Below, piece after piece: positions 1 through 64,000 of a stretch of DNA of 64,000 nucleotides. The stretch is from positions 3,220 through 67,219 of the forward strand of contig DAPKRR010000398.1 in the NCBI GenBank assembly GCA_031800425.1. The letters are read 5' to 3'. Made by a program: the position numbers and the translations under genes. Below the pieces are notes generated by a model. The model saw nothing but the letters and a program-made list of their open reading frames with translations. It was not told the DNA's origin and did not search any database. The stretch's first letter is position 1; every line of letters starts with the position of its first letter. The stretch is from Sandaracinaceae bacterium LLY-WYZ-13_1. GTDB lineage: Bacteria > Myxococcota_A > Polyangia > Polyangiales > Sandaracinaceae.

Positions 1-2662
<2,662 letters not shown>

Positions 2663-2678
2663 ATCACGGGGTCGCGCC

Positions 2679-3380
2679 GTGCCGATGAGCCACGACGCGC
2701 TCGCGGCGCTGCTCGGCCCTCGGGTCCGCTTCGCGGTGCGGCGCCCCGGCGACGTGCCGGTCTCCGTCCTGCGTCCCGAGGAAGCGGCGGCGGTGTCCCG
2801 AGCCGTCGAGGGCCGTCGGCTCGAGATGGCGGCGGGCCGGGACGCGGCGCGGGAGGCGCTCGGGGCGCTCGGGGTACGCCCCGGCCCGATCCCGAAAGGC
2901 GAGCGCGGCGCGCCGGTCTGGCCGGCCGGCGTGGTGGGCTCCATCACCCACACCCGATCGTTCTGCCTCGCCGCCGTGGCGAAGGCCGAGGCGGTCGAGG
3001 GACTCGGGGTGGACGCCGAGCCCGACGAGCCCCTCGAGCCCGAGCTCTGGCCCGCGATCACGACGCCCGCGGAGCGCGCGGCCCTGGCCGCCTCGGAGCC
3101 GCGCGCGGCGGGCGCGCGGGCGCGCCGCCTCTTCTGCGCCAAGGAGGCCGCGTACAAGGCCCAGTACCCACTCACCGGGGTCCTTCTCGAGTTCGATGAC
3201 TTGGCGATCCGCTTCTCGGAGCCATCTTCGTCTGCACGACGATGTTCCTTCGAAGCTCGATACCGACGCGACACCGGGCCGTTCCCGGCCGGTCGAACGC
3301 TCCGCGGACGAATCCTCGCGGACGGCGGACAGCTGGTGGCGGCGGTCCTCGGCCCGTTCAGCGCGAACGGAATGCCGTGA
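2679..3380 (+). CDS. 4'-phosphopantetheinyl transferase (Sfp/EntD type)
   Basis: Motifs GSITHT, GVDAEP and FCAKEAAYKA are present. It lies 17 nt after the NRPS stop. Start is GTG 2679; ATG 2685 is an alternative. Confidence 0.85.
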   Translation: MPMSHDALAALLGPRVRFAVRRPGDVPVSVLRPEEAAAVSRAVEGRRLEMAAGRDAAREALGALGVRPGPIPKGERGAPVWPAGVVGSITHTRSFCLAAVAKAEAVEGLGVDAEPDEPLEPELWPAITTPAERAALAASEPRAAGARARRLFCAKEAAYKAQYPLTGVLLEFDDLAIRFSEPSSSARRCSFEARYRRDTGPFPAGRTLRGRILADGGQLVAAVLGPFSANGMP

Positions 3381-3462
3381 GGGCGCATCTCGTTGCTGGA
3401 CGTTCGAGCGCTGCTATTACCGGAGCACCGGTGGTGTCGGCGCTCCGCGCGGGAGGTCTCCC

Positions 3463-5550
3463 GTGAGCGACGCCGCCCTGCCCCGGAGCCGAGAGTTGAG
3501 CCGTTACGACGCCGACGAGCCGCTGGATGACGAGGAGTCCAAGTCCTCGCGTCCCGGCATGCCCGTCGACCCGACCCGTCTTTTGCGGGCGGTGCTGCGC
3601 GGCAAGTGGTGGCTCTTGATCGCGGCCGTGATCGGCTCGGTGGCCGGCGTGCTGATCGGCAAGTTCGTCGTGCAGCACACCTACGAGGCCACCACGTCCA
3701 TGCGCTACGAGGGGCTGCCCGGCCAGGATCCGCGCGAGGTCCAGCGCGAGCTGCCGGCGATGGTGTCCATCACCCACTCGGAGCCCATCATGATCGCCCT
3801 GCGCGAAGAGCGGGGGATGGGCGAGGCGAGCCTGGACCTGATGCGCCGGATGGTGCAGGTCCAGTCGGACGCCTCGAGCGGGCTGGTCTCGTTCACCACC
3901 ACCGGCCACAGCCCCGAAGGGGCGGCCGAGATGGCCAACTCGCTCCGCACGATCTTCCTGGACCACCACCGGGAGTCGCGGAGCACGGAGCTGCGCGACG
4001 AGATGGCCAGCCTCGACGAGCGGATCGACGCCGCGGAGGACGAGCTGCAGCGCGCGCGGAGCACCTACGACGACTTCCGCGAGACCCACGGCATCACCGA
4101 CCTGTCGGCGGAGCAGGAGCAGGCGATCAACCAGGCGGCCGAGCTGCGCTCGGACGCGGACCTGGCCCAGGCCGAGATCGAGGCGCTCGAGGCGCGGGTC
4201 CAGCAGCTCGAGCGGCAGCTCGAGGAGACGCCGCAGACGGAGACCGTCTCGAGCGGCTCGAGCCGATCGCAGCGCCGCCTGGCCGAGCTGCAACAGCGCC
4301 TGCGCGAGGCGCGCGGGCAGGGCCTGAGCGACAACCACCCGCAGGTGCAGTCGCTTCAGCGGCAGGTCGAGGCCCTCGAGCGGTCCGGCGCGGGCAGCGG
4401 CGGCTCCTCGCGCACCGAGACGAACTCCCTCTACACCCAGATCGAGAGCAACCTCGCCGAGGCGCGGACCGAGCTCGAGGCGGCGCGCCGGCGCCACGAG
4501 AGCCTCCAGACGCTCGCCACCCAGGCGCAGGAGCGCACCAACCGCTTCAGCACGATCGAGGGCCAGGCGGCGGGCCTGCTCGCGCAGGTCAACACGAAGG
4601 AAGCGCTGCTCAACGAGCTCAACGAGCGCAAGGCCCGGATCGAGGACTCGCTGCGCGACGTCCAGACCGGGTTCCGCACGGTGGCCGAGGCGCGTCCGCC
4701 CGAGTCGGCGGTGCCCTCGAAGAAGAAGTGGGTGGTCGCGGCCGGCATTCCGATGGCGTTCGTGTCGATCATGCTGGCGATGCTCTTCTTCCGGGAGCTG
4801 CGCGGCCTCCGCATCCAGACCCCGCGCGAGGTGGCGTGGTGGGGCAACGGTCCGGTGATCGGGACCACGACGTGGCCCCGGGACCCGCGGGCGCTGATCG
4901 ATCTGATCGCCGACATGGACGACTTCGCGCCGGACGCGCGCGGCACGATGCTGGTGGTGGGCGCGACGGACGACGAGCACGAGCTGGCCGCCGAGGTGGC
5001 CAGCCAGCTCAACCACGACTGGAGCTCCACGACGCTGATCGACGTGCCGGTGGTGGGCGCCCTGCCGCCGGGCGAGGACGCGGATCCGCCGCCGCGGAGC
5101 GATCCCGCGCCGAGCTACGACCAGGGCGGCTACGACTACGACGGCGACGTGATCAGCGGCGAGATCCACGACGGCCCCACCGAGATCGTCCTGCACGACG
5201 ATCCGCACGGGGACGCGCTCGCCGGGATGGACGCGCCGACCGAGGTGGACGGCGTCTCACCGGTGGCCCCGCCGCAGCCGGTGGACGACCCGGACGAGCG
5301 GCTGGTCTGCACCGCGTGGACGGGCCCCGAGGGGCAGTCGCTGCGGCGCGCCGCCCGTCTGGCCGACCGCGTGCTGGTGCTGGTGCGGAGCAACGGGCTC
5401 AAGGCGACCGAGCTCGCGCAGCAGAAGACCCGCTTGGGGCGGGAGCGCGCGGTGGGCTACTGCCTGATCGGCGTGACCGACGAGGTGGCGCGCCTCCCCG
5501 ATCGCAGCGGACCGGTCGAGGAGTTCTGGGACGTGCCGACGGCCCGCTGA
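3463..5550 (+). CDS. Polysaccharide co-polymerase / chain-length determinant (Wzz/GumC-like) with a degenerate C-terminal kinase-like region
   Basis: GTG 3463 is preceded by GGGAGG at 3451-3456. The N-terminal TM segment (WWLLIAAVIGSVAGVLIG) is followed by a long coiled-coil (AELRSDADLAQAEIEALEARVQQLERQLEE) and a second TM (VVAAGIPMAFVSIMLAMLFF). The C-terminal region has no GxxGxGK[ST] Walker A. Confidence 0.75.
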   Translation: MSDAALPRSRELSRYDADEPLDDEESKSSRPGMPVDPTRLLRAVLRGKWWLLIAAVIGSVAGVLIGKFVVQHTYEATTSMRYEGLPGQDPREVQRELPAMVSITHSEPIMIALREERGMGEASLDLMRRMVQVQSDASSGLVSFTTTGHSPEGAAEMANSLRTIFLDHHRESRSTELRDEMASLDERIDAAEDELQRARSTYDDFRETHGITDLSAEQEQAINQAAELRSDADLAQAEIEALEARVQQLERQLEETPQTETVSSGSSRSQRRLAELQQRLREARGQGLSDNHPQVQSLQRQVEALERSGAGSGGSSRTETNSLYTQIESNLAEARTELEAARRRHESLQTLATQAQERTNRFSTIEGQAAGLLAQVNTKEALLNELNERKARIEDSLRDVQTGFRTVAEARPPESAVPSKKKWVVAAGIPMAFVSIMLAMLFFRELRGLRIQTPREVAWWGNGPVIGTTTWPRDPRALIDLIADMDDFAPDARGTMLVVGATDDEHELAAEVASQLNHDWSSTTLIDVPVVGALPPGEDADPPPRSDPAPSYDQGGYDYDGDVISGEIHDGPTEIVLHDDPHGDALAGMDAPTEVDGVSPVAPPQPVDDPDERLVCTAWTGPEGQSLRRAARLADRVLVLVRSNGLKATELAQQKTRLGRERAVGYCLIGVTDEVARLPDRSGPVEEFWDVPTAR

Positions 5551-5579
5551 CCGGCGTCGGGTGGTATACGACTGCGCCG

Positions 5580-6041
5580 ATGCCGCCTCGTCGCAAGAAG
5601 ATCGTCGCCATCAGCTCGGGTGGAGGGCACTGGATCGAGCTGCTCCGCCTGCGCCCGGCCTTCCGTGGGCACTTCGTGGTCTGGGTGACCGTCTCGGAGG
5701 CCTACCGGACGCACGTCGGCGACGCGCCGCTGCGGGTGGTGCGCGACGTGACGCGCTGGGACCGCCTGGGCCTGGTGCAGTGCGCGGCGCAGGTCTCTCG
5801 GATCCTGCTGAGCGAGCGACCGGACGTGGTGGTGAGCACCGGCGCGCTGCCCGGCTTCTTCGGGGTGGTCCTCGGCAAGCAGCTGGGGTCGCGAACGGTC
5901 TGGGTGGACAGCCTGGCCAACGTCGAGGAGCTGTCGATGAGCGGCCAGAAGGTCGGGCGCTTCGCGGACCTGTGGCTCACCCAGTGGCCCGAGCTGGCGC
6001 GCCCGGACGGCCCGCGGTACGCGGGGAGCGTGCTCGAGTGA
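5580..6041 (+). CDS. Alg14-like membrane subunit of a split glycosyltransferase (PssD/Cps14F-like)
   Basis: Sequence KIVAISSGGGHWIELLRL...VVSTGALPGFF... is Alg14-like. Its stop overlaps the next gene's start (GTGA). Confidence 0.8.
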   Translation: MPPRRKKIVAISSGGGHWIELLRLRPAFRGHFVVWVTVSEAYRTHVGDAPLRVVRDVTRWDRLGLVQCAAQVSRILLSERPDVVVSTGALPGFFGVVLGKQLGSRTVWVDSLANVEELSMSGQKVGRFADLWLTQWPELARPDGPRYAGSVLE

Positions 6042-6520
6042 GGATCTTCGTGACGGTGGGCGCGCAGATGCCCTTCGACCGGCTCGTCGCGGCGGTGGAT
6101 CGCTGGGCGGGCGAGCACCCGGCGCACCACGTCGTGGCGCAGATCGGCAAGAGCGAGCTCGAGCCGACGCACCTGGACTGGCGGCAGTTCCTGCAGCCAC
6201 CGGACTTCGACCGAGCCTTCGACGAAGCGGACGCGATCGTCGGCCACGCGGGCACCGGCACGCTCTTCGCGGCGATGGAGCGGGGCACGCCGATCCTGGT
6301 GATGCCGCGGCGCGCCGCGCTCCACGAGACCCGCAACGATCACCAGGTGGCCACCGCGAAGCGCTTCGAGCGCTTCGACGGCATCTCGGTCGCCTGGGAC
6401 GAGATCGAGCTGCCCGCGCGCCTCGACGAGCTGCCGTCGCTCCAGGGCGCCGCCGTCCTCGCCCACGACGCCGAGGGGCCGCTGATCGAGACGGTGGCGG
6501 CCTTCATCGACCGCGACTGA
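6038..6520 (+). CDS. Alg13-like catalytic subunit (glycosyltransferase family 28 C-terminal domain; PssE/Cps14G-like)
   Basis: Sequence IFVTVGAQMPFDRL...IVGHAGTGTLFAAMERGTPILVMPR...DHQ is Alg13-like. GTG 6038 overlaps the upstream TGA. Confidence 0.8.
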   Translation: MRIFVTVGAQMPFDRLVAAVDRWAGEHPAHHVVAQIGKSELEPTHLDWRQFLQPPDFDRAFDEADAIVGHAGTGTLFAAMERGTPILVMPRRAALHETRNDHQVATAKRFERFDGISVAWDEIELPARLDELPSLQGAAVLAHDAEGPLIETVAAFIDRD

Positions 6521-6745
6521 CCGTCCCCGCGACGGAAACGCCCCAGACACGCCCCCGGCGGCGGATCCGCACGTGAAGACGGACGGCCCCGGCGCAGTCC
6601 GTCCCGACCTCGCCCTGCTCACGGCCCCGAACCGGCGTCGCCCGCGGCCACCCCTCCGCATGACGACGAACGCGAGGTCCCCACGCGACGACCGCTGGGG
6701 AGCTCGGCGCGACGCGCATGCGGAGTCTGCTAGGCTCCGCCGACC

Positions 6746-7684
6746 ATGAAGATCCTCGTCACCGGAGGCGCCGGGTTCATCGGCAGCCACATCGCCGACG
6801 CGCTGCTCGACGAAGGGCACACCGTCGTCGTGATGGACGACCTGAGCTCGGGGCGCGCCGAGAACGTGCCCGACGAGGCGCTGTTCCTCGAGGCCGACAT
6901 CCGGGACGCGGAGGTGGTGGCCCGCGCGTTCGACGAGCACGGCTTCGACGTGGTCTGCCACCAGGCGGCGCAGACCAGCGTGTCGGTCTCCACCCGCGAG
7001 CCGATCCGCGACGCGGAGATCAACATCCTCGGCTCGTTGAACCTCCTCGAGCAATGCCGCGCGAAGGGCATCGCCCGCTTCGTGTTCGCCTCGACCGGCG
7101 GCGCCATCTACGGCGAGATCCCCGAGGGCCAGCGCGCCGGCGAGAGCTGGCCACCGCAGCCGATCAGCCCCTACGCGTGCAGCAAGCTCGCGTTCGAGCG
7201 CTACCTGCGCGCGTACCACCACGAGCACGAGATCCCCTTCACGATCCTGCGCTACGCCAACGTCTACGGACCCCGGCAGGACCCGCACGGCGAAGCCGGC
7301 GTGGTCGCGATCTTCAGCCGTCGGCTGGTGGCCGGCGAGCCGGTGCAGGTCAACGCGCGCCGCGAGGTCGGCGACCCCGGCTGCATCCGCGACTACGTCT
7401 ACGTGAAGGACGTGGTGCGGGCGAACGCGCTCGCGATCCATGGCGAGCTCACCGATCCGGTGCTCAACGTGGGAACGGGGGTCGGCGCCTCGACGCTGGA
7501 CCTCGTGGAGGGCCTCGAGGCCGCCCTCGACGTCAAGGCCGACAAGACCTTCGGCAGCCGGCGCGCCGGCGACCTCGAGCGCTCGGTGCTCGAGCCCAAC
7601 GACCAGCTCCTGGCCCTGCAGCCCCCGACCCCGCTCGCGCAGGGCATGACCGAGACCGCGCGCTGGTTCGCGGAGCGGGGCTGA
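6746..7684 (+). CDS. NAD-dependent epimerase/dehydratase (UDP-glucose 4-epimerase-like)
   Basis: It has the Rossmann motif VTGGAGFIGSH and the catalytic YACSK (YxxxK). Confidence 0.9.
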   Translation: MKILVTGGAGFIGSHIADALLDEGHTVVVMDDLSSGRAENVPDEALFLEADIRDAEVVARAFDEHGFDVVCHQAAQTSVSVSTREPIRDAEINILGSLNLLEQCRAKGIARFVFASTGGAIYGEIPEGQRAGESWPPQPISPYACSKLAFERYLRAYHHEHEIPFTILRYANVYGPRQDPHGEAGVVAIFSRRLVAGEPVQVNARREVGDPGCIRDYVYVKDVVRANALAIHGELTDPVLNVGTGVGASTLDLVEGLEAALDVKADKTFGSRRAGDLERSVLEPNDQLLALQPPTPLAQGMTETARWFAERG

Positions 7685-7691
7685 TCGAGCG

Positions 7692-9617
7692 ATGTGCGGG
7701 ATCGCGGGCGCGGTCGGCGGCGTGGATCCCGAGCGGGTCGCCGCCGTCGAGCGGATGACCGAGGCGTCGACCCACCGGGGGCCCGATCAGTCGGGGCTCT
7801 GGACCTCGCTCGAGCGCGGGGCGCGCGGCCGCGGCGTCGTCTTCGGCCACCGCCGCCTGTCGATCCTCGACGTCAGCGAGGCGGGTCGCCAGCCGATGGT
7901 CGACGAGGCGAGCGGCGTCGTCCTGACCTTCAACGGCGAGGTCTACAACTTCGCCGAGCTGCGCCGGGAGCTGCGCGCCCTCGGCGACGAGATCCGCTCC
8001 GGCACCGACACCGAGGTGGTGCTGAAAGCCTACGCCCGCTGGGGCGACAAGGTGGTGGCGCGGCTGCGCGGGATGTTCGCCTTCGCCGCCTGGGACCCGC
8101 GCGACGAGACGGTGCTGCTGGCGCGCGACGCGATGGGGATCAAGCCGCTCTACCTGACCACCGCGGGCGACTCCCTGCTCTTCGCCTCGGAGCTGCGGGC
8201 CCTGCTCGCCTCCGACGCGGTGGACCGGCGCCTCGACCCGCGGGGCCTCATGCGCTTCCTGTGGCACGGGTTCGTGCCGGGGCCCGGCACCCTCATCGAG
8301 GGCGTCTCGCTGCTCGCCGCCGGGACCACCCTCCGCGTCGGGCTGGACGGGCGGCGCCGCGAGCCGCGCCGCTACTGGCAGCTCCCCCGCGCGGCGCCGG
8401 GCGACGAGGGGACGAGCGTGCGGCGGCTCGGCGAGACCCTCGAGGACGCGGTGCGGCTGCGGATGGTGGCCGACGTGCCGCTCGGGGTCTTCCTGAGCGG
8501 CGGGGTGGACTCGAGCGCGGTGGCGGCCCTCGCGACGCGCACCACCGACGCCCCGGTCCGCACCTTCAACATCCGCTTCGAGGAGGCGCGCTTCGACGAG
8601 TCCCCCCACGCGCGGGCGGTGGCCGAGCGCCTCGGCACCGAGCACCACGAGGTGCCCCTGAGCGAGGCGGAGTTCGTGGCGCATCTCGACGACGCCCTCG
8701 CCTCGATCGACCAGCCCACGTTCGACGCGATCAACACCTACTTCGTCAGCCGCGCGGTCAAAGAGGCGGGGCTGACCGTCGCCCTCGCCGGCACCGGGGG
8801 CGACGAGCTCTTCGGGGGCTACCCGAGCTTCTCCGAGCTGCCGCGCGCCCGCCGCGTCGCGCAGGGCGCCCGTTCGGTGCCCGAGCCGGTGCTCCGCCGC
8901 CTGGCGCGCATCGCGACCCGGCTGAAGACCGGCCGGGCGAGCGAGGTCCCGCCTCAGACGCGGTGGGGCAAGCTCGCGGACGTCCTGGCGACGCGTGGCG
9001 ACCTGCTCGCGCTCTACCAGGTGAGCTACGGGCTCTTCGCGCGTGACCTCTACGACGACCTCGCCCTGCGCCCCGCCCAGGGCGTGGCCTGGGGCCTGGA
9101 CGACGCCGAGGCCGAGGCGTGGCGGGCGGCGATCGCGGGCGAGCCCACCCTCGCCGCGATCAGCCAGCTCGAGCTTCGCTCCTTCGTGGGCGAGCGCCTG
9201 CTGCGCGACACCGACGCCGCCTCGATGGCGGTGAGCCTCGAGGTGCGGGTGCCGCTCCTCGACCACGCGGTGATCGACGCCCTCGCCCGCGTTCCCGAGG
9301 CGCGCCGCTACGCGCCGCTGGGCCGCAAGGCGCTGCTGCGACAGATGGTGGCGCGGGAGCTGGACCCGTCCCTCTTCGATCGCCCCAAGGCGGGCTTCGA
9401 GCTGCCGCTGAGCGTGTGGTGCCGCGAGGGGCTGGGCCCCGAGCTCGCCGACACCCTGCAGGACGTGGTCCTCGCCTACCGGATCGGGCTGGACGGCGAG
9501 GCGGTGGGCCGGCTTTGGCGCGCGTTCGCCAAGGGCGGCCCCGGCATCTACTGGTCGCGGGTGTGGGCGCTCTTCGTGCTGATGCGCTGGTGCCGCGAGC
9601 ACGGCGTCCAGGCCTGA
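7692..9617 (+). CDS. asnB: Asparagine synthase (glutamine-hydrolysing) family amidotransferase
   Basis: It has the N-terminal MCGIAG nucleophile and the PP-loop SGGVDSS. Length is 641 aa. Confidence 0.9.
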   Translation: MCGIAGAVGGVDPERVAAVERMTEASTHRGPDQSGLWTSLERGARGRGVVFGHRRLSILDVSEAGRQPMVDEASGVVLTFNGEVYNFAELRRELRALGDEIRSGTDTEVVLKAYARWGDKVVARLRGMFAFAAWDPRDETVLLARDAMGIKPLYLTTAGDSLLFASELRALLASDAVDRRLDPRGLMRFLWHGFVPGPGTLIEGVSLLAAGTTLRVGLDGRRREPRRYWQLPRAAPGDEGTSVRRLGETLEDAVRLRMVADVPLGVFLSGGVDSSAVAALATRTTDAPVRTFNIRFEEARFDESPHARAVAERLGTEHHEVPLSEAEFVAHLDDALASIDQPTFDAINTYFVSRAVKEAGLTVALAGTGGDELFGGYPSFSELPRARRVAQGARSVPEPVLRRLARIATRLKTGRASEVPPQTRWGKLADVLATRGDLLALYQVSYGLFARDLYDDLALRPAQGVAWGLDDAEAEAWRAAIAGEPTLAAISQLELRSFVGERLLRDTDAASMAVSLEVRVPLLDHAVIDALARVPEARRYAPLGRKALLRQMVARELDPSLFDRPKAGFELPLSVWCREGLGPELADTLQDVVLAYRIGLDGEAVGRLWRAFAKGGPGIYWSRVWALFVLMRWCREHGVQA

Positions 9618-9696
9618 CGGAATCCGATGGACGTGCCCCGTGTCGGGGCTATGAGGTGGGAGACCGAGACCTCCCCAGCGTAATCCGAGACAAGCG

Positions 9697-10704
9697 ATGG
9701 CCGAGACCTTCCGACCCGTCGAGCGCCCGCCGGGGCGCGCGTACTGCCTGATCACCCCCTGCCGGGACGAGGCGGCGTACATCCGCACCACCCTGGAGAC
9801 CACGACCGGCCAGACGGTGCCGCCGGCGCTCTGGGTGATCGTGGACGACGGCTCCACCGACGAGACGCCGGAGATCCTCGCCGAGTTCGAGGCGGCGCAC
9901 CCCTACATCCGCGTGGTCACCCGCCAGGACCGGGGCGGCCGCGCGGTGGGGCCCGGCGTGATCGAGGCCTTCTACGAGGGCCTGAGCCACGTCGACCTCG
10001 ACGACTTCGACTACGTCTGCAAGTTCGACGGCGACCTCGAGATGCCCGAGCGCTACTTCGAGCGCGTCATGGAGCGCATGGAGGACGACCGCTACCTCGG
10101 CAACCTCAGCGGCAAGCTCTTCGAGCGCCGTCCGAGCGGCGAGCTCTGGGAGGAGCGCACCGGCGACGAGAACGCGGTGGGCCCCGCGAAGTTCTACCGG
10201 ACGGAGTGCTTCCGCGAGATCGGCGGCTTCGTGCGCGAGGTGGCGTGGGACGGCATCGACGGGCACGTCTGCCGCATGAACGGCTGGATCGCCCAGTCGG
10301 TGGACGACCCCGAGATGCGCATCGTCCACCTGCGCCCGATGGGCTCGAGCCAGCAGAACATCAAAGTGGGCCGCGTCCGCTGGGGTCGCGGCAAGTACTT
10401 CATGGGCAGCGCCTGGTATTACGTGCTCGCGGCGGCCGCCTACCGCTCGATGGAGCCGCCCTGGCTCTGGGGCGGGCTCGGGATCACCTGGGGCTACCTC
10501 AAGGCGGCCCTCGGCGATCACCCCCGCTACGACAACCCGGAGTACCAGCGCTACCTCCGCCGCTTCGAGCGCCGCCAGCTCGTGCTGGGCAAGGGCCGCG
10601 CGACCCGCCTCGAGAACGAGCGCATCCGCCGCGCGGGGCCGCCCAAGGCGCCCGCCCGTCCGTCGCGGGCCTCGACCTCGGCGTCCGCGGCGTCCTCCGC
10701 GTGA
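9697..10704 (+). CDS. Glycosyltransferase family 2
   Basis: Motifs [19 protein letters not shown] and DGD (DxD) are present. Confidence 0.85.
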
Positions 10705-10741
10705 GGATCTGCGGTCGTCCCGTCGCCGTGTCGGACGACCC

Positions 10742-13700
10742 TCAGCCCTCGGCCGGCTGCGAGGCGCGCTCCCTCGGACCGAAGACCTCGTCGAGCACGC
10801 GGCGCGTGCCGTGCTTCAGATCCTCGAGGATGCGGTAGAGGCAGGGGACGAGGATCACGATGATCGCGGTGGCGAAGAGGATCCCGAAGCCGAGCGAGAG
10901 CGCCATCGGGATGAGGAAGCGCGCCTGGACGCTGGTCTCGAAGATCATCGGCGCCAGGCCCAGGAAGGTGGTGAGCGAGGTCATCAGGATGGGCCGGAAG
11001 CGGCGCGCGCCCCCGCGGACGATCGCCTCGTCCAGGTCGAGGTCCGGCTCGTCGCGGAGCTCGTTGACGGTGACGACGAGGAGCAGCGAGTCGTTCACCA
11101 CGACCCCGGCCAGCGCGACGAGACCGAAGACGCTGCTCAGCGACAGGTCGTAGCCGAGCAGCAGGTGCCCGAACACCGCGCCCACCGCCCCGAAGGGGAT
11201 CGCGGCCATGACCGCGATCGGCTGCAGGTAGGAGCGGAAGGCGACGGCCAACAGGGCGAACATCGCCACCAGCGCGATCCCGAAGCCCGAGGCGAGGCTG
11301 CTCAGGGCCTCGCGTTGCTGCTCCTGCTCGCCGCTCGGGGCCACGTGGAGCTCCGGGTGCTCGCGCTCCAGCTCGGCGATCGCGCCGCTCCGCAGATCGC
11401 GGATCACGTCGTTGGCGTTCGTCTCGCCGTAGACGTTCGCCGTCACGTGCACGACCCGGCGGCCGTTCACCCGCTCGATGGCGGTGTAGGCCTGCGCGCG
11501 CTCCACCCGGGCCGCGCGGGTGAGCGGCACCTCGCCGCCCTGGGGGGTCCGCAGGATCAGCTCCTCGACATGTTGGCGCGAGCTGCGCTCGTCCTCGGGC
11601 AGGCGCGCGTAGACCCGCACCTCGTTGCGCCCGCGCTGCAGCCGGTAGGCCTCGGCGCCGAAGAACGCGCCCCGGATCTGCTGCGCCATCCCCGCCTCGG
11701 TGAGGCCGAGGGCGCGCCCGGTGGGGGTGAGCGTCAGGTCGAGCTGGTCCTTGCCGGGGGTGTAGCCGTCGTCGATGTCGCGCACGCCGGCGTAGTCGCC
11801 GAGCCCCGCCGCGATCTCCTCGGCGAGCCCGTAGAGCCGTTCCTCGTCCGGGTGGCTCACCTCGAGGTCGATGTCCGCCCCCGCCGAGGCCCCGGTGGTG
11901 TAGCCGAACACCAGCCGCTCGGTGCCCGGGATGCGCCCCAAGGCCTCGCGCCACCGCTCCACGAACTGCTTGCTCGTGATGCTCCGCCGTCCGGCGGGCC
12001 CCAGGTCCACCATCACGGAGGCCACGTGCCCGCCGCCCTGCTGCACGGACTGGAGCAGCCGATCGGCGCCGCGCGCCGGCGCCCCGACCCGGCTGAAGAT
12101 GCCCGCCACGAGCCCCTCGCCGTCGTCGGTGCCGGCCGCCGCCTCGTGCGCGGCCGCCACCATGCGCTGCATGGCCTGGCGGGTGCGCGGCGTCGGCGTG
12201 CCCACCGGCAGCTCGAGGGTCGCCGTGACCTCGTCGTCCTGGATCTTCGGCAGGAAGGTGAAGTCGAGGCGGTCGCCGACCCAGAGCCCGGCCACCCCCA
12301 TCAGCAGGGCGACGGCCACCGCGACCGAGAGGTAGCGCCACTCGACGGCCCGGCGCGCCACCGGCACGTAGGTCTTCTCGATCAGCCAATCGAGCCCGCG
12401 GTCCGCCTTCGACGTGCCCAGCTTGCCCATCAGCCAGAAGAAGGGCCGCAGGATCCACGCGAGCGGGCGCGGCATCGGGTGCGACAGGTGCGACGGGAGC
12501 ACCAGGAGCGATTCGACGAGCGAGCACAGGAGCACCAGGATCACGACGACGGGGATGTTCCGGAAGAACTTCCCCGCCACGCCCGGAACGAAGAGCATGG
12601 GCGAGAACGCGATGCAGGTCGTCGCGATGGCGAAGAGCACCGGCCTCGCCACGTCGCGCGCCCCGCGGATCGCGGCCTCGCGCGCCCCGTAGCCCTGCTC
12701 GCGCCGGTAGTGGATCGCCTCGCCGACCACGATCGCGTCGTCCACCACCAGGCCGAGGGTGATGATGAAGGCGAAGAGCGAGATGATGTTCAGCGAGACA
12801 CCCATCGCGGGCAGGAGCAGCAGGGACCCGAGGAAGGAGATCGGGATCCCCAGCGTCACCCAGAACGCGAGCCGCGGGCTCAGGGCGATGCCGAGCACCG
12901 CGAGCACGAGCAGCAGCCCCAGGTAGCCGTTGCGCAGCAACAGATCGACGCGGTCGCTGAAGATCTCCGACTGGTCGCCCCACGCCGTCACGCGCACCCC
13001 CCGGGGCAGGCGCGCCCGCGTGCGCTCCACGTACTCGTGGACCGCCGCCGAGACCTCCACCGGCGTCTCGTCGCCCACCCGGAACACGTCGACGCGCGCC
13101 GCCGGCTGCCCGTCGAAGAAGGCCGCCTGGTCGGTGTCGCGGAAGCCGTCCTCGATCTCGGCGATCTCGTCGAGCCGCACCTCCGTGCCGTCCGGCTGGG
13201 CCACGATCACGACGTCCCGCAGCTCGTCTCCGAGCTCCTTGCGCGCCGCGGTCCGGATCAGGATCTCCCCGCCCTCGGTCTCCACCTCGCCGCCGGGGAT
13301 CTCGACGCTCGCCGCGTTCACCCGCTGCGCGACCTCCGGCAGGGTCAACCCGTAGCGGCGCAGGCTCGCCCGCGGCACCTCGATCGAGATCTCGAGGGGG
13401 CGGACGGCGGAGAGCTCGACGAAGCTGATCCGCTCGTCGTTCAGCAGGTCCTCGCGGGCGCGCTCGGCGAGCTCGCGCAGCGTCGCCTCGGAGGTGTCGC
13501 CGTGGTAGATGAGCGAGACGACCTGACGCCGGTTCGTGGCGAGGCTCACCACCGGCTCCTCGGAGTCCTCCGGGAACTCGGTGATCCGCCCGACCGCACT
13601 GTCGACGTCGGAGAGGAGCTGCTGCTCGTCCGCGCTCAGCAGGAGCTCCACCGTCACGACCCCGACGCCCTCGGCGGCGACCGCGCGCACCTCGTCGACC

Positions 13701-13996
13701 CCGTCGATCCCGCGGACCGCCTCCTCGATCGGCAGCAGCACGCCTTGCTCCACCTCCTCGGGGCTCGCCCCGGGGTACGGCACCTGCACGGTGACGCGCG
13801 GGAGGGTGACCTCGGGGAACACCTCCTGCTTCAGCCGCCCGATGCTCAGCAGGCCGCCCACGATCAGGAAGAGCATCACGAGGTTCGCCGCCACCGCGTT
13901 GTCGACGAACCAGCCGATGATCCCGCGCTCGGGCACGCCTTCGCCCTCGGCCCCCTCCGCCTCGCGCGCGCCCGCGCTCCGCTCGTCGGCGCTCAT
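10742..13996 (-). CDS. RND efflux transporter permease (AcrB/HAE family)
   Basis: The protein is 1084 aa. The N-terminus ([24 protein letters not shown]) and 12-TM architecture fit RND permeases. ATG 13996 overlaps the MFP stop (ATGA). Confidence 0.9.
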
Positions 13997-15354
13997 CGCA
14001 GGGAGGCCTCCCGGGCCCCTCCGTCCGGCGCGTCGTCCTCCGCGATCCGGACCGCCATGCCGTCCACCGGCGCGGCGAGTCGGTTGACCACCACGCGGTC
14101 TCCCGGCTCGATCCCCGACGACAGCAGGACCGAGTCCTCGCGCCGCCAGGCGACCTCCACCGCGCGGATGTCGAGGGCGCCGTCGTCGGTGGCCACCCAG
14201 ACCTCGGCTCCGTCGCGGAGGGCCGCCCTCGGGACCCGGACGACGTCGTCGGGCAAGGGCTCGGCCCGAAGCGTCACGTCCACGAAGCTCCCGAGCAGCA
14301 GCGGCACCTCGCGGGGCCCCTCCGGCCGCTCGAGCCCGAGCGGGTCGGGCACGACGACGACCACCCGGGCCATCGCGCCCCGGTCGTCGACCGCGGGCAC
14401 GAGCCCGCCGACGTAGCCCTCCCAGGTGTAGGCCCGGCCCCGCAGCTCCTGACGGATCACCGCCGGCGACCCCCGCTCGCCGGAGCCGGCCGGCGGGATG
14501 CGCAGGGCGGGCAGCGCGGAGACCTGCACCGAGACCCGCACACGGTAGGCGTCGGTGCCCACCACCGTGGCCACCGGCGCCTGCGGACCGACCTGCTGCC
14601 CCTCGTCGACGCTCTCCTCGAGCACCTGCGCCGCGTACGGCGCCCGGAGGCGCGTGCGCGAGAGGTTCAGCCGCGCCTGGCGGAGCTGGCTGCGCGCCGA
14701 GGCGAGCTGGGCCTCGGCCGCCTCGACCTGGGGCTCGTTCGAGGCGAGGGCCCGGCCGGTGGCGGTGGGCACCGCGCTCCGCTGGTCGAAGAGCTCCCAG
14801 GTCTCCTCCGCCACGGTGCGCGCGCTCTCCTCTCGCATGAGCCCGACGCGCGCCTGCTCCACCTGCCCCCGGCTCCCGCGCACCGCCAGCTCGTAGTCGG
14901 AGGGATCCACCCGGAGCATCGGCTCGCCCTCGTCGAAGCGGCCACCCTCGATCAGCCGGGGCGAGACCCACACCACCCGCCCCGCCACCCGCGGGGCGAG
15001 CTGGCTGCGCCGGGCCGGCCGCACCGTGCCCTGGGCGTGGAGCTCCGGCGGCGCGGTGTGAACCGCGGCGCGCGCGATCTCGACGAGCGCGCCCTCGGCG
15101 GTCGCCGGCTCCTGCGCCGGGGTCGGGGCGGTGGCCCGCAGCAGCATCACGAGCCCGACCCCCGCCGCGATCACCAGCAGCGGCGCCACGACGCGCATCG
15201 CGCGGCGCAGGCGTGAGCCCTCCTCGTCCGCCTCCCCGGACGGCCGGTCGCCCGCCTCGTCCCGGCCCGTCTCCCGCTCGTCCGGGGTGGCCTCGGACGC
15301 CGGATCCCGGGGGTCGAGCGCCAGCGCGGGCGGTTCTGGGCGATCGTCGGCCAA
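13993..15354 (-). CDS. RND efflux periplasmic adaptor (membrane fusion protein)
   Basis: It has a TM anchor ([18 protein letters not shown]) and a coiled-coil hairpin ([25 protein letters not shown]). The TTG start is preceded by GGAGG with a 4-nt spacer. Confidence 0.85.
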
Positions 15355-15503
15355 GGTTCCTCCGTGGCGGGCGCGTCGCTCCGCCCACCCCGACGACGCG
15401 CTCTCGCGTCTCTCGTAGGCACGGACGCCTCACCCCCAACCCCGGCGGCCGCCTCCGCTCGCGGCGTGCGCCCCGGACCTCCGGGTGTACTCTGGGCGAG
15501 GCC

Positions 15504-17218
<1,715 letters not shown>

Positions 17219-17237
<19 letters not shown>

Positions 17238-18244
17238 GGCTCGATCAGGTTGTCCGCCACGTCCCAGCCGTCGGGCGGATCGCCGCAGAGCCAGCAGCCC
17301 ACCGCGTCGCTGAAGGCCCGGTTGCCGCGGCTCACCAACCGCTCGATGGACGGGTCGGCCAGGAAGAGCGACGGGCTGACGTGGTGCAGGCGGTTCTCGT
17401 CGAACCAGACGCGCCCGAGCGCGTCGCCGGGCAGCGTCCCGAGCATCACGCCCGTGTTCACCAGGACGTTGCGCGCGGCGTAGGCCAGGTCGCTGCGCCC
17501 GTGCACCCGGTAGTTGTGCTTGGCCCCGTTGGACAGGCGGTTGTCCACCGTCACCGCCCGGTTCACCTGCACGAGCCGGACGGTGGCCTCGGGCCCCTCG
17601 GAGGCGAAGTCGTTGCCCACCAGGACGATGTCCTCGCTCTGGAACTCGTCGGTCTGGCCGCACCACACCGAGTAGCGCACCGCCCGCGCCTCGCTGTCGA
17701 CGATCGCGACGCGGCGGCCACGGATGAGGAACGCGCTGTCGGGCGCGTCCACCTCGACGCCCTCGAACAGCACGTCCTCGACGAGCCACTCCTCGCGCCA
17801 CTCCTCCGGCCCGGGGAAGAAGCGCGCCGGGACCTGGAGCTCCAGGCTCTCCCAGCGTCCGCCCCGGACGAGGATCCGGGCGTGCGCGCGCTCGACCAGC
17901 AGGCTCCCCACGGCGACGCCGTCGTCGACGAGGATCTCCACGTCGTCGGCCCGCACGAACGCGCGGCCGTCGAAGCCCGCGGTCACGCGGATCCGCGTCC
18001 CGGGCACGCTCGCCGCCTCGGTGAACGCGTCGGCGCTCGTCACCTCGACCTCGCGGGTGATGGTGGGCGCCGCCGGCAGGCGGATCTCGAGCCCGTCCGG
18101 GAGCGCGCCCAGGTCCAGGCTCGACGAGGGCGTCCCGCCGTCCGACGCCGCGCTCGGCCCCGAGCACGCGGCCAGCACCCACGCGAGGCCCCCCGCGATT
18201 CCGAGGAGCCGGCGCGCCCGCCCGATCCGCTCAGAAGCCCGCAT
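17219..18244 (-). CDS. Lipoprotein with right-handed beta-helix-like repeats, paralog A; possible polysaccharide lyase/hydrolase fold
   Basis: The lipobox is VLAAC. Repeated short beta-strand/Asn-ladder-like segments occur (VDNRLSNGAKHNYRVHG, VLVNTGVMLG). By eye it is about 45% identical to the product of 27042..28136. Confidence 0.7.
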
Positions 18245-18650
18245 CGGCTCCCCACCCCGGGGCCTCGCAGCAGCGCTCCCGCGACCAGCCGAGGTCGAAG
18301 GTCTCGGTGCGCCCGCCCGACTCCACCACGAAGCGCCCCACCGTGACGGGCTCCCCTCCGCAGGCGCAGAGCGCCACGCAGAAGCGCCGGCCCTCCGCGT
18401 CGATCGACTCGTCGGTCCATTCCCGGGCGTCGGTGTAGACCTCGGCGCCCTCCCGCACCGGCTCGAACGCGATCCGGTCCACCGTCACCGGCGCCTCGCC
18501 GGTCGGCACCACCTCCACGCACTCGGTGTCGGCGCCGTCCGCCGTCATGCCCTCGCCGACCTGCGAGACCTCCACGTCGCCGGCCCCGCCGCCGCAGGCG
18601 AGCAGCCCCCACGCCGCGAGGGCGACCAACCCCACGAACCGTCCTCCCAT
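18231..18650 (-). CDS. Small lipoprotein, function unknown
   Basis: The signal peptide and lipobox are MGGRFVGLVALAAWGLLAC. GC3 is high. Its 3' end overlaps the start of 17219..18244 by 14 nt. GTG 18686 is an alternative start. Confidence 0.55.
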   Translation of the reverse strand: MGGRFVGLVALAAWGLLACGGGAGDVEVSQVGEGMTADGADTECVEVVPTGEAPVTVDRIAFEPVREGAEVYTDAREWTDESIDAEGRRFCVALCACGGEPVTVGRFVVESGGRTETFDLGWSRERCCEAPGWGADAGF

Positions 18651-18742
18651 GACGGCGAGCCTACCGCGAACGTGCCGCCGACTCACCCCGTCGCGTGCCG
18701 CACCTTGACGTCGCCCCGTTCGGGTCTGTCTAAAGGGGCCCC

Positions 18743-20761
<2,019 letters not shown>

Positions 20762-20771
20762 TTCGGAGGGT

Positions 20772-26038
<5,267 letters not shown>

Positions 26039-26118
26039 TCCGCGTTCGGGCCCGACGGTCGACGGGCCGGGCCCCCGGCGGGTTCATCGGTGAGCCCCTC
26101 CTGCCGTTGTCTCGCGGC

Positions 26119-26610
26119 ATGAGCAACGCATGGAGCATCGCCATCGCCGCGTCCCTCCTGCTCGGCGGCTGCTGCGCCGAGGGCGCCGGCACCCACTCGG
26201 TGGACGCGAGCGTATCCGCGAGCGACGCGAGCCCGGGCGCGAGCCTGCGCGAGGTCGAGGCCACGCCCCAGTACTACCCCGTGTGCACCGTCGACGACGC
26301 CTCGCGCTGCCCGCCGGTGGACGAGGAGGGGCACCGCGGGACCTACGGCTTCTCGACCGAGGGCGCGTGCCGGGAGGCCTGCCAGTGCCGGCACGCCTGC
26401 GAGACGCTCCTGGACTGCCCCCTGCCCCACACCGGCACCTCGAGCCCCGAGTGCGTCGGCGGCACCTGCATGCTGCCCTGCGACCACCGGTTCCGCTGCC
26501 CGGCCGGCATGGCGTGCGTCGAGGACGAGTCGCGGGGCAGCCGCTGGTGCATGTGGGTCCACGAGACCGGCAACTGCCGCCCGCTCGACGCCGGCGCCCC
26601 CGAGGCGTGA
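26119..26610 (+). CDS. Cys-rich secreted lipoprotein, function unknown
   Basis: The signal peptide and lipobox are AASLLLGGC. The mature part contains at least 14 Cys. Confidence 0.6.
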   Translation: MSNAWSIAIAASLLLGGCCAEGAGTHSVDASVSASDASPGASLREVEATPQYYPVCTVDDASRCPPVDEEGHRGTYGFSTEGACREACQCRHACETLLDCPLPHTGTSSPECVGGTCMLPCDHRFRCPAGMACVEDESRGSRWCMWVHETGNCRPLDAGAPEA

Positions 26611-26613
26611 CGC

Positions 26614-27075
26614 ATGGCCCTGGTCGAGCTGATCTACCACAGCCGCGCCGCCGAGCCGCTCGAGGAGACGGCCATCGCGGAGCTCGCCCTCTCGGCGGCC
26701 GCCCGGAACGACGAGCTCCGCCTCACGGGCTTCCTCGCGGCGGCCGATGGCTGGTTCCTGCAGGTCCTCGAGGGTGACCGGGCCACCGTCTCCGAGCTCT
26801 ACCACCGCATCGCGGTCGATCCGCGCCACCGGGAGCTGACCCTGATGCGGGTGCGGCCGATCCACGCGCGCCGCTTCGACCGATGGAACATGGGCGTCGC
26901 CGGCGAGAGCGCGCTCGAGCGCTCGCTCCTGCTGAGGCACGGCGCCACCGAGCACTTCGATCCGGCGTCGATGAGCGCGGCGTCGGCCCACGCGCTGCTC
27001 GAGGCGCTGGCGGCGCGCGCGGCGACGGCGGATCGGCCGGGTCAGTCGGGATCGGATCCGTCGGGCGGCCGGTAG
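26614..27075 (+). CDS. Stand-alone BLUF-domain blue-light photoreceptor
   Basis: Sequence LIYHSRA...NDELRLTGFL...FLQVLEG...DPRH...WNMG matches BLUF. Tyr8, Asn32, Gln50, Trp91 and Met93 are all at canonical positions. Confidence 0.85.
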   Translation: MALVELIYHSRAAEPLEETAIAELALSAAARNDELRLTGFLAAADGWFLQVLEGDRATVSELYHRIAVDPRHRELTLMRVRPIHARRFDRWNMGVAGESALERSLLLRHGATEHFDPASMSAASAHALLEALAARAATADRPGQSGSDPSGGR

Positions 27076-28136
27076 GCCTCGACCCGGTTGCCCTCGACCT
27101 CCCAGCCGTCGCCGCGGCTGCACACCAGGCAGTCCCAGCGGTCGCTGAACACGCGGTTTCCTCGGGCCACGAGCCGCTCGATGCGCGCCGGCGGCGCCTG
27201 CAGCAGGCTCGGCACGTCGTGGTGGAAGGTGTTGTCCACCAACCAGACGGTGCCGACCTCGTCCCCCTCCATCGAGCCGACCATGATGCCCGTGTTCAGC
27301 AGCGTGTTGCGCCCGAAGAAGACCGCGTCGCTGTCGCCGTGGACGCGGAAGTCGTGCTTGCGCGTGTTGGACAGCACGTTGTCGACGACGACGGCGCGCC
27401 GCACGTCGACCAGCCGCACCGTCGACTCGGGCCCCGCCGAGGTCAGGCGGTTGCCGGCGAGGATCAGATCCTCGGAGTGGAAGTCGTCCGTGTCCCCCGT
27501 CCAGACCGAGTAGCGCTCCGCCTCGGCGGTGCTGTCCACCAGCGCCAGGCGCTGGCCGCGCAAGAAGAACGCGGTGTCCTCCGCGTCCACCTCGACGCCC
27601 TCGATCGTGACGTCGGTCACCCGCCACGCGGGCCGGAACTCCGGCGGCGGCGGCACGTGCTGCGCGGGCACGGCCAGCTCGATGGTGCCGTAGCGGCCCC
27701 CGGTGATGCGGATCCGGTGCCGGCCGCGCGCCACGAGCACGCGGCCGATGCGCACCCCTTCGTCGACCCGGAGCTCCACGTCGTCGGCGCGGACCGTCAC
27801 CTCGTCCAGGTCGGCGTGAACGCGCAGGCGCGAGCCCGCCCGCCGCGCCGCCGCCGCGGCCGTCGTGGCGTCTCGTACGTCGATCTCGCGTCGCACCCGC
27901 GGCTGCTCCGGCCAGGGCACCTCGAGGCCCTCCGGGAGCGCCCCCAGGTCCACGTCGGGCGGCGCGCTCTGCGGGGGCGGCGGCTCGGGGTCGGGAGGAT
28001 CGTCGGCCAGGGGCAGGGGCGCGCCGCGCCCGGCGCCCGAGCGCCCGGAGGCGTGACCATCCGAGCCGCACGCCGACGGGGCGCAGGCGAGGCTCACCGC
28101 GAAGAGCATCCGAGCGGCGGCGCCCCGGAGGCTCAC
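27042..28136 (-). CDS. Lipoprotein with right-handed beta-helix-like repeats, paralog B
   Basis: It is collinear with 17219..18244 along its whole length. The signal/lipobox is AVSLAC. GTG 28136 overlaps the upstream TGA (GTGA). ATG 28109 is an alternative start. Confidence 0.7.
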   Translation of the reverse strand: MSLRGAAARMLFAVSLACAPSACGSDGHASGRSGAGRGAPLPLADDPPDPEPPPPQSAPPDVDLGALPEGLEVPWPEQPRVRREIDVRDATTAAAAARRAGSRLRVHADLDEVTVRADDVELRVDEGVRIGRVLVARGRHRIRITGGRYGTIELAVPAQHVPPPPEFRPAWRVTDVTIEGVEVDAEDTAFFLRGQRLALVDSTAEAERYSVWTGDTDDFHSEDLILAGNRLTSAGPESTVRLVDVRRAVVVDNVLSNTRKHDFRVHGDSDAVFFGRNTLLNTGIMVGSMEGDEVGTVWLVDNTFHHDVPSLLQAPPARIERLVARGNRVFSDRWDCLVCSRGDGWEVEGNRVEAYRPPDGSDPD

Positions 28137-28981
28137 TCCAGCTCCGTGCGCACCCGCTGAAGGTGGAAGAGGTTGTGGTCGACCACGCGCCAGGCGTCCA
28201 TCGCGCCCTGGCTGAGCAGCTCGAACATCCACTGCCCCTCGCCGCCCTCGACCTTCACCCGCGGCAGGCTGATCGGGTCCATGCCGGGCTTGATGGTGCC
28301 GTGCATCGAGTTGAAGGCGATGGCGTAGCCGGCGTCGGCGAGCCCGCGCTCGGTGACCGGCGAGAAGTCGCCGCGCGTCCCGAACGGGTAGGCGAAGGAC
28401 GCCACCGCGTGGCCCAGGTGCTCCTCGAGGGTCTCCCGCGAGCGGCGCGCCTCGTCCCGCGCCTCCTCCGGATCCATCATCCCGAGCGAGCGGTGGGTGA
28501 AGGCGTGGCTGCCGATCGCCACCAGCCCCGAGGCCGCGACGGCCCGGATCTCGTCCCAGGTCAAGAAGCGCTCCGGGAGCTCCTCGATGTTCGCCCCGAC
28601 CAGGCTCGTGGTGATGAACGCCACCGCCGGCACGCCGTGGCGCTCGAGGATCGGCAGCGCGGGGTCGAGGGTGCTGATGCAGCCGTCGTCCAACGTCACC
28701 AGGCACGCGCCGTCGGGCAGCGTCTCGCGGCCGGCGACGAAGGCCTGCACCTGCGCCAGCGAGACGGCCAGCCCGCGCTCGGCGAGGAAGCGCATCTGCG
28801 CGTCGAAGGCCTCCGGGGTGACGCAGAAGGCCTCGCGCGGCTCGTAGCCCACGCGGTGGTAGGTCAGCGCGCGCACCCGCGGCCGCCGGCGCACCGCGCG
28901 CCGCGCCACCATCGAGCCGCTCGCCCAGCTCCCGAGCACCGCCGCCTGGCGCGCCGCCTTCTTCACCCACCAGCGCGCCAC
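28133..28981 (-). CDS. Polysaccharide deacetylase (CE4) family protein
   Basis: Motifs LTYHRV, TLDDG and GSHAFTH are present. The start lies 1 nt after the stop of the upstream adenylation gene. Confidence 0.85.
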   Translation of the reverse strand: MARWWVKKAARQAAVLGSWASGSMVARRAVRRRPRVRALTYHRVGYEPREAFCVTPEAFDAQMRFLAERGLAVSLAQVQAFVAGRETLPDGACLVTLDDGCISTLDPALPILERHGVPAVAFITTSLVGANIEELPERFLTWDEIRAVAASGLVAIGSHAFTHRSLGMMDPEEARDEARRSRETLEEHLGHAVASFAYPFGTRGDFSPVTERGLADAGYAIAFNSMHGTIKPGMDPISLPRVKVEGGEGQWMFELLSQGAMDAWRVVDHNLFHLQRVRTELE

Positions 28982-28982
28982 G

Positions 28983-30569
28983 TCAGCCCTCCTCCAGGCG
29001 CGCCATCAGCGCCTTGCGGTCGATCTTGCCGTTCGGGTTGAGCGGGAAGCGCTCCACCAGGTGGACGGCCGAGGGCTGCATGTAGCCGGGCAGCTTGGCC
29101 CGCGCCGCCTCGAGGACCGCGTCCGCGTCCGCGTCCGGCGCGCCGACGAAGCCCACCACGCCGTCCGCCCCGCTCGCCGTCTTCGGCCAGCCGAGCGCGA
29201 TGGCCGCCTCGGCCCCCGAGACGTCCCGCAGGACCGCCTCGATCTCGCCGAGCTCCACCCGGTAGCCCTGGATCTTGATCTGGTTGTCCACCCGGCCGAG
29301 GTAAATCATCGGCCCGCCCTCGGGCCAGCGCACCCGGTCGCCGGTGCGGTAGAAGGTCCGCCCCTCGCCCGGCGGCACGACGAAGGCCTTCGCCGTCTTC
29401 TCCGGGTCCTCCCAGTAGCCGGGGGTCATCTGCGGCCCGGTCATGAGCAGCTCGCCCGCCTCGCCTCTCGGCACCTCGTGCAGCGCCTCGTCGCAGATCC
29501 GCACCTCCATGTCGGGGTACGGCGCGCCGATCGGGGTCACCCCCATCTCGGCCTCGCCCGGCGACCGCGCCGGATCCCAGCGGTAGAGGGTGCAGGCGAT
29601 GGTGAGCTCGGTGGGCCCGTAGAGGTTCTCCACCGTCGCGTTCGGGGCCGCCTCGGCGAACTTCTCGACGATCTCCACCGGCAGGGCCTCGCCGCAGAAG
29701 AGGGCCCAGCGCAGGGTCGGGTAGCTGCCGGGCTTGAGCATCTTCAGCCGGCTCATCAGGACCCCCGTCGAGGGCACGCTGAACCACACGGTGAGCGCCT
29801 GCTTCTTGACGTACTTGCCGGGGAACATCTTCTGCTGCGCGGTCGGCACGCAGAGACACGCGCCCTTCTCCCAGGCGCAGAACATGTCGAAGACGCTCAG
29901 GTCGAAGGTCAGGTCGAAGGTGTTGCTGAGGCGGTCCGCCTCGGTGATCCCGTAGCGCTCGACCATGAAGTCGACGAAGGGGACGACGTTCCGGTGGGCG
30001 ACCATCACGCCCTTGGGCCGTCCCGTGCTGCCGCTCGTGAAGAGCACGTAGGCGAGGTCGTCGGGGTCGGCCTGGCGGGGCTCGCAGGCGTCGGCCGGCG
30101 CCAGGTCGCCGGCGCCGAGGAAGCGGTGGCTCGGATGGCGCGCGGCGAGCTCGGAGACGTCGTCCGCGTCCGGCGCGAGCACCACGCGCGGCTCGTCGAC
30201 GCCCTCCAGCAGCTCGTCGAGCTGATCGATCGCGGTCGGGTCCACCACCACCGAGCGGCAGCGCGCTCGGGTCATCATCGAGCGGCAGCGCTCGGTGGGG
30301 AACGCCGGGTTGAGCGGCACGTAGCCGTGGCCCCGGGTCAGCGCGCCGAGCACGCCGGCGAAGGCGGTGGGGTGCCGGTGGCCGAAGACCGCGGTCAGCC
30401 GCCCTTCGCCGTCGGGGGCGTGCCGGTCCAGGGTGGCGGCGACGCGGCGCGCCCGGACGTCCAGCTCGCGGTAGGTCAGGGTCTCGTCTCCGACGGTCAG
30501 CGCCTCGCGGTCGGCGTGGCGCTCCGCCGAGGCGGCGAAGCCGGAGCGCAGGGTGCGCGTCGTGGTCAT
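28983..30569 (-). CDS. Stand-alone amino-acid adenylation enzyme (DltA-like, AMP-binding family)
   Basis: Motifs are A3 FTSGSTGRPKG, A4 TFDLSVFDMF (Asp retained, so an alpha-amino acid substrate is likely), A5 NLYGPTE, YRTGD, GRVDNQIKIQGYRVELGEIE and PLNPNGKIDRKAL. No C, T or TE domains are fused to it. Confidence 0.88.
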   Translation of the reverse strand: MTTTRTLRSGFAASAERHADREALTVGDETLTYRELDVRARRVAATLDRHAPDGEGRLTAVFGHRHPTAFAGVLGALTRGHGYVPLNPAFPTERCRSMMTRARCRSVVVDPTAIDQLDELLEGVDEPRVVLAPDADDVSELAARHPSHRFLGAGDLAPADACEPRQADPDDLAYVLFTSGSTGRPKGVMVAHRNVVPFVDFMVERYGITEADRLSNTFDLTFDLSVFDMFCAWEKGACLCVPTAQQKMFPGKYVKKQALTVWFSVPSTGVLMSRLKMLKPGSYPTLRWALFCGEALPVEIVEKFAEAAPNATVENLYGPTELTIACTLYRWDPARSPGEAEMGVTPIGAPYPDMEVRICDEALHEVPRGEAGELLMTGPQMTPGYWEDPEKTAKAFVVPPGEGRTFYRTGDRVRWPEGGPMIYLGRVDNQIKIQGYRVELGEIEAVLRDVSGAEAAIALGWPKTASGADGVVGFVGAPDADADAVLEAARAKLPGYMQPSAVHLVERFPLNPNGKIDRKALMARLEEG

Positions 30570-30586
30570 GGAGCCTCGTGGTTGCT

Positions 30587-30841
30587 TCAAGGTCGGTCGG
30601 CGAAGAACCCGTCCCACAGGGTGTCGACGCTGGTGAAGACCTCCGGCTCGATCTCGTCGGTGTCGATCTCCTCCTCGCGGAGCTCCTCGATGAAGAGCAC
30701 GAACTCCACGATGTCGAGGGACGACAGCAGCCCGGTCTCGAGGAGGGGGGTCTGGTCGGTGAGGTCTCCGCCCTTGGGCGGCGACTTGGCGTGCTCGAGA
30801 ATCCACTCTCGAAGCGCGCCCCGGATCTCCTGCTCGTTCAT
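30587..30841 (-). CDS. Acyl/peptidyl carrier protein
   Basis: The protein is 84 aa. The phosphopantetheine site is TGLLSSLDIVEF. It lies 17 nt upstream of the adenylation gene. Confidence 0.8.
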   Translation of the reverse strand: MNEQEIRGALREWILEHAKSPPKGGDLTDQTPLLETGLLSSLDIVEFVLFIEELREEEIDTDEIEPEVFTSVDTLWDGFFADRP

Positions 30842-30952
30842 GCGTGAGGCCTCGGAATCGACGGCGGCGTCGTCGCGACGCCGGCCCATCCTGAACGATT
30901 TCAGATTCGGAGCAAGTCCCCGAGCGAGCGCGGTCAACAGGGCCATCGCGGC

Positions 30953-31246
30953 TCAGTCGATCGCGTCTTCGGCCAAGCGCTCGGCGGCCGTCTCGGCCTC
31001 CTCGTCCATCGTCTCGGTCGGGTCGGCCTCGACGTCGGTGGCCAGCTCGGCGCGCTCCTCGGCGACCTCCTCGGCGATCTCCTCGTCGACCGGCCCGGCG
31101 CCCATCGCCTCCTGACGGTCCTCCGCCCGCTCCTCGGCGACCTCGCCCATCCGGTCCGAGATCGGATCCGGGTTGTCGACGGTCTCCTCGCAGCCCGCGC
31201 TGCCCAGGGCGGCGGCGGCCGCCACGATCATCAATGCTCTGCTCAT
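30953..31246 (-). CDS. Small highly acidic lipoprotein, function unknown
   Basis: The lipobox is ALGSAGC. The mature part is Glu/Asp/Ala-rich. GC3 is high. Confidence 0.5.
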   Translation of the reverse strand: MSRALMIVAAAAALGSAGCEETVDNPDPISDRMGEVAEERAEDRQEAMGAGPVDEEIAEEVAEERAELATDVEADPTETMDEEAETAAERLAEDAID

Positions 31247-31300
31247 GCTCGTCTCCCGTGTCGTCGGGACGGCGAACCGAGCGAAGGTCGGTGGCGAGGA

Positions 31301-31495
31301 TCAGTCCAGCTTCTCGGGCGGCGCCGGCTTCTCCGGCTCGTCCGCCCCGCGGCCGCCACCTCGGCGGCGCTCCGCGTCCTCGGCGGGCTCGCCCGCCCAG
31401 TCCGGGCCCTGCTCGGGCCGGCGCACGGCCTTGTCGTCGTGGTCCTCGCGCGCCTTCTTCTGGACGTCCTCTACCTTCGGGTCTCGGTCCGTCAT
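31301..31495 (-). CDS. Small hydrophilic protein (64 aa), hypothetical
   Basis: Support is only the ORF, high GC3 and co-orientation within the array. No motif was recognised. Confidence 0.3.
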   Translation of the reverse strand: MTDRDPKVEDVQKKAREDHDDKAVRRPEQGPDWAGEPAEDAERRRGGGRGADEPEKPAPPEKLD

Positions 31496-31535
31496 CGCGT
31501 CCTCGACATAGGAGCGAGCCGGAGGGGCCCAAGCC

Positions 31536-32399
31536 TCAAAGCTCGGGCGCCTCCTGCAGCAAGCCGTTGCGAAGGAAGATGTTGACCAGCTTCTTGCTGG
31601 CCTTGCGTCGGTGCTCGGCGGTCGCCGGATGCGCCAGCGCCATCTTGCGCACCTGGTAGGGCTTGTCGAGCCCGGCGTCCTTGTACATCGTCGGGTTGTA
31701 GAAGTCGTTCCAGCTCGACTTCACGTACTGGCCCAGCCAGTCGGAGAAGCCCTTCTTCGTCTCCTCGTCCCACTTCGGGAGCCAGTGCTCGGCCAGCTCG
31801 GTGAGGTGGCGGCGGCCGAAGCCCAGGTGCCGCGACTCGTCGCGGTGATGCACCCAGTTGATCCGCTTGACGATCGGCTCGATCGCGTCGTCGAGCATCA
31901 TCTTCACGTTGTAGTAATCGCCCAGCTCCTCGACGACGAGCACCTTGCAGAAGAAGGCCAGCTCCTCCTCGCCCTTGGAGTACTCGCGCTCGAGCGCGAC
32001 CTTCTTCTCCGGGTACACCTTCCCGACGTACTTGTTCAGGAAGATCCCGAACATGATCATGTGCTTGTTCTCTTCGTCGATGAAGTGGTGCAGGTACTCG
32101 GTGGCCTCGGGCGAGACGCGCTTGCTGTAGAGGCGGTCGCTCAGCCCGGCGACCAACGGCCGCTCCCCCTGCAGGGTCAAGCTGAAGAAGTTCGCGACCT
32201 CGTAGAGGCTCAGTCGCTTGCGCTGCTCCTCGTTCAGCTCGTCCCAGAGCTCGGTCCCGTGAATCGAGATCAGCTCGGGGGGCATGCAGTAGCGATCGGC
32301 GCTGAGCTCCTCGGGCCAGTCGAACTCCGTGTAGACGTTCCAGAACTGGTCGCGGGACTGTTCGGTCAGTCGGACGGCGAGCTCGTTGGCGGTCGACAT
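31536..32399 (-). CDS. Ferritin-like diiron oxygenase (AurF / p-aminobenzoate N-oxygenase-like family)
   Basis: Carboxylate/His ligand pattern: E (LYEVANFF), ExxH (EENKH), E (VVEELGD) and H...ExxH (HHRDESRH). GGAG lies 13 nt upstream of the ATG. Confidence 0.75.
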   Translation of the reverse strand: MSTANELAVRLTEQSRDQFWNVYTEFDWPEELSADRYCMPPELISIHGTELWDELNEEQRKRLSLYEVANFFSLTLQGERPLVAGLSDRLYSKRVSPEATEYLHHFIDEENKHMIMFGIFLNKYVGKVYPEKKVALEREYSKGEEELAFFCKVLVVEELGDYYNVKMMLDDAIEPIVKRINWVHHRDESRHLGFGRRHLTELAEHWLPKWDEETKKGFSDWLGQYVKSSWNDFYNPTMYKDAGLDKPYQVRKMALAHPATAEHRRKASKKLVNIFLRNGLLQEAPEL

Positions 32400-32435
32400 G
32401 GCTCTTGGATCTCCTCGTGCCTTGGTACGTTCGAG

Positions 32436-32453
32436 CCGGGGAGTCCTCCCCGG
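32436..32453 (-). terminator. 18-nt perfect palindrome between the GNAT-like and diiron oxygenase genes (hairpin of unknown role)
   Basis: The sequence is CCGGGGAGTCCTCCCCGG, located in the 139-nt intergenic gap. Confidence 0.25.
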
Positions 32454-32538
32454 TCCCTACATGACTAGGTCGGGTTTCGGGGGCCTTCAATCGATCGCGG
32501 TGCGATGACGCAGGGACGCCACCTCGGGCGCGGCGCCC

Positions 32539-33672
32539 TCAGAGCATCGGGCCGTGCCCGTCCATGTTGGACAGGAACAGGCCCTCGCGGGTCTCCTCCC
32601 ACGGCTGCAGGAGCTTCTCGAGGGCGGGCGAGGCGCAGAAGATGCGCCGGTCCTCGACCTGGAGGAAGCCCGCCTCCTCGAAGCCCGCCACCCAGCCGGG
32701 GTGCGCCTGGTTCGCCATCACCATGTCCACCCCCACCTCGCGGAGGTGGGCGAAGGCGGCGTGCACCACGGGGGCCGCATCGGCCGGATCGGCCAGGTAG
32801 TCGGCGACGAGCCCGACCCGCATGTCGCCGAAGCGCTCGTCGCCTTCCTTCTGGCGCTCGACGACCACCGCCCAGCCGATGTCCCGGCCGTCGCGGCGCA
32901 CCCGGAGGCGGGTGGGCTCGGGCCACTCGGTGGTGACGTGCTCGTCCGGGACGAGGGCGTTCATCGTGTCGGCGTCGCGGACGGCGATCGCCGCGTAGTC
33001 GTCCTTCACGCGCTCCCAGAGCTCGTCCGCCCAGGGGCCGAACTCGCTCACCACCTCGGAGGTGACGCCGAACCGCGGCTTGAGCGACTTGACGCGCAAG
33101 GCCTTGTGGAGCGCGTGCATCCCGATCGTCCCGAGCCCGCTGAACGCGAGCACGTCCTGCGCGAGGGCCCGCTTGGGGTCCTGGCGCAGGTAGGCGTTCT
33201 TCCGGAGGAAGTTCTTCGGACGACACACCCGGAACAGGAACGGCGTCGGGTGCAGGAGCCAGCCCATCTTCCGGAGCATCTGGACGATCGGCTCCTCGTT
33301 GCCCCCGTGGCCCCAGCTGTAGAGCAGGGGCTGCTTCTTGAGCATGTCGCGGACCATCCGCAGGCCCATCGCCGCGTAGCGGTTGTCGATCGCGCCGAGC
33401 GAGAACGGCCCCTGCCAGTCCGTGACGGTGTGGATCTCACCGCGGATCCGCCACTGCTGCGGCTTGAGGGCGTAGCCGCCCACGCAAGCCTCTTCGTTCT
33501 CGATCGCGAGGTAGAGCTCGCGCCAGACCTTCTGGCCCTGGCGCTTGGGGATCCACACCGGCTCCGGGTCCACGTAGAAGCCCCAGGGCGAGCCCGCCTC
33601 GCGCATCCGGCGGTTGAAGAGCTCGACGAGGTCCTTCTTGTCCTGTCCGTGCGGAACGATCTTGATGCTCAT
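32539..33672 (-). CDS. GNAT-fold acyl/aminoacyl transferase (FemAB/BioF2-like)
   Basis: The protein is 377 aa, and its size and two-lobed layout fit this family. The C-terminal lobe (GWAVVV...MRVGLVADYL...AHLREVGVDMV...GFEEAGF) resembles a GNAT core. The call is by resemblance only. Confidence 0.55.
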   Translation of the reverse strand: MSIKIVPHGQDKKDLVELFNRRMREAGSPWGFYVDPEPVWIPKRQGQKVWRELYLAIENEEACVGGYALKPQQWRIRGEIHTVTDWQGPFSLGAIDNRYAAMGLRMVRDMLKKQPLLYSWGHGGNEEPIVQMLRKMGWLLHPTPFLFRVCRPKNFLRKNAYLRQDPKRALAQDVLAFSGLGTIGMHALHKALRVKSLKPRFGVTSEVVSEFGPWADELWERVKDDYAAIAVRDADTMNALVPDEHVTTEWPEPTRLRVRRDGRDIGWAVVVERQKEGDERFGDMRVGLVADYLADPADAAPVVHAAFAHLREVGVDMVMANQAHPGWVAGFEEAGFLQVEDRRIFCASPALEKLLQPWEETREGLFLSNMDGHGPML

Positions 33673-33800
33673 GGGGGTCTCTCCGGGCGCCGCGGTCGGG
33701 GCGAGTATGGCATCGTGCTACGCCCCGGCCAGCGCTTCTCTTCCCGGGGGGAGCTAAGCGCGGGCTGCCTCGGCCCCAACCCACGGGCGTCGGGGGCGGC

Positions 33801-35306
33801 TCAGCCGCGGCGGGCGCGGATCTCGCGCAGGACGAGCCGGCCCGCCCAGGCGCCGTAGGGGATCAGGATCGCGGCGCCGACTCCGATCGACAACAGCTGC
33901 GGGTCCACGCCCACCACCGGGCCGAGGAGCCACGGCGTGTAGCCGCCGGCCACCCCGAGCACGACGCCCAGGACGGTCCACTTCAGGTCGCTCACGAAGA
34001 TGGGGATGCCCTTCTTCTTCAGCCCCCGGGCGACCGTGGCGTAACCCACCAGCGACCCACCGGTGACCCCGAGGATCAGCCCCGGGAGCTGGCCCAGCCA
34101 GAAGCCGATCAGCGCCGCCGGGATGGTGCCGCCGAGCTTGGCCACGTTGGCGATCATCTGCGAGCGCGAGTCGCCCATCGCGAGCTGCACGCGGATCGAG
34201 GTCTCCTGCAGGAAGAAGAACCAGGTGTTCAGCATCAACAGCTGCACCATCCAGCCCGCGTCGTGGTAGCGCTCGTCGTAGAGCAGCCAGAAGAAGGCGG
34301 GCGCCCCCAGGGCGGTGGCCAGGACCATCAGCACGCCCGACGCGTTCATCACCCGGCGCGCGTTGCGCACGTTCTCCCCGAACGCCGCCTCGTCGTCGCG
34401 GAACGACTCGCTCAGCGCCGGCAGGAGCACCCAGAGCACGATCTGCCCGGTCACGAGCTGGGGCAGACCCGCCAGGTTCTGGCCGACGGTGTAGATGCCG
34501 AAGGTGTCGAGCTCGATCAGCTTGCCGAGCGCGATCGAGTCGAAGCGCATCCCGACGTAGGTCACGAGCGACGACAGGAAGATCCACTTGCCGAAGTCGA
34601 AGATCACCCTCGCCGCGTCCTTCTCCCAGGAGAACCGGTTGTTCTCCCCGGGCAGGGCCACGTGGCTCAGGATCATCCGCGTCACGTCGCCCGCGATCGC
34701 GCCGCCGAGCAGGGCCCAGACGTTTCGGGCGAGGTAGGCCCAGGTGACCATCACCGCGAGGGTCACGACCTGCCCGGTGATGTTCACGAAGACGAGCCGG
34801 CCGAGCTCGATCCGGCGGTTGAGGGTCGCGAGCTTGGTGGAGTCCAGGCCGCTGATGATCCCCTGCACGGACGCCACCAGGATCAGCGGGAAGAGCTCCG
34901 GCTCGCCATAGACCTGGGCGTACGGCCAGGCGACCGCCAGCGCGATCACGCTCAGGCCCGCGCCGCGGATGAACTGGATGGTCCACGCGGTGTTCAGGAA
35001 CGAGCGCTCCTCGCCACGCTCGTGCTGGATGATGTTCGGGACGATCCCGACGTCGCTGATCATCTGCAGGCCCTGGTTGAGCACCAGGACGAGGCCCATC
35101 AGGCCGTAGGCCTCCGGGAAGAGCAGCCGCGTGGTGATCAGGTTGCCGGCGAGGCGCAGGATCTGGACGCCGCCCACGTTGGCGACGCTGAGCAGGGTGC
35201 CCTTGATGGCGCGGCTCTTGAGCGACTTCGCCGGGGGCGACGCACCCTCCTCGGACGCCCCTTCGTCGGGCTCGGGACGCTCCTCCTGCTCGGGCGACGA
35301 TTCCAT
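33801..35306 (-). CDS. Oligosaccharide flippase (Wzx; polysaccharide biosynthesis protein, MOP superfamily)
   Basis: The protein is 501 aa with about 12-14 hydrophobic helices. The N-terminal sequence (GTLLSVANVGGVQILRLAGNLITTRLL) is typical of Wzx. Confidence 0.85.
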   Translation of the reverse strand: MESSPEQEERPEPDEGASEEGASPPAKSLKSRAIKGTLLSVANVGGVQILRLAGNLITTRLLFPEAYGLMGLVLVLNQGLQMISDVGIVPNIIQHERGEERSFLNTAWTIQFIRGAGLSVIALAVAWPYAQVYGEPELFPLILVASVQGIISGLDSTKLATLNRRIELGRLVFVNITGQVVTLAVMVTWAYLARNVWALLGGAIAGDVTRMILSHVALPGENNRFSWEKDAARVIFDFGKWIFLSSLVTYVGMRFDSIALGKLIELDTFGIYTVGQNLAGLPQLVTGQIVLWVLLPALSESFRDDEAAFGENVRNARRVMNASGVLMVLATALGAPAFFWLLYDERYHDAGWMVQLLMLNTWFFFLQETSIRVQLAMGDSRSQMIANVAKLGGTIPAALIGFWLGQLPGLILGVTGGSLVGYATVARGLKKKGIPIFVSDLKWTVLGVVLGVAGGYTPWLLGPVVGVDPQLLSIGVGAAILIPYGAWAGRLVLREIRARRG

Positions 35307-35402
35307 CGGGGAGTGAGAGCTACGGCCCGAGCGCCTGCTCGGCAACGCGAAAGGGGCGCCGGCCTTGCCGATCTCGCCCGCGCGTGCGACGCCTGCCTCC
35401 GC

Positions 35403-37148
35403 GTGCCCGGCGACAGCGCAGCGGCTCCTCGGCGGATCCCCGGCCGCGTCGCCGACCTCGCGGCGCTCGGCGGGCTCACCGTGGCCTGGTGGAGCGCGGT
35501 GGCGCTCGCCGACCCGCGCGGCGACTTCCCCCTGAACGACGACTGGGGCTACGCGCCGGCGGTGCGGGCGCTCGTGGAGGACGGGGCGCTGCGCTTCACC
35601 GAGTGGCAGAGCATGCCGCTGGTCACCCACGTGCTCTGGGGCGCGCTCTTCGCGAAGGTCGCGGGCACATCCCACGAGGCGCTGCGGGCCTCGACCCTGG
35701 TGATGGGCTGGCTCGGCGTCCTCGCCGTCTACGGGCTGCTGCGCCAGGTCCGCGCCCCGGCGCGGGTGGCCTCGGTGAGCGCGGCGCTCGTCCTGGCCAA
35801 CCCGATCTACTTCGCCCTCGCCCACACCTTCATGACCGACGTGCCCTTCGTGGCTGCGCTCACCGCCGCCACCGCGGCGTGGATCCGGGCCGAGGACACC
35901 GGCCGGGCCCGCTGGCTCGTCGCCGCCGTCGGGCTCTGCCTGTGGGCGGTCCTGAATCGACAGCTCGGCATCGCGCTGCCGTTGACCTGGACGGTCGTCT
36001 CCGCCCTGCGCCACGGCATCGGGCGCCGATGGCTCCTCACCGCCCTGGGCCCGGCCGTCCTCGTGATCGGCGGGCTCTTCCTCTACGAGCGGGTGATCGA
36101 GGCGACGCTCGGCCTGCCGCTCCTCTACCACCGCAAGGGCGAGGAGCTGATGGAGGCGCTGACCGATCTGACGCGCCTGCGGGGCCTGCGCTTCCCGCTC
36201 GTGCGCAGCACCTGGGCGCCGCTCTACCTCGGGCTCTTCTGCGGTCCGTTGATCGCCCTGCTCTGGCCGTCGCTCGAGCAGCACTTCCTGGTGCGCTTCT
36301 TCCCGGTCCTCGGCGGGGCGAGCGCCGCGCTGGCCGCCGGGCTCGACGCGGGGCTCCCCCTCACCGGCAACGTGTGGATCGACCTGGGGATCGGCCCACG
36401 GAGCGCGCCCGGCGTGGTCGCGGGCACGAGCGACAAGCTCTGGATCATCCTGACCACCGCCGCGGGGGTCGGCGCGGGCTTCCTCTTCGTGGCCCTGCAC
36501 GCCGGGGCGTGGCGCGCCGGGGTCCTCGGCGCGGCCGGCTCGTGGCGCGGCTGGCCCCGCCGCGTCTTCGCGGGGCTGCGAAGCCGGGCCACCCCGGACG
36601 AGCCGGGCGGCGCGGTGCCCGCCTGGGCTTGGCTGCTCGTCCTCGGCACCGCGCTGGTCGCCTTCGCGCCCACCTCGCTCGTCTACGGCGCCTGGTTCGA
36701 CCGCTACCTGCTCACCCAGCTCCCCTTCGTGCCGGTCTCGCTCTGGGCGGCGGCCGACCGGCGCGAGGGCGCCGAGCCCATCTCGACCGCGATCGGCGCG
36801 GCGGCCCTGGCGCTCTTCGCGGCCTTCAGCGTCGCGGGGACCCACGACTACCTGGCCTGGCAGCGCGCCCGCTGGGAGGGCGTGGCCCGGCTCGAGGCCC
36901 GCGGCGTCCCGCGCGAGGACATCCGTGGCGGCTTCGAGGTCGACAACCACCCGCCGCCCCCCGAGGGCACGACCCTGGCGAGCCGCCCCAAGGCCCCCTG
37001 GGCGGTGGCGATCGCCCCGCTCCACGGCCACCGGGTCGTCGAGCGCATCCCGGTGGACGCGTGGCTGCCGAACGCGGTGGACGAGATCCTGCTGCTCCGA
37101 CGGTCTCCGAAGCCGAGCACTTCCGGCGAATCGGAGATTCGCCGCTAG
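35403..37148 (+). CDS. GT-C fold membrane glycosyltransferase (ArnT/PMT, GT39/GT83-like)
   Basis: It is multi-pass with an acidic first-loop motif (PLNDDWGY). It is divergent from the flippase gene. The GTG 35403 start is uncertain; GTG 35481 is an alternative. Confidence 0.65.
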   Translation: MPGDSAAAPRRIPGRVADLAALGGLTVAWWSAVALADPRGDFPLNDDWGYAPAVRALVEDGALRFTEWQSMPLVTHVLWGALFAKVAGTSHEALRASTLVMGWLGVLAVYGLLRQVRAPARVASVSAALVLANPIYFALAHTFMTDVPFVAALTAATAAWIRAEDTGRARWLVAAVGLCLWAVLNRQLGIALPLTWTVVSALRHGIGRRWLLTALGPAVLVIGGLFLYERVIEATLGLPLLYHRKGEELMEALTDLTRLRGLRFPLVRSTWAPLYLGLFCGPLIALLWPSLEQHFLVRFFPVLGGASAALAAGLDAGLPLTGNVWIDLGIGPRSAPGVVAGTSDKLWIILTTAAGVGAGFLFVALHAGAWRAGVLGAAGSWRGWPRRVFAGLRSRATPDEPGGAVPAWAWLLVLGTALVAFAPTSLVYGAWFDRYLLTQLPFVPVSLWAAADRREGAEPISTAIGAAALALFAAFSVAGTHDYLAWQRARWEGVARLEARGVPREDIRGGFEVDNHPPPPEGTTLASRPKAPWAVAIAPLHGHRVVERIPVDAWLPNAVDEILLLRRSPKPSTSGESEIRR

Positions 37149-37312
37149 GAGCTTGATTCAAGACGCGGACCGAGAGCCCGCCGAGCGCAACGCGTCCGCA
37201 TTTCGTTCGGCGTGAGCGAGGACATGCCGAAGTATGTTCGAGGGAACGCCGGGCGGAAGGCGGTGCGTTCCGCCGGCGGATCGACGGGAGCGGCGCCGAA
37301 TCAAGCTCCTAG
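37145..37312. repeat. Perfect 15-bp inverted repeat bracketing a convergent intergenic spacer
   Basis: CTAGGAGCTTGATTC (37145-37159) and GAATCAAGCTCCTAG (37298-37312). Each arm contains the TAG stop codon of one of the two convergent genes. Confidence 0.9.
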
Positions 37313-38553
37313 TCCCGGATGCGCTCGAGGAAGATGCCGTCGTAGCCGTGCTCGTAGTCCTCGTCGCCGGCGGCGAAGACGACCACGCGCAGGTTGCGGT
37401 GTCGGAAGGCCATGAGGCTGATCGGCAGGACCAGCGTCTCGGGCTCGGCCTCCGGCTGGGGCTGCGGCTCGGGCTGGGTCTGTTGCTGCTGCTCTTCCGG
37501 GGTCCCGGCCGCTTCGCGGAGCAGCTCGTCGAGGCCGTCGCCGCCGTCCCCCTCGCCCGCGTCGTCGGCCGGCTCGGGCTGCTCGGGCTGCGCCGGCTCC
37601 TCCGCCTCCTCCGCCTCGGACGGCTCGTCGCCCGGCGCCATGGGCGCGGTCTCGGTGTCGTCACCGCCTTCGACCTGCAGCGGCTCGATGGGCTCGGGCA
37701 CGAAGTCGATCTGCTCGGCTCCGCTCGCCACCTGCTCGATGACCGGCTGGATGCGCTCGAGCGCCCAGTTGATCGCCTGCATCCGCTGCTGGGGATCCTC
37801 GTCGGTGACGACGACCTGGTTCTCCATCTCGTACCAGCGCGAGAAGCCCTTGTTCGGCAGGAGCAGCTCCGCCCGCTCCACCCGGCCGCGCACCATCTTG
37901 AGCCGAAGGTACACGTCGATGTGCCGGTCGAGCCGCGTCGCTCCGGGTACCGGGATGTGGTAGAGCTGGCCGTAGTGCTTGATGCAGTAGTCGGGCGTGC
38001 ACGTCGGCTGCGGCGGCTGCCCGAAGGCCTCGCTGAACTCCTCGTTCGCCCGGGCCACCCTTTGGATCGGCGAGCCATAGTTCCGGATGCTCAGCAGGTT
38101 GCCGACCCAGAACTGCACCGCCCGCGTGACCCAGGTGCGACGCCGCTCCGCCGCCTCGCGACGCCGCTCCGCCTCGAGCTCCTGCTGGCGCTGGGCCTCC
38201 TCCTGGCGCCGCGAGCTGACGGTCTGCAGCGCGGCGAGGCGCGGGCGCGCCTGCTCGACGTACTGCCCGTCCGGGTAGACCCGGAGGTACCACTCCAGGC
38301 CCTCGCGAGTGTCGCTGCTCCGCGCCCAGATCGCGTCCTCGCGCGAGCGACGCTCCTCCTGGATCGCCTCGGCCCAGTAGCCGTCCGGGTGCTTCTCGAC
38401 GTACTGCTGCATCGCGATCAACCGATCGCGCTCCTCGTCGGCCGTCCGCACCGCGCGGTAGTCGTCGTACTCCTCGTGGGTCGCGATGGTCGCGCAGCCG
38501 GCCAGCGTGAGGACCAGCGCCAGGAGGGCCGAGCTCCGAATCGTTCGCCGCAT
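37309..38553 (-). CDS. Lipoprotein with coiled-coil and acidic Pro/Glu/Gln-rich region, function unknown
   Basis: The lipobox is LTLAGC. GGGGAG lies 8 nt upstream of the ATG. GC3 is high. Confidence 0.65.
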   Translation of the reverse strand: MRRTIRSSALLALVLTLAGCATIATHEEYDDYRAVRTADEERDRLIAMQQYVEKHPDGYWAEAIQEERRSREDAIWARSSDTREGLEWYLRVYPDGQYVEQARPRLAALQTVSSRRQEEAQRQQELEAERRREAAERRRTWVTRAVQFWVGNLLSIRNYGSPIQRVARANEEFSEAFGQPPQPTCTPDYCIKHYGQLYHIPVPGATRLDRHIDVYLRLKMVRGRVERAELLLPNKGFSRWYEMENQVVVTDEDPQQRMQAINWALERIQPVIEQVASGAEQIDFVPEPIEPLQVEGGDDTETAPMAPGDEPSEAEEAEEPAQPEQPEPADDAGEGDGGDGLDELLREAAGTPEEQQQQTQPEPQPQPEAEPETLVLPISLMAFRHRNLRVVVFAAGDEDYEHGYDGIFLERIRD

Positions 38554-38558
38554 GCGTG

Positions 38559-38939
38559 TCACTCCCCGCACAACGTGCATTCGCCCCGCATGGCCTTCAA
38601 CTCGTCGGTCGGGATGGGCCCGAACTCCGGGTCTCGCAGCAGGCTGATGCAGGTGTCGGCCGCCTGCTGCGTGGGTCGGCAGCCGCTGCTCCAGGTGGCG
38701 CCCGCGCACTCGCGCTCGATGGGCTCGACGCAGGCGGAGAACTCCTCGTCCGAGATGCGGCCGAAGACGTTCTCCCGCCGGCACTCCCAGAAACGCCGAT
38801 CGGTGCAGAACTGGGCCGCGTCCGCGGTGGGCGGCTCCTGACCACAGCCGCCGACCGAGCCCGGCGAGGGCCCGGTGAGGCTCGCCACCATCACCCCGAC
38901 GGCCAGCAGGCGAAGCGTCCATCGTCGAGTCGCCTTCAC
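38559..38939 (-). CDS. Small Cys-rich lipoprotein, function unknown
   Basis: It has a signal peptide and the sequence GSVGGC, with 10 Cys in the mature part. The GTG start overlaps the upstream TGA. Confidence 0.55.
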   Translation of the reverse strand: MKATRRWTLRLLAVGVMVASLTGPSPGSVGGCGQEPPTADAAQFCTDRRFWECRRENVFGRISDEEFSACVEPIERECAGATWSSGCRPTQQAADTCISLLRDPEFGPIPTDELKAMRGECTLCGE

Positions 38940-39613
38940 GGCAGCACCTCGTAGTCGAACAGGAAGCCGAAGTCCGCGCTGAGCGTGGGGTGCACGGTCT
39001 CCTTGAAGCCTCCGTAGAGGTTCGCCTGGACCTCCAGGTAGACCCCGAGCCCGGCGAGGAACTTGAAGTGCAGCGCCGCCGCGAGCTCCGCGCCCGGCGT
39101 CACGTAGGTCTGCCCGTCCTGCGCCGAGAAGACGAGCGGGATCCCGATGCGCCCCTGCAGGTGCAGCCAGTCGTGGTCCATCCCGAGGATGCGCCGGAAC
39201 GGCAGCAGCACCTGGTACCCCGGGGTCAGCACCCACTGCTCGAACGGGCCGGCGCCGAGGCCGCCCGGATCCTGGATGAGGTTCGCGCTGACGAAGAGCG
39301 CCGGACCGTGCCGGACGTCGCCGCCTTCGAGATACAGGCCGGCGCCGAGGTCGAGGTACGCGGGCGTGGCGAAGTCCTGGTCGAACTCCGGGTCGATGTT
39401 GCGCACCAACCGGAAGCCCGCGCCGGCGCCCGCGTACGCCATGATGCGCATCGGGTCGTCGCCGAGCGACGCACCGGTCGTGCCGCCGCCCTGACTCCAG
39501 GCGTAGTCTCCACGGGCTTCGCCCGCCTGTTCCTCGTCCTGGGCGAACGCGGTGCCGGTCGCGCTCGCCCCGAGCAGAACGAGGGCCCATAGGGTGGTTG
39601 TGGTCCGCAGCAC
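38936..39613 (-). CDS. Outer-membrane beta-barrel protein, function unknown
   Basis: The signal peptide ends AFA-QD. Alternating amphipathic strands run through the protein, and the C-terminus is aromatic (FLFDYEVLP). Confidence 0.6.
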   Translation of the reverse strand: MLRTTTTLWALVLLGASATGTAFAQDEEQAGEARGDYAWSQGGGTTGASLGDDPMRIMAYAGAGAGFRLVRNIDPEFDQDFATPAYLDLGAGLYLEGGDVRHGPALFVSANLIQDPGGLGAGPFEQWVLTPGYQVLLPFRRILGMDHDWLHLQGRIGIPLVFSAQDGQTYVTPGAELAAALHFKFLAGLGVYLEVQANLYGGFKETVHPTLSADFGFLFDYEVLP

Positions 39614-39693
39614 GGCGAGCGGACGCTAGTTCGTCGCTCCGGGGTGGTCAAGCACCCCACACGCCGCGCCCCACACGCCACGGACGACGTGCT

Positions 39694-40296
39694 ATGAAGG
39701 CGCCCGTGTCCCGCTTCTGGGCCGGATTCGCCGTCGCCACCGCGCTGTGGGTCGCGGGGGCGGCCTACCTCTACTTCGTGGCCGGCTTCGGGCCGCCGCC
39801 CGAGGAGCCCTCCGAGGCGATCGCCGAGGCCCCCGAGGCGCCCGAGGAGGCGGCCGCCGAGGAGGAAGAGGCCCGGCCGCGCCGCCGCCGCGGTCGCCGC
39901 CGCCGAGCGCGGCGGCGCCGACAGCAGACCCCCTCCGGCACCGCGACGGTCGGCGACGATCTCGGCGAAGACGAGATGCGCTCCCTCGACATGGAGGGCA
40001 GCGGCGGCGAGCAGCAGCTCTCGCCTCGGCAGATCGAGGCCGGCTTCGATGGCGCGATGGGGAGCATCCGCCGCTGCCTCGTGCTGATGCCGGGCGGCGA
40101 CCCGGTGACCGGACGGCTGACCTTCGGCCTCCGGGTCGCCGGCTCCGGCGAGGTCACCCGCGTGCGCCTCTCGGGCCCCCGCGCCGCCACCACCGGGGAG
40201 GCGGGCACGTGCCTGCAGCGCGCCGCCCGCCAGATCCGCTTCGACTCCTTCGACGGCCCGGAGATGGTCGTCCGCTACCCGATCACCCTGGAGTGA
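39694..40296 (+). CDS. Membrane-anchored protein with AgmX/PglI-type C-terminal domain
   Basis: It has an N-terminal TM, a poly-Arg tract, and a C-terminal ~90-aa module with two spaced Cys (RRCLV...GTCLQRAARQIRFDSF). Confidence 0.6.
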   Translation: MKAPVSRFWAGFAVATALWVAGAAYLYFVAGFGPPPEEPSEAIAEAPEAPEEAAAEEEEARPRRRRGRRRRARRRRQQTPSGTATVGDDLGEDEMRSLDMEGSGGEQQLSPRQIEAGFDGAMGSIRRCLVLMPGGDPVTGRLTFGLRVAGSGEVTRVRLSGPRAATTGEAGTCLQRAARQIRFDSFDGPEMVVRYPITLE

Positions 40297-40305
40297 CCCC
40301 GACGC

Positions 40306-40824
40306 ATGCGCCGTCTCCTCTGCGTCCTCGCCCTCGCCCTGCCCGCGTCGCTGCCCGCCTGCGGCCCCACCAGCACCCACGGGGGCGGCGGCCCGGCCGA
40401 GCCGGCCGAGCTCCGCACGCTGAGCGAGGAGCGCGCCCTGACCCTGGTTCGCGAGGTCCTCGCGTCGGAGAGCATCCCGCGCGGCGCGCTCTGGGTGGTG
40501 TCCATCCAGCCCGACACCGAGATCGAGGTGGACGTGCGCCTCGCGAGCTCGAGCTTCGGCATCGAGTGGATCTCCCCCCAGGACCGCGCCGACGTGGGCG
40601 AGGCGGTCCCCGAGCCGGCGTCCGGCGGGCAGCTCCGGATCGTGCCGGGCACCGGCGACGACGCCGGGGCGCAGATCCTGATCCTGGACCACTCCGCCTA
40701 CGAGTACGCCAACGAGCGCGAGCACGTGCAGCGGGGCGTCCCGGGCGCCCGCGAGACCGAGGAGCGCCTGCGCCGGGACGTCCGCGACTACCTGCACTAC
40801 GTGCGCGGCCAGGGCGGGCTCTGA
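40306..40824 (+). CDS. Lipoprotein, function unknown
   Basis: The lipobox is SLPAC. GC3 is high. Confidence 0.6.
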   Translation: MRRLLCVLALALPASLPACGPTSTHGGGGPAEPAELRTLSEERALTLVREVLASESIPRGALWVVSIQPDTEIEVDVRLASSSFGIEWISPQDRADVGEAVPEPASGGQLRIVPGTGDDAGAQILILDHSAYEYANEREHVQRGVPGARETEERLRRDVRDYLHYVRGQGGL

Positions 40825-40825
40825 T

Positions 40826-41656
40826 CTACTCGCCGGTGAAGGCCGGCCTGCGCTTCTCGGCGAACGCCGCGAGCGCCTCGAGCCGGTCCTTCGAGGCCAG
40901 CGTGCGCTCGTAGCACCGCCGCTCGAGGCTCAGCCCCTCCTCGAGCGAGCGGTCGGAGGCCCCGTCGATCGCCTCGAGGGCGGCCGCCAGCGCGATGGGC
41001 GCCGCGTCCTCCAGCGGGCGCGCGAGGTCCAGGGCGCAGTCGAGGGCGCTCTGCCCCTCGTCGGCCACCCGGGTGAGCAGACCGATCTCGAGGGCCTTCT
41101 CCGCGCTCAGCCGCTGGGCGAAGACCACGAGCTCCTTGGCCTTCGCCTCGCCGACGATCCGCGGCAGCCGCTGCGTCCCGCCCGCGCCGGGGATGATCCC
41201 GAGCGAGGTCTCGGTGAGGCCGATCTTCGCGTGGCGCGCGGCGACGCGGAAGTCGCAGGCGAGCGCGAGCTCGAGCCCCCCGCCGAAGGCCACGCCGTTG
41301 ATCGCGGCGATCACGGGCACCGGCAGCCGGTCGAGCGCGCCGAAGGACGCGCGGTAGAGCGGGAGGAAGTCCCGCACGTCCTCCTCGTCCATCGAGCGCC
41401 GCTCCTTCAGGTCCGCGCCCGCGCAGAACGCCTTCTCACCGGCCCCGGTCACGATCACCGCCCGCAGCGAGCGGTCCTGCGCCGCCTCGCGCGCGAGCCG
41501 GCCGAGCTCCCGGACGACCGCCCGCGACAGCGCGTTCATCCGCTCCGGTCGGTCGATGGTCCACACGGCCAACGCGCCGCGCCGCGCCGTGGTCACGCCG
41601 ACGCCGCCGGCCACCTCGATCTCTCGTTCCGCCCGTTCACCCATGGGCCGGCTCAT
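40826..41656 (-). CDS. Enoyl-CoA hydratase/isomerase (crotonase) family protein
   Basis: Motifs RPERMNAL, FCAGADL and AAINGVAFGGGLELALACD are present. The start is ambiguous: ATG 41656, ATG 41644 or TTG 41680. Confidence 0.85.
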   Translation of the reverse strand: MSRPMGERAEREIEVAGGVGVTTARRGALAVWTIDRPERMNALSRAVVRELGRLAREAAQDRSLRAVIVTGAGEKAFCAGADLKERRSMDEEDVRDFLPLYRASFGALDRLPVPVIAAINGVAFGGGLELALACDFRVAARHAKIGLTETSLGIIPGAGGTQRLPRIVGEAKAKELVVFAQRLSAEKALEIGLLTRVADEGQSALDCALDLARPLEDAAPIALAAALEAIDGASDRSLEEGLSLERRCYERTLASKDRLEALAAFAEKRRPAFTGE

Positions 41657-41689
41657 ATCGAGCCGCGCGCCGGAGATCAACGCGCGCGG

Positions 41690-42442
41690 TCAGAACGTCC
41701 AGCCGGACGCGCTCGGGTCCACCGTGTAGCAGAGCGACCCGTCGGCGCCGCAGCGCTCGCTCTGGATGTCGCTCGGGGCCAGGACGACCGCGAGCACCAC
41801 GATGGTCACCGCCACCGCCGCCGCCGCCGCGCCGACGACGATCCACGTCACCGGTTGCTCGTACCACTCGGGATCCGGCGGGTTGAGCATCTCCTCGGGG
41901 AGCGGCTCCAGGGTCACGTCGAGGGCGTCGATCTGGCCGGGCACCGCCGTCACCGTCCGGATCCGCTCGTGATGGCGCGGCGAGGTGACCCGCAGGGAGT
42001 GCTCGCCTTCGATGAGCTCGAGCTCGAGCGGGGTGTTCCCGCGGAAGGTCCCGTCCACGAACACCCGCGCCTCGTCCGGGGTCGAGCGCACGGTGAGCAC
42101 CATCGCCAGCGCGATCATGTCCACCGGCAGGCGCGCCTCCTGGCCCGGCTCGATCTCCACCACCTCGTCGAACTGCGTGTAGCCCGGTCGTCGTACGCGC
42201 ACCGTGTGGGAGCCGGGCGCCAGCTCGATCGGGTCGACCGGCGTGTAGCCCACCGTCTCCTCGTCGACGACGACCTCGGCGTTCTCGATCGAGGCCTCGA
42301 TGACGAGCGTGCCGGGGGTGTCGGGGGGGATCCGCCGCCGTCGCCGGCGCCGCCGTCGCTGCGCGTCCGCGTCGAAGGCGGCGCCCAGCACCACCAAGCT
42401 CAGCAGCACGGAGACCGCCACCGTCCAGCCACGACCGATCAC
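41690..42442 (-). CDS. PEGA domain-containing membrane protein
   Basis: It has a signal peptide, two PEGA-like modules (LAPGSHTVRVRRPGY; LIEGEHSLRVTSPRH) and a C-terminal TM. Confidence 0.8.
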   Translation of the reverse strand: MIGRGWTVAVSVLLSLVVLGAAFDADAQRRRRRRRRRIPPDTPGTLVIEASIENAEVVVDEETVGYTPVDPIELAPGSHTVRVRRPGYTQFDEVVEIEPGQEARLPVDMIALAMVLTVRSTPDEARVFVDGTFRGNTPLELELIEGEHSLRVTSPRHHERIRTVTAVPGQIDALDVTLEPLPEEMLNPPDPEWYEQPVTWIVVGAAAAAVAVTIVVLAVVLAPSDIQSERCGADGSLCYTVDPSASGWTF

Positions 42443-42475
42443 GGCGTCGAGAGTAGGTCGGAGGCGGGGCCCCGA

Positions 42476-43330
42476 TCAATCGTCGGCCGCCGGTTCGCTC
42501 CCCCGTCGCAGCCGCCGGTAGGCCTCGAGCCGCCGCCGGAACCGGGCCGGCCGGCGCGCCACCTCGACCGCCCGCACGAACGCGTCCTCCGCCTCCTCCT
42601 CGCGCCCGAGCTCGTGGAGCAGGATCCCGCGCCCCACGTGGGCCGGGGCGAAGGTGGGCACCCGCTCGACCACCGCGTCGTAGATCGCGAGCGCCTCGTC
42701 GAAGCGCTCGGCGTTGATCAGCAGCGCGGCGAGGCCGAGCCGGAGCCCGGTGTGCGCGGGGTGCCGGGCGATCCCCTCGCGGAACGCGCGCTCGGCGCCG
42801 GCGCGGTCTTCGGCGTGGTAGCGGGCGAGCCCGAGCGCGTTCCAGGTCTCGGCGTGGGCCGGATCGAGCGCCACCGACCGGGCCAGGGGCTCCACCGCGG
42901 CCTCGGGACGCCCCCAGCGGACCAGCCGCGTGCCGAGGACGCGGTGCGCGTAGGCGGACTCGGGGGCGACCTCCACCGCGTGCCGGTAGGCGAGCAGGGC
43001 CTCGTCGTAGCGACGCTGCAGCTCCCAGGTGTGCCCGATCAGCACCCGCGGGAGCGCGGCGTGGCGTCGCAGGTGGGCGACCCGGGTGAAGGCGTCACGG
43101 GCGCGCGGGTAGCGCTCGGCGGCCATGTGAGCGCGGCCGAGGGCGAGCCAGGCGCGCGGGTCCTCCGGGTCCGCCTCGGTGGCCTGCGCGAAGGCGCGCG
43201 CCGCGCCCTCGAAGTCCCCCCGGCTCATGGCGCGGCGTCCCTGCGCCATCGGCCCGCCGCAGCCCGCCGCGAGCAGCGCGAGGAGCGCGGCGCCCGCCAG
43301 CGCACCCCAGCGCCGACCTCCTTGACCCAC
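42476..43330 (-). CDS. TPR-repeat lipoprotein
   Basis: The lipobox is LLAAGC, followed by at least 6 TPR-like repeats (AWLALGRAHMAAERYPRARDAF and others). Confidence 0.75.
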   Translation of the reverse strand: MGQGGRRWGALAGAALLALLAAGCGGPMAQGRRAMSRGDFEGAARAFAQATEADPEDPRAWLALGRAHMAAERYPRARDAFTRVAHLRRHAALPRVLIGHTWELQRRYDEALLAYRHAVEVAPESAYAHRVLGTRLVRWGRPEAAVEPLARSVALDPAHAETWNALGLARYHAEDRAGAERAFREGIARHPAHTGLRLGLAALLINAERFDEALAIYDAVVERVPTFAPAHVGRGILLHELGREEEAEDAFVRAVEVARRPARFRRRLEAYRRLRRGSEPAADD

Positions 43331-43348
43331 CGCGCGCCGGAACGCACG

Positions 43349-43633
43349 ATGCGCCGGATGGACCGGGCACTGATCGAGACGATCCTCGCGGGCACCTCCG
43401 GGCTGGAGAAGAGCGACACGGGGTTCCAGGCCGCGGACGAGCATCGCGCGTCGATTTACCTCGGCGGGAGCGCGTCGACCACCGTCCTGTCGGACCTGGT
43501 CCGCATCCAGCTTCACGAGACGCACCTCGAGGCCGAGGCCAAAGACCGCACGCTGCACTTCGTGACCTACGATCCGATCCTCGGCCTGCAGGTCCGGCGT
43601 CCCCGCGAGGACGGGCCGCGCACCGGCTTCTAG
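43349..43633 (+). CDS. Small protein (94 aa), function unknown, immediately upstream of the sigma54 activator
   Basis: Third-codon positions are strongly G/C-biased. It ends 12 nt before the activator gene. ATG 43358 is an alternative start. Confidence 0.5.
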   Translation: MRRMDRALIETILAGTSGLEKSDTGFQAADEHRASIYLGGSASTTVLSDLVRIQLHETHLEAEAKDRTLHFVTYDPILGLQVRRPREDGPRTGF

Positions 43634-43645
43634 ACGAGGGGCGCG

Positions 43646-45046
43646 ATGGCCGCCCGCATCCTGGTCTGCGACGACGAGGCGGGGCTCCGCGAGATGCTGA
43701 GCGTCCTGCTCCGGCGGGCCGGCTACGAGGTCGCCACGACGGAGACCGAGGCCGCGGCGGTCACCCGGCTGCGGGACGACGGCCCCTTCGACGCCGTCGT
43801 CACCGATCTCGCGCTGCCGGACGGCACCGGCATGGACGTCCTGGGCGCCGCCCGGGCCGAGGACGAGTCCGTCCAGGTGATCGTGATCACCGCCTACGGG
43901 GGGACCGAGGAGGCGGTCGAGGCGATGCGGCTCGGCGCCTACGACTTCATCCAGAAGCCGTTCCGGAACACCGAGCTGTTGGCCCTGCTCGAGAAGGCGC
44001 TCGAGAAGCGTCAGATCGTCGGCGAGAACCGGCTGCTCCGCGAGACGCTCGACGGCTCGTTCAAGCTCGGGCGCCTGCTCGGCAAGAGCCCCGCGATGCG
44101 CCGCGTGATGGACCTGATCCGCCGGATCGCCGACGCCCGGACGAGCGTGCTCCTGACCGGCGAGAGCGGCACGGGCAAGGAGATGGTCGCCCGCGCGATT
44201 CACGAGGAGGGCGAGCGGGCGGACGGACCCTTCGTCGTGGTCAACTGCGGCGCCCTCCCCGAGGCCCTGATGGAGAGCGAGCTCTTCGGGCACGAGAAGG
44301 GCGCGTTCACCGGCGCCATCCAGCGGAGCGAGGGCCTGGTGCGCGCGGCGAGCGGCGGGACGCTCTTCCTCGACGAGATCGGCGAGCTGCCGCCCGAGCT
44401 GCAGGTCAAGCTCCTGCGGGTCCTGCAGGAGCGCAAGGTGCGCCCGGTCGGCAGCCAGAAGGAGGTCGAGGTGGACCTGCGGGTCGTCGCCGCCACCAAC
44501 CGCGATCTGGAGGCGGAGGTGGAGGCGGGCCGCTTCCGCCAGGATCTCTTCTACCGGCTGAACGTCATCCGCCTACACCTGCCGCCGCTCCGCGACCGGA
44601 CCGAGGACATCCCGCTGTTGGCCGAGCACTTCGTGGAGAAGCACGCCGCGATGGCGGGCAAGCCGGTGTCCCTGTCGGCCGAGGCGCGGCGCTGGCTCGT
44701 CTCGCAGCGCTATCCGGGCAACATCCGCGAGCTCGAGAACGTCATCGAGCGCGCCGTGACCCTGGCGACCGGGTCCGAGATCGTCCTCGACGACCTGCCG
44801 GACGAGGGCGAGCCGCGGCGCGCGGACCCGGGGGACGTGGACCTGACCGACGGCTTCGACGTCGACGAGTACCTCGGATCGATCGAGCGCGAGCTCATCC
44901 TCCGCGCCCTCGAGCGCACCGGCGGCGTCCGCACCGAGGCGGCCAAGCTCCTCGGCGTCTCGTTCCGCTCGTTCCGCTACCGGCTCGCCAAGTACGGGCT
45001 GGGTGAGGCGGGTGACGAAATCCGTCAGCGCTCCGACGGCGACTGA
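43646..45046 (+). CDS. Sigma54-dependent response regulator (NtrC/PilR family bacterial enhancer-binding protein)
   Basis: The REC domain has DD...D ([10 protein letters not shown]). The AAA+ domain has GESGTGKE and the GAFTGA loop (EKGAFTGA). A C-terminal Fis-type HTH is present. Confidence 0.92.
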
Positions 45047-45058
45047 CGATTTCCGTCA
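45013..45058. promoter_or_regulatory. Pair of palindromic TGACG-N5-CGTCA sites (candidate enhancer/UAS for the adjacent sigma54 activator)
   Basis: The sites are TGACGAAATCCGTCA (45013-45027) and TGACGATTTCCGTCA (45044-45058), with centres 31 bp apart. The second contains the activator's stop codon. It lies about 50 bp upstream of the -24 GG. Confidence 0.55.
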
Positions 45059-45099
45059 CCGCGGACGTCGACAGGCACGCCGGACGGCCGCGCGCGGGC

Positions 45100-45115
45100 A
45101 GGCGCACCGGTTGCA
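45100..45115 (+). promoter_or_regulatory. Candidate sigma54 (-24/-12) promoter upstream of the pilin-like gene 45135
   Basis: AGGCGCAccggTTGCA has the correct GG-N10-GC spacing and a perfect TTGCA. The ATG is only 20 nt downstream, which implies a leader of about 9 nt. Confidence 0.5.
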
Positions 45116-45134
45116 TGGTAGGATCCGGGCACCC

Positions 45135-45701
45135 ATGGCACCGCTGGCACGTCGCATCCGCCGCGCGCGGACCGGAGGGTACACCCTCCTCGAGCTGATG
45201 ATCGTGGTGGTGCTGATCGGTGTCCTCTCGGCGATCGCGATTCCCTCGTTCCAGAGCTACCTGTACCGCTCGCGGACCGCCGAGGCGGTGACCTTCCTGG
45301 GCGAGATCCGCCAGCGCCAGGAGTCCTACCGCGCCGAGTTCGGGCAGTACTGCTCCGTCTCCGGCGCCCCGGGCGCCAGCCCCGACTCGGGCGCGTGGGC
45401 GCCCGGAAGCCTGCCCGCCTCCGGCACCTCGGTCGGCTGGCCGGGCGCGCCCGGGGCGTGGTCGCAGCTCGGCGCGGTGCCGGACGGTCCCGTGCGCTTC
45501 CAGTACCGCACGACCGCGGGTCCCCCGGGGACGACCCCCGGAATCACGGGCTACGACGGCAGCGACTTCTGGTTCGTCGCCCAGGCCCGCGCCGACCTCG
45601 ACGGCGACGGCGAGGTGATGATCATCGAGGCCTACTCGGCGAGCAACCACCTCTACTTCGCCGACGGCGCGATGGCCCCGCTCAGCTCGGGCTACGAGTA
45701 G
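45135..45701 (+). CDS. Type IV pilin-like protein (prepilin-type N-terminal cleavage/methylation domain)
   Basis: The leader is MAPLARRIRRARTGG, then YTLLELMIVVVLIGVLSAIAIP, giving Gly at -1 and Glu at +5. Confidence 0.75.
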   Translation: MAPLARRIRRARTGGYTLLELMIVVVLIGVLSAIAIPSFQSYLYRSRTAEAVTFLGEIRQRQESYRAEFGQYCSVSGAPGASPDSGAWAPGSLPASGTSVGWPGAPGAWSQLGAVPDGPVRFQYRTTAGPPGTTPGITGYDGSDFWFVAQARADLDGDGEVMIIEAYSASNHLYFADGAMAPLSSGYE

Positions 45702-45759
45702 GCACGGCGGCGGCGAACCGCCGGCCGCGCGCGGACACCTCTGGTGGACGACTCCATCC

Positions 45760-45805
45760 TGACGAGAATCGTCACCGCCTCCGGCTCGGTCGACGATTCT
45801 CGTCA
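45760..45805. promoter_or_regulatory. Second pair of TGACG-N5-CGTCA-type palindromes (candidate UAS for the pilA sigma54 promoter)
   Basis: The sites are TGACGAGAATCGTCA (45760-45774) and CGACGATTCTCGTCA (45791-45805), with centres 31 bp apart. The pair lies about 51 bp upstream of the -24 GG. Confidence 0.6.
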
Positions 45806-45847
45806 CCGCGCCGGCACGGATCGATCGTTCAGCCCTGCGGAGAGCAC

Positions 45848-45863
45848 ATGGCACGCGCTATGC
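45848..45863 (+). promoter_or_regulatory. Sigma54 (-24/-12) promoter upstream of pilA
   Basis: TGGCACGcgctATGCA compared with the consensus TGGCACG-N4-TTGCW. The GG-to-GC spacing is exact. It lies 86 nt upstream of ATG 45949. Confidence 0.75.
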
Positions 45864-45948
45864 AATTCACTGGGCCGAGTCAAAAGAACCCGGGCCCCGC
45901 CGTTCGGTCGGCGGAGCACCCCCCGCGAGACCACTGGAGCAAGAACCC

Positions 45949-46524
45949 ATGATGCAGAAGCTGTTGAAGAAGAAGGAAGGCTTCACGCTCATCGAGCTGA
46001 TGATCGTCGTGGCCATCATCGGCATCCTCGCCGCGATCGCCATCCCCGCGTTCATCGGCTACATCCGCCGTTCGAAGACCTCGGAGGCGGCCGCGAACCT
46101 GAAGAACATGTTCACCGCCGCGTCGGGTTACTACTCCGACGAGGCGTGGGGCAGCCGGATGGTGATGGCCGCCGGCACCTCCGTGGCCTCGACCGGCTGC
46201 GTCGTCTCGCCCGCGGCGAGCAGCAACGCCGGCATGGAGAGCGACGCCAAGACCGTGCTCGACTGGAACATGGAGCCGGAGTCGTTCCGTGACCTCGGCT
46301 TCTCCATCGCCGACCCGATCTACTACAGCTACCACATCGCCGGATCGGACGGGATGTGCGGTCACAGCTCCGCCGAGGCCGGGATGGGCCTCTACTCGTT
46401 CTTCGCCAACGGCGACCTCGACGGGGACATGAACACGAGCCTCTTCGAGATCCAGGCGGGTCCGAGCACGGAGAACGTGCTGATGCGCACCCCCGGCATC
46501 TACCGCGAGAACGAGCTCGAGTAG
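45949..46524 (+). CDS. pilA: Type IVa major pilin-like protein
   Basis: The leader is [11 protein letters not shown], then [28 protein letters not shown] lies 13 nt upstream. A strong sigma54 promoter lies upstream. Confidence 0.85.
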
Positions 46525-46551
46525 CCACCAACCCATCGCCTCGGCCCCCTC

Positions 46552-46587
46552 CGCGCCCCGTTGCCACGTGCAGCGGGGCGCGCTTTC
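46552..46587 (+). terminator. Hairpin terminator candidate downstream of pilA
   Basis: A 9-bp GC stem (CGCGCCCCG / CGGGGCGCG, 46552-46560 and 46574-46582) is followed by CTTTCG. It lies 28 nt after the TAG stop. Confidence 0.5.
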
Positions 46588-46621
46588 GTGAAGCGGGCAC
46601 TGGCGGTAGAACAGCGACCGC

Positions 46622-47515
46622 ATGGCCTCCCGGTGGCGCAGCATCACGGCGCTCACGCTCGGCCTCGGGCTGCTGCTCGGGCTCACCGACCAGCTGCGCG
46701 CCGCCGCCCATCGGCGCTATGAGAGCGGACAGCGGTACGAGGACGTCTACTACCTGCCGCCCGCCGAATGGCTCCCGGTGATGAGCCTCGGCTGGGACGA
46801 GGCGCTCGCCGATCTCATCTGGATGCGCGGGTTGGTCTACTTCGGGGAGGAGCTGCAGCAGGGCGGCAACGTCCAGCACGTCCTCGAGTACGCCCGCGCC
46901 GCCACCGCGCTCGACCCCGACTTCCGCGCGGTCTACCGGTGGGTGGGGACGGCGGCGATCTACCGCCCCGTGGAGACCCGCCCCGAGCACGTGGAGGAGG
47001 CGGTCGAGTTCATGCAGCGCGGGGCGGCGCGCTTCCCCGAGGACGGGGAGCTGGCGTGGGACATCGGGGCGGCGCTCGTGTTCGAGCTCGTCCCGCTGCT
47101 GGACGATCCCGAGGCGCGAGACGACGCCCGCGAGCGGGGCATGCCGTGGCTGCTGTCGGCGTCCCGGCTCGGCGCGGCGCCGGAGTGGATGAGCCTGACC
47201 AACTCCACGCTCCTCGCCCGGCTCGGACGCACGGAGCAGGCGGCCCGTCACCTCGAGGAGATGTACCTCGCGACCCGCGACCCACGGACCCGGGAGCGGA
47301 TCGCGGAGCGCATCCGGCGCCTGCGCGACCGCACCGAGGCGGAGGCCTTCATGCAGTCGGTCCGGGAGCACGAACGGGCGCGCCGCGAGCACTTCCCCTA
47401 CCTGACCCCCGAGCTCTTCCTCTTCGTCGGGCCCCGCCCACCCGTCGACCTGGACGGCCCGATCCGCGACGGCTTGCCGGCAGCCCTCTCCACGCCCCCC
47501 GCGTCGCCGCGCTGA
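46622..47515 (+). CDS. Signal-anchored/secreted helical protein, function unknown
   Basis: It has an N-terminal hydrophobic segment and helical repeat-like content. GC3 is high. It ends 2 nt before the next gene. Confidence 0.6.
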   Translation: MASRWRSITALTLGLGLLLGLTDQLRAAAHRRYESGQRYEDVYYLPPAEWLPVMSLGWDEALADLIWMRGLVYFGEELQQGGNVQHVLEYARAATALDPDFRAVYRWVGTAAIYRPVETRPEHVEEAVEFMQRGAARFPEDGELAWDIGAALVFELVPLLDDPEARDDARERGMPWLLSASRLGAAPEWMSLTNSTLLARLGRTEQAARHLEEMYLATRDPRTRERIAERIRRLRDRTEAEAFMQSVREHERARREHFPYLTPELFLFVGPRPPVDLDGPIRDGLPAALSTPPASPR

Positions 47516-47517
47516 CC

Positions 47518-49227
47518 ATGCGAGCTCCCGCACACGGGCTCGGCCGTCCCTGGGCTCTCGCCCTCGGGCTCGCGCTCCTGGTCGTCGGGAGCACCGGCCA
47601 CCGCTTCGCCAACGACTTCGTCTTCGACGACGAGCACCTCATCCGGGACGGTGGCGTGATCCACGATCCGTCCCGCCTCCCGGAGGTCTGGACGCATCAC
47701 ACGATGTACGCGTCGGCCGCGGACCCGGGCCGAGTGCAGTCGGTCGACACCTACCGACCGCTGACGCTCACGCTCTTCTTCCTGGACGCCCAGCTCTCGG
47801 GACACGAGCCGTGGGCGTACCACGCGACCAACCTCCTGCTGCACCTGGGCTGCGTCTGGCTCACCTTCGTCGTCGCCATCCGCCTGCTCGGGCGCTCGGC
47901 CCGATGGGCCTCCTTCTACGGCGCGGCGGTCTTCGCCGTGCACCCGTGGGCGGTCGAAGCGCACGTCTGGATCAACGGCCGCTCGGACCCTCTCGCCCTG
48001 CTGCTCGGGCTCGGCGGCTTCTGGCTGCTGCTCGGCGCCGAGGTGCACGGGGCGCGCGCCGCGGCGCGCCGCGTGCTCGCCGCCGCCCTGGTGCTCCTCG
48101 GGCTCCTCTCGAAGGAGACGCTGCTCACCGTCCTGCCCGCCATGGCGCTCGCGCCCTCCCCCGCCGGTACCGACCTCGCCTGGGCCGCGCGGCTGCGCGG
48201 CCGGGTGCCGCCCCTGGCCGGGGCGGCGCTCGCCTACCTCGGCGCGAGAAGCTGGGTCCTGTCGGGCCTCGCGATGCACCGGGACGCCGCGATGCTCGCG
48301 GAGGCCGCCTACCGGCTCCCCGCGCTGATGGTCGAGGGGATCCGCCACGCCCTCGCGCCGCCGCTGCCCTACCTGAGGAGCCTGCGCGACGAGTACGCGA
48401 ACCTCGCGCCGTGGCAGGTGGCGCTCTTCGTCGCGATCCTCACGGCGGCGGCGGCGCTCGCGTTCTGGGGACGGCGCCGGTGGCCGGTCGCCTCCTGGAG
48501 CGCGCTCTGGTTCTTCCCTCCCCTCGTGCCGGTCGCGATCATCACGACCGTGCTCTGGCCCGGTTTCGGCCGCTACCTCTACCTGCCGCTCTGCGGCCTC
48601 GCGTTCGCCCTCGCGGCGGTCGCCCAGCGTGTCCGCGCGCGGGTGGAGCGTCCTCGATGGCTCGTCGCGGCCGGCGCGAGTCACGTGGCGGTGCTGGCGG
48701 TCCTGGCGGCCCTCTTCACCCGGGACTTCCGCCACAGCGACGCGCTCTACGGCGCCGCGATGCGGGCGCGGCCGGACGCCGCCATGCCCCACGGGTGGTC
48801 GGGGCTCAGCCTCCGGGACGCCGGGGAGCACCGCGCGGCCGCCCGGGAGCTCCTGCGCGCCGCGGAGCTCGACCCGAGCACGCACCGGTACCTGGTCCAC
48901 GCCGGCCGCGCGCTCCTCCAGAGCGGCGACCGCGCCGGCGCGGCGCGCGTCGCGGCGCGAGGCATCCGCCGCTTCCACGGCCGGCCGGAGGAGGCGTCGT
49001 ACCGGTTGCTCGCGGTCAACGCGATGAGCGAACGCGACCCGTCGCGCGCCGTCGCGCACCTCGACCGCTGCCTCGAGGTCTGGCCCGGTCGGACGGAGTG
49101 CCGACGAGCGCTGGAGCGCCTGCTCCACGACGCCGACGACGCCGAGGCCCACCGCCGGGCGGCGGAGCGCCGGATGCGGCGACGGCCCGATCGCGCCGAG
49201 GTGCTCCGAGCGCTCCTCGAGCGTTGA
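47518..49227 (+). CDS. GT-C-like multi-pass membrane protein with C-terminal TPR repeats (TMTC/PMT_2-like putative glycosyltransferase)
   Basis: The first-loop acidic motif is FVFDDEHLI and a YRPLT motif follows. It has about 10 TM helices. The C-terminal TPR region includes AARELLRAAELDPSTHRY... Confidence 0.55.
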   Translation: MRAPAHGLGRPWALALGLALLVVGSTGHRFANDFVFDDEHLIRDGGVIHDPSRLPEVWTHHTMYASAADPGRVQSVDTYRPLTLTLFFLDAQLSGHEPWAYHATNLLLHLGCVWLTFVVAIRLLGRSARWASFYGAAVFAVHPWAVEAHVWINGRSDPLALLLGLGGFWLLLGAEVHGARAAARRVLAAALVLLGLLSKETLLTVLPAMALAPSPAGTDLAWAARLRGRVPPLAGAALAYLGARSWVLSGLAMHRDAAMLAEAAYRLPALMVEGIRHALAPPLPYLRSLRDEYANLAPWQVALFVAILTAAAALAFWGRRRWPVASWSALWFFPPLVPVAIITTVLWPGFGRYLYLPLCGLAFALAAVAQRVRARVERPRWLVAAGASHVAVLAVLAALFTRDFRHSDALYGAAMRARPDAAMPHGWSGLSLRDAGEHRAAARELLRAAELDPSTHRYLVHAGRALLQSGDRAGAARVAARGIRRFHGRPEEASYRLLAVNAMSERDPSRAVAHLDRCLEVWPGRTECRRALERLLHDADDAEAHRRAAERRMRRRPDRAEVLRALLER

Positions 49228-49234
49228 CGCCGGC

Positions 49235-52200
49235 TCAGCCGTCGTCGCCCGGTGGGGCGCCCCGCTCCGGCACGATGGCGGTCGGCGACGGGCCGGCCGG
49301 CTCGACCGAGAGATCCCCGAGGTCGATCTCGAGCTCCTCGGCGGCCGTCGCGAGGCGGCGCTCGGAGGAGGGGATGCCGCGGGTCGCCCGCAGCGTCGTC
49401 CGCAGGACCCGGCGCGCCTCGTCGGGGCGTCCTCCTTCGTGGTGGAGCCGCGCCAGCGCGACCGCGGACCGGCTGTGGCTCGGGTACTCGCGCAGGGCGC
49501 GCCGCAGCATCACGAGCGCGCACCCGCCGTTGCCGCCCTGGACGCAGCGCGCGCCCAGGTCGTGCGCTCGGAAGGCCGCCTCCCTGCGCGACCGCACCGC
49601 CAGCGTGCCCAGCCTGGTCGCCGCGTCCCGATCCCCCGCCGCGAACGCGCACTCCTGCGCCCGCAACGCCACCTCCCCGACCTGGCGGGCCAGCGACTCG
49701 ATCGGCTCGGGGCGCTGCTGCCAGGCGGAGCACGGCTGCTCGAGCTCGGCTCGCACGAAGGCGCGGAGCGGCCGATCCCGCGGGGCGTCGACCCGCGTCG
49801 CCACCGCGAGCGCGTCGCGCAAGGCGTTCGGTGTGCCGATCTGGAGGCCGGCTCGCAGGAGCGGAGCGGCCGAGGTGGGCACCCCGTCCCGCTCCCGGGC
49901 GACGGAGAGCGCTCGCCGGGGCATCCCCTCGGCGACCCGCAGCGCGTCGGCCCGGAGCGCGGCCATCGGGAGGTGCGCGCGGTCCCAGGCCTCCAGCGCG
50001 CCCCGCACGTCGCCCCGCGCCTCGGCCAACGCCCCTTCGATCAGGGCGCGCTCCGCCGGCTCGAGCCCAGCGTGGCCCAGCGTCCGCTCGACGCGGTCGA
50101 GCGCGAAGGGGCGGGCCCACGTGGCCTCGACGCGGCTCAGCAGGGCTCGGACGCGCCCCTGTCCTTCCCAGCCGTCCACGAAGGCGGGGGACCACCACGG
50201 GACGTCGCGGAGCGCCCGGTCGAGGTCGCGTTCGGTGACCCGGGCGGCCCCGGAGGTGGCGGCGAGCTGGAACTCGAGGAGCGGGCGATCGTCCACGATC
50301 TCCTCCGCTCGTCCGCCGAGCGCCTCCGCCGCCTCCGTGTCGAGCTCGAGCGCCCGCGCCAGCCGCTCGCGTCCGGCCAGCCCGAACGGGTCGAGGAAGC
50401 GGGCGATCCGCCGGAGCCGCGCGTCCATCGTCGAGTCCCAGGCCGGCCGGCGGCGGCTCGCGACGAAGACGATGCTCGACGTCTCCGCGATGTAGCCCTG
50501 CACGTGAGGGAAGACCGACCGCAGGGTCCGCACGACCGATCGCACGTGCGGCAGACGGATCCGGAAGAGGTTCAGCCACAGGGAGAAGACGCCGTCGTCG
50601 GCGAGCGCGCGCTCGACCTCGCGGAAGAACTCGATGGTGTAGAGGGCGCTCGAGCCGGCCAGCCAGGGGTGGGACGGCTGTGAGACCACCGCCTGGTAGG
50701 TGCCGGCGTCGGCCAGGCTCAACCGGTTGCGCGCGTCGTCGACGATCAGGCGGGCGCGCGGGTCGTCGAGGGGAAACGGGACCTCGCGCGCCTCGTACAT
50801 GAGCCGCGCTCCCTCGACGATCGCCTCGTCGAGCTCCACCACGTCGACCGCGTCGAACCCGCCGGCCAGGACGATGCGGGCGCTGTGCCCCCCGCCGAGC
50901 CCGATCACCATGGCGCGCTCGGTCTCGCCGGCGAAGAGCGTCGGCATCGAGCCGAGCAGCGCCAGCTCGGGGCCGAAGCCAGGCTCGCGGGCGCCGAACC
51001 CGGACTCCGGGCGGGCGTCGTGGTAGAGCCCGAGGCCGGCGCTCCGACGGCGCACCGTGACCGTCGCGCTCCGGCCCTCCCGGAGGAAGGCCACGTTCTC
51101 TCGCCAGTCCGGCCCGGGGCCCTCGATCACCGCGCGCATCGGGTGCTCCGGCGCCTGGACGAGGAACGGGAGGTGGACGCTCGGCTCGAGCAGGAGCACG
51201 AGCACGCCCGCGACGAGCGGGCCGACCAGCGCGAGGGCTCGGCGCACCGGACGGGCGGGCTCTTCCGCGGAGCGCAGCGCCAGCCCGGCGATGATCAGGT
51301 GCACGAAGACGACCCCGAGGAGCGCGGCCTCGACGCCGATGCTCGGGACGAGGACGAAGCCGGCGAGCAGCGAGCCGACCAGGCCCCCCAGCGTGTTCGC
51401 GGCGAGCAGCTGCCCGCTCCCCCGTGCGGCGTTCGGATCGGCCCGCTCCGCGAGGTTCCACGCGAGCGGGAGACCCATCCCGAGCACCAGCGCGAGCGGG
51501 AGCAGCAGGGTGGCCGCGAAGGCGAGGATGGTCCCCGCGCTGTGCGGCGTGAAGGACACCTCACCCAGCCAGAGCGGCAGCACCCGCACGAGATGCGGCA
51601 AGGCGACCATCGCGAGCACGGTCAGCGCCGCGGCGCCGACTTGGGTGAACGCGAGCATCCGGGCCGGGCCGGCGCGACCGGCGGCGAGTCGCCGGGCGAT
51701 GGCCCCCCCCACCGCGATGCCGAGCAGATAGCACGCGAGCATGCTGGCGAACGCCTGGGTCGTGCCGTGAACGACGGTGCGGAGCAACCGCGTCCACAGG
51801 ACCTCGCCGGCGAGGGCGCTCAACCCGGTCCCGGCGGCGAGCGTCGTCGCTAGCAGCATCCCCCCGCGGACCGGGGCCTCCTCGCCCGCGGTCCGCGCCT
51901 CGACACCCCGTTCGTCGAGGCCCTCCGCCTCGGCGCCTTCCTCGGGCCGCTTCGCCGACGACACCTCCGGCTCGGCCGCGACCACGACGAAGCCGCGGTG
52001 GCTCAGGTAGACGGTCACCGCCGCGAGCAAGCTCGCGACGGCCGCCACCCACATCGACACCTTGGCCCCGAAGCTGGGAACGAGGACGAGGCCCGTCAGG
52101 CCGGCGCCCAGCACCGCACCGAGGGTGTTCGAGACGTAGAGCCCCGTGACGCCCTTGGCCCACCGCCCCCGGTCGGTGGCGGCGAGCGCCACCACCGGGA

Positions 52201-52624
52201 GCGTGGCGCCGAGGAGCAAGGTCGGAGGGACGAGGATCCCCAGCGACAGCACGAGTCGCCACGCGGAGAGCGCCTCCACGCTCGCGTCCGCGCCCACCGC
52301 GGCGTAGGCGCCCCCGGCCAGCGGGATGATCCACGGCGAGATGCCGGCGTAGACGGCGACCACCGTCTCGAGAATCGCGTACACGCGCCCCGGTCGCTCG
52401 ATGCGGTCGGACTGGCGCGAGGCGATCCAGCTGCCCGCTCCCAGACCGACGAAGAACGCGGCCAGCACCGTGGCGACGGCGAGGTCGCCCACCCCGAACA
52501 CGCGGTGGAGCATGCGTGTCCAGCTCGTCTCGTAGGCCAGGGCGGCGAAGCCCGACAGGACCAGCGCGACGTGCAGGGCGGCTCGACGGCCAGGGGCGCT
52601 CACGGGGCGGAGAGAATCCTCCAT
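49235..52624 (-). CDS. Fused MFS-like membrane domain / spermidine synthase-like methyltransferase-fold domain / TPR-like C-terminal region
   Basis: Two blocks of TM helices precede a SpeE-like core (VIGLGGGHSARIVL...VDVVELD...VDDARN...SQPSHPW). A C-terminal region of about 400 aa is helical. Confidence 0.75.
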   Translation of the reverse strand: MEDSLRPVSAPGRRAALHVALVLSGFAALAYETSWTRMLHRVFGVGDLAVATVLAAFFVGLGAGSWIASRQSDRIERPGRVYAILETVVAVYAGISPWIIPLAGGAYAAVGADASVEALSAWRLVLSLGILVPPTLLLGATLPVVALAATDRGRWAKGVTGLYVSNTLGAVLGAGLTGLVLVPSFGAKVSMWVAAVASLLAAVTVYLSHRGFVVVAAEPEVSSAKRPEEGAEAEGLDERGVEARTAGEEAPVRGGMLLATTLAAGTGLSALAGEVLWTRLLRTVVHGTTQAFASMLACYLLGIAVGGAIARRLAAGRAGPARMLAFTQVGAAALTVLAMVALPHLVRVLPLWLGEVSFTPHSAGTILAFAATLLLPLALVLGMGLPLAWNLAERADPNAARGSGQLLAANTLGGLVGSLLAGFVLVPSIGVEAALLGVVFVHLIIAGLALRSAEEPARPVRRALALVGPLVAGVLVLLLEPSVHLPFLVQAPEHPMRAVIEGPGPDWRENVAFLREGRSATVTVRRRSAGLGLYHDARPESGFGAREPGFGPELALLGSMPTLFAGETERAMVIGLGGGHSARIVLAGGFDAVDVVELDEAIVEGARLMYEAREVPFPLDDPRARLIVDDARNRLSLADAGTYQAVVSQPSHPWLAGSSALYTIEFFREVERALADDGVFSLWLNLFRIRLPHVRSVVRTLRSVFPHVQGYIAETSSIVFVASRRRPAWDSTMDARLRRIARFLDPFGLAGRERLARALELDTEAAEALGGRAEEIVDDRPLLEFQLAATSGAARVTERDLDRALRDVPWWSPAFVDGWEGQGRVRALLSRVEATWARPFALDRVERTLGHAGLEPAERALIEGALAEARGDVRGALEAWDRAHLPMAALRADALRVAEGMPRRALSVARERDGVPTSAAPLLRAGLQIGTPNALRDALAVATRVDAPRDRPLRAFVRAELEQPCSAWQQRPEPIESLARQVGEVALRAQECAFAAGDRDAATRLGTLAVRSRREAAFRAHDLGARCVQGGNGGCALVMLRRALREYPSHSRSAVALARLHHEGGRPDEARRVLRTTLRATRGIPSSERRLATAAEELEIDLGDLSVEPAGPSPTAIVPERGAPPGDDG

Positions 52625-52653
52625 CGCGGGGGGTGGGGTCAAACCGCCGACGC

Positions 52654-53313
52654 TCACTCCGCGCGGTCTCGGACGTAGAGGATGCCGAAGGGCTCGAGGG
52701 CGCCCTCCTCGGTGGCGCGGACGCGGCGCTCGAAGACGGAGCGCTCGCCGTCGCCGTCCAGGTCGCCCTCGGCGCGCAGCGTCAACAGGTAGGTGCCCTC
52801 GGGGCTGCGCAGGCCGCACCCGGAGGCGGTGGGCTCGAAGGTGTAGCTGTAGCGGACCGGGATCGGCGGCTGGAAGCCGAGCGCGCGCCAGGTGTCGTGC
52901 CCCGGCGTGTCCTCGTCGGTGAAGTCGACGCGCTCGGGGTCCCGGGTCGGCATCCGCGGGGTCGGGCCGGCGGTCGGAGGCAGGCAGCGCGTGCGAGGGC
53001 CCTCCTCCGCCGGCTCCGCGTCGGGCGAAGCGTCGTCCCCCTCGCCTTCGTCGCTCCGCTCCGCACGGTCGTCGGCCTCGTCGCCCTCTTCGTCGTCGGC
53101 CTCCGGCTCGTGGGTCGCGGCGAAGTAGGCGGCCGAGCGCTGGTAGAGCAGCTCGAGGTGCTGCGCCGCCTCGCTCGTCTTGCTCGTCCGGAGCTCCCGC
53201 ACGAAGGTCGGGATGAAGACGGCCAGGACGATGCCCACCACGCAGATCACGGCGGCCGCTTCGACCATCGAGAGGCCGGCGAGTCGGGGGCGGGGATGCC
53301 GCGGGCGGGGCAT
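52654..53313 (-). CDS. Pseudopilin / type IV pilin-like protein with divergent N-terminal motif
   Basis: The leader is MPRPRHPRPRLAG, then LSMVEAAAVICVVGIVLAVFIP, giving Gly at -1 and Glu at +5. It shares the C-terminal GDLDGDG motif with the two pilins at 45135 and 45949. Confidence 0.6.
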   Translation of the reverse strand: MPRPRHPRPRLAGLSMVEAAAVICVVGIVLAVFIPTFVRELRTSKTSEAAQHLELLYQRSAAYFAATHEPEADDEEGDEADDRAERSDEGEGDDASPDAEPAEEGPRTRCLPPTAGPTPRMPTRDPERVDFTDEDTPGHDTWRALGFQPPIPVRYSYTFEPTASGCGLRSPEGTYLLTLRAEGDLDGDGERSVFERRVRATEEGALEPFGILYVRDRAE

Positions 53314-53343
53314 CGGCGCAGTGTGACGCGCCGGCGGAGGGGA

Positions 53344-56145
<2,802 letters not shown>

Positions 56146-56200
56146 CGCGCTCCTCGCGTCTCCTTCATCGGGCCCCACGCCCCGAGCTCGAGGCGGCGGG

Positions 56201-56230
56201 ACTGTACCCAAGCTGCACAAGCCCGGTCAA
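56201..56230 (-). promoter_or_regulatory. Sigma70-like promoter candidate for the PEGA kinase operon
   Basis: On the minus strand the sequence reads TTGACC-N18-TACAGT, about 55 nt upstream of GTG 56145. Confidence 0.3.
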
Positions 56231-56330
56231 CGGGCAACACCGCGGCGACACGGTTGTGAATTCCACGTACGACCATCGGACGATGGACCCCCGACCCGGT
56301 CCCATGCTTGGGCACGTTCTCTGGGACTTC

Positions 56331-56352
56331 CCGAGATCATGCCGGATCTCGG
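56331..56352 (-). terminator. Hairpin downstream of 56416..59118 (candidate terminator)
   Basis: CCGAGATC-N6-GATCTCGG forms a perfect 8-bp stem, 64 nt after the stop. No U-tract follows. Confidence 0.3.
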
Positions 56353-56415
56353 CCGACGAATCCAACTCGTGCGCCCCGAGGCCCCAGGATACGCCCGCCC
56401 CGTGTGAACGCTCAC

Positions 56416-59118
56416 TCACTCGCCGGCGCCGGGACGCGTGAACCGCGGGCCCTCGTCGTCGTCCCGGTCGGGGAAGTAGCGGACGCGCTGGTCCTGCAGG
56501 TAGCCCCAGTGGTGATAGGGCTGCGGCTCGTTGTCCTCGAAGATCACCTCGGCGGCCGGTCGCTCCTCGGCCAGGAACGCCAGCGCGGTGTCGGGGTCGA
56601 CCGGCCGCTCGGTGAACCCGTCCGGCCCGGGGTGCGCGCCGTCGACCGCGAAGGCGAGGCGGTTCTCGGTCGGCAGGACCACCGCCTCCGACACGCCGGC
56701 GGCCGCCAGCCGCTCCGCCAGCGGCGTCGGGTCGCCGTCGCGCTCCGCGTAGACCAAGAAGCCGTCGCGGTCGACGCCCACCGCCACGTCCGCGTCGGGC
56801 ACGCGGGACGCGGGCGGACCGGCCAGCACCACCCGATCGCCCTCCTCCGGCGCGCCCACCGCGAACGACCAGCCGATGTCGTGGCGCCGCGCCACCAGCG
56901 CGTGGGGCGCCTCGGCGTCCACCCGCGGGGCCGCGCCCACCAGGTGCGCGAGCGGCCGCACGTGGTCGTCGCGACGGATCGGCGCCGGCACCGCGCGGTT
57001 CGGATCGATCCGCACCACCCACGTGCGCGCCTCCTCTGCGCCCAGGTGTGTCCGCGCGAAGGCGTGGGGCCAGCCGGCGTGGGGCAGCCCCTCGGTGCTC
57101 AGCTGGGCCCGGGCCTCGTCCACCCCGGCGAGCGGCGGCCCCGGCAGGACCGGACGCAGCGTCAGGTAGAAGAAGTCGCGCGCGTCGCGGTCGGAGTAGC
57201 GCGGAAACGGCATGCCCATCGAGCGGACGGCCTTGCGGGCCCGCAGGTGCCAGTCCTCCTCGGTGCGCGGGAAGTCCCCGTCGTACTCGGACTCGCGGCG
57301 GGGTCGACGGCTCAGCGACGGGCGCTCCTGGCCGGGGGCGAACGGGCGGAAGAACTCGAAGCCACAGTGCGGGTTGTTCATGTCGAGGTGCAGGCCCCGC
57401 ACGCAGCGGGTGCGGAGCATCGCCGTCCCGAGCACCTCCGGGCCGATCCCCTGGCTCCAGAAGTAAGCGAGAAAGCCCTCCTCGGTCAGGCACAGCGCGC
57501 TGCGGGTGGTGTAGGTCTGCTCGTCCGCGTTGCGGGGCGCGGCGCCCCAGTACCAGCGCTCCCACGGGTTGTACTCGCCGTCCTCGACCACGCTGGTGAG
57601 GTTCTGGCGCATGTCGACCATGTCCTCGGGGATCTGACGGTTCGCCAGGCGCTCGTCGTAGTAGCTCCCGCGCCAGTCCGGCGCCGGCCAGCTCCCCAGC
57701 CCCACGCGTCCGTCGTCGAAGACGGCGACGGTGGCGGCCCACGGCTTGGGCGGCAGGTAGACGCGGTCCGAGGCCATCATCCCGAACTCGCCGTGCAGGG
57801 CCTGGAAGCCGCCGTTGAAGGCACCGACCAGCAGGCGCAGGGTGTCCGGGTCGCGCGGGATCATGCCCGTGCCGCGCTGCCCGGTGGCGCTCTCCGGCTC
57901 GCGCACCCCCGACTGGATCCGAAGCTGCACCTGCCGCGGGTCCCAGATCGTCACGTAGACCCGGGTGAAGGCCCGCTCCGGGTCGGCCCGCAGGAAGGTC
58001 TGGAAGAAGGCGGGCGGCGCGCCCGGGTAGGCGTTCACGTAGGGGTCGTCCACCACCGGGATCCAGCGGCCCTCCCCCTCGACCGCGGGCTGCTCGATCA
58101 CCGGCTCGAGCGCGGCCGGCGGCCAGCCGAGCTCGGGGTCGGTGACGGTGAGCATGGCGATCCGCTCCTCCGTCACCTCCTCGGGCATCGCCAGGTCCTC
58201 GGCCACCTCCTGCGCGGTCTGTTCGGCGCCCGGCGGGCCGAAGACCGCGTAGTAGCCGCGCTGCACGGCGTCCTTGGCGCGGAAGACCCGGTTCTCGAGC
58301 CACTCGATCGGCCCCGGGCCGATCCAGGAGACGTTGCGGACGGTGTCGACCATCCAGCTGACGAGCTCGGGGCGGCCCTTCGTCTGGGGCTGGAGCTCGA
58401 CGAGCGCCTCGCCCGCCACCGGCGTCGCCCGGGCCGGGTCCAGGACCAGGCGCTCGCCGTCCGCCTCCGCGATCAGCCGGCCGTCCCGGACGCGCAGCGA
58501 GAGCCGCTCGGGGCCGTCCACCAGCTGGTAGCGCCGCACCCCGAAGCCCTCGGTGCGGCCGGTCTCCTGGAGGTTGGTGACCTCGCTCTGGAAACGCGCG
58601 AGGCCCGACCAGCCGGCGGTGAGCGACGCGGGCTCCCCTCGCAGATCCATCACCACCACCGCGTCGTGGCGTTCGCCGACCCGGGTCGCGTAGGCCAGCG
58701 TGTGACCGAATTGCACGAGGGAGCCCTCGTCGGCGCTGGCGGTGCGGCTGAGGTTGGTGAGCCAGGCGACGTCGAGGGCGGTGCCCTCCCCGCCGGGTCG
58801 GACCTCCGCGTAGTAGAGATCGTTCAGCTCGCCCGCGCGTCGACCGAGAAAGACCGCCGGCCGCATCGAGAGCGGCCCGGCGTCCTCCTCGAGCCACGTC
58901 ACCGTGGAAGGATCGACACGAACGCCGCTGCGGGCCGCCACCTCGGCGAGGGCCTCCTCGAGGGTCGCCGCGCTCGCCCCCGACCACGTCGCGCGCACCG
59001 TCACCGCGACCAGCAGCCCCACACAGAGCAGCACCCAGAGGCGCCGGCGTCGCCAGAAGGCGTCCTTCAGCCGCCGCTCCCATTCGGCCCGTCGGGCGGC
59101 GGTCTCGCGCCGCGGCAT
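56416..59118 (-). CDS. Membrane-anchored large protein with phosphodiester glycosidase (NAGPA-like) domain
   Basis: It has an N-terminal TM (LWVLLCVGLLVAVTV). The central NGGF motif region (LLVGAFNGGFQALHGEFG) and the later RSALCLTEEGFLAYFW...LHLDMN resemble the family. The call is by resemblance only. Confidence 0.55.
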   Translation of the reverse strand: MPRRETAARRAEWERRLKDAFWRRRRLWVLLCVGLLVAVTVRATWSGASAATLEEALAEVAARSGVRVDPSTVTWLEEDAGPLSMRPAVFLGRRAGELNDLYYAEVRPGGEGTALDVAWLTNLSRTASADEGSLVQFGHTLAYATRVGERHDAVVVMDLRGEPASLTAGWSGLARFQSEVTNLQETGRTEGFGVRRYQLVDGPERLSLRVRDGRLIAEADGERLVLDPARATPVAGEALVELQPQTKGRPELVSWMVDTVRNVSWIGPGPIEWLENRVFRAKDAVQRGYYAVFGPPGAEQTAQEVAEDLAMPEEVTEERIAMLTVTDPELGWPPAALEPVIEQPAVEGEGRWIPVVDDPYVNAYPGAPPAFFQTFLRADPERAFTRVYVTIWDPRQVQLRIQSGVREPESATGQRGTGMIPRDPDTLRLLVGAFNGGFQALHGEFGMMASDRVYLPPKPWAATVAVFDDGRVGLGSWPAPDWRGSYYDERLANRQIPEDMVDMRQNLTSVVEDGEYNPWERWYWGAAPRNADEQTYTTRSALCLTEEGFLAYFWSQGIGPEVLGTAMLRTRCVRGLHLDMNNPHCGFEFFRPFAPGQERPSLSRRPRRESEYDGDFPRTEEDWHLRARKAVRSMGMPFPRYSDRDARDFFYLTLRPVLPGPPLAGVDEARAQLSTEGLPHAGWPHAFARTHLGAEEARTWVVRIDPNRAVPAPIRRDDHVRPLAHLVGAAPRVDAEAPHALVARRHDIGWSFAVGAPEEGDRVVLAGPPASRVPDADVAVGVDRDGFLVYAERDGDPTPLAERLAAAGVSEAVVLPTENRLAFAVDGAHPGPDGFTERPVDPDTALAFLAEERPAAEVIFEDNEPQPYHHWGYLQDQRVRYFPDRDDDEGPRFTRPGAGE

Positions 59119-59405
59119 GGTCGAGCTCCGCTCCACGGCCCCTGGGTCTAGCACGCGGTGTTCCGCGCGGGAGAAAAGCTGCCGCCCCGAGCCCGTGTCG
59201 GCCCGTGGACGAGAGCAAGCTCACGGGCCCCGGTCGCACGGGGGGGCACCGTTGCCGACTCGTGGCAGCCTTGCCGTTGGCGCGTTTCCCGCCCAAGCTC
59301 TGGCCCTTCTCGGGGGATCCCACCCGGTGCCGAGCGCTCGAGCAGCGGGCGCCGCCGTCCCGGGTCCCCGCGCCGGCGACCCCTCGCCCAGCCCCAGAAC
59401 AGCCC

Positions 59406-60317
59406 ATGAACCGCTTACTCTCCATCCTCCTCGCGCTGTCGGCCGTGGTGGTGCTCGCCGCCCCCGGTCGTGCCGTCGCCCAGCGCGGTCGCTCGTCGGA
59501 CGACGAGGGGTCCGCGCCCACGCCCACCGTCCGCGACGTCGACGAGATCGCCGCGCGGCTCGAGTCCTCGGACCCCGACGAGGTCCGCGAGGCCATCGAC
59601 CTGCTGAGCGTCATCGATCACCCGAGCGTGATCCCGCCGCTCACCGAGCTGCTGCGCAGCGGCCGCTCCGACGAGGTCACCGACCGGGCGCTCATGGCGC
59701 TGCGCGGCCTGGGTCACCCGTCGGCGATCGACGTGCTGGTGGAGTTCACCCACCACCGCCGCGCCCGGGCCCGCCGCCTCGCCTACCAGGGGCTCGCCGC
59801 GATCGACGACCGGCGGATCCCCGAGCTGCTCGAGCAGGGCCTGCGGGACAGCGACCGGAACATCCGCGCCGCCGCGGCCCGCGCCCTGGGCGACATCGGC
59901 GCTCGGCGCTCGGTGGACACCCTCTTTTTGGCCTTCGACCGCGGCGTGGTCGAGGCCGCCATCGCGATCGGCAAGCTCGGCAACCGCGGGACGGTCGAGC
60001 AGTTCACCGAGTACCTGGGCGACGTACCGCTCTCGGTGATGCTCTCGGGCTACCACGAGTACGTGCGGCGCGACGACATCCCCGACGAGGTGAAGATGGA
60101 GATCGTCAACCGCCTCGGCGAGGTCTCGGGGCCGATGGTCCGCCAGTTCCTGCAGCGCTACCTGGACACCTTCCCCACCCGTGGGCGCGCCTCGCGCAGC
60201 CGCCTGCGCCAGAACGTGGTGGACACCCTCCGCCGCATCCCGGGGCACGCCGGGTCCGCGCGCGGCCGCGTCGTCTCGACCGACAGCGCCGAGGCCGAAG
60301 AGGGAGACGAGGAATGA
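59406..60317 (+). CDS. Secreted HEAT-repeat protein
   Basis: The signal peptide ends AVA-Q. Repeats of the type SDPDEVREAIDLL, RSGRSDEVTDRALMAL and DSDRNIRAAAARALG follow. Confidence 0.7.
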   Translation: MNRLLSILLALSAVVVLAAPGRAVAQRGRSSDDEGSAPTPTVRDVDEIAARLESSDPDEVREAIDLLSVIDHPSVIPPLTELLRSGRSDEVTDRALMALRGLGHPSAIDVLVEFTHHRRARARRLAYQGLAAIDDRRIPELLEQGLRDSDRNIRAAAARALGDIGARRSVDTLFLAFDRGVVEAAIAIGKLGNRGTVEQFTEYLGDVPLSVMLSGYHEYVRRDDIPDEVKMEIVNRLGEVSGPMVRQFLQRYLDTFPTRGRASRSRLRQNVVDTLRRIPGHAGSARGRVVSTDSAEAEEGDEE

Positions 60318-63037
60318 GCCGCCGACCGTCGACAAGCGCCCTCTGGCTCGGCGCCGTCGCCCTCGCCCTGGCCGGCGTGGGCTGCGGCCCCCAGTACCGC
60401 AACGCGTTCAGCCATCACTTCCTGGACAACCAGGAGACGGACCTCGGCCTGGTGCTCGAGCAGCTCCCGGAGGCGTCCCACGACGACGCCCCGGAGAACG
60501 CGCTCGGCGAGCCGATCGCGGTGGCCACCACCCACGCCGAGAGCGACGCCGAGCGCCAGCTCCTCGCCTACCGCGTGGACACCGGCGAGCAGATGTGGTC
60601 GGTGACGGTCGACGCGGCGACGCGCCCGGAGATCCTGGGTGACGTGGTGCTCACGAGCACCCGGGAGCGCCTGATCGCCTACGACCTGTCGAGCGGGCGC
60701 GAGCTCTGGCACTACGACCTGCCCGACCTCGCCTACGTGGGCGCGACCCGGGACGCCGACACCATCTACTGGTCCGCCACCGTCGGCGCGCTGGGCGGCG
60801 CCCGCCGGGTGGGCCACGTGGTGGCGATGAACGCGCGCAGCGGCGCCGAGCTCTGGCGCCACGAGGTCCAGGGCGTCTTCGGGCAGCCGGCGGCGAGCGG
60901 CGGCCTCGTCTTCGTGCCCTGGGAGCGGCAGAACATCGCGGTCCTCGACGAGGAGACCGGGAACGAGCTGGCGCGCCTGCGCTCCACCGACGACGTGGTG
61001 GCGTGGGCCTTCGACCACCCCACCGGCATCTACTACGGCGGGCGCGGGATCTACCGGCTGACCCACCGCTCGGTGCACGGCACCCGGGCGGAGGCGACCC
61101 ACGTGCGGCCGCCGCTCGGCGAGCTGCCTCGCCAGCCGGAGTCGGTGTGGCCGGACGGCTTCGTGCCGAAGCCCGGCACGCGCTCGGCGCGCGGGCGCAT
61201 CCGGGTGTACTTCAACCCGGCGCCGGCCGAGAGCCCCGACTCGATCCACGTCGAGGGCGACACGTACTACTTCGCGTACTACCGCTACGTCTTCGCCTAC
61301 GATCTCGAGGGCCACCTCCGGTGGACGCGGATCCTCGAGCAGGACGTGATCAACGCCGAGGCGATGCCCCACGGGCTGCTGACGGTCGGCGAGCAGGGCC
61401 AGATGCACCTGCTCGACCGCGACACCGGCAACGACCGGTGGACGCAGGACCTGGAGGCCGAGCTCGCGAGCGTGGCGATCGACGCCGCCGGCTTCCAGCC
61501 CGGCGGGGAGACGGGCGAGACCCGACCGCTGCGGCAGACCCTCAACGAGATGATCCTCGACCCGGACAACCGGCTCGTGGCGGCGCGCGCCTACGCGGTG
61601 CAGAAGCTGGCGCAGATCGAGGAGGAGGAGATCACCCGCGACCTGCTCGACCTCTACCAGCAGCGCTCCATGCCCGGCGCGCTCAAGGAGGCGATCCGGG
61701 AGGCGCTGCGCACCCGTCGCAGCGGCGCGCAGTACCTGCAGGAGGCGCTCGCGCGGCGCTACGACTACCTCGAGGACACCCAGGCACCGCCGTTGGAGGC
61801 GATCATCCCGGCGCTCCTCGAGATGGAGCACACCGAGGCGGTGCCGCGCCTGATCAACCACATGCTCGACCACGAGACGCCGGCGGAGGTGCTGCCGCAG
61901 GTGGTCGACGCGGTGGTACGGCTCGGCGGCGAGGAGGCGGTGCCCGCGCTGCGGAACTTCCTCGTGCTCTACCACGCCGACAGCCAGTTCCAGGGCCCGG
62001 TCGCCGACCAGGAGCCCGAGGAGGAGGGCGGCGAGCCGATCCGGGCGAACCCCGAGGCGCGCGCCCTCGCGATCGCGTCGGCGGGCATCTTCGAGCACGG
62101 CGGCGAGGAGGGGCGCGAGCTGCTCGCGAGCCTCTCGGGGGAGGACGCGCGGACCCTCGAGCCGGTGGCCGAGCACATCCGCGGGCTCTACCAGGCCGAG
62201 CGCGAGGCCGAGGAGCGGCGCCGTCGCGAGGAGGAGGAGGCCGCCCAGCGCGCCCTCGCCGAGGCCGCGCGGCAGGCCGAGGAGGCCCTCCCCCGGCGCC
62301 TGAGCCAGGAGGCGATCAACCAGACCTTCGCCGAGAACGCCGACCCGGTCCGCGAGTGCGTCGCCGGCGAGCTCGAGCGGAACCCGCGCCTCAACCAGGT
62401 CCGCATGGTCTTCATCCTCTCGAGCGACGGCGAGGCGAGCGAGCTGACGGTGTCGCCGAACACGCCGGAGCTCGTCGAGTGCCTGCGCGAGCGGGTCTCG
62501 GCCATCGAGTTCCCGCGCTTCCAGCAGCGGCGCATGCGGGCCTCGTTCACCGTGTCGATCCGCGGCAGCGAGTCCGAGGCGGAGGACACCCAGCCGGCGG
62601 TCGCCGAGGTCCCCGAGGACGCGCCCTGGTGGACCTGGAGCCAGCGCCGCGCCGAGATGCGCGGGGTCGGCGGCGAGCTCCCGGCCCTCGCGTGGTGGGC
62701 CGAGCGCGAAGCCCCCGAGGAGCCCGAGGAGCCCGAGGAGGCGGTGGCCTCGACCGAGGTGGAGTGTCCGCCCGGGATGCCCAACTGCCAGCAGGCGCAA
62801 CCTCGCGACGCGGAGGGCGGGTCGCAGGCGTCGACCGACGGAGGCCAGCAGGCGTCGGCGGGCGGCCAGACCGGCGGTGGCCAGGAAGGCGGCCAGACCG
62901 GGGGCGGCCGGGAAGGCGGCCAGGCCGGCGCCGGCGAGGAAGGCGGCGGTCAGCAGGGCGGTGGGACGCCCTGGTGGGCCGCGGCGGCCAGCGAAGAGGA
63001 CGAAGAGGACGCGGAGGACGACGACGAGGAGGAGTAG
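60314..63037 (+). CDS. Large lipoprotein: PQQ-like beta-propeller + HEAT-like repeats + AgmX/PglI-type C-terminal module + Gly/Gln and acidic tail
   Basis: The lipobox is LAGVGC. PQQ-type repeats recur (AYRVDTGEQMW, AYDLSSGRELW, AMNARSGAELW, LDRDTGNDRW). The ATG overlaps the upstream TGA. Confidence 0.75.
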   Translation: MSRRPSTSALWLGAVALALAGVGCGPQYRNAFSHHFLDNQETDLGLVLEQLPEASHDDAPENALGEPIAVATTHAESDAERQLLAYRVDTGEQMWSVTVDAATRPEILGDVVLTSTRERLIAYDLSSGRELWHYDLPDLAYVGATRDADTIYWSATVGALGGARRVGHVVAMNARSGAELWRHEVQGVFGQPAASGGLVFVPWERQNIAVLDEETGNELARLRSTDDVVAWAFDHPTGIYYGGRGIYRLTHRSVHGTRAEATHVRPPLGELPRQPESVWPDGFVPKPGTRSARGRIRVYFNPAPAESPDSIHVEGDTYYFAYYRYVFAYDLEGHLRWTRILEQDVINAEAMPHGLLTVGEQGQMHLLDRDTGNDRWTQDLEAELASVAIDAAGFQPGGETGETRPLRQTLNEMILDPDNRLVAARAYAVQKLAQIEEEEITRDLLDLYQQRSMPGALKEAIREALRTRRSGAQYLQEALARRYDYLEDTQAPPLEAIIPALLEMEHTEAVPRLINHMLDHETPAEVLPQVVDAVVRLGGEEAVPALRNFLVLYHADSQFQGPVADQEPEEEGGEPIRANPEARALAIASAGIFEHGGEEGRELLASLSGEDARTLEPVAEHIRGLYQAEREAEERRRREEEEAAQRALAEAARQAEEALPRRLSQEAINQTFAENADPVRECVAGELERNPRLNQVRMVFILSSDGEASELTVSPNTPELVECLRERVSAIEFPRFQQRRMRASFTVSIRGSESEAEDTQPAVAEVPEDAPWWTWSQRRAEMRGVGGELPALAWWAEREAPEEPEEPEEAVASTEVECPPGMPNCQQAQPRDAEGGSQASTDGGQQASAGGQTGGGQEGGQTGGGREGGQAGAGEEGGGQQGGGTPWWAAAASEEDEEDAEDDDEEE
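62861..62941. repeat. Tandem 27-bp repeat (three units) near the 3' end of the beta-propeller/HEAT lipoprotein gene
   Basis: Each unit begins GGCGGCCAG and ends GGAA. The three units encode GGQTGGGQE, GGQTGGGRE and GGQAGAGEE. Confidence 0.9.
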
Positions 63038-63545
63038 CGTCCTGTGGCTCCTGTGGCTCGGCGCCTGTGGCGGCGCCGACACGGCGCCCGGCGCTCCGCC
63101 CACGACCGCCCGCGAGGTGCCGAGCGAGCCCGCAGAGAGCCCCGATGAGCCGCGGACCGGCCCGCCGCGCGTCGTCCTCGCGCCCGCGGACGCCGCGCCG
63201 GTGACGGTCCGGGTGGAGGTCGCGGACACCGAGGCGGCGCGGCGGCGCGGGCTGATGTGGCGCCGTCACCTCCCGCCCGACGCCGGGATGCTCTTCGTGT
63301 TCGACCGAGCGGAGCGCCAGAGCTTCTGGATGCGGAACACCTTCCTCGCGCTCGACATGATCTTCATCGGGGAGAACCGGCGTGTCGTCGGCGTGGTGGC
63401 GGAGGCCACCCCCTTGACCGAGGAGGAACGGGCGGTGGACGCCCCGTCGCGATACGTGCTCGAGGTCCACGCGGGCTTCGCGCGCGAGCATGGCATCGAG
63501 GCCGGCACCCCCGTACGGTTCGTGAACGTCCCGGAGGATAGGTGA
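62961..63545 (+). CDS. DUF192 domain-containing lipoprotein
   Basis: The core sequence is GMLFVFDRAERQSFWMRNTFLALDMIF and the lipobox is WLGAC. The start is uncertain: GTG 62961, GTG 62877 or CTG 63042. The first two overlap the upstream gene. Confidence 0.65.
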   Translation: MGRPGGPRRPAKRTKRTRRTTTRRSSVLWLLWLGACGGADTAPGAPPTTAREVPSEPAESPDEPRTGPPRVVLAPADAAPVTVRVEVADTEAARRRGLMWRRHLPPDAGMLFVFDRAERQSFWMRNTFLALDMIFIGENRRVVGVVAEATPLTEEERAVDAPSRYVLEVHAGFAREHGIEAGTPVRFVNVPEDR

Positions 63546-63547
63546 GC

Positions 63548-64000
63548 ATGCGCGCATCAATTCTGAGCATCGTCGTTCTCGCGAGCGCTGCGTCCGTCGC
63601 GGGCTGCGACGAGGGCGACGACGTCGGCGCGTCGTCCGACCCGAGCCCCGAGCCCGAGACGGTCGGCGTCGCCGACGACGGCAGCACGATCATCTTCGGC
63701 GGGCCCCGGCGGTCCGAGGGGCAGGCGGTGAGCGGCAGCCGTTCGACCGACTACGACGAGGAGCACCTCATCCGCGAGCCCAACACCCCCGACCCCGAGG
63801 AGGGTGAGTTCACCCTCGAAGAGGCGGTGGTGGGCCTGCCGATCGACGGCAGCCTGGTCGTGGAGATCGGCACCGAGATGGGGACCCTGCTCTGTGACCT
63901 GTACGCGGATCGGGCGCCGAACACGGTGGCCAACTTCGTGGGGCTCGCGCGGGGGCGACGCCCCTGGTGGGACGCGCGCGCCGGTGAGTGGCGCACCGAG
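63548..64000 (+). CDS. Cyclophilin-type peptidyl-prolyl isomerase lipoprotein (3'-truncated by the window end)
   Basis: The lipobox is SVAGC, and the cyclophilin motif GTLLCDLYADRAPNTVANFVGLA is present. The ORF is open to nt 64000. Confidence 0.8.
   Translation, partial: MRASILSIVVLASAASVAGCDEGDDVGASSDPSPEPETVGVADDGSTIIFGGPRRSEGQAVSGSRSTDYDEEHLIREPNTPDPEEGEFTLEEAVVGLPIDGSLVVEIGTEMGTLLCDLYADRAPNTVANFVGLARGRRPWWDARAGEWRTE

What the first reader, a model, noticed from the sequence alone, without database searches (positions are those of the whole stretch)
27042..35306. Nine-gene co-directional array linking a stand-alone adenylation enzyme and carrier protein to polysaccharide-modifying and export genes (candidate carrier-protein-dependent aminoacyl decoration of an exopolysaccharide)
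Seen in sequence: nine minus-strand genes follow each other with short gaps or overlaps. In order they are Wzx flippase (35306-33801), GNAT/FemAB-like transferase, AurF-like diiron oxygenase, a 64-aa hydrophilic ORF, an acidic lipoprotein, an 84-aa carrier protein, a DltA-like adenylation enzyme, a CE4 polysaccharide deacetylase and a beta-helix lipoprotein. The deacetylase starts 1 nt after the adenylation stop. The beta-helix lipoprotein start overlaps the deacetylase stop (GTGA). A GT-C glycosyltransferase is transcribed divergently from the flippase. The adenylation A4 core is FDLSVFDMF, so the alpha-amino-binding Asp is retained. Established knowledge: in the Dlt pathway, DltA loads D-Ala onto DltC, and transfer then requires DltB (MBOAT) and DltD. 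I see neither DltB nor DltD here. FemAB/GNAT-fold enzymes transfer aminoacyl or acyl groups to amines. CE4 enzymes unmask sugar amines. PEP-CTERM-type EPS loci are known to combine FemAB-like, CE4 and AsnB-like genes. Inference: an amino acid, possibly oxygenated while on the carrier, is transferred by the GNAT/Fem-like enzyme to a de-N-acetylated sugar of a Wzx-dependent repeat unit. I know of no characterised pathway with this exact gene combination, but I cannot search to confirm that.
Basis: partly seen in the sequence, partly recalled or inferred. Interest (0 to 1): 0.72.

Follow-up and report, generated by a model that had tools for sequence, protein, structure and literature searches.

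The report
Carrier-protein aminoacyl cassette in polysaccharide locus
A conserved, uncharacterised gene cassette sits inside surface-polysaccharide gene clusters of at least five bacterial phyla. It probably loads a glycine-like amino acid on a small carrier protein, oxidises it, and attaches it to a sugar.

Summary
They are not a conserved unit. Only four genes recur together: a 377-aa protein with no Pfam or NCBIfam match (here called X), an AurF-like diiron oxygenase, an 84-aa carrier protein and a stand-alone adenylation enzyme. These four co-occur in 51 loci and keep the same order and strand in 47. A CE4 or DUF2334 deacetylase lies nearby in 39 of 51. The loci come from Myxococcota, Burkholderiales, Gammaproteobacteria, Spirochaetaceae, Brocadiaceae and Acidobacteriota, and nearly all are polysaccharide loci.

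X models confidently as a tandem GNAT (N-myristoyltransferase/Eis-like). In two metagenomic proteins it is fused behind an adenylation-carrier module. The adenylation pocket code, DLFSLCLIAK, matches 8 of 10 positions of glycine-activating AlmE; nine orthologues match 9 of 10. The oxygenase keeps the AurF/CmlI ligand set of three His and four carboxylates.

In other lineages the diiron enzyme is replaced by an acyl-CoA-dehydrogenase-like or a luciferase-like enzyme. The unit is therefore modular: adenylation, carrier, redox tailoring, then GNAT off-loading.

Three of the nine genes are lineage-specific, and the beta-helix call is unconfirmed. I rate it a new variant of a known kind (Dlt, AlmEFG, Wbp/Vim).

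The parts
32539..33672 (-). X: 377-aa soluble tandem-GNAT protein of an undescribed family. Proposed acyltransferase that off-loads the carrier protein.
   Evidence: No Pfam or NCBIfam hit, even at E<=10. 679 homologues, all annotated 'hypothetical'. 1208 clusters at 50% identity in 1.84 billion proteins. AF2 model pLDDT 95.1. Foldseek best hits are N-myristoyltransferase, Eis and 2ozg/2i00 tandem GNATs, E 1e-10, TM about 0.5. Fused C-terminal to adenylation-MT-carrier (P0378) and to adenylation-carrier (P0343). No membrane segment.
31536..32399 (-). AurF-like diiron (or Mn/Fe) carboxylate oxygenase. Proposed to tailor the carrier-bound aminoacyl group.
   Evidence: PF11583 2e-46. AF2 pLDDT 94.5. 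Best structural matches are AurF 2jcd (TM 0.64) and CmlI 5hyh (TM 0.66), then R2lox and RNR-R2. Invariant E67, E110-x2-H113, E157/158 and H184-x3-E188-x2-H191 in 56 sequences. No PDB sequence hit. Adjacent to X in 57 of 82 loci.
30587..30841 (-). 84-aa acidic stand-alone (type II) carrier protein.
   Evidence: 55 orthologues of 82-90 aa with invariant G37, S41, L42 and D43. The profile's best PDB match is the prolyl carrier PltL, E 2.4e-10, with S41 aligned to PltL's corresponding Ser. PF00550 is weak in 10 of 31 orthologues. pI 4.05.
28983..30569 (-). 528-aa stand-alone amino-acid adenylation enzyme, predicted to activate glycine or another small amino acid.
   Evidence: TIGR01733 363 bits, above cut-off. 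DltA models 277-285 bits, below cut-off. Closest solved single-domain relatives are VinM 8k4r (332 bits), IdnL7 6akd (292), AlmE 4oxi (268) and DltA about 205. The 10-residue code is DLFSLCLIAK, identical in 38 of the 61 adenylation sequences clustered with it from 57 loci. Nine have DLHSLCLIAK. AlmE has DLHSFCLIAK.
28133..28981 (-). 282-aa CE4 polysaccharide deacetylase, soluble. Proposed to unmask a sugar amine.
   Evidence: PF01522 3e-21. Weak hits to PgaB, HfsH and IcaB. D98, D99, H159, H163 and Y198-P199 conserved in 31 orthologues, and no membrane segment. Follows the adenylation gene in 29 of 51 loci.
33801..35306 (-). Wzx-type MOP flippase, the first gene of the array.
   Evidence: Polysacc_synt_3 2e-49 and Polysacc_synt 1e-19. 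Present in 9 of 51 cassette loci.
31301..31495 (-). 64-aa hydrophilic ORF. Lineage-specific insertion between the oxygenase and the carrier gene.
   Evidence: Positive coding score. Homologue only in L002, 54% identity. No family hit.
30953..31246 (-). 97-aa acidic putative lipoprotein. Lineage-specific.
   Evidence: N-terminal MSRALMIVAAAAALGSAGC. pI 4.05. No homologue in any of 80 loci.
27042..28136 (-). 364-aa putative lipoprotein. The beta-helix fold is unconfirmed. Lineage-specific.
   Evidence: GTG overlaps the CE4 stop. Only NosD at E 0.14. No PDB hit. Paralogue at 17219-18178, 54% identity. Homologues in only 4 loci.
35448..37148 (+). GT-C (PMT_2-type) membrane glycosyltransferase, divergent from Wzx.
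   Evidence: PMT_2 1.5e-11 and PMT 5.6e-06. Homologue only in L002.
2..10704 (+). Distal half of the same polysaccharide gene set. It holds an NRPS-like adenylation domain with an embedded luciferase-like monooxygenase plus a carrier domain (2-2662), a chain-length determinant (3463-5550), an Alg14/Alg13-like split GT (5580-6520), an epimerase (6746-7684), an AsnB-like amidotransferase (7692-9617) and a GT2 (9697-10704).
   Evidence: Pfam and NCBIfam. The same families are contiguous with the cassette in L052, L054, L069 and L073.

Best explanation
The functional unit is a four- to five-gene cassette embedded in a Wzx-type polysaccharide locus: X, an AurF-like oxygenase, a carrier protein and an adenylation enzyme, usually with a deacetylase.

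**Proposed mechanism.**
1. The adenylation enzyme activates a small alpha-amino acid and thioesters it to Ser41 of the 84-aa carrier. Glycine is the best guess; Ala or Ser are not excluded.
2. The AurF-like dimetal oxygenase modifies the carrier-bound aminoacyl group. N-oxygenation is the most likely reaction, because glycine offers no side chain and the enzyme keeps the N-oxygenase-type ligand set.
3. The soluble tandem-GNAT protein X takes the tailored acyl group from the carrier and transfers it to an amine.
4. That amine is most likely on an amino sugar of the nucleotide- or undecaprenyl-linked repeat unit, after the soluble CE4 enzyme has removed its N-acetyl group.
5. The decorated unit is then flipped by Wzx and polymerised.

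**What is shown.** Gene calls, folds, motifs, synteny and fusions.

**What is inferred.** Amino-acid identity, the chemistry of the oxygenase, the acceptor and the order of steps.

**My probabilities for each step.**
- Loading of a small amino acid on the carrier: about 0.85.
- X as the carrier-dependent off-loading transferase: about 0.7.
- A glycan amine as acceptor: about 0.55.
- N-oxygenation by the diiron enzyme: about 0.35.
For: **Synteny.** Fifty-one loci hold X, AurF, carrier and adenylation genes. In 47 they share order and strand. The taxa are Myxococcota, Burkholderiales, Gammaproteobacteria, Spirochaetaceae, Brocadiaceae and Acidobacteriota. AurF homologues sampled independently of X show the same neighbours.

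**Context.** Forty-two of 51 loci carry recognisable glycosyltransferase or phosphoglycosyl-transferase families. RmlABCD, AsnB-like, Wzy-like, WecG, carbamoyl- and sulfotransferase genes also recur.

**Evidence on X.**
- It has a tandem GNAT fold.
- It is fused behind adenylation-MT-carrier in P0378, whose contig also holds Wzy_C, a phosphopantetheinyl transferase and an acyl-CoA dehydrogenase.
- It is fused behind adenylation-carrier in P0343.
- Three cassette variants keep X + adenylation + carrier and swap only the redox enzyme: AurF-like; acyl-CoA-dehydrogenase-like (L083, L036, L077); and luciferase-like (L089, L090).
- L090 lies next to Wbp-type diamino-uronic-acid genes, and L089 next to an exosortase.

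**Adenylation enzyme.** The pocket code matches 8-9 of 10 positions of glycine-specific AlmE.

**Carrier.** The profile matches PltL on the aligned Ser.

**Oxygenase.** AurF and CmlI are the best structural matches, and all seven ligand positions are invariant. An AurF homologue that oxidises an NRPS-tethered amino acid is known: HamC/PvfB (PMC11659414).

**Deacetylase.** CE4 or DUF2334 is adjacent in 39 of 51 loci, with catalytic residues conserved.

**Precedents.** Deacetylation followed by N-glycyl or N-seryl transfer is documented for the Wbp/Vim pathway (PMC7468200). A carrier-dependent GNAT is documented for SbzI (PMC11685415).

**Location.** No membrane segments in X, the oxygenase, the adenylation enzyme or CE4.
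Against: - No biochemical or genetic data exist for any member.
- X occurs without the cassette in 13 loci that have enough flanking sequence. It occurs with AurF but without carrier and adenylation genes in L035, L041 and L080. X can therefore work with other donors, or the partners are encoded elsewhere.
- The adenylation-carrier-X fusions are rare. The close relatives of P0378's X domain are all stand-alone. The fusions could in principle be assembly or gene-call merges.
- The pocket code differs from AlmE at one or two positions and resembles Ala/Ser-tolerant IdnL7 at others, so glycine is not secure.
- The oxygenase is only 12-16% identical to AurF and CmlI and has no PDB sequence hit. 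I could not compare it with PvfB, HamC, AlmD or the CylC halogenases.
- Twelve of 51 cassette loci have no adjacent deacetylase.
- A PKS co-occurs in 16 loci and an NRPS-like protein in 7. These could provide a non-sugar acceptor.
- In this window the polysaccharide genes are split by about 17 kb of unrelated genes.
Confidence: 0.55

Rival explanations
1. The acceptor is not a sugar amine. X, whose fold is closest to N-myristoyltransferase and Eis, transfers the tailored acyl group to a protein N-terminus. Alternatively it transfers it to an amine on a PKS- or NRPS-derived lipid or aglycone made by the co-located 2,150-aa PKS and the formyltransferase-adenylation(LLM)-carrier protein. The product would then be a glycolipid or lipopeptide-linked glycan.
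For: The best fold matches are protein- or aminoglycoside-acylating tandem GNATs. A PKS is present in 16 of 51 loci and the NRPS-like protein in 7 of 51. The window itself holds the NRPS-like protein at 2-2662. Twelve cassette loci lack a deacetylase.
Against: The PKS and NRPS-like genes are absent from most cassette loci. A deacetylase is adjacent in 39 of 51. L090 pairs X with Wbp-type amino-sugar genes. Fold similarity is only TM about 0.5.
Confidence: 0.2
2. The route is Dlt-like. The loaded carrier hands its aminoacyl group to a membrane MBOAT, which esterifies the polymer outside the cell. X has a separate role, for example with acetyl-CoA or aminoacyl-tRNA as donor.
For: A DltB-like MBOAT (TIGR04091, 147 bits, below cut-off) with a conserved partner gene lies next to the cassette in 7 loci. 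X occurs without the cassette in 13 loci. X is fused to FemAB-like Acetyltransf_6 domains in P0306 and P0367.
Against: No MBOAT homologue exists in this 64-kb window or in 44 of 51 cassette loci. MBOAT-SGNH pairs are common O-acetylation modules of polysaccharide loci. X is fused directly after the carrier domain in P0378 and P0343. X, not an MBOAT, is the constant neighbour.
Confidence: 0.1
3. The cassette makes a small diffusible metabolite, such as an N-oxygenated glycine derivative like the Pvf/Ham signals. Its position in polysaccharide loci reflects co-regulation, not shared chemistry.
For: All characterised AurF-type enzymes that act on tethered amino acids serve small-molecule pathways (PMC11659414). 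S. amylolyticus L083 carries an X-ACAD-adenylation-carrier variant with no glycosyltransferases nearby.
Against: No reductase, thioesterase or condensation domain is present for release. The cassette is inserted between glycosyltransferase, deacetylase and phosphoglycosyl-transferase genes, often with overlapping or 1-nt-spaced reading frames, in several phyla.
Confidence: 0.1
4. The overall scheme is the same, but the dimetal enzyme is not an N-oxygenase. It could hydroxylate or desaturate carbon, for example on Ala or Ser, or halogenate like CylC-type dimetal-carboxylate enzymes that also act on carrier-bound substrates.
For: Identity to AurF and CmlI is only 12-16%. The enzyme is interchangeable with acyl-CoA-dehydrogenase-like and luciferase-like enzymes, which typically perform C-H chemistry on thioesters. 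CylC acts on a carrier-bound substrate (abstracts listed).
Against: The third His of the AurF/CmlI site is invariant. If the substrate is glycine, there is little carbon chemistry available.
Confidence: 0.3

Closest known systems
Wbp/Vim linking-sugar pathway of Porphyromonas gingivalis and Tannerella forsythia (VimE CE4 deacetylase, VimA GNAT/FemAB-like transferase, WbpS AsnB-like amidotransferase; PMC7468200)
   Same: A CE4 enzyme removes an N-acetyl group and a GNAT-superfamily enzyme then puts Gly or Ser on the freed sugar amine. An AsnB-like amidotransferase lies in the same gene set (window 7692-9617). VimA relatives sit in exosortase EPS loci, as the X variant L089 does. L090 lies next to Wbp-type genes.
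   Different: Vim has no adenylation enzyme, carrier protein or oxygenase, and its donor is unresolved. VimA belongs to TIGR03019/PF13480, whereas X hits neither model.
AlmEFG glycine modification of Vibrio cholerae lipid A
   Same: A stand-alone adenylation enzyme and a small carrier protein supply glycine to a cell-envelope glycolipid. The AlmE pocket code DLHSFCLIAK compares with DLFSLCLIAK or DLHSLCLIAK here.
   Different: As I recall, AlmG is a membrane LpxL-type acyltransferase that makes an ester on lipid A acyl chains. Here the transferase is a soluble tandem GNAT, there is an extra oxygenase, and the context is Wzx-type polysaccharide synthesis.
Dlt D-alanylation system (DltA, DltC, DltB, DltD)
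   Same: It uses adenylation-enzyme plus carrier-protein logic to aminoacylate a surface polymer. The FDLSV...FCGE motifs are shared with DltA.
   Different: The adenylation enzyme scores below both DltA cut-offs. The window has no MBOAT or DltD. Off-loading is cytoplasmic, and the expected linkage is an amide rather than an ester.
AurF/CmlI arylamine N-oxygenases and PvfB/HamC, which N-oxygenate NRPS-tethered valine (PMC11659414)
   Same: Membership of PF11583, the closest fold, the ligand set of three His and four carboxylates, and a carrier-bound amino acid as the plausible substrate.
   Different: Identity is 12-16% with no detectable PDB sequence match. The setting is a polysaccharide locus rather than a small-molecule pathway. 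Activity is untested.
SbzI, the carrier-protein-dependent GNAT of altemicidin biosynthesis (PMC11685415), and other GNAT-fold enzymes that use acyl-carrier donors (from memory: LuxI, FeeM, OlsB, HlyC)
   Same: A GNAT-fold enzyme takes an oxidatively tailored, amino-acid-derived acyl group from a carrier protein and transfers it to an amine.
   Different: From the abstract SbzI appears to be a single GNAT, and it acts in a secondary-metabolite pathway. X is a tandem GNAT of a separate, undescribed family in glycan loci.
PltF/PltL/PltE-type pyrrolyl-carrier cassettes
   Same: The carrier profile's best PDB match is PltL. The ACAD variants (L083, L036, L077, P0378) have the same adenylation-carrier-acyl-CoA-dehydrogenase triad.
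   Different: Those cassettes feed PKS or NRPS lines or sugar O-acylation by unrelated transferases. None contains X.

Membership tests
AurF/CmlI-type diiron oxygenase (PF11583) | Pfam model score above the gathering threshold | tested here: met
   158.9 bits against 29.6, covering 4-275 of 287 residues.
AurF/CmlI-type diiron oxygenase (PF11583) | Ferritin-like helical bundle closest to AurF and CmlI | tested here: met
   AF2 pLDDT 94.5. The top Foldseek hits are AurF 2jcd (TM 0.64) and CmlI 5hyh (TM 0.66), ahead of R2lox and RNR-R2.
AurF/CmlI-type diiron oxygenase (PF11583) | Seven metal ligands: E, ExxH, E and HxxxExxH, including the third His | tested here: met
   E67, E110, H113, E157/158, H184, E188 and H191 are invariant in 56 sequences. 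Assignment is by motif spacing, not by superposition.
AurF/CmlI-type diiron oxygenase (PF11583) | N-oxygenation of an amine | not testable with these tools
   Requires an enzyme assay.
NRPS-type amino-acid adenylation domain (TIGR01733) | Model score above cut-off and core motifs A3-A10, with Asp235 for the alpha-amino group | tested here: met
   362.9 bits against 317.4. SGSTGRPKG, FDLSVFDMF, NLYGPTE, YRTGD, GRVDNQIKIQGYR and NGKIDRK are present.
DltA (D-alanine--D-alanyl carrier protein ligase) | Equivalog score (TIGR01734 cut-off 559.85; NF003417 cut-off 476) | tested here: not met
   276.7 and 284.9 bits. DltA structures score about 205 bits, against 332 for VinM and 268 for AlmE.
Dlt system | DltB MBOAT and DltD encoded alongside DltA and DltC | tested here: not met
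   tblastn with the MBOAT and partner representatives found nothing in the window. They are present in only 7 of 51 related loci.
Phosphopantetheine carrier protein (PF00550) | Pfam PP-binding hit | tested here: inconclusive
   No hit for the window protein. Ten of 31 orthologues hit weakly, best E 0.0025. NCBIfam ACP models score 25-27 bits, below cut-off.
Phosphopantetheine carrier protein (PF00550) | Conserved Ser at the start of helix II that aligns with a known attachment site | tested here: met
   S41 in the G-x-L-S-S-L-D motif is invariant. It aligns with the corresponding Ser of PltL's GILNSMN motif, E 2.4e-10.
GNAT superfamily, tandem (NMT/Eis/Fem-type) architecture | Two GNAT folds in one chain | tested here: met
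   pLDDT 95.1, pTM 0.91. 200 PDB hits at E<=1e-3. The top hits are NMT, Eis and the 2ozg, 2i00 and 2hv2 tandem GNATs.
FemAB / Acetyltransf_6 / PEP-CTERM FemAB-like (PF02388, PF13480, TIGR03019) | Sequence-model membership | tested here: not met
   No hit at E<=10 in Pfam or at E<=0.01 in NCBIfam. FemX and FemA are not among the top 50 fold matches. Some homologues are fused to a separate PF13480 domain.
CE4 polysaccharide deacetylase (PF01522) | Model hit, catalytic Asp and Asp-His-His metal triad | tested here: met
   75.9 bits against 23.1. TLDDG (96-100), HAFTH (159-163) and YPFG (198-201) are conserved in 31 orthologues.
XrtA/PEP-CTERM exopolysaccharide system | Exosortase and system-specific equivalogs above cut-off | tested here: not met
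   All XrtA-associated models score below cut-off: ligase_PEP_1 238 against 592, pepcterm_polyde 17.6, pepcterm_ChnLen 88 against 279. No exosortase was found among the window proteins scanned. An exosortase does lie next to the X variant in L089.
Wzx (MOP) flippase | Polysacc_synt family hit and a multi-span membrane protein | tested here: met
   168.7 bits. Multiple hydrophobic windows.

The most novel reading that the evidence does not exclude
X defines a widespread, unnamed family of carrier-protein-dependent tandem-GNAT transferases. These work in plug-and-play cassettes of adenylation enzyme, carrier and one of three redox enzymes. The AurF-type version installs an N-oxygenated glycyl group (hydroxylamine, oxime or nitro) on an amino sugar of a surface polysaccharide. 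I know of no reported N-O functional group in a bacterial glycan. Such a group could act as a metal-binding site. It could also be an unusually reactive nucleophilic handle for sortase- or exosortase-type attachment of proteins, extending the Wbp/Vim 'linking sugar' idea.
Probability: 0.17. Interest if true: 0.85.

Novelty: new variant of a known kind. Interest (0 to 1): 0.62.

Why it matters
Amino-acid decorations change the charge, antigenicity and protein-anchoring capacity of bacterial surface glycans. Only a few installation routes are understood: Dlt, AlmEFG and Vim.

This cassette would be a further route. It has a new transferase family (1,208 clusters at 50% identity, no Pfam or NCBIfam model) and an oxygenase type not previously linked to glycan synthesis. 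It occurs in environmental Myxococcota, Burkholderiales, Gammaproteobacteria, Spirochaetes, anammox Planctomycetes, Acidobacteriota and Verrucomicrobia.

The work gives a testable function to a large 'hypothetical protein' family. It also suggests how the amino-acid donor problem of Vim-like pathways can be solved without tRNA. It can be tested directly in cultured Sandaracinus amylolyticus DSM 53668.

Tried and rejected
- **Naive ORF listing and a first codon-model gene caller.** Both locked onto antisense frames in this 72% GC DNA. I replaced them with a caller seeded on tblastn-confirmed genes.
- **Sequence searches of X and of the AurF-like family against PDB.** Only noise came back: PRMT8 at E 0.003 and nothing for AurF. 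Fold searches were needed.
- **Pfam at E<=10 for X, the 64-aa ORF, the acidic lipoprotein and the last gene.** Nothing usable.
- **Promoter/terminator, Rfam and tRNA scans.** Uninformative.
- **Literature searches for AurF + carrier + polysaccharide.** No paper. Broader searches found only analogies.
- **Search seeded on the P0378 X domain, looking for more adenylation-carrier-X fusions.** Only stand-alone proteins were found, so the Rosetta-stone argument rests on two proteins.
- **Membership of the PEP-CTERM/XrtA system and of Dlt.** Considered and rejected because defining components are missing or below cut-off.
- **Link to the glycine/cysteine-substituted sheath polysaccharides of Sphaerotilus and Leptothrix.** Dropped: no such genera appear among the 80 loci, and I did not test it further.

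Full report
**Source and gene calls**

The window is 72% G+C. It is identical over this region to a contig of a Sandaracinaceae (Myxococcota) MAG, LLY-WYZ-13_1. Raw ORF lists are dominated by antisense artefacts. I therefore called genes with a codon model seeded on confirmed coding regions. The public gene call of the same contig agrees, except that it over-extends the carrier gene to 119 aa.

Spacings between successive genes are 128, 139, 40, 54, 111, 17, 1 and -4 nt. The GTGA overlap at the CE4 stop is real. No minus-strand terminator-like site lies inside the array. This is compatible with co-transcription but does not prove it.

**What the nine genes are**

Family scans confirm five assignments:
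- Wzx: Polysacc_synt_3, 2e-49.
- AurF-like oxygenase: PF11583, 2e-46.
- NRPS-type adenylation enzyme: TIGR01733 363 bits, above cut-off. Both DltA models are well below cut-off.
- CE4 deacetylase: PF01522, 3e-21.
- Divergent PMT_2-type GT-C.

Four products have no sequence-family hit: the 377-aa protein (X), the 64-aa ORF, the 97-aa acidic lipoprotein and the last gene (364 aa). The beta-helix idea for the last gene rests only on NosD at E=0.14 and stays unconfirmed. That gene has a 54%-identical paralogue at 17219-18178.

**Is the array conserved?**

X has 679 homologues, all unnamed and without Pfam domains. I fetched 80 genomic loci encoding X homologues, ran tblastn with the window proteins, called genes in all loci and clustered the products.

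- Four genes (X, AurF-like, carrier, adenylation) are present together in 51 loci. They share order and strand in 47.
- The taxa are Myxococcota, Burkholderiales (Rhizobacter, Methylibium, Rubrivivax, Aquincola), Gammaproteobacteria (Pseudomonadales, Steroidobacteraceae), Spirochaetaceae, Brocadiaceae and Acidobacteriota.
- CE4 follows in 29 loci. A DUF2334 deacetylase-like gene flanks X in 10 more, giving 39 of 51.
- The 64-aa ORF and the last lipoprotein are found only in the nearest relative, L002. The acidic lipoprotein has no homologue in any locus. GT-C is found only in L002. Wzx is in 9 of 51 loci.
- AurF-like homologues chosen without reference to X show the same neighbours. One is in the cultured type strain Sandaracinus amylolyticus DSM 53668: RmlDCAB, then X-AurF-carrier-adenylation-CE4, with Alg14/13 and a PKS nearby.

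The conserved entity is therefore a four- to five-gene cassette, not the nine-gene array.

**Context**

Recurrent neighbours of the cassette are listed below.

| Class | Neighbour families |
|---|---|
| Glycosyltransferases | GT2, GT4 (EpsE-like), WecG-family, split Alg14/Alg13-like |
| Initiation and polymerisation | EPS-type phosphoglycosyl transferase (TIGR03025), Wzy-like membrane protein |
| Sugar-nucleotide supply | RmlABCD |
| Amidation | AsnB-like amidotransferase |
| Other decoration | Sulfotransferase, carbamoyltransferase with SxtJ/DUF5989, 2OG and TauD oxygenases |
| O-acylation | DltB-like MBOAT with a partner gene (7 loci) |
| Assembly-line enzymes | ~2,150-aa PKS (16 loci); formyltransferase-adenylation(luciferase-like insert)-carrier protein (7 loci) |

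The window itself holds the second half of this gene set at 2-10,704: the NRPS-like protein, a chain-length determinant, Alg14/13, an epimerase, AsnB and a GT2. It is separated from the array by an RND pump, a Ser/Thr kinase, a GlgE-TreS/Mak-GlgB alpha-glucan block and a BLUF gene. The setting is unambiguously surface-glycan biosynthesis.

**The 377-aa protein X**

An AlphaFold2 model built on 70 homologues is very confident (pLDDT 95.1, pTM 0.91). Foldseek against the PDB returns tandem-GNAT proteins: N-myristoyltransferases, Eis, 2ozg, 2i00 and 2hv2 (E about 1e-10, TM about 0.5). FemAB-family membership is not shown: there is no PF02388, PF13480 or TIGR03019 hit at any threshold, and no Fem structure in the top 50.

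A full HMM scan of 1.84 billion representative proteins finds 1,208 clusters (507 at E<=1e-30). Among the top 150 are informative fusions:
- P0378 is AMP-binding, FkbM methyltransferase, PP-binding, then X. Its contig also encodes Wzy_C, a phosphopantetheinyl transferase and an acyl-CoA dehydrogenase.
- P0343 is AMP-binding, a GDSLS carrier motif, then X.
- P0306 and P0367 are Acetyltransf_6/FemAB-like domains fused to X.

X sitting immediately after a carrier domain is the position of an off-loading catalyst. The fusions are rare, however. Relatives of P0378's X domain are all stand-alone. I treat this as supportive, not decisive.

**Modularity**

X keeps an adenylation enzyme and a carrier as partners while the redox enzyme changes. 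Three variants exist:
- AurF-like, as in this window.
- Acyl-CoA-dehydrogenase-like: S. amylolyticus L083, plus L036, L077 and P0378. This echoes PltF/PltL/PltE.
- Luciferase-like monooxygenase in Verrucomicrobia (L089) and Acidobacteria (L090). Their small downstream ORFs carry the GLLDS carrier motif.

L089 lies beside an exosortase, a FemAB-like gene and a formyltransferase. L090 lies beside Wbp-type genes: a 2-epimerase, a GFO/IDH/MocA-hexapeptide fusion and a DegT aminotransferase. This pattern is what one expects if the adenylation enzyme loads the carrier, the redox enzyme tailors the tethered group, and X transfers it.

**Adenylation enzyme and carrier**

The nearest solved single-domain relatives are VinM (8k4r, identified through), IdnL7 (6akd) and AlmE (4oxi). 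All rank ahead of DltA. From memory, all three activate Gly, Ala or other small amino acids.

| Enzyme | 10-residue pocket code |
|---|---|
| Window enzyme | DLFSLCLIAK |
| Nine orthologues | DLHSLCLIAK |
| AlmE (glycine) | DLHSFCLIAK |
| IdnL7 | DCFSLALITK |
| PigI/PltF-type | DLFSIAWVCK |

The window code is identical in 38 of the 61 adenylation sequences clustered with it from 57 loci. Adenylation enzymes of the ACAD variants have different codes. Glycine is thus the best prediction; Ala or Ser remain possible.

The carrier family has invariant G37, S41, L42 and D43. Its profile matches the type II carrier PltL at E 2.4e-10, with S41 on PltL's aligned Ser.

**Oxygenase**

The model (pLDDT 94.5) is closest to AurF (TM 0.64) and CmlI (TM 0.66), then to R2lox and RNR-R2. 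Sequence identity is only 12-16%, and even a family profile finds no PDB relative.

All seven ligand positions of the AurF/CmlI site are invariant: E67, E110/H113, E157-158 and H184/E188/H191. These include the third histidine that, to my knowledge, distinguishes the N-oxygenases. AurF homologues that oxidise an NRPS-tethered amino acid are known: HamC/PvfB (PMC11659414).

If the substrate is glycyl-S-carrier, nitrogen is the obvious site of attack. I could not compare the clade with PvfB, HamC, AlmD or the CylC-type halogenases. I therefore rate N-oxygenation at only about 0.35.

**Deacetylase and cellular location**

The CE4 catalytic Asp and the Asp-His-His triad are conserved in 31 orthologues. 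X, the oxygenase, the adenylation enzyme and CE4 all lack hydrophobic segments. This places the chemistry in the cytoplasm, on nucleotide- or lipid-linked intermediates, before Wzx.

**Comparison with known systems**

The closest logic is the Wbp/Vim pathway. There, CE4 VimE removes the 2-N-acetyl group and the GNAT/FemAB-like VimA adds Ser or Gly. An AsnB-like WbpS amidates the uronate (PMC7468200). The authors of that work already speculated that related enzymes in exosortase EPS loci make amino-acid-modified sugars.

The cassette differs from Vim in three ways. It supplies the amino acid through a dedicated adenylation-carrier pair, as in Dlt and AlmEFG. It uses a different, undescribed tandem-GNAT family. 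It adds an oxygenase.

It is not a Dlt system: there is no MBOAT or DltD in the window, and the adenylation enzyme is below the DltA cut-offs. It is not a member of the XrtA/PEP-CTERM system: all system-specific models are below cut-off and no exosortase was found. A carrier-dependent GNAT has a precedent in SbzI (PMC11685415).

I found no paper describing this cassette. NCBIfam release 20 has no model for X.

**Caveats**

- X occurs without the cassette in 13 adequately flanked loci. It occurs with only the oxygenase in L035, L041 and L080.
- Twelve of 51 cassette loci lack a deacetylase.
- PKS and NRPS-like neighbours raise the possibility of a non-sugar acceptor.
- All functional statements are inferences from sequence, structure prediction and synteny.

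**Verdict**

It is best described as a new variant of carrier-protein-dependent aminoacyl decoration of surface glycoconjugates. Its two notable features are an undescribed transferase family and an oxygenase type not previously tied to glycan synthesis.

Noticed in passing
window 2-2662 (+); full-length homologues such as L042:3745-8391: An NRPS-like protein whose adenylation domain is interrupted by a MupA/Atu3671-type luciferase-like monooxygenase, followed by a carrier domain. Full-length homologues (1,548 aa) carry an N-terminal formyltransferase-like domain. It often sits next to a ~2,150-aa PKS and divergently from X. Its product and its relation to the glycan are unknown.
   Followed up: partly
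L012, L013, L016, L025-L030, L082, L086 (Burkholderiales): A fixed 14-gene block: PKS, Zn-ADH, GT2, GT2, X, AurF, carrier, adenylation, WecG, CE4, GT2, SxtJ, DUF5989, carbamoyltransferase. Pairing a large PKS with a glycan locus suggests a lipid-anchored or polyketide-substituted glycan.
   Followed up: no
L083, L036, L077, L089, L090; protein P0378: X-family proteins pair with an adenylation enzyme and a carrier plus either an acyl-CoA-dehydrogenase-like or a luciferase-like monooxygenase in place of the AurF-like enzyme. L089 and L090 also encode a Lys/Orn N-hydroxylase-like flavoprotein and ATP-grasp enzymes.
   Followed up: partly
L035, L041, L080 (Sandaracinaceae and other Myxococcota MAGs): X and the AurF-like gene are adjacent, but no carrier or adenylation gene follows. 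Three unrelated conserved genes follow instead. The proposed mechanism does not explain this.
   Followed up: no
L015, L032, L044, L052, L069, L079 (and L065 without the cassette): A DltB-like MBOAT (TIGR04091, 147 bits, below cut-off) lies near the cassette. In most of these loci a conserved ~374-aa partner with no family hit accompanies it. It could be an ordinary O-acetylation module or a second outlet for the carrier.
   Followed up: partly
window 17219-18178 (-) and 27042-28136 (-): Two 54%-identical paralogous putative lipoproteins with no family assignment. One closes the array and the other lies 9 kb away, next to a Ser/Thr kinase gene.
   Followed up: partly
window 18743-26038 (+): A complete GlgE, TreS-maltokinase and GlgB alpha-glucan pathway block sits between the two halves of the polysaccharide gene set. 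An RND pump (10742-15354) and a Ser/Thr kinase (15504-17237) sit there too.
   Followed up: partly
window 26614-27075 (+): A BLUF blue-light sensor gene converges on the array. Its 3' end overlaps the last gene of the array by 34 nt.
   Followed up: no
window 30587-30946 (-): The public gene call gives the carrier protein as 119 aa. Fifty-five orthologues of 82-90 aa and the coding model support the 84-aa start at 30841.
   Followed up: yes
P0306, P0367: X domains fused to a FemAB/Acetyltransf_6 domain. Two different aminoacyl or acyl transferases in one chain hint at sequential addition of two residues.
   Followed up: no

Follow-up and report, generated by a model that had tools for sequence, protein, structure and literature searches.

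Palindrome pairs upstream of two tandem type IV pilin genes in a Sandaracinaceae bacterium: probable enhancers of an adjacent PilR-like sigma-54 activator

Two tandem pilin genes in a 64-kb stretch of Sandaracinaceae DNA (the window, which derives from a MAG and has 72.7% GC) are each preceded by a pair of short palindromes and a -24/-12 element. The palindrome pairs are real and conserved, and comparison with related loci indicates that they are most likely the docking sites of the PilR-like activator encoded next to them. Both modules would probably combine an NtrC/PilR-type enhancer pair with a sigma-54 promoter, be read by the adjacent activator and drive the two pilins. The analysis supports the original prediction, in which this activator was proposed to bind four sites and to control both pilin genes. 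Since the dyads are most likely sites of the adjacent sigma-54 activator, the arrangement would represent a gene switch of an ordinary kind. The features of the region are as follows (positions in the window).

43349-43633, plus strand: small conserved ORF of 94 aa counted from the first ATG (91 aa in the NCBI annotation), 12 bp upstream of the activator
43646-45046, plus strand: PilR-like sigma-54 activator, an orphan response regulator with REC, AAA+ (with GAFTGA) and Fis-type HTH domains
45013-45027, no strand: module 1 distal dyad TGACGAAATCCGTCA, read directly, within the last codons of the activator
45044-45058, no strand: module 1 proximal dyad TGACGATTTCCGTCA, read directly, its TGA being the activator stop codon
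45100-45115, plus strand: putative promoter 1, weak -24/-12 element AGGCGCAccggTTGCA; distance to the centre of the proximal dyad, 50 bp
45135-45701, plus strand: pilin 1, 188 aa, leader MAPLARRIRRARTGG, mature N-terminus YTLLELM (N_methyl 3.5e-6)
45702-45730, plus strand: GC-rich hairpin lacking a T-run, right after the pilin 1 stop (RNA fold dG -29.6 kcal/mol, z -2.15)
45760-45774, no strand: module 2 distal dyad TGACGAGAATCGTCA, read directly
45791-45805, no strand: module 2 proximal dyad CGACGATTCTCGTCA, read directly
45849-45864, plus strand: putative promoter 2, strong -24/-12 element TGGCACGcgctATGCA; distance to the centre of the proximal dyad, 52 bp
45949-46524, plus strand: pilin 2, 191 aa, mature N-terminus FTLIELM (N_methyl 1.8e-9)
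46622-47515, plus strand: 297-aa protein with a weak TPR match, syntenic and always downstream of the pilins

The reading frame at 43646-45046 had been proposed to encode a sigma-54 activator, and its domain content bears this out. The protein matches the Pfam families Response_reg (2.3e-24), Sigma54_activat (2e-73) and AAA_lid_14 (1.9e-25), ends in a C-terminal Fis-type helix-turn-helix (HTH_8, 1.3e-14, residues 412-450) and contains a Walker A motif (GESGTGKE) as well as the GAFTGA loop. All three domains of an NtrC-family bacterial enhancer-binding response regulator are thus present. The phosphorylation residues D9, D10, D54, T82 and K104 can be read from the translation. A comparison with the PDB revealed NtrC1, NtrC4 and ZraR as the closest sequences. 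The protein falls under every NCBIfam equivalog cutoff, with no match to an NCBIfam PilR equivalog, and the homologues with 64-75% identity carry the JGI automatic name PilR (NtrC family). It is on these automatic names that a putative orthology to PilR rests, and we refer to the protein as PilR-like. Compared with the KEGG orthologue group of PilR (K02667), the gene adjoins a pilin gene with a sigma-54 promoter on its upstream side, an arrangement conserved in 14 loci, and it has neither an adjacent PilS nor a predicted binding site like that of Pseudomonas aeruginosa. The ORFs scanned in the window and the 11 related loci yielded no kinase domain, so that the claimed lack of an adjacent cognate histidine kinase extends to these relatives. 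The window contains no rpoN gene.

The two ORFs downstream of the activator are type IV prepilins, as anticipated. Both display a short basic leader, a glycine at -1, a hydrophobic N-terminus and a glutamate at +5, which correspond to a class III signal peptide (RTGG/YTLLELMIVV in pilin 1 and a leader ending in KKEG in pilin 2), and both are supported by N_methyl and TIGR02532. The family typeIV_PilA_Myxo matches pilin 1 with 6.5e-14 and pilin 2 with 1.9e-21, in either case below the cutoff, and pilin 1 has a weak ComP_DUS match in addition. Matches to pilins in the PDB, which for pilin 2 are geopilin and Myxococcus xanthus PilA (8tj2), are confined to the N-terminal helix.

The small ORF that had been reported before the activator is present, and tblastn recovered it from 8 Sandaracinaceae loci, in most of them as the immediate upstream neighbour of the activator gene. 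Its family comprises just 28 members, all annotated as hypothetical, and has no match in Pfam or NCBIfam. The AF2 model of the protein (pLDDT 86) consists of one helix and 7 strands, and a search of the PDB returned no fold match at E<=0.001. The genes upstream of the activator encode this small protein, a TPR protein, a PEGA protein and an enoyl-CoA hydratase, and those downstream of the pilins encode the 297-aa protein, a PMT_2-like protein and a spermidine-synthase-like protein.

All four palindromes were found by direct reading at the positions previously given, with a centre-to-centre distance of 31 bp in modules 1 and 2. The activator stop codon (45044-45046) does form the first three bases of the second palindrome, and the 50 bp between the proximal dyad centre and the -24 GG of module 1 were measured as described. 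Two values for module 2 had to be corrected. Its promoter element, placed earlier at 45848-45863, is one base off and occupies 45849-45864, and the corresponding distance is therefore 52 bp and not 51. The description as a duplicated module holds insofar as there are two dyad pairs with promoter elements; a recent duplication is not a fair reading, because the modules resemble each other only in the dyads and the promoter elements, and both modules are old.

The exact motif TGACG-N5-CGTCA occurs three times in the 64 kb, every time inside the modules, against an expectation of 0.05 (iid) to 0.085 (first-order Markov), and none of 200 simulations produced at least three exact dyads. Pairs of dyads with at most one mismatch, 25-40 bp apart, were observed twice, and 0 of the 200 simulations gave any. 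The remaining five dyads with one mismatch are isolated, in agreement with a chance expectation of ~3.6-3.8. The motif scan proposed with the original prediction, applied to the window, places the motif far above chance and confines it to the pilin upstream regions, with no comparable density elsewhere. The regions upstream of the activator and of the small ORF yielded no dyads, and therefore there is no sign of autoregulation.

Palindromes of this kind could instead act as RNA or DNA hairpins with a terminating, processing or stabilizing role. The two dyads of module 2, which is located just downstream of pilin 1, are full reverse complements of one another and could form a long hairpin (dG -31.3 kcal/mol, z -4.3), and the fold of module 1 has a z of -2.5. 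This explanation is nevertheless highly improbable and was rejected: there is no T-run, a terminator scan of positions 43200-46800 found none, conservation of the stems concerns the sequence itself, with no compensatory change, and the spacer-spacer complementarity is not conserved in orthologues. Moreover, module 1 lies within a coding region, and no Rfam family was matched. A sub-threshold match to mir-122 in Rfam was dismissed as noise. The separate hairpin at 45702-45730 might be a weak terminator or a 3' stabilizer.

We further analyzed the conservation of the dyads in orthologous loci, which were gathered via homologous proteins of the activator and then the contigs that encode them. A scan of contigs with the activator returned mostly generic AAA+ peptides and missed true relatives; among the matches listed, the best identity was 57% and only L001-L003 were syntenic. 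The gene order small ORF, REC-AAA+-HTH activator, pilin 1, pilin 2 was found in 11 related loci. In the 11 Sandaracinaceae loci, the pilin upstream intervals contain 30 dyads in 3.9 kb (7.7/kb), as opposed to 15 in the 164 kb elsewhere (0.09/kb), which amounts to an enrichment of ~85-fold. The stop-codon dyad recurs in L081, L082, L083, L084/85, L087, L088, L089 (with one mismatch) and L001, and persists even in a Polyangiales relative at 57% protein identity. L083, L082 and L088 also carry an equivalent of the module 1 distal dyad, placed at -33 relative to the stop codon, and orthologous module 2 pairs are present in L082, L083, L084, L086, L088, L090, L091, L114 and L130.

The geometry of the pairs is conserved as well. 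The spacing is 31-34 bp in 15 Sandaracinaceae-type pairs and 30-34 bp over 20 pairs. Each position of the spacer is A or T at 24-30 of 34 sites in a genome of 73% GC, and A/T content played no part in the selection of the sites. The distances from the proximal dyad centre to the GG fall into classes of ~40, 50, 61 and 84 bp (Rayleigh R 0.81 at a period of 10.5 bp), where the counts of conserved distances are not independent because related loci share ancestry; these classes suggest helical phasing. The dyad sites lie on one helical face upstream of the -24 element, as in an NtrC-type enhancer (UAS). No conserved IHF-like site was seen by eye between enhancer and promoter.

GG-N10-GC elements are present in front of both pilins, in line with the original prediction. 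Promoter 2 has a single mismatch to TGGCACG-N4-TTGCW, and no other match in the window is as good. Orthologous elements with 1-3 mismatches occur in 10 of 10 related two-pilin loci. The predicted start at ~45875 would give a leader of ~75 nt with a GGAG preceding the ATG. In promoter 1, GG and GC are correctly spaced, but the element deviates from the consensus at three positions and is not significant by consensus alone (45 such matches observed in the window, 68 expected); its support comes through position and conservation. The predicted start lies at ~45125-45127.

These properties allow for a reading in which module 2 alone is a working enhancer-promoter, pilin 1 is expressed from transcripts that start at the promoter of the activator and read through, and the module 1 dyads serve otherwise, either as extra distal sites for promoter 2 or in a feedback on the read-through. 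Three-mismatch elements such as promoter 1 are common by chance, a proper -24 GG is absent at this position in L088 and L090, the predicted leader of ~9 nt has no Shine-Dalgarno sequence, and the interval between activator and pilin 1 has no terminator. By contrast, a GG-N10-GC element with its TTGC is kept after module 1 in 9 of the 11 related loci, including a conserved -12 region TTGCRTG, at a phased distance of 39-51 bp from the dyad and with the same geometry as module 2. In Sandaracinus amylolyticus DSM 53668, whose equivalent sites occupy L081 5905-5952 with a promoter element at 5993, the dyad pair has moved downstream and is still 49 bp from the promoter element. A locus with module 2 as its sole enhancer-promoter is unlikely, and control of pilin 1 by its own enhancer is the preferred reading. 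A third pilin gene of S. amylolyticus has a sigma-54 promoter, near which no dyads were found.

The dyads could also be operators for another DNA-binding protein, a repressor or a second pilin regulator. A scan of metagenomes bears on this question. It used the pattern only, and most of the matches listed are chance occurrences or tandem repeats in coding sequence; therefore, only the association with pilins is informative. A dyad pair lies upstream of a pilin gene in 8 of 80 contigs among the matches listed (background, 0.008 pilin motifs per 700 nt), and GG-N10-GC follows the pair in all six pilin-linked contigs checked. The unrelated contigs with a pair before sigma-54 pilin promoters range from 48 to 71% GC. 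Some of the pilin-linked pairs (L099, L146) have no adjoining EBP gene and one pair precedes non-pilin ORFs (L143), so other proteins could read the sequence. In addition, the recognition helix and the half-sites covary loosely, in a manner that is only suggestive: an F-to-L exchange accompanies variant half-sites in L087, L089 and L001, and L158 also has the L but canonical dyads. Other observations argue against a different binder. In each of the Sandaracinaceae loci the dyads accompany the activator gene, so closely that they even share its stop codon, and a sigma-54 element at a phased distance always follows them. NtrC-family enhancers typically show this 5-N5-5 architecture and a pairing at three turns (PMC11841059), and L158, one of the six contigs checked, has the same succession of EBP, pair, sigma-54 promoter and pilin with an EBP just 46% identical to the activator. 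Binding by another protein accordingly has a low probability, below that of module 2 as the sole enhancer-promoter.

With the adjacent activator as the most plausible binder, we infer the following mechanism. The 15-bp dyads of consensus TGACG-W5-CGTCA are approximately three helical turns apart and would, therefore, face the same side of the DNA, and each would bind one activator dimer via the C-terminal Fis-type HTH. Upon phosphorylation of D54 by an unlinked kinase, the dimers would assemble into an AAA+ ring that touches the sigma-54 holoenzyme, closed at the -24/-12 element some 40-60 bp downstream, and spends ATP on opening the promoter. Module 1 would drive pilin 1 through a promoter that is weak and gives a very short leader, and module 2 would drive pilin 2 through a near-consensus promoter, with pilin 2 probably being the major pilin.

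These results provide a testable operator motif and a promoter map for the control of type IV pilins in a poorly studied myxobacterial family, of which S. amylolyticus is a cultured member with the same sites. The motif could allow for the genome-wide prediction of PilR regulons in Polyangia and possibly in other phyla. The arrangement raises the questions of what substitutes for PilS as input and whether the two pilins are differentially expressed. A broader proposal, which we offer tentatively and consider less likely than the model above, is that TGACG-W5-CGTCA pairs three turns apart might be the recognition element of a broad PilR clade reaching far beyond Sandaracinaceae and distinct from the Pseudomonas site of 1994. 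The Sandaracinaceae PilR would then be a conserved orphan without PilS that serves two pilin paralogues, each on an enhancer of its own and with promoters that differ in strength. The 91-aa beta-barrel protein, which is restricted to the lineage and whose gene lies 12 bp upstream, might convey the input of this PilR.

PilR, together with PilS, controls the sigma-54 promoter of pilA in P. aeruginosa, M. xanthus and Geobacter sulfurreducens (PMC6058289, PMC6211767, PMC2725144). The present locus has in common with these systems an NtrC-family regulator gene immediately upstream of a pilin, a predicted -24/-12 promoter, and pilins whose top NCBIfam match is the myxobacterial PilA, albeit below the cutoff. 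It differs in that PilS is adjacent neither here nor in the 11 related loci, and in that there are two pilin paralogues, each with its own predicted enhancer and promoter. The predicted binding site differs as well, the PilR site of P. aeruginosa being cited as TGT-N11-ACA with GTCT elements (PMC8035640, PMC6058289). Binding sites diverge among PilR homologues (PMC8035640). Among the papers searched, we found no defined PilR site for M. xanthus, no link between TGACG/CGTCA and a sigma-54 activator, and no description of this dyad. The understanding of sigma-54 enhancers is unchanged.

A closer parallel in architecture is NmpR of M. xanthus, which uses pairs of GCGCA-N5-TGCGC dyads (S1, S2), mostly 14-15 bp apart edge to edge, upstream of sigma-54 promoters; the proximal site is critical for activation, and enhancer and promoter elements inside an upstream ORF (pilS) were described there too (PMC11841059). 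The dyads of the present locus are likewise 5-N5-5 pairs before a sigma-54 promoter, with an edge-to-edge distance of 16-19 bp. By contrast, the half-site is a different one, and NmpR targets oxygen-utilization genes and pilR (PMC11841059) in place of pilins.

With respect to glnAp2, the predicted dyad centres of the present locus lie at approximately -75 and -106 (-65 or -85 in some relatives), and the half-site differs. In the glnAp2 enhancer of Escherichia coli, two strong NtrC dyads with TGCACC-type half-sites, centred near -140 and -108, are positioned ~32 bp, or three turns, apart on one face of the DNA, where they nucleate the active oligomer.

Direct reading of the window placed all four TGACG-N5-CGTCA palindromes (dyads) where the original prediction had them, as two pairs: 45013-45027 with 45044-45058 (module 1, ahead of pilin 1) and 45760-45774 with 45791-45805 (module 2, ahead of pilin 2). 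At the base composition of the window (72.7% GC), chance predicts 0.05-0.085 exact dyads per 64 kb. The exact dyad occurs three times, always inside the modules, far in excess of the composition models and 200 simulations. Pairs of dyads with at most one mismatch and 25-40 bp apart number two in the window and were found in 0 of 200 Markov simulations; the remaining five one-mismatch matches are solitary, and their number is in line with chance. A one-mismatch site, CGACGATCC[A/G]CGTCA, recurs at window position 41836 and in three Sandaracinaceae-type loci (L082 1862, L088 2006 and L087 2044). The window copy falls within a PEGA-domain gene and appears to be conserved coding sequence, not a regulatory site.

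Genes in and around the locus and elsewhere in the window:
43349-43633, forward strand, small ORF, 12 bp upstream of the activator
43646-45046, forward strand, activator with REC, sigma-54-interaction AAA+ and Fis-type HTH domains
45135-45701, forward strand, pilin 1, type IV prepilin, junction ...TGG/YTLLELM
45949-46524, forward strand, pilin 2, type IV prepilin, junction ...KEG/FTLIELM
46622-47515, forward strand, protein of ~297 aa, function not assigned, in the conserved block downstream of the pilins
47512-49227, forward strand, membrane protein of ~570 aa; orthologues have PMT_2 (GT-C glycosyltransferase-like) and TPR matches
49235-54439, reverse strand, very large protein with a spermidine-synthase domain, in the same conserved block
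95-2662, AMP-binding/luciferase-like monooxygenase/PP-binding protein
18743-24128, GlgE and TreS-maltokinase-like pair (alpha-glucan pathway)
26614-27075, BLUF photoreceptor
31536-32399, AurF-like N-oxygenase
53344-56220, Ser/Thr kinase with PEGA domains

In the translated activator, Asp54 (the phospho-acceptor) and the residues that accompany it are present, as is the GAFTGA motif; the protein scores under every cutoff of the NCBIfam equivalogs. Family profile matches identify both downstream ORFs as type IV prepilins, in line with the predicted tandem pilin genes, and their likeness to solved pilins is limited to the N-terminal helix. Among the window ORFs scanned there was neither a histidine kinase (the lack of an adjacent one had been anticipated) nor a pilus-machinery gene. 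The small ORF belongs to a family of 28 members, all hypothetical and all from Sandaracinaceae-like sources, with an invariant C-terminal RTGF. Its AF2 model (pLDDT 86) consists of one helix and a small 7-stranded beta structure that has no significant match in the PDB, the weak ones being WYL, Sm and CooT-like barrels; this protein might partner the orphan regulator. The conserved block past the pilins (46622-54439) may be tied to pilin modification.

The window is part of a Sandaracinaceae MAG. Sandaracinaceae are rich in activator homologues of 64-75% identity, many labelled PilR by JGI, and cultured Sandaracinus amylolyticus has such a homologue. In 11 loci around such homologues the gene order is the same (small ORF, activator, pilin 1, pilin 2, ~295-aa protein), often followed by the PMT_2/TPR protein gene. 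As predicted, the module 1 proximal dyad starts with the TGA stop codon of the activator ORF (end 45046); this arrangement is found in 9 of the 11 loci (with one mismatch in L089), and also in a Polyangiales MAG, as TGACAATTTTTGTCA, where the activator is 57% identical. The stop codon of pilin 1 likewise lies within the distal module 2 dyad in L087 (6507), L089 (6505), L090 (6495), L091 (6496) and the metagenome contig L114 (3681). With these stop codons also supplying the TGA of a dyad, coding and regulatory sequence overlap in a conserved fashion. The stop-codon dyad has a partner 31 bp upstream in four loci; module 2 pairs are found ahead of pilin 2 in ten. The partner in S. amylolyticus is instead located 33 bp downstream, and the sigma-54-like element is shifted along, leaving 49 bp between it and the new proximal dyad. 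This species (L081, 7126-7219) has three pilin genes and lacks module 2 at the usual position because pilin 2 begins 4 bp past pilin 1; its pilin 3 has a good predicted sigma-54 promoter, CGGCACGaccaTTGCT, but is without a recognisable dyad in the 650 bp ahead of it. Taking the 11 loci together, the density of dyads with no more than one mismatch is 7.7 per kb in the intervals upstream of the two pilins versus 0.09 per kb elsewhere. It is possible that a protein other than the activator reads the dyads, an idea opposed by their close linkage to the activator gene.

The matrix of 34 sites reads T-G-A-C-G, five mainly A/T positions, C-G-T-C-A. The invariance of the core is partly circular, since the core served to find the sites; the A/T-rich spacer, in which each position is A or T at 24-30 of the 34 sites against a background of 73% GC, was not a selection criterion and is independent evidence of constraint. 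Centre-to-centre spacing within pairs is 31-34 bp in Sandaracinaceae-type loci and 30-34 bp in all 20 pairs listed. Measured between the centre of the proximal dyad and the -24 GG, distances cluster at 39-41, 49-52, 60-62 and 84 bp without intermediate values; they fit a period of 10.5-11 bp (R ~0.8), although these loci are related and the distances are not independent observations.

The palindromes might alternatively act as hairpins. The module 2 dyads (45760-45805) are here mutual reverse complements, including the spacers AGAAT/ATTCT, and would pair, as RNA, into a long hairpin with dG -31.3 kcal/mol and z -4.3. The spacer complementarity is not kept in orthologues, the dyad arms show no compensatory change, a T-run is absent and an Rfam search gave no family match; the hairpin reading was rejected.

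A metagenome scan with nothing but the pattern of two dyads separated by 15-19 bp yielded, among the matches listed, mostly coding repeats or chance occurrences, and in L143 the pair precedes unrelated, non-pilin ORFs. In at least eight contigs among the 80 listed (L099, L113, L114, L130, L146, L148, L158 and L166; 48% to 71% GC), a type IV pilin gene is directly preceded by a pair, the background being 0.008 pilin motifs per 700 nt. Six of these contigs were checked for GG-N10-GC, and all have it after the pair; in L113 and L148 it departs from the consensus at three positions. L158 (pair 1867-1911) presents an enhancer-binding protein (46% identity), the pair, a predicted sigma-54 promoter and a pilin, in that order, and L166 (reverse strand 5-100) carries three 32-bp units in tandem. 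This suggests that the dyad motif is in use well beyond Sandaracinaceae.

The predicted module 2 promoter (TGGCACGcgctATGCA) is present, but at 45849-45864, one base off the 45848-45863 first proposed. With the element so placed, its -24 GG is 52 bp from the proximal dyad centre, not 51; the 50 bp given for module 1 stands. Promoter 2 is the sole one-mismatch match to the sigma-54 consensus within the window, and has a predicted leader of ~75 nt with a GGAG. Promoter 1 (AGGCGCAccggTTGCA, 45100-45115) has three mismatches, a quality frequent by chance (45 such matches in the window versus 68 expected). Its -12 region is kept as TTGCRTG in related loci, and the GG is correctly spaced in 9 of 11. 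The predicted pilin 1 leader is very short in the window, ~9 nt, and L082 and L091 have none. At the start codon of pilin 1, two TGGCAC motifs overlap (caTGGCACcgcTGGCACgtcgc, 45138-45160), and one scores as a three-mismatch sigma-54-like match (45145-45160); this is probably a coincidence. Pilin 1 could possibly be expressed by read-through, with module 2 as the only true promoter unit, but the conserved, phased GG-N10-GC at promoter 1 argues against this. Right behind the pilin 1 stop is a GC-rich hairpin (45702-45730; CGGCGG-cgaa-CCGCCG core). As it has no T-run and a z of -2.15, read-through into pilin 2 is possible.

The modules are most economically read as enhancers of the standard NtrC/PilR type, in which a pair of activator dimers would occupy the dyads on the same face of the helix. 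Phosphorylation of D54 by an unlinked kinase would lead to ring assembly, and the ring would remodel the sigma-54 holoenzyme sitting at the -24/-12 element close by. The major pilin is probably the one driven by module 2, and module 1 would express the paralogue, pilin 1, from a weaker promoter. We infer dyad binding by this activator and the use of sigma-54, and likewise the transcription starts and the signal. The sequences show the elements, their excess over chance, their conservation and their geometry. The modules are genuine and conserved, and they make functional sense as a regulatory unit of a well-known kind.

A literature search found no report tying the TGACG/CGTCA dyad to a sigma-54 activator. 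Modest novelty lies in the motif itself, in the regulator being an orphan and in the conserved use of stop codons as part of dyads. PilR-dependent pilA promoters are known sigma-54 systems that resemble the locus in how the arrangement works (PMC6058289, PMC6211767, PMC2725144). The locus differs from them in having no adjacent PilS and two separately equipped pilin genes, and its half-site is unlike the P. aeruginosa PilR site as given in the cited papers (PMC8035640, PMC6058289). The grammar of the sites is the same as that of Myxococcus xanthus NmpR, whose GCGCA-N5-TGCGC sites are paired ahead of sigma-54 promoters (PMC11841059).
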